A stretch of 64,000 nt of DNA from Thermodesulfobacteriota bacterium (GTDB lineage: Bacteria; Desulfobacterota; Binatia; Bin18): NCBI GenBank assembly GCA_964291405.2, contig OZ219926.1, forward strand, positions 3,840,001-3,904,000, written 5' to 3'. Positions 1 through 64,000 of the stretch are shown piece by piece. Positions within the stretch are counted from its first letter, which is position 1. Each line of letters opens with the position of its first letter. Both the position numbers and the translations under genes were made by a program. The notes under the pieces are model-generated. The model did no database searches and had not been told where the DNA came from. It saw only the letters and a list, made by a program, of their open reading frames with translations.

Positions 1-772
1 AAACAATGGTGAGCTTGGGAAAACGCTCCAGCACGCCGCCGAGGACAAACACGGCAATCGAGCGCTCCACTTCGTGATGCAGCGTAGAGACCTGGAGCGC
101 CAGGTTATCGGCAAAGAAGTCAATACCCATGCCCTTTCGGCCGGTCAGGATATGTAAGGAAAGCGGCATATTGAGGTCCGAGGCGGCCGCCCAGAATGGA
201 TCGTAGTCGGTGTGACTGTACGGGCGCTCATCCGGCGGCTCAGCCCAGATCATGGCTCCGCGCATGCCTTTTTTAGCGATGCGTTCGAGTTCCTGGGTAC
301 CGGCCTCAATGTCTTCCAGTGTAATGAGTCCGAGCGGCAGGAGCCGCTTTGGATCATGGCTGCAGTAATCGACCGACCAGTCGTTATAGGCCCGAAAGCA
401 GGCGTCCCGCAGCTCGATATTATCCAGGCCGTAGAGGGGCATGCCCATGGAGGTGTAGATCACCTCGGCTTCCAGACCGTCTCGCTCCTGGTCCTTAATG
501 CGCGCGGCGGGGTCCCATACGCTGGCCGGAGCGGCCTCAAAGCCCTTCCTGTTGTGTGCCGGCAGCTCTTCCGAAGGAACGCCGGCACCAAAAAATCCGG
601 CCACCGGTATCGGATTGATGTTCTCGCACACAAAGAACTCGCCCTCTTTTCCGTTGAGCCCATTTACCGTGTGCGGAGCCTTATCCCGGAATTTCTTATC
701 CAGTCGTTCCGCCCACATATCGGGTGGTTCTACAAAGTGTGAATCTGCCGAAATCACTCCAGACTGCGCCAT
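1..772 (-). CDS. Amidohydrolase_2 family protein (partial, runs off the left edge)
   Basis: Not in ORF track. Manual translation from ATG at 772 gives MAQSGVISADSHFVEPPDMWAERLDKKFRDKAP, with the ISADSHxxEP metal motif; GGAGG RBS upstream. Confidence 0.85.
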   Translation of the reverse strand, partial: MAQSGVISADSHFVEPPDMWAERLDKKFRDKAPHTVNGLNGKEGEFFVCENINPIPVAGFFGAGVPSEELPAHNRKGFEAAPASVWDPAARIKDQERDGLEAEVIYTSMGMPLYGLDNIELRDACFRAYNDWSVDYCSHDPKRLLPLGLITLEDIEAGTQELERIAKKGMRGAMIWAEPPDERPYSHTDYDPFWAAASDLNMPLSLHILTGRKGMGIDFFADNLALQVSTLHHEVERSIAVFVLGGVLERFPKLTIV

Positions 773-905
773 AGTGTCCCTCCTTGGCTGCCATGAATGT
801 CTCCCGAAACGAACACGAACCAGACCTTCCGGTTACTCCGACTCCTTTCCCCTAGCACGCTTTGTGCGGTGGTCAAGAGGAACGGAATGGTCTATATGAA
901 GCAGC

Positions 906-2618
906 ATGCAATACGATCTTCTTATTAAAAACGGTACGGTGGTTGATGGCTCCGGGCTGCCCCGATTTCAGGCTGACGTCGCCATCGCTGAGGGCAAAAT
1001 TGCCGCCATTGGCAAAATTCGTGAGAACGCCAGGGAAATCATCGATGCCGAGGGACACGTCGTTTCCCCCGGCTTTGTGGATGGCCATACCCATATGGAC
1101 GCCCAGGTGTTTTGGGACCCGCTGGGAACGTGTTCGTGCTGGCATGGTATTACCAGCGTGGTCATGGGCAACTGCGGCTTCTCGCTCGCTCCCTGTAGCG
1201 AAGAGGACAAACTGCTGGTGATGCGCAATCTGGAGCGCGCCGAAGACATTTCACCGGAAGCCATGGAAGCCGGTATCAAGTGGAGTTGGACCACCTATCC
1301 GGAATACCTGGATGCGGTCGAACGCCTGCCCAAAGGCATTAACTATTCGGCCTATATCGGCCATTCCGCGCTACGAACCTATGTCATGGGTGAGCGGGCT
1401 TTTAGCGAAGAAGCGACTCCCGACGATCTCGAATCCATGAAGCGAGAAGTCCGCAGCGCCATACAAGCGGGCGCCGCCGGCTTTACCACCTCACGCACGC
1501 GGAACCACCAGACGCCCGATGGCCAACCGGTTGCGAGTCGGCTCGCCACCTGGGACGAGGTTCGCCAACTGGTCGGCGTGCTCGGCGAGCTGAACTCCGG
1601 GGTGTTTGAGATTGCCGGCGAGGACACCGGACTCAACCCGGAACGGATTCAGGACTATTGTAACCGGCTCAAAGCCCTGGCGGTGGATACCGGTGTGCCA
1701 GTCACGTTCGGCATGTTCAGCGCGCCCAAGGCCCCGGACTATTGGCGCCCGTTTTTTGCGCTGGCCGACGAAACCGCCGAAGCCGGCGGGCGTATGTTTA
1801 TTCAGGTCCACAGCCGACCCATTAGCGTGTTGCAGTCGTTCGAGTCGGTCACCTCGTTTGACAAGCTGCCCGTCTGGCGCGACATCCGAAAACTGCCCCT
1901 GGCAGAACAGGAAGCGGCCTTGCGCAATCCCGACATGCGCCAGAAGCTGGTGCAGGCTGCCAATCAGCCGCCCCAAGAGGGGACCCGGGCGGTCGGTGCG
2001 GAGGCCCGCGCGGCGAATTTCAAATGGCTGTTCCCCATCATGGACAGGGCCGTCCCGCCGTATCGATCGGTGGCCGAGATTGCGGCCGAACGCAACCAGG
2101 ACCCGGTGGAGACCTATATCGAGCTCGCCCTGGAAAAGGGGCTGAAGCGTTTCTTCATGCAGCCACTGACCAACACCCATGAGCCCAGCACCTTGGAGAT
2201 GATGCAGCACCCCCGCTCGGTGATCACCTTCTCCGACTCGGGTGCCCATGTTTCCCAGATTATGGATTCTTCCCTGCAAACCCATCTGTTGAGTCACTGG
2301 GTGCGTGAGAGAGAAGCCCTGCCCCTGGAAGACGCGGTGCACCAACTCAGCTTCGTGCCAGCTTCCCACTGGAAGCTGGCCGGACGCGGTCTGCTGCGCG
2401 AGGGCTGGAACGCCGATGTCGTAATTTTCGATCCCCAGACGGTTGAGCCGCAGGTGCCCGAGCTAACCTATGACCTGCCTGCCGGCGCTCGACGGCTCAA
2501 ACAAAAAGCCAACGGTTTTCTGGCGACCATCGTCAATGGCGAAGTCGTCCTGCGAAACAACGAGCACACCGGCGCCCTGCCGGGGCAGTTATTACGCGGC
2601 CCATTAGCCAGTCAGTAA
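906..2618 (+). CDS. N-acyl-D-amino-acid deacylase family amidohydrolase
   Basis: 570 aa; YDLLIKNGTVVDGSG N-terminus, PGFVDGHTHMD, GNCGFS, SDSGAH, ADVVIFDP motifs. Confidence 0.9.
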   Translation: MQYDLLIKNGTVVDGSGLPRFQADVAIAEGKIAAIGKIRENAREIIDAEGHVVSPGFVDGHTHMDAQVFWDPLGTCSCWHGITSVVMGNCGFSLAPCSEEDKLLVMRNLERAEDISPEAMEAGIKWSWTTYPEYLDAVERLPKGINYSAYIGHSALRTYVMGERAFSEEATPDDLESMKREVRSAIQAGAAGFTTSRTRNHQTPDGQPVASRLATWDEVRQLVGVLGELNSGVFEIAGEDTGLNPERIQDYCNRLKALAVDTGVPVTFGMFSAPKAPDYWRPFFALADETAEAGGRMFIQVHSRPISVLQSFESVTSFDKLPVWRDIRKLPLAEQEAALRNPDMRQKLVQAANQPPQEGTRAVGAEARAANFKWLFPIMDRAVPPYRSVAEIAAERNQDPVETYIELALEKGLKRFFMQPLTNTHEPSTLEMMQHPRSVITFSDSGAHVSQIMDSSLQTHLLSHWVREREALPLEDAVHQLSFVPASHWKLAGRGLLREGWNADVVIFDPQTVEPQVPELTYDLPAGARRLKQKANGFLATIVNGEVVLRNNEHTGALPGQLLRGPLASQ

Positions 2619-2636
2619 AAAATACCCGCTCTGTTT

Positions 2637-2670
2637 CCCTCTCCCGCTGGGAGAGGGGTAGGGTGAGGGT
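2637..2670. repeat. REP-like palindromic element (CCCTCTCCC-N3-GGGAGAGGG...GGGTGAGGG type)
   Basis: ccctctcccgctgggagaggggtagggtgagggt, a 9-bp perfect stem just after the stop of the deacylase gene. Confidence 0.7.
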
Positions 2671-2778
2671 CTTCTCTTCGAGTCCAAACCGCTCGTAATC
2701 TCCCGCAACCGTGCTACCATTTGTCGTCCCCTTCCGGGAACCACCCGGAGATGGGCGAGACATTAAGGAGGGTTGCGC

Positions 2779-3612
2779 ATGGCTGAAGAGCGCACGGAAT
2801 GGACAGAGGACGATTCTCAACTCTACCGCGAACTGGCGGCGATTGCCGTGCCGGCCCGGGATGAGCAGGTTGCGACACTTTTGAGTCTGCTGCCCTTTCA
2901 GCAGCAGGACGCGTTCCGCGCGGTTGAGCTTGGCTGCGGGGAAGGGGCCTTGTCGTTTGCCGTGCTGGACTGCTTTCCAAACGCCTCGGTGCTGGCCCTG
3001 GATGGGTCAGAAAGCATGCGCCAGCAGGCAGGCCGTCACCTCCAGCGTTTTGGAGAGCGCGTTCGGATTGCAGACTTTGATATGGCCTCGCCGGACTGGC
3101 TCGATTCGCTGGATGAGAGCGACTGCGTCGTCTCCTCCCTGTGCGTGCACCATCTGAGCGGGCCGGAAAAACAGTGGCTGTTTACGGAAATCGGTAAACG
3201 GATTTCAGACCGCGGCGCGGTCCTGCTTGCCGATATCGTCAAACCGCAACGGTCGGAAGCCTGGGCATCCTTTGGCGAAGGTTGGGATCGGATTACGCAG
3301 TCGCTCTCAATCGAAAAGACGGGCTCCACCCGGCTCTTTGAGAAATTCACCCAGGAAAAGTGGAATTACTTCCACACCCCCGATCCCTACGATAAACCCT
3401 CGCCGCTGTTCGAGCAGTTGACGTGGTTCAAACAAGCCGGCTTCGCTGTGGCGGACTGTTTTTGGCTCCAATCCGGACACGCCATTTATGGCGGCTATAA
3501 ATCACCGGGGGATGCGGGACCACCGCCTGCGCCCGCCAGCGTGTCCTTCGCCGTTGCCCTGACATCCGCCCGGACGGCTTTACAGGCCATAGAACAGCGG
3601 GCCGGGGTGTAG
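2779..3612 (+). CDS. Class I SAM-dependent methyltransferase
   Basis: VELGCGEG motif I, LALDGSESM, VVSSLCVHHL; AAGGAGG RBS before ATG 2779. Confidence 0.88.
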   Translation: MAEERTEWTEDDSQLYRELAAIAVPARDEQVATLLSLLPFQQQDAFRAVELGCGEGALSFAVLDCFPNASVLALDGSESMRQQAGRHLQRFGERVRIADFDMASPDWLDSLDESDCVVSSLCVHHLSGPEKQWLFTEIGKRISDRGAVLLADIVKPQRSEAWASFGEGWDRITQSLSIEKTGSTRLFEKFTQEKWNYFHTPDPYDKPSPLFEQLTWFKQAGFAVADCFWLQSGHAIYGGYKSPGDAGPPPAPASVSFAVALTSARTALQAIEQRAGV

Positions 3613-3638
3613 GCGCTCTTGAAAGGAGGCTCGCCGGT

Positions 3639-4718
3639 ATGCGAGACATCAGCCGCCGGAAGTTCCTGAAGGAAGCGGGTACGGTTGTCGCTGGGGTAGC
3701 AGGCTTACAGGCCGCTGCCTCAACGCCGTCTGAAGCCGAGACGCCGGTCGGCCAGGCAGCTCAGGAAGGCCCAGCGCCGGGGTGGCGCTTCGGTATCCAG
3801 ATCGAGCCGCAGTTTGGCTTTACCTACGACGAAGTCGCCCAGATCGCAAAAGAGGCGGAACGGCTTGGTTTTTACGGCTTGTGGGCATCGGACCATCTTT
3901 TTTGGGACGCCAGGTCTGAGCAGCGCAACTGTTTGGAGGCCTGGACCCTGCTGACCGCGCTCGCTCCGGTGACGACCCGACTGAGGCTGGGAACGCTGGT
4001 CACGTGCAACTCGTATCGTCCGCCCAGCATCCTGGCAAAAATTGCGGCTAGCCTCGATCATCTCAGCAACGGCCGACTGGAGTTTGGCATCGGAGCCGGC
4101 TGGAAGGAGCTTGAGTATCGGGCCTACGGAATTCCCTTTCCCTCAATCGGTACGCGTCTGTCTCAGCTCGAAGAGGCGGTACAGGTGGTGCGCCTGTTGT
4201 GGACGCAGGAACGGGCCTCTTTTTCCGGCAAGCACTACCAGTTGCAGGAGGCGCTGTGCGCGCCCAAGCCCATGCAGCAACCGCCACGAATATGGATTGC
4301 CGGCGGCGGAGAGAAGGTCATGCTGCGCATCGTGGCCAAGTACGCCGACGGCTGGAACATCCTGCTTCGGTCTTCGGTAGAAACCGTGAAAAGAAAGACC
4401 GCTATCCTGCGCCGGCACTGTGACGCGCTCAAGCGGGATTTCTCAGCGATTGAGAAGTCGCTGTTTCTGGCGGTGGTGCTGGCTGAAGACGAGAAAGAAC
4501 TCAAACGGCGAGAGGCCGAGTCGGCCCAGGCATTGGGCGGTCGGGGATTGTGGGCGTCCCGAGAGCTGGGAACAGCCGGGACGCCGGAGCGCCTGGCGGA
4601 AACCCTGCGGGCGTTGCAGGCGCTGGGCTTTCACCATTTCCAGATGGTGTTTCCGTACAAGCAGGAACGGGAAATGCTCCAGCGCTTTGCCGAGCTGGTT
4701 GTTCCTCAGTTGAGCTAA
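3639..4718 (+). CDS. LLM-class (probably F420-dependent) oxidoreductase with a Tat signal peptide
   Basis: WASDHL, EAWTLLTALA, RLGTLVTCNSYRPP, GRLEFGIGAGW LLM motifs; N-terminal SRRKFLK twin-arginine motif; AAGGAGG RBS. Confidence 0.88.
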   Translation: MRDISRRKFLKEAGTVVAGVAGLQAAASTPSEAETPVGQAAQEGPAPGWRFGIQIEPQFGFTYDEVAQIAKEAERLGFYGLWASDHLFWDARSEQRNCLEAWTLLTALAPVTTRLRLGTLVTCNSYRPPSILAKIAASLDHLSNGRLEFGIGAGWKELEYRAYGIPFPSIGTRLSQLEEAVQVVRLLWTQERASFSGKHYQLQEALCAPKPMQQPPRIWIAGGGEKVMLRIVAKYADGWNILLRSSVETVKRKTAILRRHCDALKRDFSAIEKSLFLAVVLAEDEKELKRREAESAQALGGRGLWASRELGTAGTPERLAETLRALQALGFHHFQMVFPYKQEREMLQRFAELVVPQLS

Positions 4719-4743
4719 AATGGCACCCCTGCCTGGGCACTGC

Positions 4744-5658
4744 ATGAAGTGCCTCTCAGCCTTGGTTGGGCTCCTCATGCTGTCGGCCCTCATTGGCTGC
4801 GCGTCCCGTTCTCAACCCGCCGCACGCGCAGTTGCCAGGGCCTCCACTGCGGCCGTGTTTGCGAGTATGGAAGCGAACCGGGCCGCAGCACAGGCCGAGC
4901 CGCTGGCCCAGTTATACGAGATTACTGATACGGACTTATCGTGCGAACAGGCCCAGCAACTCGCCTACCGGACAGTCGAGCGGATGGGGTATCGCGTCAC
5001 GAGTGCAACCAGGGCTGCGCCGGGAAAAACCGGAGCGATACAGGCGCGGCAAAGACGGTCGGGTCAGACGGCGCTGGTTCAGGTGACGGTTCGGTGTCAG
5101 CCGCAGGGCGTGGTTGTTGACGCCGCCTCGCTCAGCACCTTGGACGTGGCCTCCCCTACGCCGCACCCGCTCGTGACGGATTATCACGAGCGAGAGGCCC
5201 CGCGTCTCACCAAGAACCGCCCGCCACCGACCACCTACTTCCGGCGCGCGTTTTATTCCCTGTTTCACGGGCTGGCCGACCAAGTCAAACGCTACGGACC
5301 CGAAGGCCAGGTGTATGTGCATATCCGGCCCCTGCCGCCGATGGAGGCGGAGTTGCTCTTTGGTGTCCACACGCCGGACATTTTTATCGTTGCCGTAGAA
5401 GTCGCCAATCGGACGCAACAGACCTATGTGTTCGATACGGAGCAGGTCCACCTCCTCTCGGCCACAGGAGGCACCGTCCGGGCTCTAGCAGAAAAAGATG
5501 CCGCCAGTCTCCCGCCACCTATGGTCAGTCAGGCGCTTGCGTCTCATGTCGCCACGCACGGCTATTTGTATTACCCGGCGGGGGAGTATCTGAGCGTGCA
5601 GGGCACTCTGACGGAGGTGCAGAGTCAGGAGCGGCAGGGCTTTCAGATTGAGTTCTGA
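4744..5658 (+). CDS. Hypothetical lipoprotein
   Basis: MKCLSALVGLLMLSALIGC signal ending in a lipobox-like LIGC. Start could alternatively be 4720. Confidence 0.65.
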   Translation: MKCLSALVGLLMLSALIGCASRSQPAARAVARASTAAVFASMEANRAAAQAEPLAQLYEITDTDLSCEQAQQLAYRTVERMGYRVTSATRAAPGKTGAIQARQRRSGQTALVQVTVRCQPQGVVVDAASLSTLDVASPTPHPLVTDYHEREAPRLTKNRPPPTTYFRRAFYSLFHGLADQVKRYGPEGQVYVHIRPLPPMEAELLFGVHTPDIFIVAVEVANRTQQTYVFDTEQVHLLSATGGTVRALAEKDAASLPPPMVSQALASHVATHGYLYYPAGEYLSVQGTLTEVQSQERQGFQIEF

Positions 5659-5720
5659 TTGGCCTGGCCCCGCTTCTTTGCTACGTTCCTTTGACAACGC
5701 CAGTAGAGGGAGGGCTCGCC

Positions 5721-6131
5721 ATGTATTCCATGCGGAAAATTTCCGGCATTGAAAAGTTTATTCATCCTGCGGTTATTCACCAGACCTTGGTGAAGGAGGA
5801 TTCTCGAAACGTTGAAATCTGGATGCAGACCTCGCAGCCGGGCAAGCCGACCCCAACCCACTATCATTCGGGCGAAGAGATTCTTATTGTTCTCAAGGGA
5901 ACCGGCTGGTGTCAGGTAGATGGGAAGCAGATCGATTTCGGACCCAACAGCGTCCTGACCGTTCCTGCCTACACCCCGCATAAAATCTGCACAACCGGTG
6001 AGGAAGAGATGCAGGCGATTGCAGTTCTGGAAACCCCGGTCGAAATTTTCAATCGTGCCGGCGAGCCGATTCAATTGCCCTGGCCCTACGGAGAAACGCC
6101 GGGCACGCTTGAGCCGACGCTGCCCGAGTGA
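5721..6131 (+). CDS. Cupin domain protein
   Basis: PTHYHSGEEILIVLKGTG and VPAYTPH cupin motifs; GGAGG RBS before ATG 5721. Confidence 0.85.
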   Translation: MYSMRKISGIEKFIHPAVIHQTLVKEDSRNVEIWMQTSQPGKPTPTHYHSGEEILIVLKGTGWCQVDGKQIDFGPNSVLTVPAYTPHKICTTGEEEMQAIAVLETPVEIFNRAGEPIQLPWPYGETPGTLEPTLPE

Positions 6132-6162
6132 GTGAGTAGAAGATCAAGCGAGGGAAGATAGT

Positions 6163-7935
6163 ATGAAAAAGTTTCTGGCACGGACGCTCATGCTGATTGG
6201 CGCGTGGGTCGTCGTTATGGCCATTGTCGGTGCTATCGCTACTCTGATGAGCCAAGAGAGTCTGCCGGAGCACATCGTACTTGAGATCGACTTTGAGCGC
6301 GAGTTTGCCGAGTATATTCCAACCGATCCGCTGGCGAGCGTCCTCATGGAACAGACCGTGTCGGTCCGGGATATTGTTGACGCGCTGCGCCAGGCGGCTA
6401 CCGACGAGCGCGTTCTGGCCCTGGTCGCACGTACAGGCACTCCGCGTATGGGTCTGGCGGAAATCCAAGAGGTGCGGGACGCGGTCATGGCCTTTCGGAA
6501 CAGTGGCAAGCCGACCGTTGCCTATGCCGAGACCTTTGGCGAGTTCGGACCTGGAAACGGAGCGTATTATCTGGCAGCTGCCTTTGACCGCATCTATCTC
6601 CAACCCTCCGGGGACATCGGCCTCACCGGTCTGATGGCGGAATCGGCCTTCGTCAGCGGGACGCTGGAAAAGCTGGGCCTCTCGCCCCGTATGGACCACC
6701 GCTACGAGTATAAAAACGCGCTCAATATGTTCACCGAAAAAAAATACACCCAACCCCATCGTGAGGCGATCCTCCAGATTATTGAATCCCAGTTCGGCCA
6801 GATCGTGCAGGGCATTGCCGCGGGCCGAGGCTTGGAAGCCGGTGCGGTACGAGCCCTGGTTGACCGTGGGCCGTTTCTCGGCAAGCAAGCGCTGGCGGAA
6901 AACCTGGTTGACGGGCTGACGTATCGGGATGAAGTCCAGGCCATCATCGACGATGACCTTGGCGAGGAGGTAGAACGCGTCAGTTTGTTTACCTACCTCC
7001 GCCAGATGGGTCGCCCGCACAGTGAAGGGGAGGCGATTGCGCTCATTTACGGAGTCGGTGGGGTGCATCGCGGCAAGAGCGAATACAGCGCTGCACTGAG
7101 CGGGCCGACGATGGGATCGGACTCTGTGTCGGCGGCGTTTCGTTCTGCCGTGCAGGACGACACAGTGAAGGCCATTCTGTTTCGGATTGACAGTCCGGGC
7201 GGCTCCTATGTTGCCTCCGATACGATTTGGCGTGAGACCGTCCGAGCCAAGGAGGCGGGTAAACCGGTCATTGTCTCTATGGGCAACGTGGCCGGCTCGG
7301 GCGGCTATTTTGTGGCTGCGGCTGCGGACAAAATTGTGGCCCAGCCCGGTACGATTACCGGCTCCATCGGGGTGGTTGGTGGGAAGATGCTCACCGCTGA
7401 ACTCATGGAGAAAATCGGTATCTCATCGGACGAGGTGCATACCAGTACCAATGCCACCATGTGGTCAAGCTCGCTCGATTATACGCCTCAGCAGTGGCAC
7501 CGGATCACGACCTGGCTCGATCATGTGTACGCAGACTTTACGCAGAAAGTTGCCCAGGGAAGGGGTCTCACCCAGGAACAGGTGCACGCCGTGGCAAAGG
7601 GTCGGATTTGGACGGGTGAAGATGCCAAAGATATTGGCCTGATCGACGAGCTCGGCGGCTTCCCGGCAGCGCTGCGTCTCGCCAAACAAGCGGCGGGGAT
7701 CGCGGAAGATGCACCGGTGCAGGTCAAACTCTTTCCTGAACAGAAAACACTCGTTGACACGGTCCTGTCTCGTCTCCAGGGTCGAGAGGACGCCGCGGCT
7801 GAGGCCAGTCCGACGGCAGCGGCTCTGCGCCAGGTCATGCAAGCCGTACGACCGGTTATCCAGATGGGACAGCGCCTTGGGCTGTGGTCCGAGCCTGGTG
7901 TGTTGACCATGCCCCACTGGGAGACGGCGTGGTGA
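6163..7935 (+). CDS. sppA: Signal peptide peptidase SppA (67K type, peptidase S49)
   Basis: 590 aa, N-terminal TM, two S49 domains; RIDSPGGS, SMGNVAGSGGY, TITGSIGV, GRIWTG. Confidence 0.93.
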   Translation: MKKFLARTLMLIGAWVVVMAIVGAIATLMSQESLPEHIVLEIDFEREFAEYIPTDPLASVLMEQTVSVRDIVDALRQAATDERVLALVARTGTPRMGLAEIQEVRDAVMAFRNSGKPTVAYAETFGEFGPGNGAYYLAAAFDRIYLQPSGDIGLTGLMAESAFVSGTLEKLGLSPRMDHRYEYKNALNMFTEKKYTQPHREAILQIIESQFGQIVQGIAAGRGLEAGAVRALVDRGPFLGKQALAENLVDGLTYRDEVQAIIDDDLGEEVERVSLFTYLRQMGRPHSEGEAIALIYGVGGVHRGKSEYSAALSGPTMGSDSVSAAFRSAVQDDTVKAILFRIDSPGGSYVASDTIWRETVRAKEAGKPVIVSMGNVAGSGGYFVAAAADKIVAQPGTITGSIGVVGGKMLTAELMEKIGISSDEVHTSTNATMWSSSLDYTPQQWHRITTWLDHVYADFTQKVAQGRGLTQEQVHAVAKGRIWTGEDAKDIGLIDELGGFPAALRLAKQAAGIAEDAPVQVKLFPEQKTLVDTVLSRLQGREDAAAEASPTAAALRQVMQAVRPVIQMGQRLGLWSEPGVLTMPHWETAW

Positions 7936-7942
7936 GGCGACT

Positions 7943-8410
7943 TTACTGAAGCTCAGCCTGCGCTGCCTGCTGCACCGGCTGCGCTTGTATCGCCACCGGG
8001 GTCAGGTTCATCAGATTGTCCGAGACCGGACAGCGCGTTTCTATGGTCGCCAGCCATTGGTCCAGGGTGGCCTGATCGACATCGGCGTCAACCTTGAGTG
8101 TGACGTCAATGTTTTTGTATCCAGCCCGATCATCCGTCTGTCTGCCGAGCAGTTTGTTCGGATTGAGCGGACCGGCCGCATTGATGGTCAGGGACCGAAT
8201 CGTAAAGCCCATTTCTTTGGCAATAATATGCCCCATCACATTGAGACAGCCGGCCAAGCCGGCCAGGATATACTCAACCGGATTCGGCCCTTCGTCATCC
8301 CCGCCGAGACCCGGCGGTTCATCAACGATCAGCTCAAACCCTCTAACCTGAACCGCCAGGCGGGCGGGCGATTCCGACTGTCCTGAAACCTTGAATGTGA
8401 CATCAGACAT
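7943..8410 (-). CDS. OsmC-like family protein
   Basis: VDEPPGLGGDDEGPNPVEYILAGLAGC and RCPVSDNL, carrying the two conserved Cys. Confidence 0.9.
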   Translation of the reverse strand: MSDVTFKVSGQSESPARLAVQVRGFELIVDEPPGLGGDDEGPNPVEYILAGLAGCLNVMGHIIAKEMGFTIRSLTINAAGPLNPNKLLGRQTDDRAGYKNIDVTLKVDADVDQATLDQWLATIETRCPVSDNLMNLTPVAIQAQPVQQAAQAELQ

Positions 8411-8422
8411 GAAGTGTCTCCT

Positions 8423-9175
8423 TTACGCCGCGAGTCTGCGGCTGCCCTGGGCGGCCGGCAGGGAGGGATCAATGACGAAGCGGAGGTGGGGCAGGTCGGT
8501 ATCACATTGCGTCATGGTCGCAATAATCGGAGTCGTGCAGTGCAACCGCCCGGAGTCCCCCCAGGCTCCGGCTTTGAAGGTGATGAGGCGGGGCTTGCCG
8601 CGCTGCGCAGCCTGAAACACGTATTCCGGGTCAACCTGGACAATGACCGGCTTGTCCTGGTCCTGAACCCGAGCCAAGTGCAGGCTGTCGAGATAGGTAA
8701 TATCCGCACCTGAGATATGCTCGGGATTCTCCAACTCGATCTCCATGAGCGTTTCGCCGTCACGTTCAACCTTCCCAATCACCCGATCGTGGCGCGGCTG
8801 GAGCGAGACCGCCGCGGTCTCGACGGTAAACCCCCAGCGGGCTTGCAACTCGCTCACTGCCGGCTCGGTACTGGCATAGGCGTGCAGCAGGTAGCCGCGG
8901 GGCCGAATACCGGCCCGAACGATGATGCGGACCTGGGCGAGGGCGAACGGCCCGACCGGGCTGGCGGGATAATGCATGACCGAGAACGTGGCGTATGGCG
9001 GGATACTCGGATGGAGAGCGGGCGGAATGAGCCATTCCGCCGGTTCCTCGGCAATTTCATAGCTGAGTTGAAGAATCTCCGCGCCCTTCAGCTCCCAGGC
9101 ATCGGTATCAAGGCCGCTCATCAGCGGCGCTTGGGCTGCAGCGGCTTCAACGTCCTGTTTCCCAAACACCGGCAT
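8423..9175 (-). CDS. Acetoacetate decarboxylase-like family protein
   Basis: IPPALHP, SPVGPF and RWGF segments typical of the ADC fold. True start at 9175 overlaps the upstream stop (TAATG). Confidence 0.7.
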   Translation of the reverse strand: MPVFGKQDVEAAAAQAPLMSGLDTDAWELKGAEILQLSYEIAEEPAEWLIPPALHPSIPPYATFSVMHYPASPVGPFALAQVRIIVRAGIRPRGYLLHAYASTEPAVSELQARWGFTVETAAVSLQPRHDRVIGKVERDGETLMEIELENPEHISGADITYLDSLHLARVQDQDKPVIVQVDPEYVFQAAQRGKPRLITFKAGAWGDSGRLHCTTPIIATMTQCDTDLPHLRFVIDPSLPAAQGSRRLAA

Positions 9176-10287
9176 TAGCTGGCTCCTCCCGCGACAGCGC
9201 GTTGCGGCTGCGAGTCGGCAAACGCGGGCATGACCTCTTTGGCAAAAAGCCGCAGACTGCCGAGGACCTGGGCCTGCGGAATGATCTCGGCAGCGTTGAG
9301 GAGGAAATTGACGCGGTCCACGCCGCTGGCTTCCCATTTTTTGAGTTCACCGATGAGATGTTCGGGATTCCCGACCGCGATCCCTTCCGGGGCTTTGAAC
9401 TGATCGCCGGGGCTGGATGCCTGGCGTCGCAGGGAGGGCAGCAGACCCGCGGCTGGATAAGATTTGGCTGGATATGCCTCTTTTGCCATATCCAACTGGG
9501 CCGCCATGTAATTGAAATGGCGAATCATCTTCATGCCGGTTTTGGCGCCGGTTTCATTGTCCGGGTGGCAGTACAGGAAGTTGACGGTCGCAACCTGGTT
9601 GTTCACAAACGCACCAACCGGATTACAGTTCTGCACGCGGCGGCGATACTCTTTGACCTTGGCTTCCTGCTCGGCAAAGCTGGTAAAGGTCACCCCCAGA
9701 CAGCCGATGCCGCGATCCGCGGCGTCAAGCTCGGTGCCCGGACTGGTGACGGCCACCCACATGGGCGGATGGGGTTTCTGATAGGGCTTGGGCAGCACCG
9801 CCCGTGACGGCATGGAGAAATACTGGCCCTCATAGCCAAAGCGCTCCTGCGTCCACATCTTCGGGATGCAGTGGACAAACTCGTCCCAGCTCTTCTTGGT
9901 CTCGTCCGGACTGGCCCGAAAGCCTCCCAACTCGGTCCAGGTTGCCGACCGTCCAGTCCCGAACTGGAGCCGTCCGCCGGATAAAATATCCAGCACCGCG
10001 GCGCGTTCGGCAATCCGAATCGGGTGGTTGAATTCCGGCACGCAAATGACGATGCCGTGGCCGACGTTGATATGCTTGGTCTGCATGGCGCACGCCGTCA
10101 GAAAAAGCTCGGGAGACGAACAGTGGGAGTATTCTTCCAGGAAGTGATGCTCTACCGCCCAGACCTGCTCAAAGCCGAGTTCGTCGGCCAGGCGGACTTG
10201 CTCCAGCGCATTCATATAGACGCTGCGCTCGGCCTCTTGGTCCCAGGGCCGGGGAACGGATAGCTCATAAAAAATACCGAACTTCAT
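9175..10287 (-). CDS. LLM-class flavin-dependent oxidoreductase (luciferase-like monooxygenase)
   Basis: MKFGIFYE, WAVEHHFLEEYSH, HPIRIAERAAVLDILSGGR, PKPYQKPHPP. Confidence 0.92.
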   Translation of the reverse strand: MKFGIFYELSVPRPWDQEAERSVYMNALEQVRLADELGFEQVWAVEHHFLEEYSHCSSPELFLTACAMQTKHINVGHGIVICVPEFNHPIRIAERAAVLDILSGGRLQFGTGRSATWTELGGFRASPDETKKSWDEFVHCIPKMWTQERFGYEGQYFSMPSRAVLPKPYQKPHPPMWVAVTSPGTELDAADRGIGCLGVTFTSFAEQEAKVKEYRRRVQNCNPVGAFVNNQVATVNFLYCHPDNETGAKTGMKMIRHFNYMAAQLDMAKEAYPAKSYPAAGLLPSLRRQASSPGDQFKAPEGIAVGNPEHLIGELKKWEASGVDRVNFLLNAAEIIPQAQVLGSLRLFAKEVMPAFADSQPQRAVAGGAS

Positions 10288-10382
10288 GCTGACCTCCTTT
10301 GACGATGACGAACGACGGAACGCCTCTCAACTTCCTGTCGTGTGTATCCTACATTCCGGGTTTCCGTAAAGAGGAAACCCGT

Positions 10383-11171
10383 CTAGTGTGCCCCGCCTTT
10401 CCGAAATGGGGCAAGGGCCTCGGCGGCGCGCTGCGCTTCCCGGCGCAGCAGAATCAGATCGGTGCCATACAACAGATATTGCGCGCCGCTATCGACAATA
10501 GCCTGAATATTATCGAGTTGGGTCACGGCCGCAGCCGTCGCGATGCCTCGCTCGTGACACAGCGCATTTACCCGGGTAGTCGCTTCGAGCAATTCAGGAT
10601 TATTGAATTGGCCCGGCGCGCCAAGGCTTTGAGCCAAGTCCTGATAGCCGACCAGGCAGAGATTAATGCCGGGAATCAGAATCTCGTCCATATTCTCCAC
10701 GGCCTCTCTGGTCTCGATGATCACGCCGAGCAAGGTGTTGGTATTGGCGTGCTGCATGGCCGTCTGCGTCTCAACATCTTCATATTCGGTATTCGCTCCC
10801 AGATAGATGGCCGTCCCGCGCTTCCCCTCGGGATGGTATTTGGCCAGCTCAATGAAGCGTTGCACCTCAGCCCCGGTTTTGACATGTGGCACAATCAGGC
10901 TCTGACACCCGCAGTCGAGCAGACGTGTCACGTGCTCATACTCAAGATCAGGAATGCGGACCACCGGGGTCATCCCGGCCGCATGGGCGTAGTCGCACAG
11001 ATCGACTACTGTTTCCAGGTTGTAGGCCGAGTGCTCGGTGCAGATCATGATGAAGTCCATGCCGGCCTGCGCCAGCGTATGGATGGCCCCGCGGCTCTTG
11101 ATGTCCCACACCAGCGTTCCCAGCGCAAAGTCTCCGGCCTTGAGTGATTTTTTAAGTGTATTGTCTCGCAT
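10383..11171 (-). CDS. HpcH/HpaI aldolase family protein
   Basis: DFIMICTEH, PVVRIP, YHPEGKRG, IIETREAV, GYQDL; GGAGA RBS before ATG 11171. Confidence 0.85.
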   Translation of the reverse strand: MRDNTLKKSLKAGDFALGTLVWDIKSRGAIHTLAQAGMDFIMICTEHSAYNLETVVDLCDYAHAAGMTPVVRIPDLEYEHVTRLLDCGCQSLIVPHVKTGAEVQRFIELAKYHPEGKRGTAIYLGANTEYEDVETQTAMQHANTNTLLGVIIETREAVENMDEILIPGINLCLVGYQDLAQSLGAPGQFNNPELLEATTRVNALCHERGIATAAAVTQLDNIQAIVDSGAQYLLYGTDLILLRREAQRAAEALAPFRKGGAH

Positions 11172-11331
11172 ACATTCTCCTCCTGTGAGGAGATTATTCT
11201 GCGGAGACAAGGGACGTGTCAAGGAACGCAAAGAAGAGATATGCTGCTTTAGACCTATGAAGCTGAAATACCGAAGACGGCCAGTCGTAATGGAATCCTC
11301 TCGCACGCGGGGTGCCTGTACCTCAAAACCA

Positions 11332-12270
11332 ATGTCGCGTCCGTTGTTTCCGGCCTCTCTTCTCTGTCTTTTTATCTCGATCTCTGTCTCTCTGGCTCCT
11401 CACGCCTGGGCCGATATCATTGCGGCTATGGGGGCGAAGGAAATCCGCGCAAGCCGGACGCTGGTTGGAGCTGTCCAAACCGTAAAGATGGAAAGGGTGT
11501 TGTTTGTGAACCCGCCCGGAGAGCCGGACACGTGGATTGAGGACGAACGGATACTCACGGCGATCACTCATTACGGCAGGGATGGAGCACTCATGGAAAG
11601 GATAGAGTACGCGCCTGACGGAGCAGTGATGGTCCGCGCCGTCCGCCAGTATAACCGGGCGAGCAAGCTGAGTATCGAACAGTTGTATAACTCCCAGGGG
11701 ACGCTCTGGCGGCAGACCAGCCATACCTATGATGAGGCGGGCCGTCTGACACAGGCGGTGAGTACCGATGTGGACGGCGATCTCTGGTTTCGAGATGTCT
11801 ATACGTACACCGAAGGTGGCCGGCCAGATCACATAGATCACCACGATCCGGACGGAACCTTTCTCCATCGAGCAAGTTTTAGCTACGATGGGGAGGGCCG
11901 GGTCGCTAAACGGTCCTTGTCCGACGCCGATGGCTCTCCGATCTCAAGTAACACCTATGTGTACGACGCCGATGGAAGAGTACAGGCCATCATCACCCAC
12001 GGACGAAGCGGGGCGCTGGCGTCGCGCTGGGTGTACGCCTATGACGAGCACGGGAACGAACGGGAGTGGGTAGAGTCTGACAGGGATGGCGCGATCCAGC
12101 GCAAAGAAGTCTATACCTATGAGTACGACGACCACGGGAACTGGGTAAAACAGGTCACCGCGGAGTGGATTCCGGACGGTGACGAGGGCTACCTCGAACC
12201 CGCAGAGGCAGTATATCGAACGATTACCTATTATCCGCAGGGCGGGGCCGGGGACAAGGAGGGTCTATAG
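11332..12270 (+). CDS. Secreted YD/RHS-repeat protein
   Basis: Signal peptide ending AWA; repeated YDxxGR/YDxxGN units; ends YEYDDHGNW...RTITYY. Confidence 0.75.
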   Translation: MSRPLFPASLLCLFISISVSLAPHAWADIIAAMGAKEIRASRTLVGAVQTVKMERVLFVNPPGEPDTWIEDERILTAITHYGRDGALMERIEYAPDGAVMVRAVRQYNRASKLSIEQLYNSQGTLWRQTSHTYDEAGRLTQAVSTDVDGDLWFRDVYTYTEGGRPDHIDHHDPDGTFLHRASFSYDGEGRVAKRSLSDADGSPISSNTYVYDADGRVQAIITHGRSGALASRWVYAYDEHGNEREWVESDRDGAIQRKEVYTYEYDDHGNWVKQVTAEWIPDGDEGYLEPAEAVYRTITYYPQGGAGDKEGL

Positions 12271-12347
12271 GGTCGATTGAGTCCATTGAGTCCATTGAGT
12301 CTCCGAGACCCAACAGATCCTATAGACCCAAAAAACCCAACAGACCC
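12261..12347. repeat. Inverted pair of 9-bp tandem-repeat arrays (long imperfect hairpin)
   Basis: Left arm gggtctata-gggtcgatt-gagtccatt-gagtccatt-gagtct, loop ccg, right arm is the same unit type in reverse complement; lies between convergent genes. Confidence 0.7.
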
Positions 12348-12354
12348 CAACCCT

Positions 12355-13005
12355 CTACGCCTTCATTCCCGCGGCTTTGGCCTTTTCGTGGATGCTGGAG
12401 GCCGCGCTGGCGCGACTATCGACGCGCGCAAACCAGGCCGTCAGGTTTTTCAGGTCCGGGCTGATCTTCTGGCCGACGCCGGCCCCAAAATCAAAGGCGC
12501 AGTACAGAATAATATCGACCAACGTAAACCGATCACCCACGATAAACTGTTTGCCCTCCATCAGGCCATCCAGCCAGGCGAGCTTTTCCTGCACGATTTC
12601 CTTGAGGCCGGCTGCGGCTTCGGGCAGACAGTGCATCCGGTCCTTAAACATGGCCAGGCCCTCGGCATAGCGGAAGCCGTTATACATATGTTCCGTGATC
12701 TGGAGCTCAATCCGCCGCTGCCACATGCGGGTTTCGGCTTTTTCCTCCGGGGTCGAGCCGATTAACGCCGGGCCGGACTGGGTGTCTTCGAGGTATTCGC
12801 AAATGGCGGTCGTTTCCGCCAGGACGCTACCATCGTCCAGCTCGATCGACGGCATTTGGCCGCCGGGGTTCTTCTCGGTATACGGCCCCTGCCGGTTCTC
12901 CGCACCCAGAATGTCTACCTCGATCGTATCGAGCGTTATGCCTTTCTCCGCCATGAACATGCGGACGCAGCGCGGATTCGGACCGAGTGAATTATACATT
13001 CTCAT
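12355..13005 (-). CDS. Glutathione S-transferase family protein
   Basis: GPNPRCVRMF, NPGGQMP, LAETTAICEYLE, FIVGDRFTLVDI. Confidence 0.92.
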   Translation of the reverse strand: MRMYNSLGPNPRCVRMFMAEKGITLDTIEVDILGAENRQGPYTEKNPGGQMPSIELDDGSVLAETTAICEYLEDTQSGPALIGSTPEEKAETRMWQRRIELQITEHMYNGFRYAEGLAMFKDRMHCLPEAAAGLKEIVQEKLAWLDGLMEGKQFIVGDRFTLVDIILYCAFDFGAGVGQKISPDLKNLTAWFARVDSRASAASSIHEKAKAAGMKA

Positions 13006-13130
13006 AAGAGCCTCCTTCGTGGGATATATTGTAGAGCGGTTTAGCCTATTTGGTCCACGAGGCGCAAGCAGGGAATTGAACGACGCTCACCGGATTTCAC
13101 TGCCGGCCACGTTGGCCGTGCCGGTACTTG

Positions 13131-14795
13131 CTACCGTGTCGCGCGCCGGCAGAAGCAGGAGGCGGTGATCGGGACGTCGGTGCGGGCCAAGGCGAGGTTC
13201 AGCCGCTGCTTCACGATTGTCGCCTCCTGACTCCACCCGAGCCGCTGGAGGCACTCGTGATATCCGTGCAGGCTCCAGACGTTGTCCGGGTGCTGGCAGG
13301 CGCGGCTCAGCGTATCGTCGTACCCGAGATCCGCTCGATACACCGCGGCCGCCTCATCGACCTGACCCTGTTCGAGCAGCAGGGCGGCCAGTGCATGGCG
13401 CGTTGGTTGCATCCATCCCCAGGGCTCGTCGTAGGGCAGGTTGTCGTCCAGCCCCACGGCCGCCCGGAGGTGTCTGAACGCGGTGTCAAAGCGGCCGCGA
13501 CGGTACTCGATCTCACCCCGCATCATCTCCCCCGCGATCGCGAGAATGTCGAGACACCGGTTGTTGAACACGTAGCGGCTCTCCGGGACGCGGGTGAGCG
13601 CTTCATCGAAGTCGGCGGCCTCGCGCTCTGCCGCGTCGACGTCGCCTGTCACCGCGCGAGCTACCGCCTTGGCGTACCGCATCATCGCGGTCGTCACGCA
13701 AAAGAGATCGCGGTTCTCCGGCAGCTCTTCCGCAACGATAGCGTCCCATTTCCCGAACCGGATGAGTACGTGCTGCTTCATTGAAACAAAGCCTTCCAGC
13801 CAGTCCGCCATGGGCGGCGAGGTGAGGGTGAGCAACTCCTCGGGAAGCGTCGCGATCATCTCCTCGGCCGCCGCAAGTGCGGGCCGGAACTGCCCGAGGA
13901 ACATCGCCCCGTAGATCTTGAAGTGGTAGTTATGGCACCGGTAGAGGGAGTAGAAGTTGCCCGCACCCTCGCGTGCGAGAAACTTGCGGTCCGCTTCGAT
14001 GGCCGCCTGATTCGACTCCACCACCGCTCGGTAGTCGCCACAAAGCACGTCGATGTGGGTCGGCATGTGCTCGAGATGGCCGGCGGCCGGCACGAGACCG
14101 CGCAGCCGGTCGCCGGCCGTGAGCGCCCGCTCTGGGTGCGGCGACATCTCCATCAGGTGGATGTACATGTGAAGGAGACCCGGATGGGCCTCCTCGCCCC
14201 GTTCCTCGCGCCGACGTATCGCCTTCTCGAGGATCTCGATGGCCTCTTCCGTACCCGCCCCTTCCGCTGGCTGGCCGGTCTTCAGGTCCCAGAGCGCCCA
14301 CGGGGTGCGGTTCATGATCGCCTCGGCGAACAGGGCCGCTACGTCCGGGTCGTCCTCGCCGTGCTCCGCGTAGACCGCCCGCATCGCACCCGCGTACTCA
14401 TCGTTCCACGGGCACATGTCTTCCACAGGCGAGCGTGATAGGTAGCGATGTGCGAGGGCGCTGATGAGGGACCGCTCGGTATCCGTCGCGTTCGAGGCGA
14501 GCGCCCGTGCCCGTGCCGTTGCGTCGTAGGCGGTCTCGAGCGAACGGGCCGCGTCCCCCTCGTCGAACGCCTCCCACGGTTTGTTGTAGTTTGGCCCGGC
14601 CGCGTAGGCGACTCCCCACCACGCCATGGCGCACACCGGGTCGGCGTCGAGCGCCCGGCGGTAGCACGCGATTGCCTCGTCGTGGTTGTAGCCGTAGGTC
14701 CAGGCGAGCCCCCGGTCAAACCAGCGCTGCGCTTCCTCGGAGTCGGTCGTGACAGGCCGGCTGTAGGTCCCCAGATCGTAGTAGCCTTCGGGCAT
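13131..14795 (-). CDS. Tetratricopeptide-repeat protein (YYDLG...HPGLLHMYIH...HMPTHI family)
   Basis: AQRWFDRGLAWTYGYNHDEA, AMAWWG, HMPTHID, YDEPWGW, HPDNVWSLHG; AAGGAG RBS before ATG 14795. Confidence 0.8.
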   Translation of the reverse strand: MPEGYYDLGTYSRPVTTDSEEAQRWFDRGLAWTYGYNHDEAIACYRRALDADPVCAMAWWGVAYAAGPNYNKPWEAFDEGDAARSLETAYDATARARALASNATDTERSLISALAHRYLSRSPVEDMCPWNDEYAGAMRAVYAEHGEDDPDVAALFAEAIMNRTPWALWDLKTGQPAEGAGTEEAIEILEKAIRRREERGEEAHPGLLHMYIHLMEMSPHPERALTAGDRLRGLVPAAGHLEHMPTHIDVLCGDYRAVVESNQAAIEADRKFLAREGAGNFYSLYRCHNYHFKIYGAMFLGQFRPALAAAEEMIATLPEELLTLTSPPMADWLEGFVSMKQHVLIRFGKWDAIVAEELPENRDLFCVTTAMMRYAKAVARAVTGDVDAAEREAADFDEALTRVPESRYVFNNRCLDILAIAGEMMRGEIEYRRGRFDTAFRHLRAAVGLDDNLPYDEPWGWMQPTRHALAALLLEQGQVDEAAAVYRADLGYDDTLSRACQHPDNVWSLHGYHECLQRLGWSQEATIVKQRLNLALARTDVPITASCFCRRATR

Positions 14796-14978
14796 GGTCT
14801 CTCCTTCGCGAATTTTGCCGTCAGTGTCGCACTTGCCAGCCTGCATATCTCACCACGTGTCCTCGTGCGAGAGAGAATTTCTCCTCTTTCCCGCCTTGTC
14901 TTCCCCCGGTCCTTATTTTAGGCTGCAAGCCGGTCACGCGACACTGGTGAATTCGTCTCCACCGTGGAGGAACTTTGG

Positions 14979-15452
14979 ATGCCTGCCGAGCCGTCGCCTC
15001 GTTTTTTAGCCGATCGCATGGTCGGCACCTTGGCAAAATGGCTGCGCCTGCTTGGCTATGACACCGTCTATATGCCCGAGGTTTCACCCGCGAGCGTGAA
15101 GCGCGAAGCACGCCGCCAGGGCCGTATCCTGCTGACCCGCCGGACCTGTTTTCTGAACCAGAGAGATATGCCGCCGTTTGTGTTTATTCGCGCCGACCGC
15201 TTTCGGGAGCAGATCAAACAGGTCTGTACCGACCTGCGGCTCACGGTCTCGTCTTCTCTGCTCAGGCGGTGCAGCGTGTGCAACCAGGAATTGGAAACAA
15301 TCGACCGCGAGCGGGTTCAAACCCGTGTGCCCGCGTATGTGTGGCAAACGCAATCGACCTTTTCCCACTGCCGGAAGTGCCAGCGCGTCTATTGGAACGC
15401 CACTCACCGTGAACGCATAATCGAAGAGCTGAGACACATGGGGATAGCATAG
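14979..15452 (+). CDS. Mut7-C RNase (PIN-like) domain protein with C-terminal Zn ribbon
   Basis: RFLADRMVGTLAKWLRLLGYDT, RILLTR, RCSVCN and CRKCQRVYWNATH. Confidence 0.88.
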   Translation: MPAEPSPRFLADRMVGTLAKWLRLLGYDTVYMPEVSPASVKREARRQGRILLTRRTCFLNQRDMPPFVFIRADRFREQIKQVCTDLRLTVSSSLLRRCSVCNQELETIDRERVQTRVPAYVWQTQSTFSHCRKCQRVYWNATHRERIIEELRHMGIA

Positions 15453-15458
15453 GGAAGC

Positions 15459-15833
15459 ATGGAACCGGCCGGAGCCCAACCCATCTGGCTGTTTTGGGAC
15501 GGAGCATGCGGCTTGTGTCGGCGAGCCGTTGCCTGGGTCAAACACCGCGACGTAACGAACCAGATTCAGGCGGTTCCCTACCAGGACGCGCCTCGCCCCC
15601 CGATGACGGACAGACTGGCCCGGCAGTGCGAATGCTCGGTCTACGTCATCACGCCAGGCGGGCAGATTTTGTCCGCTGGCCGGGCGAGTCTGTACGTACT
15701 GGGGAAGGTGGGGTTCCCGCGCCTGGCCTGGGTGGGTCGTTTGCCACCCTTTGTGTGGGGTATTGAACTGGGCTATTGGATCGTTGCGCGGAATCGGCAG
15801 TTTTTCAGTAAGTGGCTGTTTCCAGAAAAATAA
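15459..15833 (+). CDS. DUF393 / DCC1-like thiol-disulfide oxidoreductase
   Basis: WDGACGLC motif, YWIVARNR C-terminus. Confidence 0.85.
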   Translation: MEPAGAQPIWLFWDGACGLCRRAVAWVKHRDVTNQIQAVPYQDAPRPPMTDRLARQCECSVYVITPGGQILSAGRASLYVLGKVGFPRLAWVGRLPPFVWGIELGYWIVARNRQFFSKWLFPEK

Positions 15834-15854
15834 GGTTCTCAGGGCCGCTTCCTG

Positions 15855-16307
15855 CTATACTCGCCCCAATTGGCGCAGGGCCTCATACAACACAATCGCC
15901 GCGGCATTGGACAAGTTCAAGCTGCGTACCTGTTCTCCCGGCATCGGAATGGTGTACAGGGTCTCGGCATATTCCGTGCGGATTGCCTCTGATAACCCCC
16001 GTGTCTCGCTGCCAAAGACGAGCAGATCGTCTGGCTGATAGCGGACCGTGGTGTAAGAACGCTGGGCGCGTGCGGAAAAGGCCAGCAGACGGCCGGGCGG
16101 GCGACGCTCGAGGAAGGCGCTCCACGACTCATACACGTGCAGGTCGACAGCCGGCCAGTAATCGAGGCCGGCGCGCTTGAGATAGCGGTCCTCAAGAGAA
16201 AACCCCAGCGGACCAACGAGGTGCAAAGGGCTTTGCGTGGCCGCACATAGCCGGGCGGTTGTCCCAGTGTTGGGCGGAATCTCCGGCTCGACAAAGACGA
16301 TGTGCAT
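15855..16307 (-). CDS. trmL: tRNA (cytidine(34)-2'-O)-methyltransferase
   Basis: PEIPPNTG, KRAGLDYW, FGSETRGL, RSLNLSN SPOUT motifs. Confidence 0.95.
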   Translation of the reverse strand: MHIVFVEPEIPPNTGTTARLCAATQSPLHLVGPLGFSLEDRYLKRAGLDYWPAVDLHVYESWSAFLERRPPGRLLAFSARAQRSYTTVRYQPDDLLVFGSETRGLSEAIRTEYAETLYTIPMPGEQVRSLNLSNAAAIVLYEALRQLGRV

Positions 16308-16321
16308 GGGGAATGACTGGA

Positions 16322-16798
16322 CTAGTCTGGCTCTTCGGCCTGGATCGGGTAGGTGGCCTCACCAATGGGTAAAACGAATCTCTCACCCGTGGTCGCTGGC
16401 TGGACATACTGCGTAAGCTGATAGTAGGCCGGTCGAAGAAAGCGGGCCGCGTGCTTTTGCCCCTTGACTTTGCAGTACAGGACATCGTTGGCACCGATGG
16501 TCAGCGTATGGGGGAACAGCCGCTCTTCGCTCTCGTCGTTTAATCGCAGACTAAAACCCCGCTCCGGGTCTCCGGCGACCTGGGTGACAACATAGGGGGT
16601 GTCTTCAATTTCAACGCTCGCGCGGTCACGCCCCAGCACGATTTCATACTCGCCCCGCTCATTCTTTTGGAGACATTGGCTAAAGAGTTTGTTGATGCGT
16701 TGATTTTGAATACGCTCATCGTTGGCATACCACCAGCCGTCTTTTCCAAAGTGTATCTTACGGGTGGGGTCGATGGCCCAGAAACCGGCTTGTGGCAT
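16322..16798 (-). CDS. DUF1285-like protein
   Basis: DGWWYANDERI, VEIEDTPYVV, LYCKVK, ARFLRPAYYQL. Confidence 0.75.
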   Translation of the reverse strand: MPQAGFWAIDPTRKIHFGKDGWWYANDERIQNQRINKLFSQCLQKNERGEYEIVLGRDRASVEIEDTPYVVTQVAGDPERGFSLRLNDESEERLFPHTLTIGANDVLYCKVKGQKHAARFLRPAYYQLTQYVQPATTGERFVLPIGEATYPIQAEEPD

Positions 16799-16804
16799 CG
16801 CTGT

Positions 16805-17269
16805 TCAGCTCCCCTGACGTGGGCCGCGGTCTGCGGTGTCGAGAATGAGTGTCACCGGACCGTCATTCACGAGTCGGACTGCCATATGCGCCTGGAAGTG
16901 CCCTGTGGCAACCGGGATATGGTGGCGCTGACAGCAGGCGACAAAATAGTCATATAACGGTTTGGCAGTGGTCGGCTCTGCCGCGGCCGTAAACGACGGG
17001 CGGCGACCCTTGCGCGTATCGCCGTACAACGTGAATTGCGACACAACCAGGAGCGACCCGCCCACGTCCTGGACGGAGTAGGCAAATTTTCCGGCCTGGT
17101 CCGAGAAAATCCGTAGCCCGATAATTTTCTCGCTCAGAAAGTCCGCCTCCGCTTCGGTGTCCCCCGTGGTCACGCCGATCAGGACAAGCAGGCCGTGCTG
17201 GATCTGCCCGACGATTTCCCCCTCAACCGAGACCTGCGCCTTACGCACTCGCTGGATGACGGCCCGCAT
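16805..17269 (-). CDS. dtd: D-aminoacyl-tRNA deacylase
   Basis: MRAVIQRV start, [21 protein letters not shown]. Confidence 0.95.
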
Positions 17270-17391
17270 GTTGCTTTCCTGTGTAATAGATAGTGAGATA
17301 GGTAGCTGAGTCCTCCGGTGCATACAAGATGAGAGCCGTCCCGATGTCCACCGAACTGGCATCATGTAAGGCCCTCGGCTATGATCGCCGC

Positions 17392-18186
17392 ATGTATCCC
17401 GTCCTGCTCGAACTCGGCCCCTTCACGATATACAGCTACGGGGTCATGATGGCTCTCGGCTTTGTGGCCGCGGCCTGGTTGCTGGGTAAAGGGCTCGCCT
17501 ATCAGGGCCGGAACCCGGACCTCGCTTCGACCCTGGTCCTGTGGGCTGCCATCGGGGGGCTGATCGGGGCTCGGCTGCTCTTCATTCTGGCTAATTGGTC
17601 CGCATTTCTGGCCGACCCGTGGGCGTTGCTTTTCACCGGCGCCGGTTTTGTCTGGCACGGTGGCTTAATCGGTGGCATCGCCGGTGTCAGTTTGGGTATC
17701 CGGCACTACAAGCTGCCCTGGCGGGAGACCATGGATGTGATTGCCCCGGCTATCGCCCTGGGCCATGGAACCGGACGCATTGGCTGCCAGTTGGCTGGTG
17801 ACGGGGACTGGGGACCACCAACCGACCTGCCCTGGGGGATGTCCTATCCGGATGCCATTATCGGCTGGGACTATCCGCCGGACGTGTTCGTCCATCCGAC
17901 ACCGCTCTACGAGATGGCAGCGTATTTTGCGATTGCGGCCGTGTTATGGAACCGCCGGACGGCTGGGTATCGCCCCGGTTCCCTGTTTTGGGGGTATTTG
18001 CTCTTGGCCGGGATTGCCCGGTTTTCCCTGGAATTTGTGCGGGTCAACCCCCCGCTCTGGGGAGCATTCTCTCAAGCCCAGGTGATCAGCATCGGCTTGA
18101 TGCTGGTCGGAGCGAGCCTGCTATTCAAAAGCGGGAAGCATGGGCGCGTCTCGGCTGCCCATGGTACGCCGGAGAAATCGCGATGA
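17392..18186 (+). CDS. lgt: Prolipoprotein diacylglyceryl transferase
   Basis: [39 protein letters not shown]. Confidence 0.93.
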
Positions 18187-18761
18187 GATCCTGGCTTATC
18201 CTCGGAGGTGTAGGCTTGGTTGTCCTCCTGGGTGTGGTCATTTTGATCACCACGCCCAGGAGGACCACACTGCCCCGACCGGCCCCGGATTTCCTGCTAC
18301 CCGATATGAGCGGTCAGGCAGTCCGCCTGTCTCAGCTCAAGGGAAAAGTTGTTCTGCTCAATATCTGGGCGACGTGGTGCGGTCCGTGTCGGCAAGAGAT
18401 GCCGACCATGGAAACCCTCGCGCACAAACTCAGCGGCGAGGACTTTGTACTGCTGGCCGTGAGCCAGGACGTCGATGGAGCCGCAACGGTGAAGCCCTAT
18501 CTGCAAGAAGGGGGATATACTTTTCCGGTGCTGCTCGATGTCCAAGGCGAGGTAGGCAGGAAATATGGTGTCACCGGTTATCCCGAAACATTTATCATTG
18601 ATCGTCAAGGGCAGGTCGTCTATCACCATATTGGCTATAATGACTGGGCTCAGCCGCAGATGGAGGAAACACTCCGGCGTTTGATCCAACAGGGGGAGTG
18701 GCACGTCGATACGGGAATGCCGGTGCCTGGCGCTCATACCTCCCTACTGTCAGAAGGATAA
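18183..18761 (+). CDS. TlpA/ResA-family thiol-disulfide oxidoreductase
   Basis: N-terminal TM, APDF, NIWATWCGPCRQEMP, GYPETFIID; ATGA overlap with lgt. Confidence 0.9.
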   Translation: MRSWLILGGVGLVVLLGVVILITTPRRTTLPRPAPDFLLPDMSGQAVRLSQLKGKVVLLNIWATWCGPCRQEMPTMETLAHKLSGEDFVLLAVSQDVDGAATVKPYLQEGGYTFPVLLDVQGEVGRKYGVTGYPETFIIDRQGQVVYHHIGYNDWAQPQMEETLRRLIQQGEWHVDTGMPVPGAHTSLLSEG

Positions 18762-18901
18762 CGGCTCCTTATTCCCCGGCAGGGTGAGGAAGACAAGCCC
18801 GCAGAGCAGACCCGCCCATATCGGAGCGCGTGAAGTGTGCTATAGTGAACAACCGTAATACCGCACAAAGCCAAGCGCATGGCAGATAGCAGGGGAAGAG
18901 A

Positions 18902-20263
18902 ATGATGCACAGAAAGCGGCGGCGAATCCTGATTGGATTGGTTGCTGGTGGTATTGGGCTCAGCGTGGTTCTGTTTGGAGGATATGGGCTCAATCTTGTT
19001 TCAGCCGTTGACCGCAGCACCTATGAAGACCTTGAGGCGTTTACCAACGTCTTGGCTATTGTTCGCAAGAACTACGTTGAGGAAACAGAGACACAAGCCC
19101 TTATCGAAGGAGCGATTAATGGCATGCTCGGGGCATTGGACCCGCACAGTGCCTATTTGACTCCCGACTCCTATAAGGAACTCCAGGTTGATACGGAGGG
19201 CAGCTTCGGTGGCCTGGGCATTGAGATCACCATTCGAGATGGCATTCTGACGGTCGTTTCACCCATTGAGGATACGCCTGCCTACCGTGCCGGGGTCCAG
19301 GCCGGGGACCAGATCATCAAGATCAACGATGAGCTGACAAAAGACATGTCGCTCATCCAGGCAGTGAAAAAGATGCGGGGCAAGCAGGGAACCGAGATTA
19401 CGATCTCGGTCCGTCGTGAAGGCGTGCCCCGGCTGATTGATGTGCCCCTTGTTCGTGAAGTGATTCAGATTCGCAGTGTGAAATCAAAAACCCTGGAAGA
19501 CGGCTATGCCTATATCCGGGTCACTCAGTTTCAAGACCAAACCAGTCATGACCTGGACGCCGCACTGCAAAAGCTCGGCCAGGAAAATGGTCAACTCCAG
19601 GGCATGGTGCTGGACTTGCGCAATAATCCCGGCGGGCTGCTCAGCCAGGCGGTCAAAGTCTCCGATCTCTTTTTGAGTTCCGGCATGATCGTGTATACCG
19701 AAGGCCGGCTCGAAAGCCAGCAGCAAAAATATTTCGCCCATCCCGGAGGATATACGGACATCCCGATGGTTGTGCTGGTCAATGGCGGCAGTGCCAGTGC
19801 CTCCGAGATTGTCGCTGGTGCGGTACAGGATCATGGCCGAGCAGTGGTGCTGGGAACCAAGACCTTTGGCAAAGGCTCGGTGCAGACGATTTTACCGGTC
19901 GATGGGGGGGCGGCTCTGCGGCTGACCACCGCCATGTATTTCACGCCGAACGGGCGGTCGATCCAGGTGAAGGGCATTGCCCCTGATATTGAACTGGAAA
20001 ACCTGCCCGAAGCCTATGCCGCAGCCCGGCGACGCCACGGGGTGCGTGAAGAGAATCTAAGCGGACACTTTGGCAATATCAGCAACACTCCGAGCGAGAC
20101 AGAGGGCGACAGTCCTGCCGATGCTGAGGCAGCACCCCAGGCCCTGCCCGAGATTGATATTAAGGAAGGGGAACTGGGCAAAGACCCGCAGCTCGACCGG
20201 GCGCTTGAATTGCTCAAGTCGTGGAAGGTCTTTCAGACAACGGTGGCTGAGGCAAAAAGCTAG
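18902..20263 (+). CDS. ctpA: Carboxy-terminal processing protease (S41 family, PDZ)
   Basis: LDPHSAY, GGLGIE, DLRNNPGG, SASASEIVAG, TFGKGSVQ. Confidence 0.92.
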   Translation: MMHRKRRRILIGLVAGGIGLSVVLFGGYGLNLVSAVDRSTYEDLEAFTNVLAIVRKNYVEETETQALIEGAINGMLGALDPHSAYLTPDSYKELQVDTEGSFGGLGIEITIRDGILTVVSPIEDTPAYRAGVQAGDQIIKINDELTKDMSLIQAVKKMRGKQGTEITISVRREGVPRLIDVPLVREVIQIRSVKSKTLEDGYAYIRVTQFQDQTSHDLDAALQKLGQENGQLQGMVLDLRNNPGGLLSQAVKVSDLFLSSGMIVYTEGRLESQQQKYFAHPGGYTDIPMVVLVNGGSASASEIVAGAVQDHGRAVVLGTKTFGKGSVQTILPVDGGAALRLTTAMYFTPNGRSIQVKGIAPDIELENLPEAYAAARRRHGVREENLSGHFGNISNTPSETEGDSPADAEAAPQALPEIDIKEGELGKDPQLDRALELLKSWKVFQTTVAEAKS

Positions 20264-20285
20264 TGTAGGTGCTTGAGCGGCTCCT

Positions 20286-21497
20286 ATGACGACTTCTGCC
20301 TTTGGCTCCTCGCGTGCGCTGTCCGTTACCGACCTGGCAAGTCTGATCCAAGGTCAGCTTGAGGCTGACTTTAGTGATATCTGGGTTGTTGGCGAACTCT
20401 CCGGCCTGCGTACCCCTGCCTCCGGGCATATCTATTTTACCCTTAAGGATGACACCAGCCAGTTGCGTGGCGTGATGTTTCGCGGCTATGCCCGGTTGCT
20501 CCGATTTCGGCCCGAGGACGGTCTGGAGGTCCTGATCAAGGGCCGGGTCAGCCTGTATTCCGCTCGGGGCGATTTGCAGGTCTATGCGGCCAGTATGGAG
20601 CCGCGCGGGTTGGGTGGGCAGCAGTTGGCCTTGGAGCAGCTTAAGGCCAAACTCGCCGCCGAGGGACTCTTCGCCCCGGAACGCAAACGTCCCCTGCCGT
20701 TCTTCCCGCGTCGGGTCGGCGTCGTCACCGCACTCGGGGGGGCGGCTATTCAGGATATTCTGACCATTCTGCACGGACGCTGTCCGTATACACAGGTCAT
20801 CGTCCGACCCACCAAGGTACAAGGCGCCGGGGCCGGTGTTGAAATCGCCGCGGGTATCAACGACCTGAATGAACACGGGCAGGTCGAGGTGATTATCGTC
20901 GGGCGCGGTGGGGGCTCGCGTGAGGATTTATACGCCTTTAATGAAGAGGTGGTGGCCCGCGCAATCGCCGACTCTGAGCGGCCTGTTATCGCCGCAGTCG
21001 GCCATGAGATTGACCTGAGCATTGCCGACCTGGTGGCGGATTCCCGCGCCCCCACGCCGACTGCCGCGGCCGAGATGGTTGTGCCGGTATGGGCTGACCT
21101 GTCTGACCGGGTGGCAGGTACTGCGCGGGCGTTGGCCACAGCCATGCAGCGGGCAGTGACCGACAGGCGGCGTCAGGCCATGCGGCTGGAAGAGCGTATG
21201 CGTGACCCTCAGCACCAGGTTGACGCGCTACGCGAGCGAACGCGGACGGCGCTGTCCCGCCTCCACTCGGCGTTTGAGCGCAAGAACGAGGGTGTCCGCG
21301 CCCGGCTCGAAGACCTCGCCACAACCCTCAACAGCCTGAGTCCCCTTGCCGTTTTGGGTCGGGGGTATAGTCTCACGCGGACCATACCTGAGCATGCCGT
21401 GGTGCGGGACGCTGCCACGCTCCGTCCTGGAGAGCACGTGCGCTTGACTTTTGCTCAGGGAGAAGCGCGGGCTCGTATCGAAGAGGTAATACCATAG
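20286..21497 (+). CDS. xseA: Exodeoxyribonuclease VII large subunit
   Basis: SGHIYFTLKD, GRGGGS, AVGHEID, RAPTPTAAAE, LSPLAVLGRGY. Confidence 0.96.
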   Translation: MTTSAFGSSRALSVTDLASLIQGQLEADFSDIWVVGELSGLRTPASGHIYFTLKDDTSQLRGVMFRGYARLLRFRPEDGLEVLIKGRVSLYSARGDLQVYAASMEPRGLGGQQLALEQLKAKLAAEGLFAPERKRPLPFFPRRVGVVTALGGAAIQDILTILHGRCPYTQVIVRPTKVQGAGAGVEIAAGINDLNEHGQVEVIIVGRGGGSREDLYAFNEEVVARAIADSERPVIAAVGHEIDLSIADLVADSRAPTPTAAAEMVVPVWADLSDRVAGTARALATAMQRAVTDRRRQAMRLEERMRDPQHQVDALRERTRTALSRLHSAFERKNEGVRARLEDLATTLNSLSPLAVLGRGYSLTRTIPEHAVVRDAATLRPGEHVRLTFAQGEARARIEEVIP

Positions 21498-21746
21498 ATG
21501 GACATTGCCGCGGATAAAAAATTTGAAAACGCCTTGCAGGATTTGGAAGGCGTTGTTGAGAAACTTGATAGCGGGACCCTGTCGCTCGAAGAATCCCTCC
21601 AGGCGTTTGAAGAAGGGGTGGCGCTGGTCCGTTTTCTGGAAGAAAAACTGACTGAGGTGGAAAAACAGGTCGAAGTCTTAACGCGGGATAATAGCGGTCT
21701 CTTTCAGACCCAAAGCTTAGAAACCGACGAAGAAGAGGATGCGTGA
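21498..21746 (+). CDS. xseB: Exodeoxyribonuclease VII small subunit
   Basis: FENALQDLEGVVEKL, LSLEESLQAFEEG; directly follows xseA. Confidence 0.94.
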   Translation: MDIAADKKFENALQDLEGVVEKLDSGTLSLEESLQAFEEGVALVRFLEEKLTEVEKQVEVLTRDNSGLFQTQSLETDEEEDA

Positions 21747-22645
21747 AACTCGAACAGTATTTACAACGACGCTGCACGCTGATTGACCGGACGCTTAAGC
21801 AACTGCTGGCCGACCACGAGGCTCCGCCCAAGAACTTGGGTAAGGCCATGCACTACAGCCTGTTTTCCGGGGGGAAACGAATTCGGCCCATCCTGGCCCT
21901 TGCCAGCGGGGAGGCCGTCGGCGCTCGGCCGCAGTCCATCCTGCCCTTTGCCTGCGCGCTGGAAATGATCCACTCGTACTCATTGGTGCACGACGATCTG
22001 CCGGCCATGGACGATGATGATCTGCGCCGCGGGAAGCCCACCAATCATATCGTGTTTGGTGAAGCCATGGCCATTTTGGCCGGTGATGGGCTGCTGACCG
22101 AAGCCTTTCGGATCATGGCTCAGGCCGCGCTCAAACGCGGACAGGATCGCACCGCGGCCCTCCAGGCCATATGGGAGGTGGCGGCCGGAGCTGGTATGGC
22201 CGGCATGGTTGGTGGACAGGTGGCGGACATTGAAGCCGAACACCAAAAGCCGACCCGCAAACGGGTTGAGTATATTCATACCCGCAAGACCGGGGCCTTG
22301 CTGCGGGCATCGGTCCGCGTGGGCGCTCGGGTCGGTGGGGCGAGCCCGAAACAATATACCCGCCTCGACCGGTACGGGACCGCCGTTGGGCTGGCCTTTC
22401 AGGTGACGGACGATATTATGGACATTGAAGGCGGCACGGCAAAAACGGGCAAACGAGTTGGCCGCGACGCGGAACTCAACAAAGCCACTTATCCGGCCGC
22501 CCTGGGGATGAAAAAAACCAAGCGGTACGCGCGGGAACTGCTCGACGAGGCCCTCACCGCCCTCCAATCATTCAGCCCCAAAGCCGACCCGCTGCGTCAG
22601 ATCGCCCGTTTTGTGGTCGAGCGGGCCGTCCCGTCTGAAACGTGA
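21743..22645 (+). CDS. ispA: Farnesyl/geranylgeranyl diphosphate synthase
   Basis: GGKRIRP, HDDLPAMDDDDLRRG, KTGAL, FQVTDDIMD. Confidence 0.93.
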   Translation: MKLEQYLQRRCTLIDRTLKQLLADHEAPPKNLGKAMHYSLFSGGKRIRPILALASGEAVGARPQSILPFACALEMIHSYSLVHDDLPAMDDDDLRRGKPTNHIVFGEAMAILAGDGLLTEAFRIMAQAALKRGQDRTAALQAIWEVAAGAGMAGMVGGQVADIEAEHQKPTRKRVEYIHTRKTGALLRASVRVGARVGGASPKQYTRLDRYGTAVGLAFQVTDDIMDIEGGTAKTGKRVGRDAELNKATYPAALGMKKTKRYARELLDEALTALQSFSPKADPLRQIARFVVERAVPSET

Positions 22646-23382
22646 GCCGACGCAAGCGCCTTGATCTGCTGCTGGTTGAACGGGGTCTGGTTTCCAGCCG
22701 AGAACAGGCCCGGCGGCTGATCATGGCCGGCGCCGTGGTTGCCGGCGAGCAGCGGGCGGACAAACCCGGCACCTTGGTTGATCCGGCGACCGCGGTGCGG
22801 CTCAAGGCCGACGCCCAGTCGCCTTATGTCAGCCGAGGTGGCCACAAACTGGCGGGCGGGCTGAAGGCTTTTGGTCTGGACGTGACCGGAGTCACCGCCC
22901 TGGATGTCGGGGCTTCAACCGGCGGGTTTACGGACTGTCTTTTGCAGCGCGGCGCAGCCAAGGTCTTTGCCGTTGATGTCGGCTACGGACAACTGGCCTG
23001 GTCTCTCCGCCAGGACCCACGCGTCGTGAACCTGGAACGCCGGAATATCCGCAGCCTTGCTCCTGACGAATTGACCCCGACTCCGGGCTTGGCGGTGATT
23101 GACGCCTCGTTTATTTCGCTCACCCTGGTTATTCCGCACGTCATCAGTTTGATCGCCGATAAGGGAGAAACTGTCGCCCTGGTCAAGCCTCAGTTCGAGG
23201 TGGGGAAAGGGCGGGTGGGGAAGGGCGGTGTGGTCCGCGACCCGGCCCTCCACGCGGAGGTGCTGGCGGATTTGCAGGCGCGTGCGGACGGTTGGCAGCT
23301 TGAAGTCAAAGGGGAGACGGAATCGCCCCTGCGAGGACCAAAAGGCAATAAAGAATTTCTCCTGTATTTACGGAAGCGCTGA
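22642..23382 (+). CDS. tlyA: TlyA family rRNA methyltransferase
   Basis: S4 domain RLDLLLV, YVSRGGHKL, DVGASTGGFTD, KPQFE, GNKEFL. Confidence 0.94.
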   Translation: MSRRKRLDLLLVERGLVSSREQARRLIMAGAVVAGEQRADKPGTLVDPATAVRLKADAQSPYVSRGGHKLAGGLKAFGLDVTGVTALDVGASTGGFTDCLLQRGAAKVFAVDVGYGQLAWSLRQDPRVVNLERRNIRSLAPDELTPTPGLAVIDASFISLTLVIPHVISLIADKGETVALVKPQFEVGKGRVGKGGVVRDPALHAEVLADLQARADGWQLEVKGETESPLRGPKGNKEFLLYLRKR

Positions 23383-23389
23383 TTCTCCA

Positions 23390-23490
23390 TCCCCTCCTGG
23401 GAGGGGTGCCGAAGGCGGGGTGGGTTCTCTCCTGCCGGACGCGAGGTTACACCCACCCCGGCCCTTCGGGCCACCTCTCCGAGGAGGGGA
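23390..23490. repeat. Inverted pair of REP-like units (~100 bp composite hairpin)
   Basis: tcccctcctgggaggggtgccgaaggcggggtgggt ... acccaccccggcccttcgggccacctctccgaggagggga; the two units are near reverse complements, each with internal stems. Confidence 0.72.
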
Positions 23491-23548
23491 ATAAGGGAAT
23501 CGCCGGTGCCGAGAGGAGTCACAGGGCTAATTCGAGGAGGAAGTTCGT

Positions 23549-24205
23549 ATGTCACTCAGTCAAAAATTACACGCCGCTACACCGACCTGGCACAAGACGC
23601 TCACGCACCCCTTTGTAGTGGGTCTTGGAAACGGCAGCCTGCCCTTGGAAAAATTCCAGTTTTATATGTGTCAGGACTATATATTCCTGATTGAGTACAG
23701 CCGCGTCCTGGCCCTGGCGACGGCAAAAGCTCCCGACCTGGACACCATGGGGCATTTTGCCCAGCTCCTTGATGCGACCCTCAATCAGGAGATGGCGCTC
23801 CACCGTGCGTTTGCCGCGGAGTGTGGCATCAGCGCGGAGACCCTGGCCGCAACCCAGGCCGCGCCAACCACGCAGGCATATACGAATCATTTAGTACGGG
23901 TGGCGGCGCTCGGAGACTTGGCCGCCATAGTCAGCGCGGTTCTACCCTGCCAGTGGGGTTATAGTGAAATCGGCCAGGCTTTGGCACGACAGGGCAAGCC
24001 GAGCGCTCCGGCCTTTTACGGCAAATGGATTGATATGTACGCCGACCCGGAGTTTGCCGCACTCTCGACCTGGCTCCGGGATGTGCTCGACCGCCTGGCA
24101 CCAACCGCGGACGAAAAACAGCTCGCCCAGATTTTTCAAACCAGCGCCCGCTACGAATATCTCTTCTGGGAAATGGCTTATCAAACGCAGGACTGGCCGG
24201 TATAA
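23549..24205 (+). CDS. tenA: Thiaminase II
   Basis: HPFV, FYMCQDYIFL, LPCQWGY (catalytic Cys), WIDMY, YEYLFWEMAY. Confidence 0.93.
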   Translation: MSLSQKLHAATPTWHKTLTHPFVVGLGNGSLPLEKFQFYMCQDYIFLIEYSRVLALATAKAPDLDTMGHFAQLLDATLNQEMALHRAFAAECGISAETLAATQAAPTTQAYTNHLVRVAALGDLAAIVSAVLPCQWGYSEIGQALARQGKPSAPAFYGKWIDMYADPEFAALSTWLRDVLDRLAPTADEKQLAQIFQTSARYEYLFWEMAYQTQDWPV

Positions 24206-24234
24206 GCGGAGAAACTGCCGGACGGGGTGATCCC

Positions 24235-24263
24235 TTGACAGTCAAGAGGAACAGGGGTACACA
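24235..24263 (+). promoter_or_regulatory. Putative sigma70 promoter of the pyr operon
   Basis: TTGACA-N17-TACACA immediately upstream of the PyrR-binding leader. Confidence 0.55.
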
Positions 24264-24270
24264 AAAGACA

Positions 24271-24302
24271 CCTTTAATTTAGCCCCGAGAGGCTAGGAAG
24301 GG
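24271..24302 (+). promoter_or_regulatory. PyrR-binding RNA loop (anti-antiterminator)
   Basis: CCTTTAATTTAGCCCCGAGAGGCTAGGAAGG matches the CUUUAA...AGUCCnGnGAGGCU...AAGG PyrR site consensus; lies upstream of pyrR. Confidence 0.85.
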
Positions 24303-24350
24303 CGGCCATGAAAATTTTCATCTTCCTCACTGCATTGACGAAAGTAGAAT

Positions 24351-24384
24351 AAGCCTCCTTGGACTTCCAAGGGGGCTTTTTTTT
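24351..24384 (+). terminator. Attenuator terminator of the pyrR leader
   Basis: aagcctccttgga-ct-tccaagggggctt stem followed by a T run, ending 5 bp before the pyrR ATG. Confidence 0.85.
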
Positions 24385-24386
24385 GA

Positions 24387-24926
<540 letters not shown>

Positions 24927-24935
24927 GAGGTCGCC

Positions 24936-25967
24936 ATGACGTTCAGCCAGCGCCATTTCCTTGGTATCGAAGGCTTATCTCGGGACGAATTATTATTTGT
25001 GCTCAACACGGCCGAATCCTTTCGAGAGATTTCTGAGCGGGAAGTGAAAAAAGTCCCGACGCTACGGGGGAAAACCATTATCAACTTGTTCTACGAATCC
25101 AGTACCCGGACGCGCTCTTCCTTTGAGATTGCGGCCAAACGCCTGTCCGCCGATGCGATCAATATCTCCGCCTCCACGAGCAGCGTGAACAAAGGCGAAA
25201 CCCTGATGGATACGGCCCGCAACCTGTGCGCCATGCGTCCGGCGGCCCTGGTCCTGCGTCATCCAGCGTCCGGTGCGCCCCACCTGCTGGCCCGGTTGAA
25301 TCAATGTCCGGTGATCAACGCCGGTGACGGCACCCATGAGCACCCGACCCAGGCCCTCCTGGACGTCATGACCATTCGTGAACATCTCGGCGACGTTGAG
25401 GGGAAAACCATTGCCATTGTGGGCGACATTCTCCATAGCCGGGTGGCGCGGTCCAATATTCTGGCCCTGACAACCCTGGGTGCCCAGGTCCGGCTGATCG
25501 GCCCGCCGACCCTGCTGCCACCGGAATTCAGCCGTTGGGGTGTGGAACGGCATACGGATTTGCGGACCGGCCTGGCCGGTGTTGACGCGATTATGATGCT
25601 GCGCTTGCAGCGCGAGCGACAAACGCGGAATTTCTTTCCCAGCCTGGACGAATACGCCCGCCGTTTCTGCTTGACCGTCGACGCGCTCAGAGCAGCCAAG
25701 CCGAACGTGATTATTTTGCACCCCGGTCCGATGAACCGCGGTGTTGAGATTGACTCGCGGGTTGCAGACGGCCCGTACTCGGTGATTCTCGAACAAGTGA
25801 CAAACGGCGTTGCGGTTCGCATGGCCGTTCTCTACCTGCTCACGACGCAGGAGCGGTTGGCGACCCAGGATCAGGCTGCGACCAATGGGCAGGAGAGGAC
25901 CGACGTGCAGGCAGAACCCGGTGAGTGGGATGAGCACACTGTACCCAAACGGGCGGTAGGACAATAA
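24936..25967 (+). CDS. pyrB: Aspartate carbamoyltransferase catalytic subunit
   Basis: [35 protein letters not shown]. Confidence 0.96.
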
Positions 25968-25970
25968 ACT

Positions 25971-27272
25971 ATGCGCATAGTCGTGCAGGACGGAACGGTC
26001 ATTGATCCGGCCAATGGGCTGGAGGCGAACCTCGATCTCCTCATCGAAGAGGGTGTGATTCGTGAGCTGGGCCAGCCCGGCGGCTTTGCCTCGGTCGAGG
26101 CGCAGCGTATTGACGCCTCCGGTTGCGTTGTCGCTCCCGGATTGATTGATATGCACGTGCATCTGCGCGAGCCGGGCTATGAGTACAAAGAGACGGTTCT
26201 GACCGGTACCCAGGCCGCGGTGGCTGGCGGATTCACCGCAGTGGCCTGTATGGCTAATACCAATCCGGTCAATGATAATGGGGCGGTCACGCGCTTTATT
26301 GCGGAGCAGGCGCGCAGTGCCGGGCTGGCTCGGGTGTTCCCGATTGGGGCGCTTTCAAAGGGCCTCAACGGAGAAGAGTTGGCCGAAATCGGAGAGATGG
26401 TTGAGGCCGGTGCTGTCGCCATATCAGATGACGGCCGCCCGGTTATGGACGCCAACCTGATGCGCCGCGCGCTGGAATACTGCTCGATGTTTGACGTGCC
26501 GATCAGTGTGCATGAAGAAGACCTATGCCTCTCGTCCGGGGGCAGTATGAATGAGGGGCCGACCTCGGTGCGCCTGGGTATTCGCGGCGTCCCGAGTGTC
26601 GCCGAAGATGTCATGGTCGCCCGTGATATTGCCCTGGCGCGCCTCACCCGCGGGCGGGTACATATCGCTCATATCAGTACCCGCCGATCGGTGGACTTGG
26701 TCCGCCAGGCAAAGGCCGAAGGTTTGGCGGTCACGGCCGAGGTCGCCCCGCACCATTTTACGCTCACCGAAGAGGCGGTTGAGGGGTATAATACCAACGC
26801 GAAAATGAGCCCGCCGCTCCGACTGGCCGACGATGTGGCGGCCATGAAGGAAGGCTTGCGAGACGGGACCATTGACGCCATTGCGACCGACCATGCCCCC
26901 CACCACCGAGACGAGAAAGAGGTCGAATTCGACCAGGCCGCTCACGGCGTGACCGGCTTGGAGACGGCCCTGCCGTTGACGCTGCACTTAGTTCAAGACG
27001 AGGTGTTGTCCCTCTCCGAGGCAGTGCAGAAACTGACGGTGAACCCGGCTCGTATTCTGGGGCTTCCCTATGGCACGCTTTCGGTGGGCAGATCGGCGGA
27101 CCTGATGATCTTTGACGTGCAAGCGAGCTGGCGGCTGGACCCGCTCGCCTCTCGGTCGCGCAGTCAGAACACGCCTTTTGCCGGTTGGGAGCTGACCGGT
27201 AAGGTGCGGCTGACCGTGGTCGATGGTCGGATCGTGTACGGTGGCCGTGAACAGGAGGGCCAGCCGACGTGA
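25971..27272 (+). CDS. pyrC: Dihydroorotase
   Basis: [27 protein letters not shown]. Confidence 0.95.
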
Positions 27273-28408
27273 GGAACACAGCGCTCTTAGCCCTCGCCGA
27301 TGGGACGGTTTTTGAGGGAAGCACTTTTGGCGCTCAGGGAGAAGCGGTCGGCGAGATCGTCTTCAACACCTCGCTGACCGGCTATCAGGAGATTCTTACC
27401 GATCCCTCCTATAAGGGCCAGATCGTCACCATGACCTATCCCGAGATCGGTAATGTCGGGGTCAATGCCGAAGATGTCGAATCCCGCCAACCCTTTGTTG
27501 AAGGCTTTGTGGTCAAGGAATACTGGGAGCGGCCCAGTAACTGGCGGGCGCAGAAGAGCCTGGCTGCCTATATGCGCGAGCATGACATCGTGGGTATTCA
27601 GGGCATTGATACCAGGGCGCTCGTCCGTCACATTCGTGATGGCGGTGCCCAACAGGGCGTGATCTCGACCCGTGACCTTGATGCCAAGCGTTTGGTGGAA
27701 AAAGCGCAGGCCGCTCCAAGCTTGGTCGGACGTGATCTGGTCAAAGAGGTTACCTGTCGCGAGGCGTATGACTGGTCCCAGGGCTACTGGGAGTTGGAGA
27801 GCGGTTATCGCCAGCAGGGGGCAGGCCGTGCGCCCGAGCCGCGCTTCTCTGTGGTCGCCTACGATTTTGGCGTAAAGTTCAATATCCTGCGCCACCTGGT
27901 TGAGGCGGGCTGTCGGGTGCAGGTTGTGCCGGCCCACACGCCTGCGGCAGAAGTCCTGCACCTCAAGCCGGATGGCGTTTTTTTGTCGAACGGTCCGGGC
28001 GACCCGGATGCGGTGCCCTACGCCAAGGACAATATCTCCGCCCTGGTGGGAAAAGTCCCCTTGTTTGGCATCTGTCTGGGACACCAGATTCTGGGTCTGG
28101 CACTGGGTGGACAGACCTATAAGCTTAAATTCGGCCATCACGGAGGCAACCAACCGGTGATGGACCTCGCAACCCGGAAGGTTGAAATTACGGCGCAGAA
28201 TCATGGTTTCTGTGTCGATGTCGATTCGTTGCAAGAGCGGGCGGAAGTCACCCATCTCAACCTGAACGACCGGACGGTAGAGGGCTTGCGACATACGCAG
28301 GAGCCGCTCTTTTCCGTGCAATACCATCCCGAGTCCTCTCCGGGGCCCCATGATGCAGACTATTTGTTCCGGCGCTTCACTGCGCTGATGGAGCAGTTTC
28401 GAGGTTGA
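27269..28408 (+). CDS. carA: Carbamoyl-phosphate synthase small subunit
   Basis: [37 protein letters not shown]. Confidence 0.97.
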
Positions 28409-28431
28409 TTCCTGAGCAGCAGAGACAAGCC

Positions 28432-31400
28432 ATGCCCAAGCGTACAGACCTCCATTCCATTTTGCTGATCGGCTCCGGCCCCATTGTGATCGGCCAGGCG
28501 TGTGAATTTGATTACTCGGGCACCCAAGCCTGCAAGGCGCTCAAAGAGGAGGGTTACCGCGTCATACTGGTCAACTCGAATCCGGCCACGATTATGACCG
28601 ACCCTGATTTTGCGGACCGGACCTATATTGAGCCGCTGACCCGACCCGTCCTTGAGAAAATTATCGAACGGGAACGCCCGGACGCCCTGCTGCCGACCAT
28701 TGGCGGTCAGACCGGTTTGAATCTGGCTATTGACCTGGCCGAAGGGGGCATCCTCGACCGCTACGGAGTGGAACTCATCGGAGCCAAGCTGCCGGCCATC
28801 AAGAAAGCCGAGGATCGTGATCTGTTCAAGGCGGCCATGGAGCGCATCGGCCTGGACCTGCCCCGGAGCGGCTATATCCACTCTCTTGAGGAAGCCTATG
28901 CCTTACGCGAGACCCTGGGCCTGCCGTTGATCATCCGACCGTCCCGCACCCTTGGGGGGGCCGGAGGCGGGATCGTCCAAACCCCGCAGGAATTTCAGGC
29001 TATTGTCGAGTGGGGCTTGCAGGCCTCTCCTACACATGAAGTCCTGGTTGAAGAGTCGATCGCCGGCTGGAAAGAGTTTGAATTGGAAGTGATGCGTGAC
29101 ACCCAGGACAATGTGGTCATCATCTGCTCCATCGAAAATTTCGATCCGCTCGGTGTTCATACCGGTGATTCCATTACGGTCGCGCCCGCCCAGACCCTGA
29201 CCGACAAAGAATACCAACTCATGCGGGACGCGGCGCTGCGTATCATCCGCGAAATCGGGGTGGACACGGGCGGGTCCAATATCCAGTTCGCCGTCCATCC
29301 GGAGACCGGCCGGCTGGTCGTGATTGAAATGAACCCGCGGGTGTCCCGCTCGTCTGCTCTGGCGAGTAAAGCTACCGGGTTTCCGATTGCCAAAATTGCC
29401 GCCAAGCTGGCCGTAGGCTACACCCTGGACGAAATTCCGAACGATATTACGCGCGAAACACCGGCCTCTTTTGAACCCACGATCGACTATGTGGTGGTCA
29501 AGATGCCGCGTTTCACCTTTGATAAATTCCCCCAAACCCGGGATTTGCTTGGGCCACAGATGAAATCGGTCGGCGAGGCCATGTCCATAGGTCGGACGTT
29601 CAAGGAGGCGCTTCAGAAAGCCCTGCGTTCGCTCGAAATCGATAGCTACGGGTTTGAATCGACAAACGGAAGCGTGGAGACTCCGCTGGATGCCATTCGC
29701 GTGTCCCTGCAAACCCCGAACGCCCAGCGGCTGTGGTATGTGGCGGAAGCGCTCCGCCTGGGCGTGGGTGTGGATGAGCTCTATCGGCTTTCAAAAATCG
29801 ACCCGTGGTTTCTGGATAATATCGTGCAGATCGTAGAGTGCGAAAAGGAAATCCAGCAGGCGAGAGGGTCAGGGGAGGCCACCGGGTCGGCTGCCCAACC
29901 GGCCGAGGTCGTAGCGGCATTACCGCCCGGCCTGTTACGTCGGGCGAAACAGATGGGCTTTTCTGACGTTCATCTCGGCCGTCTGCTCGGCGTCAGCGAG
30001 GGTGATGTCCGGGCTGAACGCGAACGCCTGGATGTGATTCCGGTCTATAAAACAGTGGACACCTGCGCGGCTGAATTTGTGGCCCATACGCCCTATTTAT
30101 ACTCCACCTACGAAGGGGAAGACGAATCTCAGCCGACTGATCGCAAAAAGGTGATCATTCTGGGTGGTGGGCCGAATCGGATCGGCCAGGGCATTGAGTT
30201 CGACTATTGCTGCGTACACGCGGCCTTTGCGCTCAAAGAAGACGGCTTTGAAGCCATTATGGTGAACTGCAACCCCGAGACCGTCAGCACGGATTATGAC
30301 ACGTCTGACAAGCTGTATTTTGAGCCGCTGACGCTGGAAGATGTGCTGAGTATCGTGCGGTGTGAACAGCCGTATGGCGTCATTGTCCAGTTCGGCGGGC
30401 AGACGCCACTCAAGCTGGCCGTGCCGCTCGAACAGGCCGGGGTGCCGATTCTGGGCACGCCGCCGGATGCTATTGACCGGGCCGAGGACCGCGAACGGTT
30501 CAAGCTGCTGCTCGAACAACTCGGCCTGTGTCAGCCGGCCAACGGCACAGCCCGGTCGGTTGAGGAAGCCGTGGCCATTGCCCAGGACATTGCCTATCCG
30601 GTGCTGGTCCGTCCCTCCTATGTCCTGGGCGGGCGGGCCATGGAACTGGTGTATGACGAGGCGAGCCTGCGACGCTACATGCGTGAGGCCGTGTCCGTGT
30701 CCGCGGAGCGCCCGGTCCTGATCGATAAATTCCTGGACGACGCCACCGAGGTTGATGTGGACGCCCTGAGCGACGGCCAGCAGGTCGTGGTCGGGGGCAT
30801 TATGGAACATATCGAGCTTGCCGGTGTCCATTCCGGTGACAGCGCGTGTTCCCTCCCGCCGCGCACCCTGTCTGCGGCTGTTCAGGCCGAGATTCGGCGG
30901 CAAACCACCCTGCTGGCCCAAGAGCTAGGTGTGGTTGGCCTGATGAATATCCAGTTCGCCGTTAAGGATCAGCAGGTTTTTCTGATTGAGGTGAACCCGC
31001 GCGCCTCACGGACCGTGCCGTTTGTGAGCAAGTCCATCGGTATTCCCCTGGCAAAAATAGCCGCGCGCGTCATGGCGGGAAAAACATTGGACGAGCTGGG
31101 TTTTACCCAGGAAGTCATTCCCGATCACGTCAATGTCAAAGAAGCGGTGTTTCCGTTTATTAAATTCCCCGGTGTGGACACCATCCTCGGACCGGAGATG
31201 AAGTCAACCGGCGAGGTTATGGGGGTGGACCAGTCTTTTGCCATGGCGTTTGCCAAAGCGCAGTTTGCCGCGGGGAATATCTTGCCGGAAACGGGCAAGG
31301 CATTTTTAAGCGTACGTGACCGCGATAAGCCCGCTCTCCTGCCCATTGCCAGGCAGTTGGTAGAGAATGACTTCTCTCTAGTGGCAACGCGCGGCACCTG

Positions 31401-31698
31401 TGCATTTCTCCAGCAGCACGAACTGCCGGTTGAGATGGTGAATAAAGTCCTGGAAGGCTCCCCGCATATTGTCGATGCCCTCCAGGCAGGCTCGATTGAT
31501 CTGGTCATTAATACGACTGAGGGGGCACAGTCTATCCAGGACTCCTTTTCAATTCGGCGGAGTGCCCTGGAGTGCCAGGTGCCGTATTTTACAACGGTGG
31601 CCGGAGCGGGAGCCGCGGTCGAAGGCATTGCCCGCCTCAAGCAGGGCCTGCTCGGCGTGTGTCCGCTCCAGGCCTATCACGGTGAAGAGCACGGGTAA
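28432..31698 (+). CDS. carB: Carbamoyl-phosphate synthase large subunit
   Basis: MPKRTD start, [20 protein letters not shown], duplicated ATP-grasp domains, MGS domain. Confidence 0.97.
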
Positions 31699-31705
31699 GA
31701 GGGGT

Positions 31706-33928
31706 ATGGTGGTCGGAAAGTCGAAAGGTGGAGGGGCGAAAAGTCGAAAGGTGGATGAAACTCCCCGTCTCTTTGACCGGGCATCCTCCCCACCCCCTCT
31801 TATCAAGGAGGGAGAACCGGCGCGTTCTTTCCGACCGCGCCAGCCGCCGCTCAAAAATTCGGTGCAGTACGTCAAGGGCGTGGGGCCGCGGCGGGCCGCA
31901 CAGTTGGCGCGGTTAGGCATAGAGACGGTCGAAGATCTGCTCTACCACATTCCCTTCCGCTATCAGGATCGGCGCGAAATCAAGAAAATTTGTCATCTTC
32001 AGGTGGGGGATGAGACGGCGGTCACCGGTCAAATCGCCCGTATGGAACGGCGCTTTCTGGCCCGCCGCCGTCGCTGGGTGCTCGAAGCCGTTGTCCGAGA
32101 CGAAACCGGTTTTCTCTTCCTGCTGTGGTATCACCAGCATCGCTATTTTCAGCAGCGCTATCAACTTGGTCAGCAGGTCCTGCTGTACGGCAAGGTCGAG
32201 AAGGGCATGAAGGGCGGCAAGTGGATGATCCACCCGGACATGGAGCCGCTGGAAGAAGAAGACGAGACCGCCCGTGTCTTGCCCATTTACAATAAGACCA
32301 CCGAAATGACGGTGGCTGCCATGCGCCGGGTCGTGCATGGTGCCGTTGACCGCTACGTCGATCAGGTCGCCAACGGCGTGCCACAGGAAATTTGTGATCG
32401 CTTGAACCTGATGCCGCTCAATCACGCCCTGCGGCAGTTGCACTTCCCCCCGCTCGATACTGAGGTTGTTGAACTCAATGAGGCCGCCTCTCAGGCGCAC
32501 CGGGCCGTGGTGTTCGATGAACTCTTTTATTTGCAACTGGGCATGGCCCTGCGCCGGCGCAATACCGTTCGGGAAGAGGGGTTGTCCATTGTGCCGGGAC
32601 CGCTCGTCCAGCAGATATATAGTATCCTGCCGTTTCAATTGACCGCAGCCCAGGAGCGGGTGGTTGAGATGATTTTTCGGGATATGGCGGCTCCCCACCC
32701 CATGAACCGCCTGGTCCAGGGAGATGTTGGCTCGGGCAAGACGATCGTAGCCTTCTTTGCGGCCCTGGCCGCCCTCGATAGCGGCTACCAGGTGGCTTTC
32801 ATGGCTCCGACGGAGCTCTTAGCTGAGCAGCACTACCGGACGCTGACGCCGCTGGCTGAGCAACTCGGCCTGTCCATGACGCTGCTGACCGGAGAAATCC
32901 GCCCGAAACGGAAACAAGAGATCTATGGTCTCCTGGAACGGGGCGAGGTCGAGGTCGCGGTTGGCACGCATGCCCTGATCCAGGAGGGCGTGCGCTTTCG
33001 GCATCTGGGTCTGGCCATCGTGGATGAGCAGCATCGCTTTGGGGTGATGCAGCGCGCCGCCCTGCGAAAACGCGGTGCGAACCCGGACATTCTGCTGCTG
33101 ACCGCAACCCCAATCCCCCGCACTCTGGCCCTGACCCTGTACGGCGACCTGGATGTCTCAGCTATTGATGAACGCCCGCCTGGCCGCAAGCCGATCACGA
33201 CCCATGTGTTCCATGAAGGCGAGCGAAAAAAAGCCTATCATCTCGTCAAAGACCAGCTCGAACGGGGCCATCAAGCCTATGTGGTCTATCCGCTGGTCGA
33301 GGAATCCGAGAAGTCCGACCTCAAGGCTGCGACCTCCATGGCTAAAGAGCTGGCCCAGACTTTCTTTGCCGACTATTCGGTCGGGCTCGTGCATGGCCGC
33401 ATGAAGGGCGGTGAAAAAGAAGCGGTTATGCAGCGCTTCAAGGCTGGCGAGCATCATTTGCTGGTTTCGACTACCGTCATTGAGGTCGGCATTGACGTGC
33501 CGAACGCGACCGTCATGGTGATTGAGCATGCCGAGCGCTTCGGTCTGGCACAGTTGCACCAGTTGCGCGGTCGAGTCGGACGCGGGCAGGCCGCCTCCTC
33601 GTGTTTGCTGCTGGCCCAGTACGCGCCGGGCGACGAGTCCCAGCGGCGTCTTCAGGTCATGACGGAAACCGATGACGGCTTCAAAATTGCCGAAGCTGAC
33701 TTGGCGTTTCGCGGGCCGGGCGAGTTTCTGGGCACACGCCAGTCCGGCATGCCCGACTTCCGGGTGGCCAATATCGTGCGTGACAGCAAACTGCTGGAAA
33801 CCGCGCGAGACGAAGCCCTGACCTGGCTCGAACGTGACCCCAATCTGACCACCCCCGAATCCCGCCGGCTACGCGCCGTCCTCGAAGACCGCTGGGCCGG
33901 CCGGCTGGAACTGGCCAGGGTGGGGTGA
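31706..33928 (+). CDS. recG: ATP-dependent DNA helicase RecG (start uncertain, 31706 or GTG 31751)
   Basis: VKGVGP, QGDVGSGKT, DEQHRFG, TATPIPRT, QLHQLRGRVGRG, RGPGE. Confidence 0.95.
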   Translation: MVVGKSKGGGAKSRKVDETPRLFDRASSPPPLIKEGEPARSFRPRQPPLKNSVQYVKGVGPRRAAQLARLGIETVEDLLYHIPFRYQDRREIKKICHLQVGDETAVTGQIARMERRFLARRRRWVLEAVVRDETGFLFLLWYHQHRYFQQRYQLGQQVLLYGKVEKGMKGGKWMIHPDMEPLEEEDETARVLPIYNKTTEMTVAAMRRVVHGAVDRYVDQVANGVPQEICDRLNLMPLNHALRQLHFPPLDTEVVELNEAASQAHRAVVFDELFYLQLGMALRRRNTVREEGLSIVPGPLVQQIYSILPFQLTAAQERVVEMIFRDMAAPHPMNRLVQGDVGSGKTIVAFFAALAALDSGYQVAFMAPTELLAEQHYRTLTPLAEQLGLSMTLLTGEIRPKRKQEIYGLLERGEVEVAVGTHALIQEGVRFRHLGLAIVDEQHRFGVMQRAALRKRGANPDILLLTATPIPRTLALTLYGDLDVSAIDERPPGRKPITTHVFHEGERKKAYHLVKDQLERGHQAYVVYPLVEESEKSDLKAATSMAKELAQTFFADYSVGLVHGRMKGGEKEAVMQRFKAGEHHLLVSTTVIEVGIDVPNATVMVIEHAERFGLAQLHQLRGRVGRGQAASSCLLLAQYAPGDESQRRLQVMTETDDGFKIAEADLAFRGPGEFLGTRQSGMPDFRVANIVRDSKLLETARDEALTWLERDPNLTTPESRRLRAVLEDRWAGRLELARVG
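31717..31755 (+). repeat. 16-bp direct repeat AAAGTCGAAAGGTGGA x2
   Basis: Exact copies at 31717-31732 and 31740-31755, at the carB-recG junction. Confidence 0.6.
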
Positions 33929-33948
33929 GCCTGACGCCGTTCCGCATT

Positions 33949-34557
33949 TCATTTTTTCGGCTTACCAGGGATCATTTCTAAAGACTCGATATCACGAGTG
34001 TTCAAATACACCCCACCCTGCGTTAAATCTCGTCGGATATGAAGGTCGTTGTCCACGAGATACGCTGGACGGAGGAGGAACTCATGATCTTCAGCCGCAG
34101 GGTCAAAAGAGTATTCCTTTACCCAGCCCAGGTAGAGTACGTCCTGCTTGGTACGAGCGAGTACCCAGAGGTCATCCTTGGGAGCATTGTCAACAACAAC
34201 ATGCCAGATAGCCTGGGGGTCAGGGGTTGGAAAGAAGTCAAGTTTGATACGGAGCCAATGCCCGGCGATAAGAATACCGCCCCAAATAGCCCCTCCACCG
34301 AGTAGAACTGCAATCATCATGGGCTGGATTTCGGAGCCCGAATCTGGGTTTAGGATGTCAGGGTCTTTACAGCCAAGCATATAAGCCGCAGTTGAGAGTC
34401 CTAAAAGTATTAGAAAGCTATGCAGGATGCTCCAGCCAATGGCCTCAAACCGAGACAGGGGCTTGGCCGGGTAGCGCACCCGATAAATCTGCATGGCGAG
34501 GAAACCAGGTAGCAAATAGAGAAGGAGGACGAGGGTATCGCCAAGAGGAATCTTCAT
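33949..34557 (-). CDS. DUF6338-like membrane protein (3 TM helices plus predicted Sm-like beta domain)
   Basis: 202 aa; LLYLLPGFLA first TM, two further hydrophobic segments, then WVLARTKQDVLYLGWVKEYS...FLLRPAYLV...GGVYLNTRDIESLEMI. Family name from recall. Confidence 0.7.
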   Translation of the reverse strand: MKIPLGDTLVLLLYLLPGFLAMQIYRVRYPAKPLSRFEAIGWSILHSFLILLGLSTAAYMLGCKDPDILNPDSGSEIQPMMIAVLLGGGAIWGGILIAGHWLRIKLDFFPTPDPQAIWHVVVDNAPKDDLWVLARTKQDVLYLGWVKEYSFDPAAEDHEFLLRPAYLVDNDLHIRRDLTQGGVYLNTRDIESLEMIPGKPKK

Positions 34558-34598
34558 AGTTCCAGTGGCTTCGGAGAAAGTCTGTTGTTGCTGGGTTG

Positions 34599-34796
34599 CT
34601 ACGAATCATCATTACCTGTTTTTTGCAGCGTCGCATCCGAGTTATCGCTCCCACTCGGTTGTTGTGAACCCTGGCCACTCGGTTGTTGTGGGTTCTGGAC
34701 TATAACCGGTGGGCTGGAATCTGGATCTTTATTGGTGTGTGTGTACGACCTCAAGAGATCGGGGTTGAAATTGGAATGATCATTGCGCTTCGGCAT
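34599..34796 (-). CDS. 65-aa low-complexity peptide (DLLRSY motif), upstream of the DUF6338-like gene
   Basis: GGAGGT RBS 4 nt before ATG 34796; MPKRNDHSNFNPDLLRSYTHTNKDPDSSPPVIVQNPQQPSGQGSQQPSGS...; internal 16-bp direct repeat encoding QQPSG twice. Confidence 0.65.
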   Translation of the reverse strand: MPKRNDHSNFNPDLLRSYTHTNKDPDSSPPVIVQNPQQPSGQGSQQPSGSDNSDATLQKTGNDDS

Positions 34797-34888
34797 ATTT
34801 ACCTCCAAATAGAAGTTAGTTAGCTAGATTCCTCTTACTATAGACGGACAACCGAATGCAAACTGAGGCATCACCGGATCACCAAGGT

Positions 34889-37800
34889 ATGAACATCAAC
34901 AATACTGTACAGGGCAGTCTGTTTGCCCGCGACTTTCTGACGGAATCCATCTCGCAGTTATCCGACTGGCAGGCTGTTGACGATGCGGCCCTGGACGAAT
35001 TTGAACGCGCGCTGCGGAGTATCTTCGACCCCTTCCCGACCGACCAGACCCCCAACGAGAGCCAGACCGAGGACGATCTGATCTGGCCGGTACTCGAAGC
35101 CTTGGACTGGACGGCCAGCCTGCGCCAGCAGAATCTCTCGTCGCGCGGTCGGGACGACGTGCCCGACGGTTTGCTCTTTGCCGACGAGGCGACCAAGGGC
35201 CGCGCCAACCGTTACCAGCAGGAATGGAGGCGTTACGAGTACGGCTCAGCCGTGGTCGAGTCCAAACGTTGGTAACGTCCGCTTGACCGGCGCTCCGACC
35301 GGCGGGGCGAGGAGACCGCGCCCTCGACCCAGATGTTGCGCTACATGCGACGGGTGGACGACCTGACGAACGGTGCGTTGCGCTGGGGCATGTTGATCAA
35401 TGGAGCCAAGTGGCGGCTGTACTGGGCTGGTGCGCGGTCCGTATCGGAACAGTTCTTCGAGCTTGACTTGGCGGCGGCCCTGAATCTGCCCGGCCATAAC
35501 GACGGCCTGTTCGCGCTGTCCGAGACCGACCGCCGGCACTGCCTCAAGCTGTTTTTGCTCTTCTTCCGGCGTAACGCCTTCCTGTCCGATCCTGCCACCG
35601 CAGATTCGCGCACGCTACACCAGCGCGTTCTCGATGAGGGCCGCGTTTACGAAGAACGGGTGTCCGCTGATTTGTCCGAGTTGGTTTTCAAACAGGTATT
35701 TCCCAAGTTGGCTCGGGCCATTTCCGAAGCTGCCCCGGACGCACCGTTGTCCGAGGTGCGTGACTCGGCCTTGATTCTGCTCTATCGGTTGCTGTTTATC
35801 CTGTATGCCGAAGACCGCGACCTGCTGCCGGTGCGGGATGAGCGCTACGACGATTACGGCCTGCGCGACAAGGTGCGGGGCGACATTGGGCGCCGTAAGA
35901 GCCAGGGCGATACCTTCTCAGCCAGCGCGGCCCGTTATTGGTCAATCATTGACGATCTGTGCCGAGCGATTGACCAAGGCGATACCTCGATTGGCCTGCC
36001 GCCCTATAACGGCGGTCTGTTCGACCGGCAACGCACGCCGCTGCTGACCACCGTCCGGTTGGGTGATGCGGTCATGGCCGACGTGATTGACGCGCTCTCG
36101 TTTGAGGTGACCGACCAGGGCCGGCGCTATATCAACTACCGTGATCTGAGCGTGCAGCAACTCGGTTCAATATACGAACGCCTGCTCGAATACGAAGTCG
36201 TCCGCGACGGCACCGCAATCAACGTGCAGCCTAATGTGTTCGCTCGCAAGGGCTTGGGCAGCTATTACACCCCGGACGATCTCGTAGAGGTGATTCTCAA
36301 GGAGACGGTCGGCCCGTTGGTCGAGTCCTGCACGGAGGCTTTTGCCAAGAGGGTAAGGCGCATTCGTCGGAGTCGCCGCGAGCCGAGCGCCGGACTTGCC
36401 GACCTCAGGCGGCTCGATCCTGCCGAGCGGCTCTTGGAACTGAAAATCTGTGATCCGGCCATGGGTTCCGGGCATTTTCTGGTCAGTCTGGTGGACTATC
36501 TGGCCGACAGCGTAATTGCCGCTCTTGCCGAGGCTCAGGCTACGGTTGAGAACTATGTTTCGCCGTTGACCGAGCGGATTGACGATATTCGCACCACCAT
36601 CCTGCATAATGCCAGCGAACGCGGCTGGACCATAGACGCGGAACAGCTTGACGACCGTCACATCATTCGCCGCATGGTGCTCAAGCGCTGCGTGTACGGC
36701 GTGGACAAAAACCCCATGGCCGTTGAACTGGCCAAGGTGTCGCTGTGGCTGCATACCTTTACCGTAGGGGCACCGCTGAGTTTTCTGGACCACCATTTGC
36801 GCTGCGGCAACAGTCTGTTCGGCTGCTGGGCGCGTCAGGGCATCGAGAAGATGAGTGCCGGTGAACCGGGCTGCGGACGCGGCCAACGCCATGCAGGTTG
36901 TTGAGCATCTGACGGATGCCGAGATTGCCGAGGCCCACCAGTCCGCCCAGACCTTTGCGCAGGTGGAAGCCATGACCGCGCCGCTCGACGCGTTTCTGTC
37001 GCTGCTGCACGCCCTGGACTGGCTGGATATCCGAAATCGTGACGACACGGCTGCGCTGCATGCTTTTTTCGAGGGCCGCCTGGGCGACCCGCTCGATATT
37101 GCACCGGGACAGTGCCCCGTCTCGACCGCCACACCCGACGGCGAACGGTTCGCCGGGCTGTTGGAACGGGCACGCACTCTCATGGCCGAAGAGCGCTTTC
37201 TGAACTGGCAGGCCGCATTTCCCGGTGTGTGGACAAATCTGAAGAATGTGGAGCCGGACGGCGGCTTTGACGCGGTCATCGGCAACCCGCCCTGGGACCG
37301 TATCAAGCTGCAACAGGTCGAATGGTTCGCGGCCCGCCGCCCCGAGATTGCCCTGGCCCAGCGCGCTGCGGACCGCAAGCGTATGATCGCTGCCTTGGAA
37401 AGGGAGGGCGATCCGCTGAGCCGCGATTTTGCCAAGGCGAGCGAACGAGCCGTCGCTGCCACGCGCATGGCGCGGGCGTGTGGCGATTACCCCTTGTTAT
37501 CGCGTGGCGACGTGAATCTCTATTCCCTGTTTGTCGAGCGGGCCATGACGCTGGTTAAGCCGACGGGCATGGTTGGCCTGCTCGTGCCGTCCGGCATTGC
37601 GTCGGACAAGACCGCCGCCGCGTTTTTTCAGGGCGTGGCAACGGAGGGGCGGTTGCGGGCGTTGTACGACTTCGAGAATCGTAGAACCAAGTTCAATGCA
37701 CCGCCGTTTTTCCCGGACGTGGATAGCCGTTTCAAGTTCTGTGCAATCGTGGCCAGCCCGACATCAACCAGCGAGCCTGCCCACTGCGCGTTCTTTTTGC

Positions 37801-38942
37801 AGGATGTCTCCGAACTCAACGACCCGGAGCGGCGTTTCCCGCTGACTGCTGAGGACTTCGCTCGTGTCAATCCGAATACCGGCACCGCACCCATCTTCCG
37901 CACCAGCCGTGACGCCAAGCTAACGACTGCAATCTACGAACGCCTGCCTGTGTTGGTAGATTGCTCTGGTGGCGAGGAAGTCAAGGCGTGGCCGGTACGA
38001 TACTCGACCATGTTTCACATGACGAACGATTCCGGCCTGTTCCGTACACGGGAAGAGTTGGAAGAAGGGGAGGGTGCATGGCCTATTGGTGGCAACCGTT
38101 TTGGTAGCCCAAGTGGGGAATGGGTACCGCTATACGAGGGAAAGATGGTGCAGGCGTTCGATCACCGGGCTGCGAAAGTGGTGGTTAATCCCGAAAATCA
38201 GCATCGACCGGCCCAGCCCGTGCCTGCTACCCTGGAGCAGCACCGAAACCCGGCCTGGTTGCCTGACCCGCAGTTTTGGGTGGCTACATCGGAGTGCGGC
38301 TACTCCCCGGAATCGGGTTGGGTTCTGGGCTTCAAGGAAATCACAGCCCCCACGAATGTCAGGACCTTTATCGCTGCGCTCCTGCCTGCGGTAGGTTTCG
38401 GGAACAAGGTACCAATCCTCAAATCGGAGACGGCGGACCGAACCGAATGGCTGTTGGCCGCCAATCTCAATGCAACGATTTTCGATTTCGCAGTACGGCA
38501 GAAAGTACAAGGCCAGACCTTGAACCTCTTCATCGTCGAACAGCTACCCGTCGTTCCGCCCGACCGCTACAACACCGTCCGTTTCGGCCCCAAGACCGCC
38601 GGCGAGATTGTCCGCGAGGCCGTGTTGGAACTCACCTACACGGCTCACGACATGGCCTCTTTTGCCCGTGACCTGGGCCATATTGATGAGACTGGCGAAG
38701 TAAATCCGCCGTTTGTGTGGGACGAAGAACGCCGGTTGCATCTGCGGGCCAAGCTCGACGCGGTGTTCTTTCATTTGTACGGCGTCACCGACCGCGATGA
38801 CGTGCGCTACATCTATTCCACCTTTCCCATTGTCGAACGCCAGGAAACGGCGACCTATGGCCGCTACCGCTCGCGTGATTTGTGTCTGGCGTGGCTGAAT
38901 GCCTTGGCGGCGGGAGAGCCGGACGCAGAGATTGATTTGTGA
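34889..38942 (+). pseudogene. Type IIG (Eco57I-like) fused restriction endonuclease / N6-adenine methyltransferase, disrupted
   Basis: VPDGLLF...VVESKRW nuclease motif, LILLYRLLFILYAED, YNGGLF, QLGSIYE, GSYYTP, DPAMGSGHFL (motif I), GNPPW (motif IV). In-frame TAA at 35273-35275 and a frame change near 36850 split it into three ORFs. Confidence 0.85.
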
Positions 38943-38973
38943 CGCAAGTGTCTCATGGTATGCTGTGGAACTG

Positions 38974-41900
38974 ATGGGTCATATGCAGGGCTACATCCAA
39001 CTTGATCGGAAATTTCTCGAGTTCGACGAACGGTTACAAGCTGGGGAAAGTGATGACTCTCTGTTTGCGTTTGACCTCTCATCTAAAATAGGGAAGTCCT
39101 GGTCGGACATACTGAAAAATCGTTGTACCGTTATTCTGGCCGAAGCGGGTTCTGGAAAAACTACGGAGTTACGTGCCCAGACGGAGCGTCTTCGTCGCGA
39201 GGGCCAATCGGCTTTTTTTTGCCGACTAGAAATACTGGCTGACGAGTCTTTTGAAGACGCCTTGGAGGCCGACACATCTCAGGATTTCCCGTCGTGGAGA
39301 GATAGCGACGCGCACGGCTATTTCTTCCTCGACTCGGTTGATGAGGCACGGCTTGCCAGTCCCGGCGCTTTTGAGACGGCTGTCATCCATTTCGCCAAAG
39401 TGGTCAGGCACTATATGCACCGCTCAACGGTCGTCATTTCGACTCGTCCCAATGCGTGGCAAGCTCAAGCTGACCCGGACATGCTCAAAAGACGATTAGC
39501 CCTCCCTGAAGAAGTTAAACCGGCAAGCAACGATACAAGGAATTATGATCTCAATAATGGAGGCCGACTTCCCACACGAGGGAGCAAAGGGGCCGAAACT
39601 ACTGGGATGGGGAAAAATTCGTTCGTCATAATGCAGATGTCGCCCTTGAATCAAAGCCAAATACAAATTTTTGCAGAGGCCAAAGGAATAACCGACATCA
39701 CCGCATTTATGGAAGCCATCAACCGCGCAGATGCGGACGTTTTTGCAACTCGGCCGGCGGACCTGCCCGGTCTCATTGATGCTTGGAAAAAGAAGGAACA
39801 CCTCGGGAACTATTCCGAAGTTGTCTTGAAAAATATTGAACTCAAATTGTCGGAAGAGAATCCCGTTCATGGGCCACAAGCCCCACTCTCGCAAGACCGT
39901 GCGCTTGAAGGTGCAAGAGTCCTGGCTGCCGCAGTGACCTTGACGACATGCACGTCAATTCTGCTTCCTGACGATCCTATTGAAGAGACCCTTCGTGAAA
40001 AATGCCTGGACCCTAAAGAAGTTCTGCCAGACTGGCAGTCTGCTGAGATTCGCGCCCTCCTCGGTCGTGCGCTGTTTGAAGAAGCGCTCTACGGTTCCGT
40101 TCGATTTCATCACCGGACCGCACGCGAGTATCTTACGGCATGTTGGTTTAAGAAGTTGCTTTCGCAACAAAAGAATCGCCGCAATATAGAATGCCTGTTC
40201 TTTGCCCGCCCCTATGGCGTCCTCCCCGAAATAGTTGCTCCTTCTCTCAAGCCGGTAGTCGGCTGGCTCGCCGTCTGGGACCCAGGAATTTGTACTCGTA
40301 CCTTGCACACCGACCCGAAAGTTTTGTTGGAATACGGAGACGCTTCGGCACTTGATATCAGGACCCGTGAAACCCTGTTGAGAGATTTTGCAAGCCGTTA
40401 CGAGAACCGTGATGACACTCCACTGAGCCTTCATGTTCGAGAAGTACGCCGTTTGGCGGATCACCGATTAGCCGGGGTCATACGTGATCTTCTCCAAAAA
40501 TATCGCAATCACGGCGACGTCAGAAGACTCTTGCTGCGTATCATTCGAGAAGAACGAATTCCTGATTGCGGGCAACTCGCCCACTCGTTGGCAATTGACC
40601 CCGAAATGGACGTTTACACGCGAAGTACCGCGGTACGGGCGGTCGGCTTGGCCGGAAACCCTGACGAGCAAAAACGGTTAGCCGAGGAAATTCTCGGTCA
40701 AGTTTCCAGTCTGGAGCAAGATATTGTGGGGGCAGCTATTGAAACGCTTTGGCCCAATGCCTTCACAGATCAAGATGTTTTGACGATTCTTGAAAAGACA
40801 CCTGTTCCTGAGCAGTTCGGGGCTGCCGAGTTGAAGTATGCAATCTCGCAAATGCCGGGGCGCATTTCGGACAGGAGCCGAGTCCAAAACCTTCTCGCCG
40901 CTGTGCTCAAACTCGTCTCACAGCCTCCCTGGCACCAAGACGAAATTTGCCGAATCTCGAAAAGATACGACTGGCTAGTAAACCTGCTCTGGGCTTTAGT
41001 GAAAAGGTTTAATTTCTTGCATGGCGCTCCAGAGACCGTTCCTGGGTTTCTATCGGCTATATCTTTGTGTGCTCGGTCCCATCATTATATTCGTCATTAT
41101 AGAGGCGATATGGATGATGAGATTGCTCAACTTCTTCATGGTAATGCCAAAATCAGACATGCGTTGTTCTGGTATAAGTATGAACAAGCCAGACAAGTGG
41201 AAGAGGAGCCTATTACTGATTATCGATTTATTTATGGATTCCCGCGTACAAGTGTCCTGGAGAAAGAGGATAGGGACTATTACCTTCAAGAACTTCGTGA
41301 GCGTTCGGACCCCGTAGAGAGACAGATCGTAATGTCTGTTCTGTTCGGGGTTTATAATGCCAGTAAAGATGTTGTCTTGCGCGAACGCATTAGGGATGCA
41401 GTGAGTGGTGCCCCGGACCTCGTAGCCGAATTCAACCGACTACTCACACCGTCCGCGCCCTCCGAAGCATACCTTGAGGCGCAAAGAGAGATTTCTGAAA
41501 GTCTCTTGCAAAGACAACAACAGGAAATAGAGGATGCCCAAGCACGTCAAGATTGGATTGAAAGATTGAAAGCCGACCCGAGTATGGTCGGCGACCTGTC
41601 CTTAGCTGCTGAGGGACAAGTCTGGAATAATACCTATGGGCTTCTACAGGAGATTGAAGAGAAAACCCATGCAGGTAATCGTCTAACAGCGTCCCAATGG
41701 GAACTTCTCATCCCTGAGTTTGGAGAGATCGTCGCCCAACGGTTCCGCGATTTCTGTCGAGATTTCTGGAGACGCTACACGCCGTCCGTGCGGTCCGAGA
41801 CCGCGGAGGGAAACCAGACGATAGCACCCGCTCTGATTGTTGGTACTAGCGGATTGGCTATGGAGGCCAACGGCGATGAGACATGGGCCGCCCAACTAAC

Positions 41901-43341
41901 CGATAATGAAGCGGAAATTGCGACGAGATACGCGCTTCGGGAACTGAATGATTTTCCAGATTGGTTCCCGGCTCTTCTGCAAGCGAAGCCTGAACCGGTC
42001 AGAAAGATGTTTCGGGAAGAGATTGAGTGGGAATGCAAAGCATTTCCTCCCGATAGCGTCCCACTCTATATTCTGGAAAAACTGCGCAACACCAGACTGC
42101 AAATGGGCAATGATCTGCGGGATGACATTACTGATATTCTGACGACTAAGACGAATATCCTGGTCAAGCCGCTAGAGAATGCTTTGGCTATTGTCCTGAA
42201 AGATTCTACGCTGTTACCCAAAACATTTCGGGATACTGTAGCTCGTCAGGCAGAAGAAGTTTCTTCCGAACAGCAAAAAGTGCTGTGGTTGTCAGCACTA
42301 CTCTGTCTGGATGCCGAGCACGCCCTCGATATCATGGAACCCTGGGTGAACAGTGGGACCAAGTGGGACGGAGAATGTCGAACGTCTCTTATTATCAATC
42401 ATCTCTGGGGACGCGATGCCGGGAGCTTCAATAGCGAACAGTGCAGCTATGAGCAGCTTGGTTGTCTTTCGCGACTGCTGGAAATTGTCCATTCCCATAT
42501 TCGGCTAGAGGAAGATATTGATCATGACGGTGCGTATTCTCCTGACCTCAGGGATAAAGCTCAGGACGCTCGTAGGCACCTCCTTAACTTGCTCTGTAGC
42601 ATTCCGGGAAAACTCACACGCGACACTCTAATTCGACTCTCAGAGTCCTCTCCACTTGAAAATTTCAAAGACCACTTACTCAATCTGGCCGACAGCCGTG
42701 CCGAAGCCGATGCGGATTTCAGCGCGTGGACTCCAAAGCAAGTCGCTGAATTCGGACGTGACGCAGAGCGGAGCCCGGAAACACAGAAGGAGCTTTTTGA
42801 AATTGCTGTGTCCCGCCTTGATGATATTAAGTTTGGTTTTGAAGAGGGTGATGATAGTGAAGCCAGCCTCTGGAGAAAGGCGGAGGATGAGCTTGAGTTG
42901 CGGCGTGCTATCGCGAACCGCTTGATGCTCGTCTCACGTAACAGGTACACAACCGGGTCGGAGGAGGAATTCGCCGATAAGAGTCGTACCGACATCCGTC
43001 TCCATAATCCCAAGGTAGATACGCGGATACCTATCGAAATCAAAATTGCCGGAAAGTGGAGCGCAAACCAGTTGCGCAAGCGCATGGAGAAGCAACTTGT
43101 AGGTCAATATCTCCGTGAAGCCTGTTACGGCGTATTCTTGTTGGTTAATCGGGGTGCGGAGGGTGACAAGAAGTATTGGCGACACCCCAAGAAACTCAGT
43201 TTTTCCACGCTCGTTCAATGGCTGAAAGACGAGAGCAGGACACTGCTGAACGAGCATGTCCAAGATGTAGAGGTAATTGGAATCGATCTGACGCGAAGAA
43301 CCGAGAAGGCTACCCAGAAAGCAAAGGAAGCAGGAGCGTAG
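38974..43341 (+). CDS. NACHT/STAND NTPase with long helical region and C-terminal PD-(D/E)XK nuclease-like domain
   Basis: Walker A VILAEAGSGKTT, Walker B YFFLDSVDE, sensor VISTRP, winged-helix FHHRTAREYLTA; C-terminal EEEFADKSRTDIRL...IPIEIK...QLVGQYL. Start at 38974 or 38983. Confidence 0.82.
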   Translation: MGHMQGYIQLDRKFLEFDERLQAGESDDSLFAFDLSSKIGKSWSDILKNRCTVILAEAGSGKTTELRAQTERLRREGQSAFFCRLEILADESFEDALEADTSQDFPSWRDSDAHGYFFLDSVDEARLASPGAFETAVIHFAKVVRHYMHRSTVVISTRPNAWQAQADPDMLKRRLALPEEVKPASNDTRNYDLNNGGRLPTRGSKGAETTGMGKNSFVIMQMSPLNQSQIQIFAEAKGITDITAFMEAINRADADVFATRPADLPGLIDAWKKKEHLGNYSEVVLKNIELKLSEENPVHGPQAPLSQDRALEGARVLAAAVTLTTCTSILLPDDPIEETLREKCLDPKEVLPDWQSAEIRALLGRALFEEALYGSVRFHHRTAREYLTACWFKKLLSQQKNRRNIECLFFARPYGVLPEIVAPSLKPVVGWLAVWDPGICTRTLHTDPKVLLEYGDASALDIRTRETLLRDFASRYENRDDTPLSLHVREVRRLADHRLAGVIRDLLQKYRNHGDVRRLLLRIIREERIPDCGQLAHSLAIDPEMDVYTRSTAVRAVGLAGNPDEQKRLAEEILGQVSSLEQDIVGAAIETLWPNAFTDQDVLTILEKTPVPEQFGAAELKYAISQMPGRISDRSRVQNLLAAVLKLVSQPPWHQDEICRISKRYDWLVNLLWALVKRFNFLHGAPETVPGFLSAISLCARSHHYIRHYRGDMDDEIAQLLHGNAKIRHALFWYKYEQARQVEEEPITDYRFIYGFPRTSVLEKEDRDYYLQELRERSDPVERQIVMSVLFGVYNASKDVVLRERIRDAVSGAPDLVAEFNRLLTPSAPSEAYLEAQREISESLLQRQQQEIEDAQARQDWIERLKADPSMVGDLSLAAEGQVWNNTYGLLQEIEEKTHAGNRLTASQWELLIPEFGEIVAQRFRDFCRDFWRRYTPSVRSETAEGNQTIAPALIVGTSGLAMEANGDETWAAQLTDNEAEIATRYALRELNDFPDWFPALLQAKPEPVRKMFREEIEWECKAFPPDSVPLYILEKLRNTRLQMGNDLRDDITDILTTKTNILVKPLENALAIVLKDSTLLPKTFRDTVARQAEEVSSEQQKVLWLSALLCLDAEHALDIMEPWVNSGTKWDGECRTSLIINHLWGRDAGSFNSEQCSYEQLGCLSRLLEIVHSHIRLEEDIDHDGAYSPDLRDKAQDARRHLLNLLCSIPGKLTRDTLIRLSESSPLENFKDHLLNLADSRAEADADFSAWTPKQVAEFGRDAERSPETQKELFEIAVSRLDDIKFGFEEGDDSEASLWRKAEDELELRRAIANRLMLVSRNRYTTGSEEEFADKSRTDIRLHNPKVDTRIPIEIKIAGKWSANQLRKRMEKQLVGQYLREACYGVFLLVNRGAEGDKKYWRHPKKLSFSTLVQWLKDESRTLLNEHVQDVEVIGIDLTRRTEKATQKAKEAGA

Positions 43342-43346
43342 ACATT

Positions 43347-43518
43347 ATGCGGAAGGCTAAAATAGATTCCCCTGCGACAAAGGCCGACTTGGCTGTTTTG
43401 GAAGCCCTGCCGTGACGAAGACATTGATACGAGCGATATCCCGAAGGGTACAGACTGGAGCGATGCCGTCCGGGGGAAGTTTTATCGTCCAGTGAAAAAG
43501 AAAAATCGGTCGGATTAG
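43347..43518 (+). pseudogene. BrnA-family antitoxin remnant (frameshifted and truncated)
   Basis: MRKAKIDSPATKADLAVLEALP, then after a 1-nt shift DEDIDTSDIPKGTDWSDAVRGKFYRPVKK, the typical BrnA N-terminus; the C-terminal RHH segment is missing. Confidence 0.75.
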
Positions 43519-43538
43519 CGTAGCGTAATCCGACCGAT
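43505..43538. repeat. REP-like palindrome
   Basis: ATCGGTCGGATTA-gcgtagcg-TAATCCGACCGAT, perfect 13-bp arms. Confidence 0.75.
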
Positions 43539-43621
43539 ACGGTCCGTCCGAACATGTCGGGTGACGAGACAGTGTGAAAGTGAGAGGGGTGTTCTCATTG
43601 CTGCCGGAGAAATCAGAACAA

Positions 43622-43651
43622 TAGAATTTTGGCCTTAGAATTTTGGCCTTA
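43622..43651 (+). repeat. 14-bp tandem duplication TAGAATTTTGGCCT x2 in a putative promoter
   Basis: Exact adjacent copies at 43622-43635 and 43636-43649, ending ~22 bp before the peptide ATG at 43672. Confidence 0.7.
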
Positions 43652-43671
43652 CAATCCTCAGGGGGAAACCA

Positions 43672-43836
43672 ATGCGCAAGAATAATACATCTGCGGCTCC
43701 GCGTCCGTCCAACAAACAGAAGAAAAACGGCCTTCGGGTCGATTTCTCTCGCGGCTATCAACCTGTGGCGACCGAGCAGTCTCCAAAAAAACCGCCCACC
43801 AATCCGCCAAATCAAGGCACCGCCGGAAAGAAATGA
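43672..43836 (+). CDS. 54-aa basic Pro-rich peptide (DFSRGYQP motif)
   Basis: Below the ORF-track size cutoff. AGGGGG RBS-like sequence, ATG 43672, MRKNNTSAAPRPSNKQKKNGLRVDFSRGYQPVATEQSPKKPPTNPPNQGTAGKK, TGA 43834-43836. Confidence 0.65.
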   Translation: MRKNNTSAAPRPSNKQKKNGLRVDFSRGYQPVATEQSPKKPPTNPPNQGTAGKK

Positions 43837-43907
43837 CCTCGTGGGCGGATTCTTGCTTGCTGCCTATCGCTGTCGGCTGTCGAGGCCTGGATACCGCCCC
43901 CAGCAAT

Positions 43908-43936
43908 TTGACCGGTTTCGGTAAATCCCCTATATC
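43908..43936 (+). promoter_or_regulatory. Possible sigma70 promoter for the alaC-hom-thrC operon
   Basis: TTGACC-N17-TATATC, about 65 bp upstream of the ATG. Confidence 0.35.
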
Positions 43937-44002
43937 CTTAGCAGGAATTGAGGCCCTCGCGGAGATAAGCTGAACGGCCTGTCTTCCAAGAGGTGAGACA
44001 AC

Positions 44003-45217
44003 ATGGAATTCCCACGTATTAAACGGCTTCCGCCCTACCTCTTTGCCACCCTGGACAAGATGAAAATGGAGGCACGCTGGGCGGGGGAGGATATTATTGA
44101 TTTTGGGATGGGCAATCCCGACCACCCTTCTCCGCAACACGTTGTGGAGAAGTTGGTTGAGGCCGCGGCCAAGCCACAGAATCACCGTTATTCAACCTCA
44201 CGGGGGCTCTATAAGCTGCGTCTGGCGATTTGCGACTGGTATAAACGCCGCTTTGAAGTGGAGCTCGATCCCGATTCCGAATCCATTGTGACCATTGGGT
44301 CGAAAGAGGGCCTCTCCCATCTGGCGCTGTCGATTCTCGGTCCGGGTGATGTGGCCATCTGCCCGAGTCCGACCTATCCCATTCACCAGTATTCAATTGT
44401 GATGGCCAACGCCGATTTGCGGGTCGTTCCGCTCCGACCGGGGGAAGATTTCTTTACCTCGCTTCAGGAAACGGTCCAGCAGTGTTGGCCGCGGCCCAAG
44501 GTCCTGCTGCTGTGTTTTCCGCATAATCCGACAACGGCTGTTGTAGACCTTGAATTTTTTACGCGCGTCGTAGAATTCGCCCACGAGCATAAGTTGTTTG
44601 TCATTCACGACTTTGCCTACGCCGACCTCTTTTTTGACGGCTATACACCGCCGAGTTTCCTCCAGGTGCCTGGCGCAAAAGAGATCGGCGTCGAGTTTTT
44701 TACCCTGTCGAAATCCTACGATATGCCGGGTTGGCGGGTGGGCTTTGCCTGCGGTAATCCAGAGGCGATCATGGCCCTGGGTCGGCTCAAAAGCTATTTT
44801 GACTACGGTATTTTCCAGCCTATTCAAATCGCCGCGATTCATGCTCTGAACGGTCCCCAGGACTGCGTGGAAGACATGCGCCGGCGCTATCGTCTCCGCC
44901 GCGATGTCCTGATTGACGGCTTGGAGCGGATAGGCTGGCATATCCCCAAACCCAAAGGCACGATGTTCGTCTGGGCGCAAATCCCGGAGCCCCTGCGGGC
45001 CATGGGCTCCATGGCTTTTGCGGAATTTCTCCTGACGGAAGCCAAAGTCGCGGTATCCCCAGGGGTCGGTTTTGGGCCGTATGGAGAAGACTACGTCCGC
45101 TTTGCCTTGATTGAGAATGAGCATCGGACCCGGCAGGCCGTTCGCGGTATCCGTAAAGCCTTTGGCGGTGCCAGCGCTCCGGCCGAGCCGGCGGATAAAA
45201 AGCTTCGGGCGGTATAA
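44003..45217 (+). CDS. alaC: PLP-dependent class I/II aminotransferase, AlaC type
   Basis: [59 protein letters not shown]. Confidence 0.85.
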
Positions 45218-46533
45218 TGGCGGGGGAGGGGGTCAAACTCGGGCTTATCGGGTTGGGCACGGTCGGTTCCGGGGTGGTCCAACTCCTGGACCGGCAGCGC
45301 GAGGCGTTTGCTCGAAAAATAGGCGCACCCCTGCAACTCGTCCACGTTGCGAGTCGGAGCATAGACACAAAGCCGCACCCGCCTCTTCCCGGTGTGCGTT
45401 TATCGGCCGACCCGTGGAGCGTCGTGCAGGATGCCGAGGTCGATATTGTTTTGGAACTCATTGGTGGAACCGACCCCGCCCGCTCCCTCGTTTTGGAAGT
45501 GATGGCGCGGGGCAAATCCGTTGTGACGGCAAATAAAGCCCTGCTAGCTCTCCACGGCGATGAGATTTTTGCCGCAGCGGAAGCGCACGGGATCCGCTTG
45601 GGGTTTGAAGCCAGCGTGGCCGGCGGCATCCCGGTTATTCGGACGCTGCGGGAAGGTTTTGTCGCGGACCGCAACAAGGCGCTGTTCGGGATTGTGAACG
45701 GAACCTGTAATTACATTCTGGCGACGATGAGCGAGGACGGCGCCGAGTTTGCTCCCGTCCTCCGCAGAGCCCAGGAGTTGGGCTTGGCGGAAGCCGACCC
45801 CCGTATGGATGTCGATGGCATTGACGCTGCTCAGAAGCTGACGCTGCTCATCATGCTCGCCTTTGGCGTGCGGGTGCCGGTCGATGCCGTGTATACCGAA
45901 GGGATTCGGCAGCTCGACCAGATCGACATTGCCTTTGCGCGCGAGTTCGGCTATGCGATCAAGCTGTTGGCGATTGCCAAGGAAGAGTCCGGCGTGCTGG
46001 AAGCCCGAGTCCATCCGACTATGATCCCGCAGGACAGTCTGCTGGCGGGTGTGGGTGGCGCGTATAATGCCATCTTTACGCAGGGGGAAGCCCTCGGCTC
46101 TTCGCTCCAATTCGGACAAGGCGCGGGCAGCTTGCCGACTGCGGCGGCGGTCTTGTCTGACGTGGTTGATAGCGCGCGGGCGCAGACGAAGCAGCAACAG
46201 CCCCGGCCACCGCTCGGTTGTGCCTGGACGGAGCTGAAGCCGGCCGCTGTCCGGCCCATGGATGAACTGGTGAGTGAGTATTATCTGCGTTTCATGGCCG
46301 TCGACCGTCCTGGGGTGCTCACCCAGATCAGCGGGATTCTAGGCGACCAGGACATCAGCATTGCCTCGGTGATTCAGCGTGGACGGAGCGACGGTGATAA
46401 TACCGTGCCCTTGGTCATGCGGACGCATGCCGCGACGGAACGGAATTTGAAGACGGCGATGACATTAGTGGACCAATTGCCCATCGTGCAGGGCAAGTCC
46501 GTATATGTCCGTGTTGAGGAGAGCCTTGGCTAA
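45217..46533 (+). CDS. hom: Homoserine dehydrogenase with C-terminal ACT domain
   Basis: GLGTVG, VVTANKAL, FEASVAGGIP, NGTCNYIL, AEADP, DRPGVL. Confidence 0.95.
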   Translation: MAGEGVKLGLIGLGTVGSGVVQLLDRQREAFARKIGAPLQLVHVASRSIDTKPHPPLPGVRLSADPWSVVQDAEVDIVLELIGGTDPARSLVLEVMARGKSVVTANKALLALHGDEIFAAAEAHGIRLGFEASVAGGIPVIRTLREGFVADRNKALFGIVNGTCNYILATMSEDGAEFAPVLRRAQELGLAEADPRMDVDGIDAAQKLTLLIMLAFGVRVPVDAVYTEGIRQLDQIDIAFAREFGYAIKLLAIAKEESGVLEARVHPTMIPQDSLLAGVGGAYNAIFTQGEALGSSLQFGQGAGSLPTAAAVLSDVVDSARAQTKQQQPRPPLGCAWTELKPAAVRPMDELVSEYYLRFMAVDRPGVLTQISGILGDQDISIASVIQRGRSDGDNTVPLVMRTHAATERNLKTAMTLVDQLPIVQGKSVYVRVEESLG

Positions 46534-46572
46534 CGCAGCAGTCCTGATGGAAAGAGTCGGTCAGAGACAGGT

Positions 46573-47994
46573 ATGACACACAGTGCGATGATAGATGCCC
46601 CTGCTCCTCCGCTGACGGCTCCGAACCCCTCGCCGTTTCGGGCCTGGTTTGGCTGTGCGGCCGGCTGCCCTGGTGAACATCCGCTCAACGAGATCCTGTA
46701 CTACTGCCCGACCTGCGGTGGGCTGCTGGACGTACAGCACGACATCGCCGCTCTCAAGACGCGAACGCCCCAAGAATGGCGACATTTGTTCGATGAGCGC
46801 TATCGACGCACACTCTACCCCTATGGCAGTGGGGTGTGGGGCAAAAAAGAAATGGTCTGTCCGGCTATTGACGATGCGAACATCGTTTCCACCTATGAGG
46901 GCGGCACCAATCTGTTCTGGGCCGAGCGACTCGGACGCCACATCGGTGTTGATGATCTATGGGTCAAACAGTGCGGCAACTCCCACACCGGGTCATTCAA
47001 GGACCTGGGCATGACCGTGCTCGTCTCTATGGTGAAGCAGATGATTGCCGACGGCGTGTCTATCCCTGCGGTTGCGTGCGCCTCAACCGGCGATACGTCG
47101 GCGGCCCTGGCTGCCTACTGCGCCGCGGCCGGCATCCCGGCTATTGTGATTCTGCCCCGTAATCGGGTGTCTACGGCGCAACTTATTCAGCCCATGGCAA
47201 ACGGGGCGCTGACCTTGTCGCTCGATACCGATTTTGATGGCTGTATGCGGGTCGTGCGCGAGCTGTGTACTAAGGAAAACATCTATCTGGCCAATTCGAT
47301 GAACAGCCTCCGGCTTGAGGGCCAGAAGACTATCTCGATTGAGATCGTTCAGCAGTTTGACTGGGAAGTCCCCGATGTGGTGATCGTCCCCGGCGGAAAT
47401 CTGGGTAACGTTACGGCAATCGGACGGGGCTTCCTGCTCATGCAGGAACTTAGGCTGATTGATCGCCTGCCCCGTCTGGTCTGTGCCCAGGCCGAACGCG
47501 CCAATCCGTTGTACAAGAGTTTTACCGCCGGCTTTGAAAAATATCGTCCAGTCAAAGCCAAAAAAACTCTGGCGTCAGCCATTCAGATCGGGAACCCGGT
47601 CAGTGTGCATAAGGCCATTCGGGTTCTCCAGACCTTCGATAGTATTGTTGAACAGGCCAGCGAGGAAGAGTTGGCCGAAGCGTCGGCCCTGGCAGATTTG
47701 ACCGGCCTGTTCAACTGTCCGCACACCGGGGTGGCGCTCGCCGTGCTGTTGAAACTGGCGCGCAGTGGGCAGATACGGTCACACGAACGGGTCGTGGTGA
47801 TATCCACTGCCCATGGGCTTAAGTTTACCGACTTTAAACGGCGTTACCATGAAGGGCGGTTGCGTGGGGTGGCCGCGCATTCCGCCAACAGGCCGATTGA
47901 ATCACCGGCCGATTATCACAGTGCCCGGGCCGCGATTTTCGGCGCGCTTGAGCGCAGGCAGGTATCTCCTGTTCACGGATTCCTAGATGGGTGA
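46573..47994 (+). CDS. thrC: Threonine synthase (plant-like long type)
   Basis: [18 protein letters not shown] (PLP Lys), [24 protein letters not shown]. Confidence 0.94.
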
Positions 47995-47999
47995 GAGGT

Positions 48000-49223
48000 A
48001 TGAAATACATCGTTCTTCAAGGTGATGGTATGGCGGACTGGCCGGTCGATGAACTCGGCGGGAAAACGCCTCTTGAGTACGCGCGGACGCCGCATATGGA
48101 CCATATTGCCTCTCACGGCATCTTTGGCCTCACCCAGACGATTCCCGAGGGCTATCCCTCGGGCAGCGATGTCGGAACCATGAGTCTGCTCGGCTATGAC
48201 CCGCGGCAATACCACACCGGCCGCTCGCCCATCGAAGCGGCCAGTATGGGGGTGGACTTGGGGCCGGAAGATATTGCGTTTCGGTGCAATCTGGTGACCC
48301 TGGGCCGTACAGCCGACGGAACCGAAACCATGCTTGACTTTGCGGCCGACCACATCCCCAGCGCTGATGCGGCCGAGTTGATTGGGACGCTTCAGCACGA
48401 GTTGGGCAGCGATGAGTTTTCCTTCTATCCTGGCGTGAGTTATCGGCACCTGCTGGTCTGGCACGGCGGCAAGGAAAAGATGGACACCACGCCACCGCAC
48501 GATATTACCGGTCAACCCGTCCAGAAGCACTGGCCTCAGGGAGATGGCAGCGAGCAACTGTGCTCGCTGATGCAGCGTGCCCGGGAGATCTGTGCCGAGC
48601 ATCCCGTCAATGCCAAGCGCCAGGCCGAGGGGCACAAGCCGGCCTCTTCGATCTGGCTGTGGGGGCAGGGCCGCCGTCCCGCCGTGCCGACGATTGACGA
48701 ACGCTTTGGTCTGAGTGGTTCGGTCATTTCCGCGGTTGATCTGGTCCGCGGTATCGGCGTTCTGGCCGGACTTGAGGTGATCCTGGTGCCCGGCGCGACC
48801 GGCTTTCTTGATACGAATTATCTCGGCAAAGCCGAATATGGTCTGGCCGCCCTGCGTGACAAAGATTTTCTCTTCCTGCACGTTGAGGCAACGGACGAAG
48901 CCGGTCATATGGGCGCGGCCGATAAAAAGGTCCAGGCGCTTGAGGATTTTGATGAGAAGGTCGTTGGGACTATCTTAGATGGTCTGGCCGCTTTCCCTGA
49001 GTGGACCATCCTGCTGATGCCCGACCACGCCACGCCCGTTGCGATCAAGACCCATTCGTCCGACCCCGTGCCGTTTGCCGTGCTCTCGTCCCATGACCGG
49101 CCGCCAGCGTCGCCAGCGGTGGGTTATAACGAGCCGTGTGCCAAAGCGACGAAGGTGTTTGTGGCTGAGGCCTGGCGTTTGATGGAGCACGTGATTCGCG
49201 GACAGGTGCGGGCCTTGGTATAG
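48000..49223 (+). CDS. apgM: Cofactor-independent phosphoglycerate mutase, ApgM (archaeal-type) family
   Basis: MKYIVLQGDGMAD, GKTPL, GSDVGTMS, DEAGH, PDHATP, THSSDPVPF. Confidence 0.88.
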   Translation: MKYIVLQGDGMADWPVDELGGKTPLEYARTPHMDHIASHGIFGLTQTIPEGYPSGSDVGTMSLLGYDPRQYHTGRSPIEAASMGVDLGPEDIAFRCNLVTLGRTADGTETMLDFAADHIPSADAAELIGTLQHELGSDEFSFYPGVSYRHLLVWHGGKEKMDTTPPHDITGQPVQKHWPQGDGSEQLCSLMQRAREICAEHPVNAKRQAEGHKPASSIWLWGQGRRPAVPTIDERFGLSGSVISAVDLVRGIGVLAGLEVILVPGATGFLDTNYLGKAEYGLAALRDKDFLFLHVEATDEAGHMGAADKKVQALEDFDEKVVGTILDGLAAFPEWTILLMPDHATPVAIKTHSSDPVPFAVLSSHDRPPASPAVGYNEPCAKATKVFVAEAWRLMEHVIRGQVRALV

Positions 49224-49255
49224 GTGGAACTCGGGAGAAACACAAGAGATTCGGC

Positions 49256-50212
49256 ATGGATCGGAACCTCGCGCTTGAGTTCGTTCGGGTGACAGAAGCC
49301 GCGGCTTTAGCCGCAGCGGCCCACATGGGGCGGGGAGATGAAGCGGTTGCCGACGCTGCTGCTGTGGGGGCTATGCACCGGCTGTTCCCTGATATCGAGT
49401 TCAGGGGTCACCTCGTTCTCGGCGAGGGAGATGAAGACTCGGTGCCCATGCTGTACGTCGACGAAATGCTCGGGACGGGGGCGGGCCCTGCCATTGAGGT
49501 CGCGGTCGATGCGCTTGAAGGGGCAACCACCTGTGCGCTCGGCGCGCCGAATGCGATTGTAGCCATTGCCGTTGCTGAAGAGGGCGGGTTTCTGCGTTGT
49601 CCTGCGGATGTGTACATGGAGAAGATGGCGGTCGGACCCTGGGGCCGGGGGGTGATTGATCTGGATAAATCGATGGGTGACAATCTTGCCGCCCTCGCAG
49701 CAGTGAAAGGGGTCAAACCGCAAAACCTGCGCGTGGTCATGCTTGACCGGCCGCGTCATACCAAGTTGCTGCACGAACTGCGTGATATCGACGTCCATGT
49801 CACCCTGATCAGCGACGGTGACCTGTCGGCGGCCTTAGCCACCACGCGGGAGGAGTCCGGGATTGACCTGTTGGTTGGGACGGGACGTGCCGCACAGGGT
49901 ATTCTCGCGGCGGCGGCCCTGCGGTGTTTGGGCGGGGAGATTCAGGCACGTTTCCAGCCGGGGAATGCGGCAGAATTTGAACAACTGCGTGAAAGTGGAG
50001 TGGACGATATTCGGAAAAAGTATACGGCCGAAGAACTCGCCCGAGGTAGCGTGGTCTTTGCCGCAACCGGGGTGACCACCGGGAACTATCTGCACGGGGT
50101 ACGGTTTTTTCCTGGGGGGGGCGAGTCGCATTCCGTGGTGATGCGCTCAAAGAGCCGGACCATCCGCTTTCTCAATACGTTTCACTACTTTGAGGAGCAG
50201 CCGGAGTATTAA
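49256..50212 (+). CDS. glpX: Fructose-1,6-bisphosphatase class II
   Basis: RVTEAAAL, GEGDED, VDALEG, LDRPRH, ISDGD, FAATGVT. Confidence 0.9.
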   Translation: MDRNLALEFVRVTEAAALAAAAHMGRGDEAVADAAAVGAMHRLFPDIEFRGHLVLGEGDEDSVPMLYVDEMLGTGAGPAIEVAVDALEGATTCALGAPNAIVAIAVAEEGGFLRCPADVYMEKMAVGPWGRGVIDLDKSMGDNLAALAAVKGVKPQNLRVVMLDRPRHTKLLHELRDIDVHVTLISDGDLSAALATTREESGIDLLVGTGRAAQGILAAAALRCLGGEIQARFQPGNAAEFEQLRESGVDDIRKKYTAEELARGSVVFAATGVTTGNYLHGVRFFPGGGESHSVVMRSKSRTIRFLNTFHYFEEQPEY

Positions 50213-50213
50213 T

Positions 50214-50996
50214 ATGATGTATGAAAATATCGTATTTGAAAAAGAAGGGGCGATTGGCGTTCTGCTGATCAATCGCCCCAAGAGCCTGAATGCGCTGAAT
50301 CCCGCTACCCTGAATGAGATTGCTGACTGCCTGGACGCGGTACAGCAGGACACCGGGCTGCGTTGCCTTGTGATGACCGGTGCGGGCGACCGGGCTTTTG
50401 TTGCCGGGGCGGATATATCGGCAATGGTGTCGATGTCTCCCCTAGAGGGAAAAGCCTTTGCGGCCCTGGGACTCCGCGTGGCGCGGACGCTTGAGGAAAT
50501 GCCCATTCCCGTGATTGCCGCGATCAACGGCTTTGCCCTGGGCGGCGGCATAGAACTCGCCCTGGCCTGTGATATGATTATTGCCGTGGATACGGCCAAG
50601 TTCGGTCAGCCCGAAATCAATCTCGGGGTCATTCCTGGCTTTGGCGGCACCCAGCGCTTAGCGCGTCGAATTGGGCTACCGCTGGCCCGAGAACTGATCT
50701 ACTCTGGCGATATGATCGATGCCGAGGCAGCGGTCCGCTACGGCTTAGCCAATCGCGTCGTGCCTGCGGCCGAGTGTGTGAGTGAGGCCAAAGCCCTCGC
50801 CCATAAGCTGGCCACCAAGCCGCCCATCGCCATTCAGCAGGCAAAGGCGGCCATCAATGCCGGTATTGATATGGATATTGTCAATGGCTGTCGTTTTGAA
50901 ACCGAGGCCTTTGGGCTGACGTTTGCGACACAGGACAAGGCCGAAGGGATGGCGGCGTTTCTTGAAAAACGAGCGGCGAAGTTTTCTGGGAAATAA
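50214..50996 (+). CDS. Enoyl-CoA hydratase (crotonase type)
   Basis: INRPKSLNALN, AFVAGADI, NGFALGGGIE, FGQPEINLGVIPGFGGTQRL, with both catalytic Glu. Confidence 0.9.
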   Translation: MMYENIVFEKEGAIGVLLINRPKSLNALNPATLNEIADCLDAVQQDTGLRCLVMTGAGDRAFVAGADISAMVSMSPLEGKAFAALGLRVARTLEEMPIPVIAAINGFALGGGIELALACDMIIAVDTAKFGQPEINLGVIPGFGGTQRLARRIGLPLARELIYSGDMIDAEAAVRYGLANRVVPAAECVSEAKALAHKLATKPPIAIQQAKAAINAGIDMDIVNGCRFETEAFGLTFATQDKAEGMAAFLEKRAAKFSGK

Positions 50997-51120
50997 GACG
51001 AGCGTGCCCCTATTCCGGGCGTGTTCGTCATGCTATGTAGCGTAAAATTCATTGCTCTCAAAAGGACTTGGGACATAAAGCGAATACGCTGGAGAGACAC
51101 TTGATTCTCTCGGAGGAAGC

Positions 51121-52752
51121 ATGAATAAGCAAGCGTGGTTGAATGAGAAATATCCTCAACAGGAGGAACGTTCGCAGCGGTTTTCGACCATATCCGACAT
51201 GGAGGTCGAGCCCGTCTATACGCCGGACGATCTCAATGGCTCCAATCTCGAAGGGATAGGCTATCCGGGTGAATACCCCTACACCCGTGGGGTTTACCCG
51301 AGTATGTATCGGGGTCGTTACTGGACCATGCGTCAGTTCGCCGGGTTTGGCACGCCTGAGGATACGAATCAACGCTTTAAGCTGCTCTTGTCCGAGGGTC
51401 AAACCGGCCTGTCAACCGCCTTTGATATGCCGGTGCTAATGGGCTATGACGCGGACCATCCGCGCTCCTTGGGCGAGGTTGGCCGGGAGGGCGTGTCGGT
51501 CTCGACCATAAAGGACATGGAGCGCCTGTTCCAGAATATTCCGCTCGATAAAGTCTCCACCTCGATGACGGTGAACTGCACGGCCAGTATTCTGCTCGCC
51601 ATGTATATTGCGGTTGCCGATAAGCAGGGCATCCCACGCAATCAGATTAGCGGGACGATCCAGAACGATATGCTCAAGGAGTATATCGCCCAAAAGGAGT
51701 GGATCTGCCCGCCCGAACCCGCCGTCCGCATTGTCACCGACATGATTGAATTCTGTGCCAAGGAGGTGCCGCGCTGGCACGCGGTCTCGATTTCGGGCTA
51801 TCACATCCGTGAGGCCGGATCGACTGCGGTCCAGGAACTGGCCTTTACCCTGGCCGACGGTATTGGCTATGTCCAAGCCGGCATAGAACGGGGCCTTGAT
51901 GTTGACGAGTTTGCCCCGCGGCTGTCTTTTTTCTTTGATATCCATAACGACTTTTTTGAAGAAATCGCCAAACTGCGAGCGGCACGCCGGATGTGGGCCA
52001 CGATCATGAAGGAGCGCTTTGGCGCAAAGAACCCCCGCTCCATGCTGCTGCGCACCCATTGCCAGACGGCCGGTGTCAGCCTGACTGCTCAGCAACCGGT
52101 CAATAACGTCGTGCGGGTGGCGATTCAGGCCCTGGCAGGTGTCCTAGGTGGTACTCAGTCGCTACATACCAATTCCATGGACGAGACCCTGGCCCTCCCG
52201 ACTGAAGAGTCGGTTACGGTCGCGCTACGCACCCAGCAAATTATTGCGGAAGAGAGCGGTGTCACCAACTTCGTCGATCCGCTGGGCGGCAGTTGGGCCA
52301 TAGAAGCCCTGACGGATCGTATGGAAAAAGAGGCGTTCGCCTATATCGACCGGATTGACGAACTCGGCGGTATTATCCGGGCGATCAATATCGGTTTTCC
52401 GCAAAAGGAAATAGCCGATGCGGCCTATCGCTATCAGCAACAGTTGGATGCCAGAGAAAAGGTGATCGTCGGGGTGAATTCGCACGCGGTTGAAGAAGAG
52501 CGACCGATGGAAATCCTCAAGATTGATCCGGAAGTGGAGCGCAGCCAGATTGCCCAGGTCACGCAGGTGAAACAAGAGCGTGACAAGGCTGCAGCCGAAG
52601 AGCAGCTTGGCCGGGTCCATGCCGCGGCGCGTAACGGACAGAACCTGATGCCGGTCCTGATTGATGCCGTCAAGGCCCACTGCACGGTGGGCGAAATCTC
52701 CGACGTCTACCGTGAGGTGTTTGGCGTCTATCAGGACCCTGCCTGGCTGTAA
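51121..52752 (+). CDS. icmA: B12-dependent acyl-CoA mutase large subunit, isobutyryl-CoA mutase signature
   Basis: [28 protein letters not shown] and KEYIAQKEW carry Phe and Gln where methylmalonyl-CoA mutase has Tyr and Arg. Confidence 0.8.
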
Positions 52753-52759
52753 AACAAAA

Positions 52760-52825
52760 GGGGTTGGGGACTGGGGATTAGGGGCTGGGGGAGAGCCAAC
52801 CCCTAACCCCCAACCCCTAATCCCT
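52760..52825. repeat. Inverted ~7-bp tandem repeats: five G-tracts followed by C-tracts
   Basis: GGGGTTGGGGACTGGGGATTAGGGGCTGGGGG-agag-CCAACCCCTAACCCCCAACCCCTAATCCC between the mutase subunit genes. Confidence 0.75.
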
Positions 52826-52841
52826 TCTTCTGGAGGTTAGT

Positions 52842-53255
52842 GTGTCCGAAGAAAAAATACTCCGCATCCTGGTTGCAAAAGCCGGACTCGACGGTCATGA
52901 CCGCGGCGCAAAGATTATTGCCCGCGCGCTCAGGGACGCCGGCTTTGAGGTGATCTACACCGGCTTACATCAGACGCCGGAAATGATTGCTGAGGCGGCC
53001 GTGCAGGAAGACGTCGACGCCGTTGGTTTAAGTATTCTTTCCGGTGCGCATATGACCTTATTCCCCGCTATTCTGGGTGCGCTCAAAGAACGTGGAGCCG
53101 ATGATGTCGCTGTTTTTGGTGGGGGGATCGTTCCGGAAGACGATATGCCCGGACTGACGAAAGTCGGCGTGAAAAAAGTGTTTACTCCCGGAGCCAGCAC
53201 CCAGGAAATCGTAGACTGGATCTGGGCCAATGTTGAACCGCGCTCCGGTCTCTAA
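52842..53255 (+). CDS. icmB: Acyl-CoA mutase small, cobalamin-binding subunit
   Basis: GLDGHDRG (DxHxxG), [16 protein letters not shown]; GGAGG RBS before GTG. Confidence 0.88.
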
Positions 53256-53287
53256 GCGGAGGGCCGAGCCTCGCTGCTAAGGGTATT

Positions 53288-53632
53288 ATGGTCAAACTGG
53301 TCGTCTGTGTAAAACGCAAGCCCGGTATGGGTGTCGAAGAGTTCCATGACTACTGGCGGACTCATCATGGGAGTCTGGTGAAGAGCGTCCCGGGGCTACG
53401 GCGGTATATTCGAAAATACGTCCAGAGTCACACGATCCCACAGGCGTACGAGAACGATGCCGCGCCCTTCGACGGTATTGCGGAACTGTGGTTTGACGAT
53501 CACGCTGCGGTGGAGGCTTTTTTAGCAGACCCGGACTACCTGGCCCAAGTGCGACCTGACGAACTGAAATTCTCAGACCACCCCAACCTCGTCTGGTTCG
53601 TGACCGAAGAGGTTGCCATGATTGACGACTAA
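53288..53632 (+). CDS. EthD domain protein
   Basis: KRKPGMGVEEFHDYWRTHH, YVQSH, FDGIAELWFD, DELKF. Confidence 0.88.
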   Translation: MVKLVVCVKRKPGMGVEEFHDYWRTHHGSLVKSVPGLRRYIRKYVQSHTIPQAYENDAAPFDGIAELWFDDHAAVEAFLADPDYLAQVRPDELKFSDHPNLVWFVTEEVAMIDD

Positions 53633-53661
53633 TCACCTGTTTTCAGACGGCTCCCGCTGCT

Positions 53662-54915
53662 GTGGAGTGCTTTGACGTTATTATTATCGGCTCTGGTCCG
53701 GCCGGGACCGCTACCGCGCTCAATCTGTTGCGGGCCGACCCTGCGTTCGCTGGCAATATTCTCCTGCTCGACAAAGCCGTTCATCCCCGAGAGAAGATCT
53801 GTGCCGGCGGCCTCATCCCCCATACTCTCGATTGTCTCAACGCCCTAGATATCCCGCTGAGCGTTCCTCACGTCCAGGTCGATCAGGCCCGTGTCCAGGC
53901 CCTGCCCGGCCAAGAGGTCGTGTGTGAAGAAGGGGGGATGTGTTCCATTATTCGACGGAACGAGTTTGATTTTTTACTCGTGCGCACCGCTGCGGAGCGT
54001 GGGGCGGAAATCCGCCAGGGAGAAAAGGTCATCCAGCTGGTTCGAGAGCCGGGCGGCATTCGGGTGGTGACCGAAAAGACGACGTATCGCGCTCGGATTG
54101 TCGTCGGGGCTGACGGGTCCGGGAGCCGGGTGCGACGACAATTGATCGGGCAGACCCACCAGCCAGTCGGTAAGGCCATGATGTCTGACGTTCCGGTCTC
54201 GGAAACTGCCTGGGACGGCTTCATCCAGCAGCGCTACGACTTTAATTTTCTGCCCGTACAGGATGGGTTGCGTGGCTATCTGTGGGCCTTTCCCTGTCTG
54301 ATTGATCAGATTGCCCATGTGAACCTTGGTATTTATTCATTGGGCATCAATTCTCTCTCAAACGCGGCCCTCCAGGATTGTCTTAGTGCGGAAATCAACG
54401 CGTTTAGTACAGCGGCGGCATCAGAGAGTGAACGTGTCCAGCATCGCATGGTTAGTGGAGGACACGTTTACTCTTTCGGGCAAACCCGACGGCTGCGGGC
54501 TTTTCCCATTTATGGCTATGCTCCCGAACGGCCGCTTGCCGCCCCGCATGTCGTGCTCGTCGGCGATGCGGCAGGAGCCGAACCGCTGATGGGGGAAGGC
54601 ATTTCCTTTGCGTTTGAATACGGAGCCTTTGCCGCTCAGGCCATCCGCGAGGCACTACGGACCAAGGACTTCTCGTTTGATGCCTATACCCAGACGATCT
54701 CTCAGTCGTGGCTCGGCAAGAAGCTGACCCGGCTGGCCTTTGCCACCAAGCTTTTCTATGGTCGGACAGCCCGCTTGTGGTTTACGCTTGCGGCGCGGAG
54801 TACGCGTCTCCAATCTATTAGCTTGAAGTGGTATAATGGGGTGGATGGTTGGCATCAGCGGAGTGGATGGGATGCCGTCCGAGCGGTCATCAGACGATAT
54901 CCGCAGCAGCCGTAA
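53662..54915 (+). CDS. Geranylgeranyl reductase-family FAD-dependent oxidoreductase
   Basis: IIGSGPAG, PREKICAGG, RNEFD, GADGSGS, GYLWAFP, VGDAAG, GEGI. Confidence 0.85.
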   Translation: MECFDVIIIGSGPAGTATALNLLRADPAFAGNILLLDKAVHPREKICAGGLIPHTLDCLNALDIPLSVPHVQVDQARVQALPGQEVVCEEGGMCSIIRRNEFDFLLVRTAAERGAEIRQGEKVIQLVREPGGIRVVTEKTTYRARIVVGADGSGSRVRRQLIGQTHQPVGKAMMSDVPVSETAWDGFIQQRYDFNFLPVQDGLRGYLWAFPCLIDQIAHVNLGIYSLGINSLSNAALQDCLSAEINAFSTAAASESERVQHRMVSGGHVYSFGQTRRLRAFPIYGYAPERPLAAPHVVLVGDAAGAEPLMGEGISFAFEYGAFAAQAIREALRTKDFSFDAYTQTISQSWLGKKLTRLAFATKLFYGRTARLWFTLAARSTRLQSISLKWYNGVDGWHQRSGWDAVRAVIRRYPQQP

Positions 54916-54927
54916 GGAGGCAGGAGC

Positions 54928-55260
54928 GTGGCACGGCAGAAAAAGGCTCGACCGGCAGCACCGAAGCGTAAAACATCGCGGAAAAAAGGACGATGGCTGT
55001 GGCTCCCGAAACTCATGCTGCTCATGGCGTGTGTGGGATTAGTGGTGTTTATCGGCGTAATTTTTGTGATGGAAGAAGAACTGCGTCGGATTGGCCTGTT
55101 CGGTTCTGAGGAAGGGCAGGAGACGACCCACAGCCAAGTCCTCGCTCAACCGGCCCCTGAGAATAGCCAGGCCGACGTAGTCGAAGAAGTCACCCAAGAG
55201 GAACGTCAAGAATTAGAAGCCATTCTGCAGCAGGTGAAGGAAAAACACGGCAAAGAGTAA
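54928..55260 (+). CDS. Hypothetical single-pass membrane protein
   Basis: Basic N-terminus, one TM helix, acidic C-terminus; GGAG RBS before GTG. Confidence 0.6.
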   Translation: MARQKKARPAAPKRKTSRKKGRWLWLPKLMLLMACVGLVVFIGVIFVMEEELRRIGLFGSEEGQETTHSQVLAQPAPENSQADVVEEVTQEERQELEAILQQVKEKHGKE

Positions 55261-55323
55261 ACGTGTCCTCCTCTAAATATACGATGCTGGACACATTTAC
55301 TCTTTCCACTCTGACCCGAAACG

Positions 55324-56151
55324 ATGGAATTTCTGGACGCTTATCAACGTGCTGTTGCGCTCCCGCAGGTGCCGCGGCGCATTATCTCGCTCGTTCCGAG
55401 TATCACCGAGACGGTGTTCGCGCTCGGGGCCGGTGAACGTGTTGTCGGTGTCACATCCTACTGTACCCATCCGCCCGATGGGGTGGCCGATGTGGCGCGC
55501 GTTGGCGGGACAAAAGACCCTGACCTTAACACGATTGAGCGCTTGGAGCCCGACCTCATTATTGTCAACGATGAGGAGAATCGGCAAGAGGATTTCAGCG
55601 CGCTGGAAAAACGGGGGTTGCCTCTGTATGTGACCGCTCCGCGCACGGTAGCAGAGGGGATACGGATGGTAGAACAGCTCGGTCCGCTCATTGGCTGCCA
55701 GGTGCAAGCCCGGGCGCTGGCGCGATCACTCTGGCAGCAATACGAGGAGAGCACGGCCGGGCTCAAAGAGGTCGAACGGCTCCGCGTATTTTGTCCTATC
55801 TGGCGCAAGCCTTGGATGTCGTTTAATCGCGAGACATATAGCGATGATATGCTGTGGCGGTGTGGCGGAGAGAATATCTTTCGCGCCAAGGACGAACGGT
55901 ATTTCTCCCTCTCCCTTGACGAAGTGGTTGCGGCCGACCCCCACCTCATTCTGCTCCCAAGCGAGCCCTATCCCTTTGCGGAAAAGCATTTCGTCCATCT
56001 CTCACCGCTCCAGGAGACCGCAGCTGGCCGCGGCGGTCACTTCTACTGCGTTGATGGCATGGCGTTGTGTTGGTATGGACCGCGCATCGCTCACGGTTTA
56101 ACCGAACTGTCCCGCTTATTTGCTTTTGTGCGGGACACAATGGACGATTAA
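55324..56151 (+). CDS. BtuF/TroA-like helical backbone metal receptor
   Basis: RIISLVPSITE, VGVTSYCTHP, VGGTKDP, EEN, LPSEPYPF, WYGPR; no signal peptide. Confidence 0.85.
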   Translation: MEFLDAYQRAVALPQVPRRIISLVPSITETVFALGAGERVVGVTSYCTHPPDGVADVARVGGTKDPDLNTIERLEPDLIIVNDEENRQEDFSALEKRGLPLYVTAPRTVAEGIRMVEQLGPLIGCQVQARALARSLWQQYEESTAGLKEVERLRVFCPIWRKPWMSFNRETYSDDMLWRCGGENIFRAKDERYFSLSLDEVVAADPHLILLPSEPYPFAEKHFVHLSPLQETAAGRGGHFYCVDGMALCWYGPRIAHGLTELSRLFAFVRDTMDD

Positions 56152-56353
56152 GCCGTTCCCGGTCGCACATCCACCCACGTCAGTAAAGTAAGGAACCCAT
56201 TCTGTGTCTCGGTTGGCACGGTCCTCGTATTGCCTGTGGCGAGGTTGGCGGAACCGTCCAAATTGTGTATGCTTGAGCGGGTAGCTACGGACGATTAAGC
56301 CGTTCCCGGTTTCACCTCCCCCAGCATCACCAAAGTAAGGAATCCTTCCTGTG
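56142..56353 (+). repeat. 65-bp imperfect direct repeat, 147-bp period, ending at the dnaB start codon
   Basis: Copies at 56142-56206 and 56289-56353; first 22 bp and an internal AAAGTAAGGAA identical; 53/65 matches by manual count. Confidence 0.8.
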
Positions 56354-57796
56354 GCACGATCCTATTCAACGCCTGAAGATATCTTACGCAAGGTACCGCC
56401 ACAGAGTCCGGAGGCCGAAGAGGCTGTCTTGGGCGGGATTCTGCTGGATTCCCAGGCTTTGGATAAAGTGATTGAGATCCTGGGGCCGGATGACTTTTAT
56501 CGTCCGGTCAGCCAGAAAATTTTTCTGGCTATGATTACCTTGAGCGGGCGGGGCGAACCGATTGACCTGATCACATTAACCGATGCCCTCAGAACACACG
56601 ACGAATTACAGGAGGTCGGTGGAGCCACCTACATCGCTGAACTTGGTGACAGGGTGCCGAGTGCGGCCAATATTACTTACTATGCACGGATTGTCAGGGA
56701 AAAGGCTATCCTGCGCAGTTTGATCCACGTGGCCGGAGATATCGTTAGTCGGGCATATACCAGCCAGGAGGATATTGAGCAATTTCTTGATGATGCCGAG
56801 CGCTTAATCTTTGAGGTATCCGAGCAACGGATTCGTCCGGCCTTCTCCAAGGTCGGGGATATGATCATGGACACGATCAAGACCATCGAACAACTCTATG
56901 AACGCAAGGAGTTGGTGACTGGTATCCCAACCGGTTTTCTGGATCTCGATCAAAAAACGGCAGGGTTCCAGCCCGCAGACCTAGCGATTATCGCGGCACG
57001 CCCGAGCATGGGAAAAACCGCCTTTGTACTGAACATTGCCCAGTATGTGGCGGCACAGACCGAGACTCCGGTTGGGATATTCTCGCTCGAAATGTCGAAA
57101 GAACAACTGGTCATGCGGATGTTGTGTTCCGATGCCCGGGTGGATAATGCGAAGGTCCGCACCGGGTATTTGGGAGAACGGGACTTTCCCCGCTTGGCGA
57201 TGGCGGCCGGACGACTGGCGGAAGCCCCGATTTATATCGACGACACGCCCGGACAAAATGTGCTTGAAGTGCGAGCCAAAGCGCGGCGGTTGAAACACGA
57301 GGCCAATCTCGGCCTTGTGATTATTGATTATCTCCAGTTGATGCGTGGTCTGACCTCGGAGGAGAATCGGACCCAGGAGCTTGCGGAAATTTCACGCGGC
57401 CTGAAGGCCCTGGCCAAAGAGTTGAATATCCCCGTGGTCGCCCTCTCCCAGCTCAACCGCCAGGTCGAACTCCGCGGGGACAAACGGCCTATGATGTCGG
57501 ATATTCGCGAGTCGGGCGCAATTGAGCAGGATGCGGACGTCATTATGTTCATTTACCGAGATGAGTTCTACCACCCCGAGTCGGAAGAAGAAGGGACCGC
57601 GGAAATTATTATCGGCAAGCAACGCAATGGCCCCACGGGTACGGTCCGGCTGGCTTGGCGGAGCGAGTACACGCGATTTGACAACCTGATCGATACTCCT
57701 GCCCTTCCCGAACCCGAACCCGATACTCCTGCCCTTCCCGAACCCGATACTCGTACCCTTCCCGAACCCGACGAAGACTTGGTGGAGGAGGGGTAA
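56351..57796 (+). CDS. dnaB: Replicative DNA helicase
   Basis: PPQSPEAEEAVLG, AARPSMGKT, FSLEMS, IIDYLQL, SQLNR, RESGAIEQDAD, KQRNGPTG; no intein. Confidence 0.97.
   Translation: MARSYSTPEDILRKVPPQSPEAEEAVLGGILLDSQALDKVIEILGPDDFYRPVSQKIFLAMITLSGRGEPIDLITLTDALRTHDELQEVGGATYIAELGDRVPSAANITYYARIVREKAILRSLIHVAGDIVSRAYTSQEDIEQFLDDAERLIFEVSEQRIRPAFSKVGDMIMDTIKTIEQLYERKELVTGIPTGFLDLDQKTAGFQPADLAIIAARPSMGKTAFVLNIAQYVAAQTETPVGIFSLEMSKEQLVMRMLCSDARVDNAKVRTGYLGERDFPRLAMAAGRLAEAPIYIDDTPGQNVLEVRAKARRLKHEANLGLVIIDYLQLMRGLTSEENRTQELAEISRGLKALAKELNIPVVALSQLNRQVELRGDKRPMMSDIRESGAIEQDADVIMFIYRDEFYHPESEEEGTAEIIIGKQRNGPTGTVRLAWRSEYTRFDNLIDTPALPEPEPDTPALPEPDTRTLPEPDEDLVEEG
57691..57771 (+). repeat. In-frame 24-30 bp tandem repeat in the dnaB 3' end
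   Basis: cgatactcctgcccttcccgaacc units encoding DTPALPEPEP-DTPALPEP-DTRTLPEP. Confidence 0.85.
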
Positions 57797-57852
57797 CACG
57801 CCTCTGGAGTGTCAGGAGTGGGAGTCTTATTCTCCCCGCCCGTTGTTTCCTT

Positions 57853-58491
57853 TTACCGTTCGGGGCTGTCGAGCTGCCGGAGGAGGGTTTTGACCCGATA
57901 TTGGATATCCGGGGCGAGAACAATATCGCTAATCAGCGCGACCGCGTCTGCGCCGGCCCGGAGGACTGCCGGCGCCCGCTCGGCCGTAATCCCGCCAATC
58001 GCCACAATAGGAATACGAACCTGCTGACGAATTTCTTGGAGTTGCTCAAGGCCGCGAGCAGTATAGCCGGTCGCTTTTGTTGTTGTGCCGAACAGCGGCC
58101 CAAATCCAATATAGTCGGCGCCCTCCTGTTCGGCGGTCAGCGCTTGCTGGACAGTGTGGGTTGAAACGCCGATAATCTTTTCGCATCCAAAGATCTTGCG
58201 CGCCGCAGCCAGTGGCAGGTCTTCCTGGCCGAGGTGAACGCCGTCAGCCTCAACTGCCAGGGCAATATCCACTCGATCATTGATGATGAGCGTACACTGA
58301 TAGTGTCGGCAAATGCGTTGGACTTCTGTGGCCAGGGCGACAAAATCTCGTGTCGGCTGCTGTTTGACGCGCAACTGGAGGAGGCGTACCCCCCCAGCAC
58401 ACAGATGGTCGGTCAGTCCCTGGAATGACAGCTCGGGCCGATTTAATGTGTCAGCCATGGCGTAGAACGGACTGGGAAAAGAGAAGGGCAT
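57853..58491 (-). CDS. thiE: Thiamine-phosphate synthase
   Basis: LQLRVK, IINDRVD, DGVHLGQED, GVSTH, TTTK, AIGGI. Confidence 0.94.
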   Translation of the reverse strand: MPFSFPSPFYAMADTLNRPELSFQGLTDHLCAGGVRLLQLRVKQQPTRDFVALATEVQRICRHYQCTLIINDRVDIALAVEADGVHLGQEDLPLAAARKIFGCEKIIGVSTHTVQQALTAEQEGADYIGFGPLFGTTTKATGYTARGLEQLQEIRQQVRIPIVAIGGITAERAPAVLRAGADAVALISDIVLAPDIQYRVKTLLRQLDSPER

Positions 58492-58503
58492 GTGAGGGAT
58501 CGC

Positions 58504-59931
58504 TCACTTTTTGACGGCTATTTTGAGGTCCGTCATTTTTTTGCGTAAGGTATTGCGATTAATCCCCAAAATCTCTGCGGCCTTGAGCTGATTCCCGCGG
58601 GTATGGTCCAGGACCAGTTCGATCAGCGGCTTTTCGACTTGGCTAATGACCACCGCGTGCAGGTCTCCGGTCTCGAGCAGGGTGGGTTGCTGAAGATAGG
58701 CCGTGAGTTGACGCTGGATGACCTCCTCGAACGAGAGTTCTGCAAGATCAACCGGCAGCGGAGTTCTCGTCTGTGGGAGCGAGAAATCTGCCGGCGTCAG
58801 TAACGGACTCGGGCTGAGGACGGCCGCTCGGAGGAGAGTGTTTTCCAACTCTCGCACATTCCCCGGCCAGGAATAATGGGTGAGCAGGGCTTGCGCCTCA
58901 GGAGTAATGCCTGTTGCCGAGGTCCCCACCTCCTGCGTAATCTTATCGAGAAAATAGGCGGTGAGTTCGGGAATATCCTCGCGCCGCTGGCGCAGTGGGG
59001 GCAGGGTGATCGGTACGACGCGAAGACGAAAATATAAATCTTCCCGAAAACGTTTTTCTTTAACTGCGGCTGCCAGGTCCTGATTGGTGGCCGCGATGAT
59101 GCGCACGTCCGCTTGGAGTGCTTGGCTTCCTCCGACGCGGGTGAACTCACGTTCCTGGAGGACGCGGAGCAGCTTTGCCTGAAGCGACGGGGGCATGTCG
59201 CCTATTTCATCCAGGAAGAGGGTCCCACCAGCGGCCTGTTCAAACTTCCCGGCATGCCGCTCAACCGCGCCGGTGAATGCCCCACGTTCGTGGCCGAACA
59301 GCTCGCTTTCAAGCAGATCGAGCGGAATGGCCGAACAGTTCACCCCAATAAAAGGCGCTCGCCAGCGGGCTGAGTAGTGGTGAATCACTTTCGCCACTAA
59401 CTCTTTGCCCGTCCCGCTTTCGCCCTGGAGGAGGACGGTTGCATCGCTGCGGACGATCCGTCCGATAGTTTTGTATACCTGCTGCATGGCCGCGCCGCTG
59501 CCGATGATCTGCTCATCGCGCCCCTGGATAGCCGGCAGTGGACGCTCCATATTGGCCGTGAGCCGCTTGGCTTCTATGACGTGGGAGACCAACGCGTGCA
59601 CATCATTGAGGTCGAACGGTTTTGGCAAATAGTCAAAGGCCCCATGTTTCATTGCCTCGATCGCATTGGTCAGCGTGGTTTGACCGGTCATGATGATGAT
59701 CGGGAGGTCGATCTGAGCGGCTTGCGTCTTCTGTAAGAGATCCAAACCGTTGAGTCCCGGCATGCGAATATCAACAAAGGCCAGATCGAACGCCTGTTCC
59801 TGCACGGCCGACCAGGCTTGAGAGCCTGTTGCGACTGCTTCGACGTGATAGCCCTGCTCGGTGAGCGTATCATGCAGAACCTGGCGGATGAGGTCTTCGT
59901 CGTCGGCAATGAGAATTGTTCCGTTCACCAC
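58504..59931 (-). CDS. ntrC: Sigma54-dependent response regulator, NtrC-like
   Basis: Receiver domain (ADDE, DIRMP), [32 protein letters not shown], Fis-type [23 protein letters not shown]. Confidence 0.85.
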
Positions 59932-59937
59932 AGCATC

Positions 59938-61158
59938 CTATCCTGGCGGGACGGGTAAATACACGTGGAAGCCCGCCCCTTGTCCTGGGCTGCTTTCCAC
60001 CCGAATGGTCCCTCCGTGTTGAGCAATAATCTGTTGGCTGACCGGTAAACCCAAGCCTGTGCCCTGGCTCTTGGTGGTAAAAAACGGGGTGAACAAATGG
60101 GGGAGATGATCCGGGGTAATCCCCGGCCCGTTGTCAGCGAAAATAACGCACAGAAAACGACCGCCGGCGTGGTTGTCGTAAAGTGGTTGTTTTTCCAGAG
60201 CGTCTGGGGGCTGCGTTTGGGCAGGGGGAGCAACGCTTCCTGGCTGAAGGGGGACAGTCCGGTCAAGAGGCAAACGCATCAGATGAAAGTCTGTCGCCAT
60301 TTTTGTCGAAATACTGAGGACCCCACCACGTTGTCCGCGGAGGGCCTGCAAACTGTTTTTGATCAGGTTGCGAAAGACCTGAGAGAGGCGCGCCTCATCG
60401 CCGGACACGGGCGGCAAACTCGGGTCAAAATGAGTTTGGACGGTGGTTCCCCTGGCAGCCGCTTCTTGTTCAAGCAGCAGGACATCGGTGATCGTCTTGT
60501 GGATATTGACCGGCTGTGGATCAAAGTGGGGGCGCGCCGAGAGCTCAAGCAACTGCTCAAGCAGCGCGCTGAGGCGGTCAATCTCGTCCACCATGATAGT
60601 CGTGTATTTGACCGCGGACTGGTCGGTCTTGACCCGAGACTGGAGGAGTTGAGCCGCGCCGCGGATGCCCGCCAGGGGATTTTTGATTTCGTGCGCGAGT
60701 CCGGCAGCCACCACGCCAAGGGAGGTCAGTCGGTCATCCCGCTGTTGTTCCTCTTCCAGTTCTTTCTGGTGGCTCAGATCGTGTAAGACCAAGACAAGCC
60801 CCAGGGGACAGTCGTCCTGGTCGAAAATAGGAGAACAGGTGACACGGACCGGGACGACGCGGCGAAAACGGTCTCGCAACTCTCCCTCTCCTGCAGTCCG
60901 GCTATAGTCAGGTTCCTGCGCCCTCCGGATGAGGGTCACAATCCACGAATTTTCGTCGAAAACGTGGGCATACGAAACCCCCCGGACTTGGGTTTGGGCG
61001 ACACCGGTAAGGGATTCCGCGGCGGCATTAAAGAAGACGATATTGTGCCGGTTATCGATGATTGCCAAGCCTTCTTCGAGATATGTCGCAATATGTTCCC
61101 AATAGCTCGAGGGAAAATTTGAAGGAGATTGGCCGGAGGTGAGTCTTTGCTGCGTCAC
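59938..61158 (-). CDS. ntrB: PAS-domain histidine kinase, NtrB-like
   Basis: PAS domain, AGLAHEIKNPLAGIRGAAQLL H-box, NLIKNS, DNGPGI, GTGLGL. Confidence 0.85.
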   Translation of the reverse strand: MTQQRLTSGQSPSNFPSSYWEHIATYLEEGLAIIDNRHNIVFFNAAAESLTGVAQTQVRGVSYAHVFDENSWIVTLIRRAQEPDYSRTAGEGELRDRFRRVVPVRVTCSPIFDQDDCPLGLVLVLHDLSHQKELEEEQQRDDRLTSLGVVAAGLAHEIKNPLAGIRGAAQLLQSRVKTDQSAVKYTTIMVDEIDRLSALLEQLLELSARPHFDPQPVNIHKTITDVLLLEQEAAARGTTVQTHFDPSLPPVSGDEARLSQVFRNLIKNSLQALRGQRGGVLSISTKMATDFHLMRLPLDRTVPLQPGSVAPPAQTQPPDALEKQPLYDNHAGGRFLCVIFADNGPGITPDHLPHLFTPFFTTKSQGTGLGLPVSQQIIAQHGGTIRVESSPGQGAGFHVYLPVPPG

Positions 61159-61239
61159 TCAAGCTCCCATCTCAAACCTTGTTTTTCTTGTCAAGACGGG
61201 GTTGCCAAACAGCGCTAGCGCCAGCTATGCTGTTCTGAC

Positions 61240-61515
61240 ATGCGGGACCCAGAAGCACTCTGTCGCCATGTGAGTCAGGTTCTTGTGGAGGCATTGTGCA
61301 CGAAGGGTGCGATCCGCCTGAGTGGGCAACGGGCGGCGGTTGCGAACAAGGTTGAGAACGCGTTACTCGCGAACTTCCGCCAAGAAGCCGCCCTTGAAAA
61401 GGAAGCCGAGCGGTTAGCCGAAGCGCATATCCAGAAAACGCCAACGGTTGATCGCTATAAGGTCATCCAGCTCATTAAGCGACGCTTAGCCGAAGAGCGG
61501 GACTTTGCGCTATGA
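61240..61515 (+). CDS. DUF507 family protein
   Basis: ~90 aa helical protein ending IKRRLAEERDFAL; first of a tandem pair. Confidence 0.7.
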   Translation: MRDPEALCRHVSQVLVEALCTKGAIRLSGQRAAVANKVENALLANFRQEAALEKEAERLAEAHIQKTPTVDRYKVIQLIKRRLAEERDFAL

Positions 61516-61781
61516 GCGATCTGTCCGACACCCGCGTTACCGCTCTGGCTCGTTCGGCTTTACGGGCCATTGCCGCAGAAGGCAAGATTGTCAATGAAAG
61601 AGGGGCATTGATCGAGAGTAAACGGATATTGAGCTCTTATTTTCAGCAGGGAGACGCAATCGATGCGGCGGTGCGGCGAAAGATTCATTCTCTGTCGAGA
61701 AAAGTCGCCCCAGGAAGTACGGAATGGGATGTCCTGTATCGTCGGTATTTTGAAGAGGAGTCCCGAAAGCGAAAATTCTGA
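61512..61781 (+). CDS. DUF507 family protein
   Basis: IDAAVRRKIHSLSRKVAPGSTEWDVLYRRYFEEE signature; ATGA overlap with the previous gene. Confidence 0.8.
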   Translation: MSDLSDTRVTALARSALRAIAAEGKIVNERGALIESKRILSSYFQQGDAIDAAVRRKIHSLSRKVAPGSTEWDVLYRRYFEEESRKRKF

Positions 61782-61791
61782 GCGCTGACGG

Positions 61792-61820
61792 TTGACAACA
61801 CCAGAAGAGTGATTATTTTC
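61792..61820 (+). promoter_or_regulatory. Putative sigma70 promoter of groES-groEL
   Basis: TTGACA-N17-TATTTT. Confidence 0.45.
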
Positions 61821-61904
61821 CCCCCAGCCTGAGCGGGGGTGGAATCCCTCCCATAGAGAAGATTCACAGTTAAGGAAACACGTCTGAGAGAAAGGAGACG
61901 AGGT

Positions 61905-63886
<1,982 letters not shown>

Positions 63887-63909
63887 TCTCCCTACGTTGC
63901 ACAATCGTC

Positions 63910-63941
63910 AAAAAAGGCCCTACAAAAGTAGGGCCTTTTTT
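63910..63941 (+). terminator. Rho-independent (bidirectional-type) terminator after groEL
   Basis: aaaaaaggccctac-aaaa-gtagggcctttttt. Confidence 0.9.
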
Positions 63942-64000
63942 ATTGCTGGGGTGGGGAAATCGGACGGGTCTAATCTTCGGACAGCCCGGTGATCCGAATC

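Follow-up and report, generated by a model that had tools for sequence, protein, structure and literature searches.

The window, a stretch of 64,000 nucleotides from a Thermodesulfobacteriota bacterium (GCA_964291405.2 OZ219926.1:3840001-3904000), carries on its minus strand a two-gene cassette in which the gene of a small hydrophilic protein precedes that of a membrane protein. The small gene (34599..34796, minus strand, stop codon included), delimited from the ORF and its homologues, codes for 65 amino acids rich in Pro, Ser, and Thr. Its ATG, at position 34796, is internal to a listed ORF of 69 amino acids that starts with TTG (34599..34808, minus strand), and a Shine-Dalgarno sequence, GGAGGT (34801..34806, minus strand), is found 5 nt ahead of this ATG. 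The same TTGGAGG-N5-ATG layout is seen again in the small genes of relatives, most of which have a GGAGG-type site before the chosen ATG. The second gene (33949..34557, minus strand, stop codon included) encodes a protein of 202 amino acids, and 41 nt separate its ATG (34557) from the stop codon of the small gene (34601-34599). These coordinates agree with the initial annotation of this DNA, which described a 65-aa ORF with a GGAGGT ribosome-binding site 41 bp before the membrane gene. Strain variants in a public sequencing run have the small ORF lengthened by 12 nt and the membrane gene by 3 nt, both through in-frame insertions. A single RNA run, covering part of the stretch, gave one contig of 192 nt within the membrane gene (34298-34486) and left the peptide ORF uncovered. 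No sigma-70-like promoter was found at the locus, the single candidate terminator site was inside a gene and at chance level, and a search of Rfam returned no meaningful match and no conserved RNA structure signal there.

The 202-aa protein is a member of the Pfam family DUF6338 (PF19865), as had been suspected from its DUF6338-like appearance. The match (E 3e-15) scores 56.8 bits, well above the curated gathering cut-off of 26.5, and is nearly full length, with residues 8-198 aligned to positions 8-202 of the 205 in the profile. No other Pfam family was matched at E ≤ 1, and no match was obtained in PADLOC, NCBIfam, or PHROG. A total of 50 homologues were found, with identities ranging from 36 to 100%. 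AlphaFold models were built from an alignment of 22 close homologues (model 1, pLDDT 72.8) and from one of 82 diverse family members (model 2, pLDDT 92.3, pTM 0.79). Both contain the same three hydrophobic helices that the initial annotation had recognized, at residues 5-28, 36-60, and 79-105; they make up the membrane part of the protein (residues 5-105; 34243..34545, minus strand), with a G89-x-x-x-G93 motif in the third helix. Averaged over 24 sequences, the number of K+R is 2.0 and that of D+E 0 in loop 1, and loop 2 has 1.4 and 2.0, respectively. Under the positive-inside rule, these charges would place the N-terminus outside the cell and the C-terminal barrel described below in the cytoplasm.

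Across the 82 DUF6338 sequences, only P17, G18, G93, W118, Y142, G144, P153, L162, and E194 are conserved in at least 90% of the members, and no conserved catalytic or transporter-like polar residue was found in the membrane protein. An enzymatic role was set aside, this set of residues bearing no enzyme-like signature. A role as a holin was also considered and set aside. As a lead, a look-alike of the membrane protein in the ESM Atlas falls in an unnamed cluster (score 0.91), in which about half of the six members of known phylum are viral.

The C-terminal part of the protein (residues 111-198; 33964..34227, minus strand) is predicted to form a complete Sm fold, with one helix followed by a bent sheet of five or six strands. 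Indeed, in both models the membrane helices are followed by a short helix (117-124) and by a bent sheet (130-197). The best VIA-align match of the pLDDT 92.3 model was SmAP1 (1loj_A), with a Z score of 9.3, an rmsd of 2.2, and 76/76 residues aligned; 18 chains had a Z score of at least 8, and the first 43 rows were all Sm/LSm/Hfq or Sm-like proteins. The top Foldseek rows were also all Sm/LSm proteins (best E 7.6e-3), and the matches from the structure searches include the UMP-bound form of SmAP1. The weaker model 1 (pLDDT 72.8) led to the same Sm/LSm/Hfq outcome. As the searches with both models return Sm/LSm/Hfq proteins nearly exclusively, the assignment holds at the level of the fold. It does not extend to sequence profiles: no LSM or Hfq family of Pfam matched the 202-aa protein at E ≤ 1, and a profile of 24 sequences run against the PDB sequences retrieved no Sm protein at E ≤ 10, only chance-level rows for NorA (E ≥ 1). 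The Sm-like C-terminal domain claimed in the initial annotation is thus retained as a fold, while the Sm1/Sm2 residue pattern from which it had been recognized is a visual resemblance that finds no counterpart in profile searches.

A stretch of eight residues, G-V-Y-L-N-T-R-D (residues 182-189; 33991..34014, minus strand), is invariant in 24 sequences of the window clade that are otherwise 28-64% identical. According to the alignment and the model, it forms the turn between strand 4 and strand 5 of the barrel (strands 183-186 and 190-197), which we take to be the place of the Sm2 motif, with its Arg-Gly, in Sm proteins; the residue-level match is presumed. In the rings of Sm and Hfq proteins, the corresponding surface surrounds the central hole, and each subunit holds one ligand there. 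It could be proposed that the Sm-fold ring has RNA or a nucleotide as its primary ligand at the membrane, in the manner of Sm and Hfq, with the small proteins acting as accessory factors or mimics. The nearest structures are RNA-binding Sm/LSm/Hfq proteins, including the UMP-bound SmAP1, and the invariant turn contains an Arg at what the model, compared with Sm proteins, indicates is the Sm2 Arg-Gly position. However, the similarity is not found at the sequence level with LSM profiles or solved Sm proteins, no Rfam match or conserved structure signal is present at the locus, and the strictly co-inherited partner, described below, is a protein and not an RNA. Binding of RNA or a nucleotide as the main function is improbable in our estimation.

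The small proteins of the window clade are about 60 amino acids long and have no hydrophobic segment; their composition, averaged over 25 homologues, is 15% hydrophobic residues, 13% Ser, 13% Pro, and 10% Thr. The alignment of these 25 peptides shows a conserved core, which in the window corresponds to residues 16-30 (R-S-Y-T-H-T-N-x-x-P-x-x-x-P-P; 34707..34751, minus strand) and reads [KR]-S-[FY]-T-H-x-N-P-x-P-x-T-x-P-P across the clade. In this core, all of the peptides have H20 and P25, and at least 90% of them have S17, T19, and P30; the tails on both sides are variable and rich in Ser, Thr, Asn, and Gln. The small protein has no family match in Pfam, NCBIfam, PADLOC, or PHROG, and the Pfam search did not detect the sort of DNA-binding domain that type II antitoxins usually have. 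Neither a signal peptide nor a hydrophobic or Cys-rich core was found in the set of homologues. The 25-peptide profile retrieved 19 predicted proteins from a public collection, all of them unnamed or annotated as hypothetical, and none with a Pfam family. Peptides with T-H-E-[RK]-P go with barrels with R-D-V-[KR]-R, an apparent charge covariation that is confounded by phylogeny.

All 34 loci for which upstream DNA was available have, immediately ahead of the DUF6338 gene and on its strand, an ORF that contains [KR]-S-[FY]-T-H-x-N-P-x-P (degenerate in L011), and they reach down to a DUF6338 identity of 27%. These comprise 11/11 genome loci retrieved with the DUF6338 alignment, 21/21 metagenome loci in which the gene is complete, and 2 decayed loci; among the 26 metagenome loci returned, three (L034, L036, and L037) begin inside the gene and are not assessable. 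The genome loci with the small ORF come from metagenome-assembled genomes of Nitrospirales, Binatia, and Gammaproteobacteria; the upstream ORF is also present at L044, which belongs to a genome from the phylum of the window, and at the Binatia locus L012 it is concealed within a longer frame. With the pattern [STK][FYILVM]TH..[PV].P, 31 of the 48 same-strand ORFs ending at most 120 nt upstream of the membrane gene were positive, as opposed to 0 of the 2112 other ORFs at the 32 loci searched, which puts the pairing well outside what chance would produce. Over 20 loci, the small gene ends 0-91 nt before the DUF6338 start (median 22 nt). The initial annotation had named the lack of a conserved small ORF beside homologues as grounds for refuting its proposal, and such an ORF was present at every assessable locus.

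The small gene is also under purifying selection. In 16/16 close pairs, pN was lower than pS and third-position changes dominated, and dN/dS was between 0.07 and 0.66 in the 12 of these 16 pairs in which pS was unsaturated. The identities among peptides correlate with those among the DUF6338 proteins (r 0.66, a value reached by 0/2000 permutations), which shows co-inheritance of the two genes and not binding. In a complex prediction from the DUF6338 alignment, with the peptide alignment as partner, the scores were 0.17 and 0.20, against a mark of 0.32; these values, from a run made without controls, speak neither for binding nor against it. At three loci (L013, L038, and L039), the peptide gene is intact and the adjacent DUF6338 gene truncated, whereas a whole DUF6338 gene without a peptide ORF was seen at 0/31 loci (including L011, with its degenerate motif). 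This asymmetry in decay is what would be expected if the membrane protein were harmful without its partner, although the numbers are small. Taking these observations together, we are all but certain that this is a real, cognate gene pair, one member of which is a membrane protein with an Sm fold.

The DUF6338 genes outside the window clade have no upstream ORF; small proline-rich ORFs are found downstream instead. Such an ORF, with a Pro content of 9-28%, lies directly downstream of the gene in L041, L042, L043, and L002, the last of which is a broken second DUF6338 copy in the source genome; L040 stops too early downstream to be judged. A tblastn search with the L042 protein found the family in 16 of 72,556 plasmids and in 1 of 50,697 phage records, the latter being a phage-plasmid. 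Ten of the 16 plasmid records were inspected along with the phage-plasmid, and 10 of these 11 loci have, directly downstream, one to three same-strand ORFs with the motif G-[YFW]-x-P, which often end with P-P-x-K-K; L055 has no clear downstream ORF of this kind. Overall, G-[YFW]-x-P was present in 14/36 downstream ORFs versus 7/456 ORFs elsewhere. Part of the downstream small ORFs are annotated as hypothetical, and part, including many in RefSeq plasmids, are unannotated. For two homologous pairs of downstream peptides from Acinetobacter, pN/pS values were 0.19/0.60 and 0.35/0.77. The R/K-[GS]-Y motif guessed at in the initial annotation is compatible with the [KR]-S-[FY]-T-H peptides encoded upstream as well as with the G-[YFW]-x-P peptides encoded downstream. 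When 40 DUF6338 proteins were placed in a tree, a branch with a support of 100/98 separated the 25 whose gene has an upstream peptide from the others; it should be noted that the groups were defined by the feature that was counted, so that the tree is descriptive and not a test.

Peptides of the downstream type have been detected in Pseudomonas stutzeri ATCC 14405, in which three novel proline-rich proteins of 36-47 amino acids were reported in a predicted operon with a DUF6338 gene (PMC10433244). By mass spectrometry, they were identified with 44-114 spectra and a coverage of 98-100% (PMC10433244), and the coordinates given in the supplement place them directly downstream of the DUF6338 gene (PMC10433244). 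They were full-length in non-membrane cell extracts and abundant during ordinary growth (PMC10433244). This abundance fits a constitutive partner, and other roles as well. In that report, the peptides were held to be species-restricted (PMC10433244); our comparison indicates, on the contrary, that the theme of small proline-rich genes spans the DUF6338 family. Given the purifying selection acting on it and the mass spectrometry of the analogous peptides in another species, the small gene of the window looks translated.

These data also bear on whether the upstream ORF might be a regulatory leader only, with ribosome stalling at prolines, for example, setting the translation of the membrane gene, and with a product devoid of function. 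A short ORF with a strong ribosome-binding site and proline runs that ends 0-91 nt ahead of the membrane gene is what such a leader would look like. Yet the stop comes some 35 codons after the conserved residues, purifying selection acts on the whole ORF, the small ORFs of the rest of the family are downstream, where action as a leader is impossible, and the downstream small proteins are abundant in P. stutzeri (PMC10433244). We give very little credence to a leader without a functional product.

Another proposal makes DUF6338 an exporter, a processing platform, or an immunity protein and the small proteins its cargo or products, for instance a pheromone, a bacteriocin-like peptide, or some other peptide that is released. 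The wider-family loci, with one to three tandem and diversified small genes each, are indeed similar to many peptide-precursor loci, the peptide tails are variable and rich in Ser, Thr, Asn, and Gln, and the DUF6338 domain is reported in biosynthetic gene clusters as well (PMC10433244). On the other hand, a signal peptide and a hydrophobic or Cys-rich core are both missing from the peptides, and no modifying enzyme, protease, or ABC exporter was found to be conserved beside the pair at the close loci. In addition, the membrane protein lacks conserved catalytic or transporter-like polar residues, and the P. stutzeri peptides were recovered full-length, with 98-100% coverage, from non-membrane cell extracts (PMC10433244). 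A cargo role of the small proteins is, on balance, rather unlikely.

The cassette is a self-contained operon that spreads horizontally, and its distribution is sporadic. In a survey of the phylum, 6 of 301 genomes had a protein above the Pfam cut-off for DUF6338, and a genome of the same genus, G110, had none. The cassette has a GC content of 0.48-0.53, compared with 0.60-0.65 on both flanks. It is arranged tail to tail with recG, which ends at position 33928, and is divergent from a type IIG restriction-modification/DrmMI-like gene. The same order, recG, cassette, restriction gene, is found at L012, where identities to the window proteins are 95% for RecG and 89% for the restriction enzyme but only 55% for DUF6338; the DUF6338 protein of the window is closer to those of L007/L008 (63%). 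Conserved flanks around a cassette this divergent show that it was exchanged, or diverged rapidly, at a fixed site. Viral contigs contained no relatives, and neither phage nor plasmid records yielded one of the window protein.

The initial annotation had placed the pair in a defense-type neighborhood, and this description stands for the window, in which the type IIG restriction-modification gene is followed by an ORF of 1480 amino acids; the latter matches NACHT/STAND clusters of the ESM Atlas (score 1.00, a lead) and gives only weak P-loop matches in Pfam. Restriction-modification neighbors are also present at L012 and L013; L004 is flanked by an HTH gene and T5orf172, and L011 by IS66 and a NucS-like gene. 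In all, Pfam was run on 78 of the 110 listed ORFs around the close loci, and about half of the 12 close loci have housekeeping neighbors only (RlmN/ATP synthase, CoA-transferase, acyl-CoA dehydrogenase/RNase R). The neighbors at the plasmid loci include a nucleotidyltransferase with SLATT, MPN, TIR with a caspase behind TnsE, CHAT, RelE/ParE, and MazF, although these loci were drawn from a plasmid library and their mobile context is partly due to this selection. In P. stutzeri, the DUF6338 region has an OLD nuclease neighbor, SNF2/PLD, and IS66 (PMC10433244). PADLOC-DB 2.0.0 contained no matching family for either window protein at E ≤ 1 or for five further DUF6338 proteins at E ≤ 0.01.

This distribution is of importance for a further proposal, that of a housekeeping channel of the MscS type, made of three helices and an Sm-like beta domain, with gating tuned by the small protein. 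The architecture and the predicted topology are the same (N-terminus out, glycine-rich third helix, cytoplasmic Sm-like domain), and the likeness to MscS drawn in the initial annotation holds to this extent. It fails at the profile level, as no MS_channel match was obtained at E ≤ 1. MscS is not among the best 50 structure-search matches, a list so filled with Sm/LSm chains that absence from it does not count against a family. Presence in 6/301 genomes and exchange at one site among close relatives would also be atypical for an osmotic housekeeping function. We regard such a channel as very unlikely.

We favor instead a mechanism in which the barrel and the small protein are both cytoplasmic and the membrane protein has the small protein for its cognate ligand or regulator. 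Docking would involve the aromatic-proline core of the small protein and that side of the barrel on which the invariant G-V-Y-L-N-T-R-D turn lies. The membrane protein would assemble as a ring via its barrel and GxxxG helix, and this ring would be able to disturb the membrane. The pair would then be an accessory conflict module of the toxin-antitoxin or abortive-infection type, in which the membrane protein is the effector and an unstable small protein silences or triggers it. Having tandem, multi-copy small genes, as in the wider family, is unusual for antitoxins and counts against the toxin-antitoxin view. For the mechanism as a whole, that is, a small-protein ligand, an Sm-barrel ring, and a membrane-disturbing conflict module, we estimate a probability of roughly 0.4. 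A bolder version of this mechanism would make DUF6338 a new class of membrane effectors. In such a class, a membrane-anchored Sm ring would read the short aromatic-proline motifs of tiny disordered proteins, using the pockets that in classical Sm and Hfq rings are occupied by nucleotides; the loss, cleavage, or displacement of these proteins upon phage or plasmid attack would open the helices linked to the ring and collapse the membrane. The result would be an abortive-infection or addiction module gated by a peptide, and its two gene orders, with the peptide upstream or downstream, would go back to one ancestor. In this full form the proposal is speculative, and we doubt that all of it is correct.

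In the literature searched, no function was in print for DUF6338 or for the pair, the only trace being the proteomics of P. stutzeri (PMC10433244). The pair thus seems to be a kind of system without a characterized counterpart, whereas the protein family itself is a catalogued DUF whose function is predicted only. The family is not rare: the clade profile matched 1161 clusters (50% identity) at E ≤ 1e-3 among 1.84 billion representatives, and DUF6338 is spread over many phyla, plasmids, and one phage-plasmid. The DUF6338 family combines a membrane-anchored Sm fold and obligatory tiny partner genes with a behavior like that of defense-island cargo. A domain of unknown function thereby becomes a directly testable two-component system, and the Sm fold, which is ancient, gains a second, non-RNA context.

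Compared with the core of the DUF6338 family, the window clade is divergent, with Pfam scores of about 50-57 bits as against 108-131 bits for L040-L042; it also has the invariant G-V-Y-L-N-T-R-D, and the small gene is upstream rather than downstream. The operon of P. stutzeri is similar in that small hydrophilic proteins rich in proline are encoded in tight linkage with DUF6338 and on its strand, in a region of defense and mobile genes, and differs in that the three peptides, of 36-47 amino acids, with ends of poly-proline and Lys/Arg and with another motif, are encoded downstream (PMC10433244). With Sm, LSm, and Hfq proteins, the membrane protein of the window shares the complete Sm fold, N-terminal helix and bent sheet, as far as the models indicate. 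Unlike theirs, this fold is fused to three membrane helices, is not matched by their profiles, and has a peptide as its conserved partner. MscS has three membrane helices, the last of which is glycine-rich, an Sm-like beta domain, and a C-terminal alpha/beta domain. The window protein has the same succession of three membrane helices and a predicted cytoplasmic Sm-like beta domain, including the glycine-rich last helix, but it is much smaller, has no C-terminal alpha/beta domain, and is encoded by an accessory mobile gene with an obligatory small partner.

Toxin-antitoxin and abortive-infection systems with a membrane effector are resembled by the small autonomous operon in which a hydrophilic protein comes first and a membrane protein second, by the islands with restriction and toxin-antitoxin genes, and by the small gene that outlives the membrane gene in decayed copies. 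Two small co-directional genes in one operon, here separated by 41 nt, are also the arrangement of type II toxin-antitoxin systems. The pair differs from these systems in having no homology to a known toxin, antitoxin, or PADLOC model, and in a small protein without a DNA-binding domain. WYL domains, which have an Sm-like barrel, have reportedly been proposed as ligand sensors in defense loci. Finally, SH3-type domains recognize proline-rich peptides, and the window may offer an analogous pairing between a proline-rich linear motif and a small SH3/Sm-class beta barrel.

In three decayed copies of the two-gene cassette, one at a genome locus (L013) and two at metagenome loci (L038 and L039), the small upstream ORF remains intact next to a shortened membrane gene. 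The DUF6338 reading frame is cut after approximately 58 residues in L013, after approximately 32 residues in L038, and after all but the last 24 residues in L039. The L013 cassette is flanked by an EcoO109I restriction-modification pair upstream and by integrase-type genes downstream.

Variation was also detected at the cassette itself. Strain variants in the public sequencing run X3 carry an in-frame insertion of 3 nt in the start region of the membrane gene (window position 34544) and another, 12 nt long, within the small gene, in its repeat-like stretch of Gln, Pro, Ser, and Gly (position 34684). One contig lacks 176 nt of the small ORF or has other sequence in their place (34619-34796). 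A comparison of two near-identical Nitrospirales loci, L003 and L004, revealed that a 454-aa T5orf172/DUF4041 gene lies immediately after the DUF6338 gene in L004 only and is absent from L003; this difference is a case of local gene turnover adjoining the cassette on its downstream side. Public runs holding window positions 33400-35400 are labeled, where a label is given, as sponge or marine metagenomes; the runs with the best coverage of this stretch have coded names. The nearest syntenic relative is a Candidatus Binatia MAG.

The genome itself encodes a second DUF6338 copy (L002; G000:C3:2954773-2955204), which belongs to a different clade from the window protein. Its reading frame is open over 155 aa only, and the C-terminal part seems to be in a different frame. 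This copy is followed by a 69-aa ORF containing 26% proline. A gene for a Phd/YefM-like antitoxin is located close by. Small ORFs with a G-[YFW]-x-P motif are found directly downstream of DUF6338 genes in plasmid and phage-plasmid records (L048-L058), and several of them are unannotated in the source records; examples are located at 3091-3276 in L048, 3072-3260 in L049, 3282-3425 in L050, 3062-3199 in L051, 3065-3259 in L052, and 1819-2058 in L056.

Beside the cassette, a type IIG restriction-modification/DrmMI-like gene (34856-38942, + strand) is broken into three reading frames of 139, 523, and 695 aa. Because its counterpart at the syntenic Binatia locus L012, 89% identical, is a single frame of at least 1171 aa, the window gene is either a pseudogene or a bearer of assembly frameshifts. 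The end of this gene is overlapped by the 5′ end of a 1480-aa ORF (38899-43341, + strand), the first ~2.7 kb of which is lower in GC (mostly 0.43-0.55). No Pfam or PADLOC family matched this ORF at 1e-5, and Pfam gave only weak P-loop matches at residues 73-110, including nSTAND_NTPase5 (E 0.025). In the ESM Atlas, it was grouped with NACHT/STAND-type clusters with a score of 1.00, and it may be an NLR-like defense gene of bacteria.

Follow-up and report, generated by a model that had tools for sequence, protein, structure and literature searches.

The two small open reading frames (ORFs) studied here lie in a 64,000-nt stretch of DNA (the window) and probably represent two genuine peptide families, each the companion of one clade of DUF6338 proteins; the left peptide would form a whole pair with its DUF6338 gene and the right peptide would be a relic. 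In our reading, the cassette pairs a membrane protein with a proline-rich small partner that is putatively co-translated with it. The features are:

33949..34557, minus strand: intact DUF6338 gene (202 aa, PF19865), of the clade with the small partner upstream, convergent with the end of recG
34599..34796, minus strand: left peptide gene, SFTHT small-protein family (65 aa from the ATG), probable cognate upstream partner of DUF6338
34856..38942, plus strand: Type IIG restriction-modification/DrmMI-like gene spread over three reading-frame pieces, the core that relatives share at the variable locus
38899..43341, plus strand: hyoA-like NACHT antiphage gene (1480 aa), cargo where relatives carry a second DUF6338 gene
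43576..43685, plus strand: stub of the second DUF6338 gene, last 31 codons (residues 175-205 of 205)
43672..43836, plus strand: right peptide gene, GYQP family (54 aa), orphan of the shortened DUF6338 gene

The left peptide and its DUF6338 partner

The left pair is whole, with the peptide gene first and the DUF6338 gene (end at 34557) next on the same strand, after a gap of 41 nt. The 33949-34557 protein matches Pfam PF19865 over model positions 8-202 of 205 (E 3e-15, 56.8 bits vs a gathering cut-off of 26.5) and is 54-63% identical to the proteins of 10 upstream-type loci. In a quick tree it falls inside the clade with an upstream partner, 16 proteins set apart by a branch with an SH-aLRT of 99, and the upstream (SFTHT) gene order is confined to one DUF6338 clade.

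With a TTG start, the left ORF covers 34599-34808 of the minus strand; the ATG at 34796, which has GGAGG 5 nt upstream, is the likelier start and gives 65 aa. An HMM built from 16 relatives, leaving the left peptide out, scores it at 38.2 bits, a value that none of 300 shuffles reaches. The peptide matches the profile core [RKQ]-S-[FY]-T-H-T, followed by P-x-P...PP, of a family whose core is [DE]-[FL]-x-[RK]-S-[FY]-T-H-T, and a library of 1.84 billion proteins contains one that is 86% identical to it (P0001). At all 18 upstream-type loci, two of which had already been met (L048, L064), an ORF with S[FYIL][TSI]H[TFE] ends 0-91 nt before the DUF6338 start, with a start codon and a Shine-Dalgarno site in 17 of them; the record titles of the 18 loci represent four phylum-level groups. 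These observations show the left peptide to be a genuine conserved gene of the SFTHT family, paired with the adjoining DUF6338 gene.

The right peptide and the GYQP family

The right ORF has GGGGGA 5 nt upstream of its start and carries the signature of its family, 'GYQP...PPxNPP...GKK', with a G-Y-Q-P core and a PPxNPP...GKK tail. The database contains 45 relatives of 49-68 aa, and an HMM of five relatives, built without the right peptide, scores it at 59.9 bits (0 of 300 shuffles as high). Its closest comparison is with the copy in the related genome G017, which comes after an intact DUF6338 gene and is 96% identical. The dN/dS check proposed in the earlier, sequence-only reading gives a pN/pS of 0.10 for this pair, with six synonymous and two non-synonymous differences; at least six synonymous differences of eight would occur under neutrality with a probability of 0.003. 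This shows coding constraint on the peptide sequence, but is no proof of ongoing selection on the orphan, since most of the silent divergence from G017 may predate the loss of the partner. We consider the right peptide to be, on this evidence, a genuine small-protein gene of the GYQP family that accompanies DUF6338.

The association of small proteins with DUF6338 extends well beyond the window. The right peptide is of the commoner type, with a peptide gene that begins in the final codons of the DUF6338 gene or shortly after them. Of 12 DUF6338 places in the genus, 10 carry a small ORF (51-64 aa) on the same strand, with its start at or over the DUF6338 stop codon, and an equivalent arrangement is found in five of six further loci from a phylum sample. 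Among metagenomic DUF6338 loci with at least 150 nt downstream, a motif-bearing small ORF lies 3' of the gene in 63 of 74, compared with 23 of 1482 control ORFs, which are the other small ORFs of the same loci (Fisher p 9e-81); the motif counted, G[YHFW][QKRV]P or G[YF]Q in an ORF starting -45 to +100 nt from the DUF6338 stop, was defined after inspection of the data. Most of the metagenomic peptide starts overlap the DUF6338 stop by 4-20 nt, and a recognisable peptide was not found at five of the 74 loci (L087, L105, L109, L113, L116). The link between GYQP...PP peptides and DUF6338, offered from recall in the sequence-only reading, is thus borne out by the genus, phylum-sample and metagenomic loci.

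Digest-free proteomics of Pseudomonas stutzeri ATCC 14405 found three proline-rich proteins (36-47 aa) whose genes come immediately 3' of a DUF6338 gene, with 44-114 spectra and 98-100% coverage (PMC10433244). That paper handles these DUF6338-neighbouring proteins as a species-specific curiosity, and it was the only one that our full-text literature searches on DUF6338/PF19865 brought up.

It is extremely improbable that the two ORFs are chance frames, with a conserved stretch ahead of the aminotransferase gene on the right and a low-complexity open frame on the left. Both are indeed short, biased in composition and without any match among Pfam, NCBIfam, PADLOC and PHROGs models, and a conserved promoter-like block occurs just 3' of the right ORF. 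This explanation is nevertheless contradicted by the conservation of the frames, which remain open and keep Shine-Dalgarno sites in dozens of diverged relatives with lengths differing by whole codons, by the excess of silent changes, by HMM scores well over those of shuffles, and by the mass-spectrometric detection of this class of peptide in another species (PMC10433244).

Probably two families rather than one

The sequence-only reading had placed both peptides in one family because of a shared D-[LF]-x-R-[SG]-Y core. Both ORFs are present as it described, facing outward, with DLLRSY and DFSRGY, PP tracts and NP..QG[ST] tails, and the core occurs literally in both, but the likeness does not go beyond chance. 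The Smith-Waterman score of the left and right peptides is 26 vs a shuffle mean of 29.2 (z -0.59, p 0.745), and hhalign of the two family profiles gives a probability of 0.24-0.34% (E 0.17-0.25). With 108 vs 17 sequences, the alignment covers only the PP tracts, and its hhalign score of 10.3 is matched in two of 60 shuffles of the columns. The D, [LF] and R before G-Y vary within the right peptide's own family. With family HMMs, each peptide scores against its own family; the cross-scores are marginal for four of 13 right-type peptides against the left-family HMM and lacking the other way round.

A common origin, in which one ancestral partner gene moved from one flank of DUF6338 to the other and gave rise to both peptides by divergence, seems unlikely to us, although several points speak for it. 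Both families accompany homologous proteins, as both DUF6338 clades match PF19865, and they have a common layout consisting of a polar N-terminus, a small residue plus aromatic core, a proline tract and a polar tail. Against the left-family HMM the right peptide scores 5.4 bits, which three of 300 shuffles also reach, with similar values for the peptides of G001 (3/300), G041 (4/300) and G017 (7/300), and the VDFSRGY of the right peptide corresponds to VDFSRSF in one left-family member. Nevertheless, the other nine of 13 right-type peptides are at shuffle level against the same HMM, none of 17 left-family members falls below 16/300 against the right-family HMM, and the pairwise and hhalign results are as given above. 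Furthermore, the two families have opposite gene orders, and only one clade shows the upstream type. As far as these comparisons go, left and right peptides appear to be two different families, each the fixed companion of one DUF6338 clade.

Remnant of a second DUF6338 gene

Among the options in the sequence-only reading was that the right peptide marks a lost DUF6338 partner, and the sequence in front of it supports this. With the G017 DUF6338 protein as query, tblastn finds residues 175-194 at 43576-43635 (90% identity) and residues 187-205 at 43626-43682, and the translation of 43576-43685 supports a DUF6338 stub. A tandem duplication of 14 nt (43623-43650) interrupts the stub and creates an in-frame stop at 43636-43638, and the first 174 codons of the gene are missing. 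Homology of the window to G017 by blastn begins at 43577, the position where the contigs of two runs diverge into a continuation of the DUF6338 gene; one contig is without the 14 nt of the duplication, and one contig of run X1 spans the junction of the window with zero differences. The right peptide gene overlaps the end of the stub by 14 nt, as it does in G017, and this geometry is kept even though no intact DUF6338 is present at its start. By synteny, G017, G001, G006 and G041 have an intact DUF6338 gene at the equivalent place. We conclude that the right peptide is an orphan marking a lost DUF6338 gene, because the 31-codon stub remains and a relative with a 96% identical peptide has the whole gene.

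The locus is flanked by recG and an aminotransferase gene, and its cargo varies among genomes. The gene at 34856-38942, in pieces 34856-35275, 35333-36904 and 36855-38942, contains Pfam Eco57I and MmeI_Mtase domains, matches PADLOC REase_MTase_IIG and DrmMI models down to E 1e-71, and is also found in G017, G001, G006, G041 and G007. The product of 38899-43341 scores 1357.7 bits against NCBIfam NF058534 (antiphage_HyoA, cut-off 1200), and hyoA was not found at this position in the six related loci compared. It appears that the second DUF6338 gene was almost wholly replaced by this predicted phage-defence gene, and a broken brnA also occupies the place. With the first 174 codons lost and hyoA and the broken brnA in their place, the right peptide would be a relic with its own ribosome-binding site. 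The PADLOC scan gave zero matches for DUF6338 or either peptide, and strong defence matches within about 8 kb were not enriched near DUF6338 (5/12 loci vs 4/8 control loci, Fisher p 1.0).

Within the genus, the peptide is present at 10 of 10 intact DUF6338 genes, and an intact peptide ORF lies beside a truncated or frameshifted DUF6338 gene in five cases (the window, G005, G011, L042 of the window's own genome, and G023), a small count from genomes that are kin. Moreover, the 165-nt ORF is a smaller mutation target than the 618-nt gene, which likewise weakens this evidence of asymmetric decay.

The recurrence of intact orphan peptides in the genus might indicate that the right peptide still acts in trans, on the left DUF6338 or another target, as a second specificity, a decoy or an antidote. 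The right ORF, its Shine-Dalgarno site and the 3' stub bearing them are all intact, and stubs of about 20 codons are likewise retained in G005 and G011. We nonetheless regard trans action as very unlikely, given that each peptide family is bound to its own DUF6338 clade, that no intact DUF6338 of the matching clade was found in the window's own genome, and that the interval from the hairpin (43505-43538) to the right peptide shows no plus-strand promoter-like site; the small size of the target and a recent date of the event could account for why the peptide was retained.

Possible function of the cassette

The structural model of DUF6338, a protein of about 200 aa, shows three long (membrane) helices and a small Sm-like beta domain (pLDDT 76.5). 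Residues 125-202 match Sm/LSm structures with Z up to 7.9 and an rmsd of 2.2-2.7 Å over 60-66 residues, where, as the tool itself cautions, unrelated models often give Z values below 8. Most of the 50 structure matches listed for this domain are Sm/LSm/Hfq-type entries, and the Foldseek matches listed are all Sm/LSm save the decapping-complex entry 6am0, with a best E of 0.0036 and none reaching 0.001. Pfam, NCBIfam and PADLOC scans of the larger partner returned no family but DUF6338.

We tentatively suggest a mechanism in which the peptide would be made together with DUF6338 through translational coupling, its aromatic core and proline tract would bind the Sm-like domain, and it would restrain or regulate an oligomeric membrane assembly, as an antitoxin does a toxin; that all three steps hold jointly is possible, though doubtful. 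Such a restraint would explain why peptides outlive their partners. A more detailed and quite unlikely version, taken as a whole, is a two-gene membrane switch. DUF6338 would build a small MscS-like ring via its Sm-like domain, and the short-lived, hard-to-translate proline-rich peptide would keep this ring shut. When translation falters, for example upon phage takeover, the peptide would be exhausted and the membrane breached, and orphans such as the right copy would be leftover antidotes that also blunt incoming cassettes of the same type.

Another option is that the peptides are exported or modified, as proline-rich antimicrobials or RiPP precursors, with DUF6338 as the immunity, export or processing protein. 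PMC10433244 raises antimicrobial roles for proline-rich small proteins and mentions DUF6338 in biosynthetic gene clusters, and in some peptides the G-[YH]-Q-P unit is repeated two to four times. We judge this highly improbable, however, as the part of the window from recG to the aminotransferase gene encodes neither a modifying enzyme nor a protease or exporter, the peptides are without a hydrophobic leader, and the cassette consists of only two genes at most loci.

DUF6338 is a widespread uncharacterised membrane-protein family, and its near-constant partner is a small proline-rich protein that can outlive it and that falls into two or more conserved, unnamed families, arranged in opposite gene orders. 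The peptide and DUF6338 together provide a concrete two-component handle on the family, and the two peptide families lengthen the still short list of conserved small proteins in bacteria, which gene-calling programs tend to overlook. In annotation terms, the right ORF should become a gene and the 110 bases before it a gene remnant.

Comparison with known systems

The fold predicted for residues 125-202 of DUF6338 resembles that of Sm/LSm/Hfq proteins (SmAP1 1loj, Lsm4 4emh, the EDC3 LSm domain 2vc8), although the domain has no sequence similarity to them and is fused to three membrane helices. The LSm domains of EDC3 and LSm14 bind short linear peptide motifs and not RNA. In MscS, a heptamer, each subunit has three membrane helices and, after them, a beta domain with an Sm-like fold; the DUF6338 model has the same order of parts, but is without the C-terminal alpha-beta domain, and MscS is not among the structure matches listed for it.

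The operon of P. stutzeri, as described in PMC10433244, also has small basic proline-rich ORFs on the same strand after DUF6338, ending in a proline run and KK, which resemble the PPPPPPPRPKK type of G004, G023 and the second locus of the window's genome. Unlike in that operon, we observe two conserved families, GYQP downstream and SFTHT upstream, the latter at loci with record titles from four phylum-level groups, and a right copy that has lost its partner.

Type II toxin-antitoxin systems differ in that the larger partner of the DUF6338 cassette is a membrane protein with a predicted Sm-like domain. The likeness includes two small co-oriented and often overlapping genes that occur in both orders, one small partner of disordered-like composition, a patchy distribution as accessory cargo in variable loci, and a small partner that outlasts the decaying larger gene.

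Layout of the locus

Two small peptide ORFs flank an island between recG and an aminotransferase gene in the window, at a variable spot that carries restriction-modification and HyoA genes. The features of this locus are the following.

31469-33928 (+), recG, left border of the region
33949-34557 (-), DUF6338 gene (Pfam PF19865, E 3e-15)
34599-34808 with a TTG start, or 34599-34796 with an ATG start after GGAGG (-), left peptide ORF, read from the sequence
34856-38942 (+), type IIG restriction-modification / DrmMI-like gene, as assembled in three reading-frame pieces of 139, 523, and 695 aa
38899-43341 (+), hyoA-like gene, 1480 aa, with a full-length match to NCBIfam antiphage_HyoA (NACHT), 1357.7 bits (cut-off 1200)
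43347-43518 (+), frameshifted remnant of brnA (BrnA-type antitoxin), N-terminal part to 43415, the rest (DEDIDTSDIP...) in another frame
43505-43538, perfect 13-bp hairpin with an 8-nt loop and an A-run at its flank, read from the sequence
43672-43836 (+), right peptide ORF, with GGGGGA upstream
43908-43936 (+), candidate core promoter, TTGACC-17 nt-TATATC, just 5' of the aminotransferase gene
44003-45217 (+), aminotransferase gene (Pfam Aminotran_1_2), right border of the region

The 1480-aa hyoA-like gene was not recognised by the Pfam and PADLOC scans, and a literature search for HyoA/EruA found no relevant papers. In the related genome G007, the first two pieces of the restriction-modification gene look fused. 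Between the hyoA-like gene and the right peptide ORF, some 330 bases contain no long ORF. They include the brnA remnant, whose intact relative in G006 matches Pfam BrnA_antitoxin (E 5.5e-16) and for which no brnT partner was seen. In public sequencing run X2, contig depth rises to about 1090 in the bin of the hairpin and contigs branch there; the hairpin therefore looks like a multi-copy repeat element. Direct repeats around the island are short and imperfect, none being convincing as insertion scars. Rfam and tRNA scans gave no match in or near either peptide ORF, the sole Rfam match in the window being a PyrR binding site at 24267-24385 (+; RF00515, 58.7 bits). The block at 43908-43936, near-identical in G017 and G041, is likely a core promoter of the sequence-predicted kind, and its conservation explains why a 46-aa ORF at 43833-43973 looks conserved.

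The right peptide belongs to a family encoded downstream of DUF6338

The residues quoted for both peptides by the sequence-only reading are all present in the window. Clear matches to the right peptide were found in six genomes of the genus (40 relatives searched), the closest in G017 with 96% identity. Relatives with a start codon have 55-65 codons and a strong Shine-Dalgarno site upstream, and G015 keeps only a remnant without a start codon. When 5.8 billion proteins were searched with a profile of this family, 45 proteins of 49-68 aa matched, none of which has a Pfam domain or is named more specifically than "hypothetical protein". In PDB sequence searches, the match of the right family to 8pjs_A had no single stretch that passed by itself and was taken as compositional. 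PHROGs gave no match for DUF6338 or either peptide. The family consensus runs from MSKNNKP... through G-Y-Q-P to SPxKPP[ST]NPPN[KQ]G[ST]SGKK. The residues directly before G-Y vary, so that the D, [LF], and R positions of the previously proposed motif D-[LF]-x-R-[SG]-Y are not features of this family. Over its 54 codons, the right ORF differs from its G017 copy at 6 silent and 2 replacement positions, giving a pN/pS of 0.10 and a probability of 0.003 for such a silent excess under neutrality. On this evidence, the right peptide ORF is a genuine gene, and its family is conserved.

Within the genus, PF19865 matches occur at 12 places in 10 of 28 genomes, and at 10 of these places a same-strand ORF of 51-64 aa begins at or over the DUF6338 stop codon, being of the GYQP type, of a ...YRESFEP...PPPPPPPRPKK type, or of one of two others. 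DUF6338 is rare in the phylum sample (7/401 genomes), where the downstream peptide is found again in five of the six loci outside the window, and some of these peptides contain the G-Y-Q-P unit two or three times. Metagenomes scanned with a clade-specific alignment of the commoner DUF6338 clade yielded 209 relatives and 80 kept loci; in 74 of these, the sequence includes the stop codon and extends 150 nt or more past it. A motif-bearing small ORF starts between -45 and +100 nt from the DUF6338 stop in 63 of these 74 loci, compared to 23 of 1482 other small ORFs of the same loci. The counting motif was written after the data were seen, but the contrast is so large that we consider this choice immaterial. 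Six of the 11 misses carry a related proline-rich peptide and five carry none. At the metagenome loci, most peptide genes share 4-20 nt with the end of the DUF6338 gene, an overlap suggesting that translation of DUF6338 and peptide is coupled. The association of GYQP...PP peptides with DUF6338 named in the sequence-only reading is borne out by the genus, phylum, and metagenome counts, with the position directly 3' of the DUF6338 gene as the usual site.

The right peptide marks a lost DUF6338 gene

In G017, G001, G006, and G041, the gene order is recG, restriction-modification gene, DUF6338, peptide, and aminotransferase gene, and in G015 it is recG, peptide remnant, and aminotransferase gene. 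Among the related loci compared, hyoA is present in the window alone. Homology of the window to G017 begins at 43577, within the end of a second DUF6338 gene: residues 175-194 of the G017 protein (205 aa) are kept at 43576-43635 and residues 187-205 at 43626-43682. A 14-nt tandem duplication (43623-43650) shifts these pieces relative to each other and places a TAG in frame. In two public runs, 43577 is the exact point at which contigs branch off into a continuation of the DUF6338 gene, and one contig is without the 14 nt. The window junction is bridged without difference by one contig, in run X1 only, since 43386-43447 and 43541-43571 show no cover in run X2; X1 may be the source sample. The synteny with four intact copies, the stub, and the contigs branching at 43577 therefore identify, among the roles first proposed for the right peptide, that of marking a lost DUF6338 partner as the correct one.

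Across the genus, the peptide is present at all 10 intact DUF6338 genes, and five intact peptide ORFs lie beside truncated or frameshifted ones.

The window's own genome holds a second DUF6338 locus (contig C3, 2954773-2955204), where the DUF6338 gene is frameshifted around residues 146-170 and the downstream ORF for a 51-aa proline-rich peptide is intact. G005 and G011 have a GYQP peptide, accompanied by a DUF6338 stub of some 20 codons, between the gene for a 456-aa pentapeptide-repeat protein and a PIN-domain gene; this is another case of cargo exchange sparing the peptide.

The left peptide belongs to a family encoded upstream of DUF6338

A tblastn-style search with the left peptide gave nothing below E 0.07 in 40 relatives and missed a true relative in G007, which was recovered by reading the orthologous locus (DUF6338 54% identical). 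This upstream ORF has a Shine-Dalgarno site and shares S-[YF]-T-H-T-N...SPP with the left peptide, and a distant locus, L064, has K-S-I-T-H at the upstream position. A genome scan with the left-type DUF6338 clade, also using a clade-specific alignment, yielded 18 loci, two of them seen before, assigned by record titles to Nitrospirales/Nitrospira (4), Binatia (3), Gammaproteobacteria (3), Acidobacteriota-type (7), and another bacterium (1). A motif ORF lies directly 5' of DUF6338 in all 18, with a start codon and Shine-Dalgarno site in 17, and the family core reads [DE]-[FL]-x-[RK]-S-[FY]-T-H-T-[NR]-P-x-P...PP. Against an HMM of the other 16 members, the left peptide scores 38.2 bits, which none of 300 shuffles reaches. 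HMMER against 1.84 billion representative proteins gave two matches, one 86% identical. The other, a 1677-aa protein with nine matched stretches, was taken as low complexity. In a quick tree that includes 22 of the 80 metagenome loci, hand-picked among those with a full upstream flank, a branch with SH-aLRT 99 separates the 16 DUF6338 proteins that have upstream peptides from the rest.

Comparison of the two families

Direct comparison of the two peptides does not bear out the likeness claimed for them: their Smith-Waterman-type local score is 26 against a shuffle mean of 29.2 (z -0.59, p 0.745), and the sole aligned stretch is the PP tract. As the score lies under the shuffle mean, the likeness is not beyond what composition gives. 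Some left-family members do read D-F-x-R-S-[FY], matching the proposed motif, and the right peptide scores 5.4 bits with the left-family HMM (reached by 3/300 shuffles), with similarly marginal scores for its relatives in G001, G041, and G017, points in favour of a common ancestry of the two families. Nevertheless, this HMM finds nothing in the other nine right-type peptides, the right-family HMM finds nothing in any of 17 left-family members, and hhalign returns probabilities of 0.24% (13 vs 17 sequences), 0.29% (7 vs 17), and 0.34% (108 vs 17), the last score being equalled by 2 of 60 column shuffles. A single peptide family is thus not demonstrable by profile tests, and we regard common ancestry as unlikely. 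On these comparisons, the left peptide is a member of a family other than that of the right peptide, and, given the D-F-x-R-S-[FY] members, the common [RK]-[GS]-[YF] core may reflect functional convergence or very old kinship.

DUF6338 fold and possible role of the cassette

Strong PADLOC matches lie near 5 of 12 DUF6338 loci and 4 of 8 control loci (p 1.0, in a test without power), and we therefore claim no defence role for the DUF6338 cassette. In the distant genome G109, a DUF6338 gene and GYQP peptide (L171, 8032-8661) are flanked by the HmaA and HmaB genes of an Hma-type defence system; HmaC and a TIR-domain gene lie farther on.

The model of the left DUF6338 protein (16 sequences, pLDDT 76.5) has long helices at 7-28, 36-60, and 79-105, a short helix, and six strands. 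Residues 125-202 of this predicted model superpose on Sm/LSm domains with Z up to 7.9, and Sm/LSm/Hfq-type entries make up most of the rows listed in the fold comparison. With Foldseek, all listed matches but one are Sm/LSm, none reaching E 0.001. PDB sequence searches found no relatives of DUF6338 among solved structures.

A search of the full-text literature for "DUF6338" and "PF19865" returned one paper, on P. stutzeri (PMC10433244). In that study, three such peptides are abundant in the proteome and encoded right after a DUF6338 gene, which adjoins an OLD-family nuclease gene (PMC10433244). Together with the fold model, the overlaps at the stop codon, and the peptides found beside decayed DUF6338 genes, these proteomics tentatively suggest a cassette in which DUF6338 would be a membrane protein whose predicted Sm-like domain would bind a proline-rich partner, the peptide possibly acting as a restraint or regulator. 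In G041, one DUF6338 gene is followed by two tandem peptide genes (L043, 1082-1484), of which one copy is truncated to 30 aa and the other is full at 54 aa, an arrangement reminiscent of the tandem of three peptides in P. stutzeri.

Follow-up and report, generated by a model that had tools for sequence, protein, structure and literature searches.

The gene at positions 38974..43341 on the + strand of the 64,000-nt stretch of DNA analysed here (the window) belongs to the NACHT antiphage family HyoA (presumably Hypnos, of the Avs10 group), and we put at roughly 85% the probability that it is a stand-alone, horizontally acquired member acting by the mechanism proposed below. The ORF is intact (1,455 aa plus stop; the longest open frame spans 38899-43341, +), and its translation matches the NCBIfam equivalog model NF058534 (“NACHT domain-containing antiphage protein HyoA”) with 1357.8 bits (cut-off 1200), aa 10-1442 being aligned to profile positions 1-1430 of 1430. 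Because this is an end-to-end match to a catalogued antiphage family, the gene adds a further copy to an established defence family and does not represent a novel system. The preliminary description had proposed a single-gene defence system of inverted architecture; the architecture stands, with a nuclease-like domain at the C-terminus and no effector at the N-terminus, but the novelty does not, since NF058534 covers the full length, an outcome that the description itself had named as speaking against novelty. Very probably, the protein is a single-gene anti-phage system. It resembles HyoA in the end-to-end profile match, the length class (1,430 positions vs 1,455 aa), and the order of NACHT, long middle, and C-terminal nuclease region, and differs in its lineage, which lies near Candidatus Binatia MAGs, and in a score only modestly above the cut-off. 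The family is already named, curated and, according to the literature, tested, with a reported trigger class (the major capsid protein); the copy in the window extends its range to this poorly studied lineage.

Homology searches returned 327 proteins at E ≤ 1e-3, and among the best 120 of these 327 most are 1,400-1,560 aa long with 99-100% query coverage. Detection depended on the library: whole-protein Pfam searches gave no match at E ≤ 0.01 and only sub-threshold P-loop, NACHT, and PDDEXK_4 matches at E ≤ 10, and PADLOC 2.0.0 (2023 library), put forward earlier as a check, was of no help, having no model for the protein and returning only a P-loop match (mad8, E 0.0051, aa 43-83). Thus, PADLOC 2.0.0 and Pfam alone would miss the HyoA family, which NCBIfam detects. 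PDB sequence searches with the protein alone and with a 32-sequence profile gave no matches in either case. A profile search of the genome with NF058534 found one HyoA copy (1357.6 bits, no internal stops). The sister family EruA (NCBIfam NF058535) matches partially, over aa 215-1381, and its 194.3 bits lie so far under the 1000-bit cut-off that membership of EruA was ruled out. We infer from the names only that HyoA is Hypnos, and EruA is presumably Erebus; a literature search for the names HyoA and EruA found no phage-defence paper. The Hypnos system reportedly goes back to van den Berg et al. 2024, Cell Host Microbe 32:1427.

The N-terminal part is an NLR-like NACHT/STAND module, as had been proposed from its motifs. 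The NACHT nucleotide-binding domain (aa 46-180; 39109..39513, +) contains an intact Walker A, AEAGSGKT (aa 56-63; 39139-39162, +), an intact Walker B, FFLDSVDEA (aa 117-125; 39322-39348, +), and the sensor motif ISTRP (aa 155-159; 39436-39450, +), and 32 aligned homologues all share the residues G61, K62, D120, D123, E124, and R158. From the position of Walker A, 55 residues precede it, which bears out the earlier remark that there is no room for an N-terminal effector. Pfam NACHT (E 0.13) and nSTAND5 (E 0.0057) were both below threshold. The AlphaFold2 model of aa 1-490 (pLDDT 81.1) has an NLR-type NACHT fold: a Foldseek search gave 170 PDB matches at E ≤ 1e-3, and those listed (ranks 1-50, similar chains omitted) are all NLR NACHT modules, with NLRP2 the best (1.5e-10) and NLRC4, NOD2, and NLRP3 also present, the alignments to NLRs running over about 450-570 columns. 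The domain is followed by a variable, low-confidence insert (aa 181-215; 39514..39618, +), with pLDDT below 50 at aa 181-213 and 10% mean identity among 31 homologues, and then by the helical and winged-helix part of the module (aa 216-480; 39619..40413, +), which was delimited from the secondary structure of the model and has 49.7% mean identity. In the two models, which cover aa 1-490 and aa 1181-1455, helices occupy aa 216-480 and aa 1190-1300.

At the other end, the protein carries a predicted PD-(D/E)XK-type nuclease domain (aa 1301-1455; 42874..43338, +), which we assign with middling confidence to the restriction-type nucleases by its modelled fold and conserved catalytic residues; its substrate would be DNA. 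The motifs are RTDIRL with the catalytic D (aa 1338-1343; 42985-43002, +), IEIK as the ExK (aa 1354-1357; 43033-43044, +), and QLVGQY as the QxxxxY (aa 1374-1379; 43093-43110, +), and all 32 sequences share E1306, E1330, D1340, E1355, K1357, Q1374, and Y1379. In the model of aa 1181-1455 (pLDDT 87.1), the motif residues lie on an alpha-beta-beta-beta-alpha-beta core. Pfam PDDEXK_4 (E 0.0063) was below its cut-off, and Foldseek with the C-terminal model found nothing at E ≤ 1e-3 (top rows FokI, McrC, EcoO109I, and EcoT38I), so VIA-align was needed. Its top match was BamHI (Z 8.1, rmsd 3.8, 135 aligned), followed by OkrAI (7.4), BstYI (7.3), LlaBIII (7.3), BspD6I (7.2), PaqCI (7.0), and BglII (6.9), with HamA, McrC, and EcoRV also among the matches. 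By the tool's own guidance, models that lack a clear match often reach Z values of 7-8. The C-terminal PD-(D/E)XK-like motif noted at first sight is therefore placed on a restriction-endonuclease-like fold in the last ~150 residues of the model, the evidence for a nuclease fold being middling.

Between the two lies the central region (aa 481-1300; 40414..42873, +), the most variable large part of the protein by identity and dN/dS and presumably the sensor of a phage protein. Its mean identity is 32-35%, compared with about 50% at the two enzymatic ends of the protein, and aa 481-830 show the highest dN/dS (0.38, with an amino-acid identity of 0.58) between the two closest genomes with DNA compared. 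The region has no Pfam match, and an ESM Atlas search with aa 481-1300 gave unnamed clusters only (0.80-0.87, below the lead level of 0.9). According to PMC13581612 (Nature 2026), Avs10 (Erebus/Hypnos/bNACHT64) sensed major capsid proteins (MCPs), the helical sensor being reported to bind the A-domain of HK97-fold MCPs, and cell death was lost in all cases upon mutation or deletion of the effector. A PF05065 capsid gene was not found in the genome (97.5% complete), so there was no native capsid protein for a complex prediction, and the HK97 capsid protein (residues 104-385), a stand-in from an E. coli phage, was paired with aa 470-1185. The prediction reached a median of 0.57 (runs 0.61, 0.57, and 0.54; contact agreement at least 54%, partner pLDDT at least 68) and is graded “weak support”. 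Of 157 solved complexes, 116 attain the mark, as do 2 of 215 mismatches; just 18 of the solved complexes, together with both mismatches, attain it at 0.60 or under. The score may owe more to likeness within the family than to binding by the window copy. All three controls gave 0.00.

We propose that the variable central region (aa ~481-1300) would bind a newly made phage protein, which in the HyoA family would be the HK97-fold MCP. Upon binding, the NACHT switch (Walker A K62; Walker B D120/D123/E124), until then locked with ADP, would be freed. Oligomerisation would follow and bring together the C-terminal PD-(D/E)XK domains (D1340, E1355, K1357), which would cut DNA and so halt the phage while sacrificing the infected cell. 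For the window copy, we infer the antiphage activity, the capsid trigger, the oligomerisation, the DNA substrate, and the abortive infection. The trigger is the step on which another reading bears most directly: this could be a true HyoA-type defence whose divergent copy senses another phage protein or a host perturbation instead of the MCP. Such a trigger would fit a sensor region that is the least conserved part of the protein, the fast evolution of aa 481-830, and the weakness of the HK97 prediction, as well as the other triggers of other bNACHT proteins, such as the DnaJ-mediated sensing reported for bNACHT25. However, the family statement in PMC13581612 covers Erebus, Hypnos, and bNACHT64 jointly, each family is reported in the preprint PMC12803255 to recognise a wide range of target homologues, and the capsid complex scored 0.57 vs 0.00 in every control. 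We therefore regard a different trigger as somewhat unlikely, and keep the MCP as the favoured one.

The window protein shares with Avs10 the STAND/NACHT receptor design, and its central part (aa 470-1185) is weakly predicted to bind an HK97 capsid protein; it differs in that the assayed Avs10 representatives are enterobacterial (e.g. EhAvs10), and its own capsid trigger is putative. In the text available of PMC13581612, we did not find the domain order of Avs10 stated, and the supplements examined did not contain Avs10, Hypnos, or bNACHT64. With Avs1-4/AVAST and bNACHT25-type proteins, the window protein shares the logic of STAND switch, sensor, and nuclease, but the effector is N-terminal there and C-terminal here. 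The Kibby et al. preprint describes an Mrr-like restriction-endonuclease effector in bNACHT25 and places the effectors of some bacterial NACHT proteins at the extreme C-terminus, implying that the effector placement in the window is not novel either.

Upstream of HyoA lies a disrupted Type IIG restriction-modification (RM) gene (34856..38942, +), recognised from PADLOC REase_MTase_IIG and DrmMI-like matches across three ORFs. Just past the ExK nuclease motif of this gene, a nonsense codon interrupts the frame (CAA to TAA at 35273-35275), and a deletion near 36840-36900 shifts it. Two Candidatus Binatia MAGs (L002 and L008) have CAA and CAG at the position of the stop codon and an RM frame that is open throughout. 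A Logan contig of run X1 is identical to 35059-37305 (0 differences), but this run may be the source sample, so the contig does not count as independent support for the disruption. As the ORF of the RM gene ends at 38942, the usable HyoA starts are ATG 38974 (1,455 aa) and ATG 38983 (1,452 aa), and the Met equivalent to the latter is the start in several homologues.

The preliminary description had suggested that HyoA might be co-transcribed with the RM gene as a back-up or as a guard; such a guard would fire upon RM inhibition. The arrangement is compatible with this: HyoA starts on the same strand 31 nt after the RM stop, close to the ~30 bp estimated before, neither the gap nor the final 540 nt of the RM gene yielded a sigma-70-like site, and the RM-then-HyoA order recurs in L002 and L008. 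A promoter scan gave five sites vs 3.8 expected, none of them upstream of HyoA, and a terminator scan gave 14 vs 7.1 expected, with no convincing + strand terminator 3’ of HyoA; no Rfam family was found in 33000-45000. Against a functional pairing, however, the RM gene is broken here and open in L002 and L008. At the same recG-aminotransferase locus of genus relatives, RM is present without HyoA in three loci, and the remaining three retain only part of it or a remnant. The co-occurrence with Type IIG genes expected from a pairing did not materialise: of 80 homologous loci, only 3 have an RM homologue 10 kb or less from HyoA, an RM of this kind is the first gene upstream in only 2 of 72, and the 119 other nearest neighbours scanned include no Type IIG enzyme. 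The two genes also differ in GC content (RM 60.7%, HyoA 50.8%). A back-up or guard role is thus the least probable of the alternatives, to be given hardly any weight, and we return to HyoA as a gene acting by itself.

HyoA is a stand-alone gene without a fixed partner: across 72 homologous loci, its nearest large neighbours vary from locus to locus, with many families or none. PADLOC matches at E ≤ 1e-10 were obtained for 23 of the 119 neighbours scanned, in 21 of the 72 loci (Dsr1, Dsr2, LmuB, PtuB, AbiD, AbiLii, SoFic, and others), and with L002 and L008 counted the nearest large neighbour is a recognised defence gene in 23 of 72. HyoA is also patchily distributed and foreign in base composition. 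Only 2 of 41 related genomes, this one counted, have HyoA above the cut-off (a genus relative, G019, scores 1607.6 with the HyoA profile), HyoA is missing from the same locus in all six loci of five genus relatives, and relatives of it lie on 61 plasmid records and two phage records. Its GC content of 50.8% vs 58.3% for the window confirms the earlier impression that the gene is more AT-rich than its host.

These data also bear on the idea that the protein merely resembles HyoA and has no immune function, being instead a regulator of the NACHT type or a selfish element-maintenance nuclease. The full-length score above a curated equivalog cut-off, the predicted nuclease effector with its intact catalytic set, the recognised defence gene next door in 23 of 72 loci, the patchy distribution, and the foreign base composition all speak for an immune function, and we consider a non-immune role very improbable. 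An antiphage HyoA remains our preferred reading.

How HyoA entered the locus can be addressed only tentatively. The gap between recG and the aminotransferase might be a defence hotspot in the Binatia-like lineage, into which HyoA recombined, using the 3’ end of the resident Type IIG RM gene as anchor. In L008, a 330-bp stretch from the RM 3’ end is directly repeated on either side of HyoA (96.4% identical), as would be expected had a circular cassette inserted by a single crossover (Campbell-type), and between the window and L002 the dS of HyoA (0.75) is twice that of the flanks (0.36-0.41), which fits allele swapping at a fixed site. Counting against it, such repeats are absent from the window, a repeat search of 33900-44100 having found short chance-like repeats only and none bracketing HyoA. 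The higher dS of HyoA may also stem from its different base composition. We consider this route doubtful. The C-terminal third of the RM gene is more diverged than the rest, also in relatives without HyoA, and this may be no more than the usual variation of a target-recognition domain; joint transfer of the RM 3’ third with HyoA was rejected because the divergence is seen in the HyoA-less relatives too. The window pairs a decaying RM gene with an intact HyoA, which in the hotspot reading would be immune-gene turnover, and the locus illustrates cleanly how, in nature, an immune gene can come to sit next to a restriction-modification gene in decay.

By its sequence, the gene at 38974-43341 is an intact, horizontally acquired member of the HyoA (Hypnos/Avs10) antiphage family. 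The protein matches the NCBIfam equivalog model NF058534, "NACHT domain-containing antiphage protein HyoA", with 1357.8 bits (curated cut-off 1200), and the alignment places residues 10-1442 onto profile positions 1-1430 of 1430, whereas the protein reaches just 194 bits with the sister model EruA (cut-off 1000). The ORF listing has a single long ORF, spanning 38899-43341 of the + strand; because the upstream ORF stops at 38942, the realistic starts are the ATG at 38974, which yields the 1,455 aa numbered here, and the ATG at 38983, whose equivalent methionine is the start in several homologues. The GC content is 50.8%, lower than in the window (58.3%) and in the adjoining upstream restriction-modification (RM) gene (60.7%), confirming the AT-richness noted in the preliminary description. 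The genome carries one copy. A search of 5.8 billion proteins gave 327 relatives at E ≤ 1e-3, and the best 120 of these 327 are mostly 1,400-1,560 aa long with a query coverage of 99-100%, implying that the architecture is fixed across a sizeable family. The inverted architecture had been put forward as a novelty; however, the full-length match to NF058534 indicates that a C-terminal nuclease is the normal layout of HyoA proteins, which already form a named antiphage family to which this gene adds another copy. No family exceeded the threshold in a Pfam search of the protein, PADLOC 2.0.0 returned nothing beyond one P-loop-level match, and sequence searches of the PDB gave 0 matches. We infer from the names alone that HyoA is Hypnos and EruA is Erebus; a literature search on the name HyoA found no relevant paper, and the HyoA-Hypnos equation was stated in no text found.

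Both ends of the protein carry conserved enzymatic residues in an alignment of 31 homologues with 25-81% identity. At the N-terminus, Walker A (AEAGSGKT, residues 56-63), Walker B (FFLDSVDEA, residues 117-125) and an ISTRP motif (residues 155-159) contain the invariant NTPase residues G61, K62, D120, D123, E124, and R158. The predicted model of residues 1-490 (pLDDT 81.1) had 170 Foldseek matches in the PDB at E ≤ 1e-3 (best E 1.5e-10), and the matches listed, ranks 1-50 with similar chains omitted, are exclusively NACHT modules of NLRs, such as NLRP2/7/14, NLRC4, NOD2, and NLRP3. The 55 residues ahead of Walker A leave insufficient space for an N-terminal effector, as had been proposed. The C-terminal motifs of the preliminary description were also located, at residues 1338-1343 (RTDIRL), 1354-1357 (IEIK), and 1374-1379 (QLVGQY), and the invariant residues of the tail are E1306, E1330, D1340, E1355, K1357, Q1374, and Y1379. 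In the predicted model of residues 1181-1455 (pLDDT 87.1), seven helices are followed by an alpha-beta-beta-beta-alpha-beta core, in which the first helix begins with E1306, D1340 lies directly ahead of the second strand, the third strand bears E1355 and K1357, and the next helix bears Q1374 and Y1379. Such a placement is canonical for the PD-(D/E)XK nuclease superfamily. Foldseek found no match to this tail model at E ≤ 1e-3, its best rows, all above that value, being FokI, McrC, EcoO109I, EcoT38I, and OkrAI. VIA-align against 48,161 chains placed BamHI at the top with a Z of 8.1, middling by the calibration of the tool (rmsd 3.8, 135 aligned), followed by CdiA-CT, OkrAI, Can2, BstYI, LlaBIII, BspD6I, PaqCI, and BglII, and further down by HamA, McrC, and EcoRV. 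From these middling matches, together with the fully conserved catalytic residues and a Pfam PDDEXK_4 match below threshold, we accept the tail as a predicted restriction-endonuclease-like nuclease.

Conservation is lowest between the two enzymatic ends, where mean identity is 32-35% compared with about 50% at the ends, as would be expected of a putative sensor. In published work, Avs10 (Erebus/Hypnos/bNACHT64) sensed MCPs (PMC13581612, Nature 2026; likewise the preprint PMC12803255), and mutation or deletion of the effector domain abolished cell death in every case described there (PMC13581612). Another paper names Erebus as one of the DefenseFinder subtypes and reports that the phage inhibitor Bdi1 protects against Hypnos (PMC12390725). 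We predicted a complex of residues 470-1185 with the mature HK97 capsid protein, a stand-in rather than a native partner, in three runs with three controls. The runs scored 0.61, 0.57, and 0.54 (median 0.57; "weak support" in the grading of the tool), with a contact agreement of at least 54% and a partner pLDDT of at least 68, and the controls each scored 0.00. In the calibration, 116 of 157 solved complexes attained the mark, as did 2 of 215 mismatches; with a score of 0.60 or under, just 18 of the 157 and both mismatches did so. The prediction favours a capsid trigger, although family likeness may explain the score instead, and we count it as mild support because the published trigger of the family made a capsid guess likely beforehand. 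The genome contains no PF05065 capsid gene.

The RM gene upstream (34856-38942, + strand), a Type IIG/DrmMI-like gene, is split across three ORFs. A TAA at 35273-35275, directly 3' of the ESKRW nuclease motif, makes the first break; the loci L002 and L008 of two Candidatus Binatia MAGs have CAA and CAG, respectively, at this codon. The second break is a frameshifting deletion near 36840-36900. Since neither break has a counterpart in L002 or L008, where the gene is open along its whole length, the RM gene is most likely a recent pseudogene, and compared with L002 it still shows a dN/dS of 0.12-0.25. A contig derived from short reads of sequencing run X1, which may be the source sample, reproduces 35059-37305 without difference. 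Run X2, from another study, contains 96% of the sampled words and an unchanged 40477-43364 of the HyoA gene, and its listed pieces span neither break. The AT-rich gap preceding the RM gene contains two exact 16-nt copies (CCACTCGGTTGTTGTG) that are 24 nt apart (34651-34690).

The suggestion that HyoA guards or backs up the RM gene found no support across the family, as only 3 of 80 loci (L002, L008, and L080) have a relative of this RM gene at 10 kb or less from HyoA. In 72 of the 80 loci, we took on either side of HyoA the closest ORF that was no shorter than 180 aa and lay no more than 3 kb away; L012, L026, L042, L050, L065, L068, L076, and L077 were dropped for their short or partial HyoA matches. 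Of the resulting 123 ORFs we scanned 119, all except the RM genes of L002 and L008 and two giant ORFs, from L060 and L069. PADLOC matched 23 of the 119 at E ≤ 1e-10, spread over 21 loci, though some of them (PDC-S families, an SspA/DndA-like desulfurase, a kinase) are perhaps not genuine defence genes; no Type IIG enzyme was found among the 119 at this threshold. The varied neighbours and the rarity of the RM gene imply that HyoA is a stand-alone gene, often amid other defence genes.

The L002 locus is syntenic with the window, with nucleotide identities of 89% for recG, 83-89% for RM, 75% for HyoA and 90% on the aminotransferase side. HyoA (38983-43338 against L002 10010-14371) has a dS of 0.75 and a dN of 0.21, compared with 0.36-0.41 and 0.01-0.04 for the flanking recG, aminotransferase gene and hom, an excess that could come from allele swapping, fast evolution or a base-composition effect. 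We compared six loci (L082-L087) from five genus-relative genomes: L085, L086, and L087 have a full RM gene and no HyoA, L083 has part of the RM gene, and L082 and L084 retain small remnants. The RM gene without HyoA at these loci implies that it is the older resident and that HyoA, seen in the window and L002, was added later. Between recG and the aminotransferase gene, the gap measures about 1.6 to 7.8 kb in the five relatives (L082-L087) and 10 kb in the window (33929-44002), and the RM gene within it ranges from intact to a 50-residue remnant; from this variation the gap looks like a hotspot of defence-gene turnover. In L008, 330-bp direct repeats from the RM 3' end (9610-9939 and 14486-14815, 96.4% identical) bracket HyoA, a pattern that a single-crossover cassette insertion would leave; neither the window nor L002 has such a repeat. 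A DUF6338 gene between recG and the RM gene (33949-34557, − strand; Pfam E 3e-15; GC 50.9%) has no counterpart in L002 or the six loci, implying a separate small insertion. One relative's genome (G001:C1) holds the recG-aminotransferase segment twice (38392-48686 and 5094618-5102667), one copy having the full RM gene and the other a mere remnant; since its contamination estimate is 8%, the duplication may be an artefact of assembly or binning. The strongest terminator-like site of the scan, a hairpin with a 13-bp stem followed by a T run, is in the interval separating HyoA from the aminotransferase gene (43505-43538, − strand).

Two of 41 related genomes, one of them the genome of the window, have a HyoA match above the cut-off. 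Relatives are present, too, in 2 records of Acinetobacter phages and 61 of plasmids; among the plasmid records, coverage reaches 80% or more in 39, and 30 are predicted to be conjugative. In the Burkholderia glumae plasmid records H1-H12 (e.g. NZ_CP130149.1, 71557-77583), a homologue with 32.5% identity is present in two pieces that flank an annotated ISNCY-family transposase.
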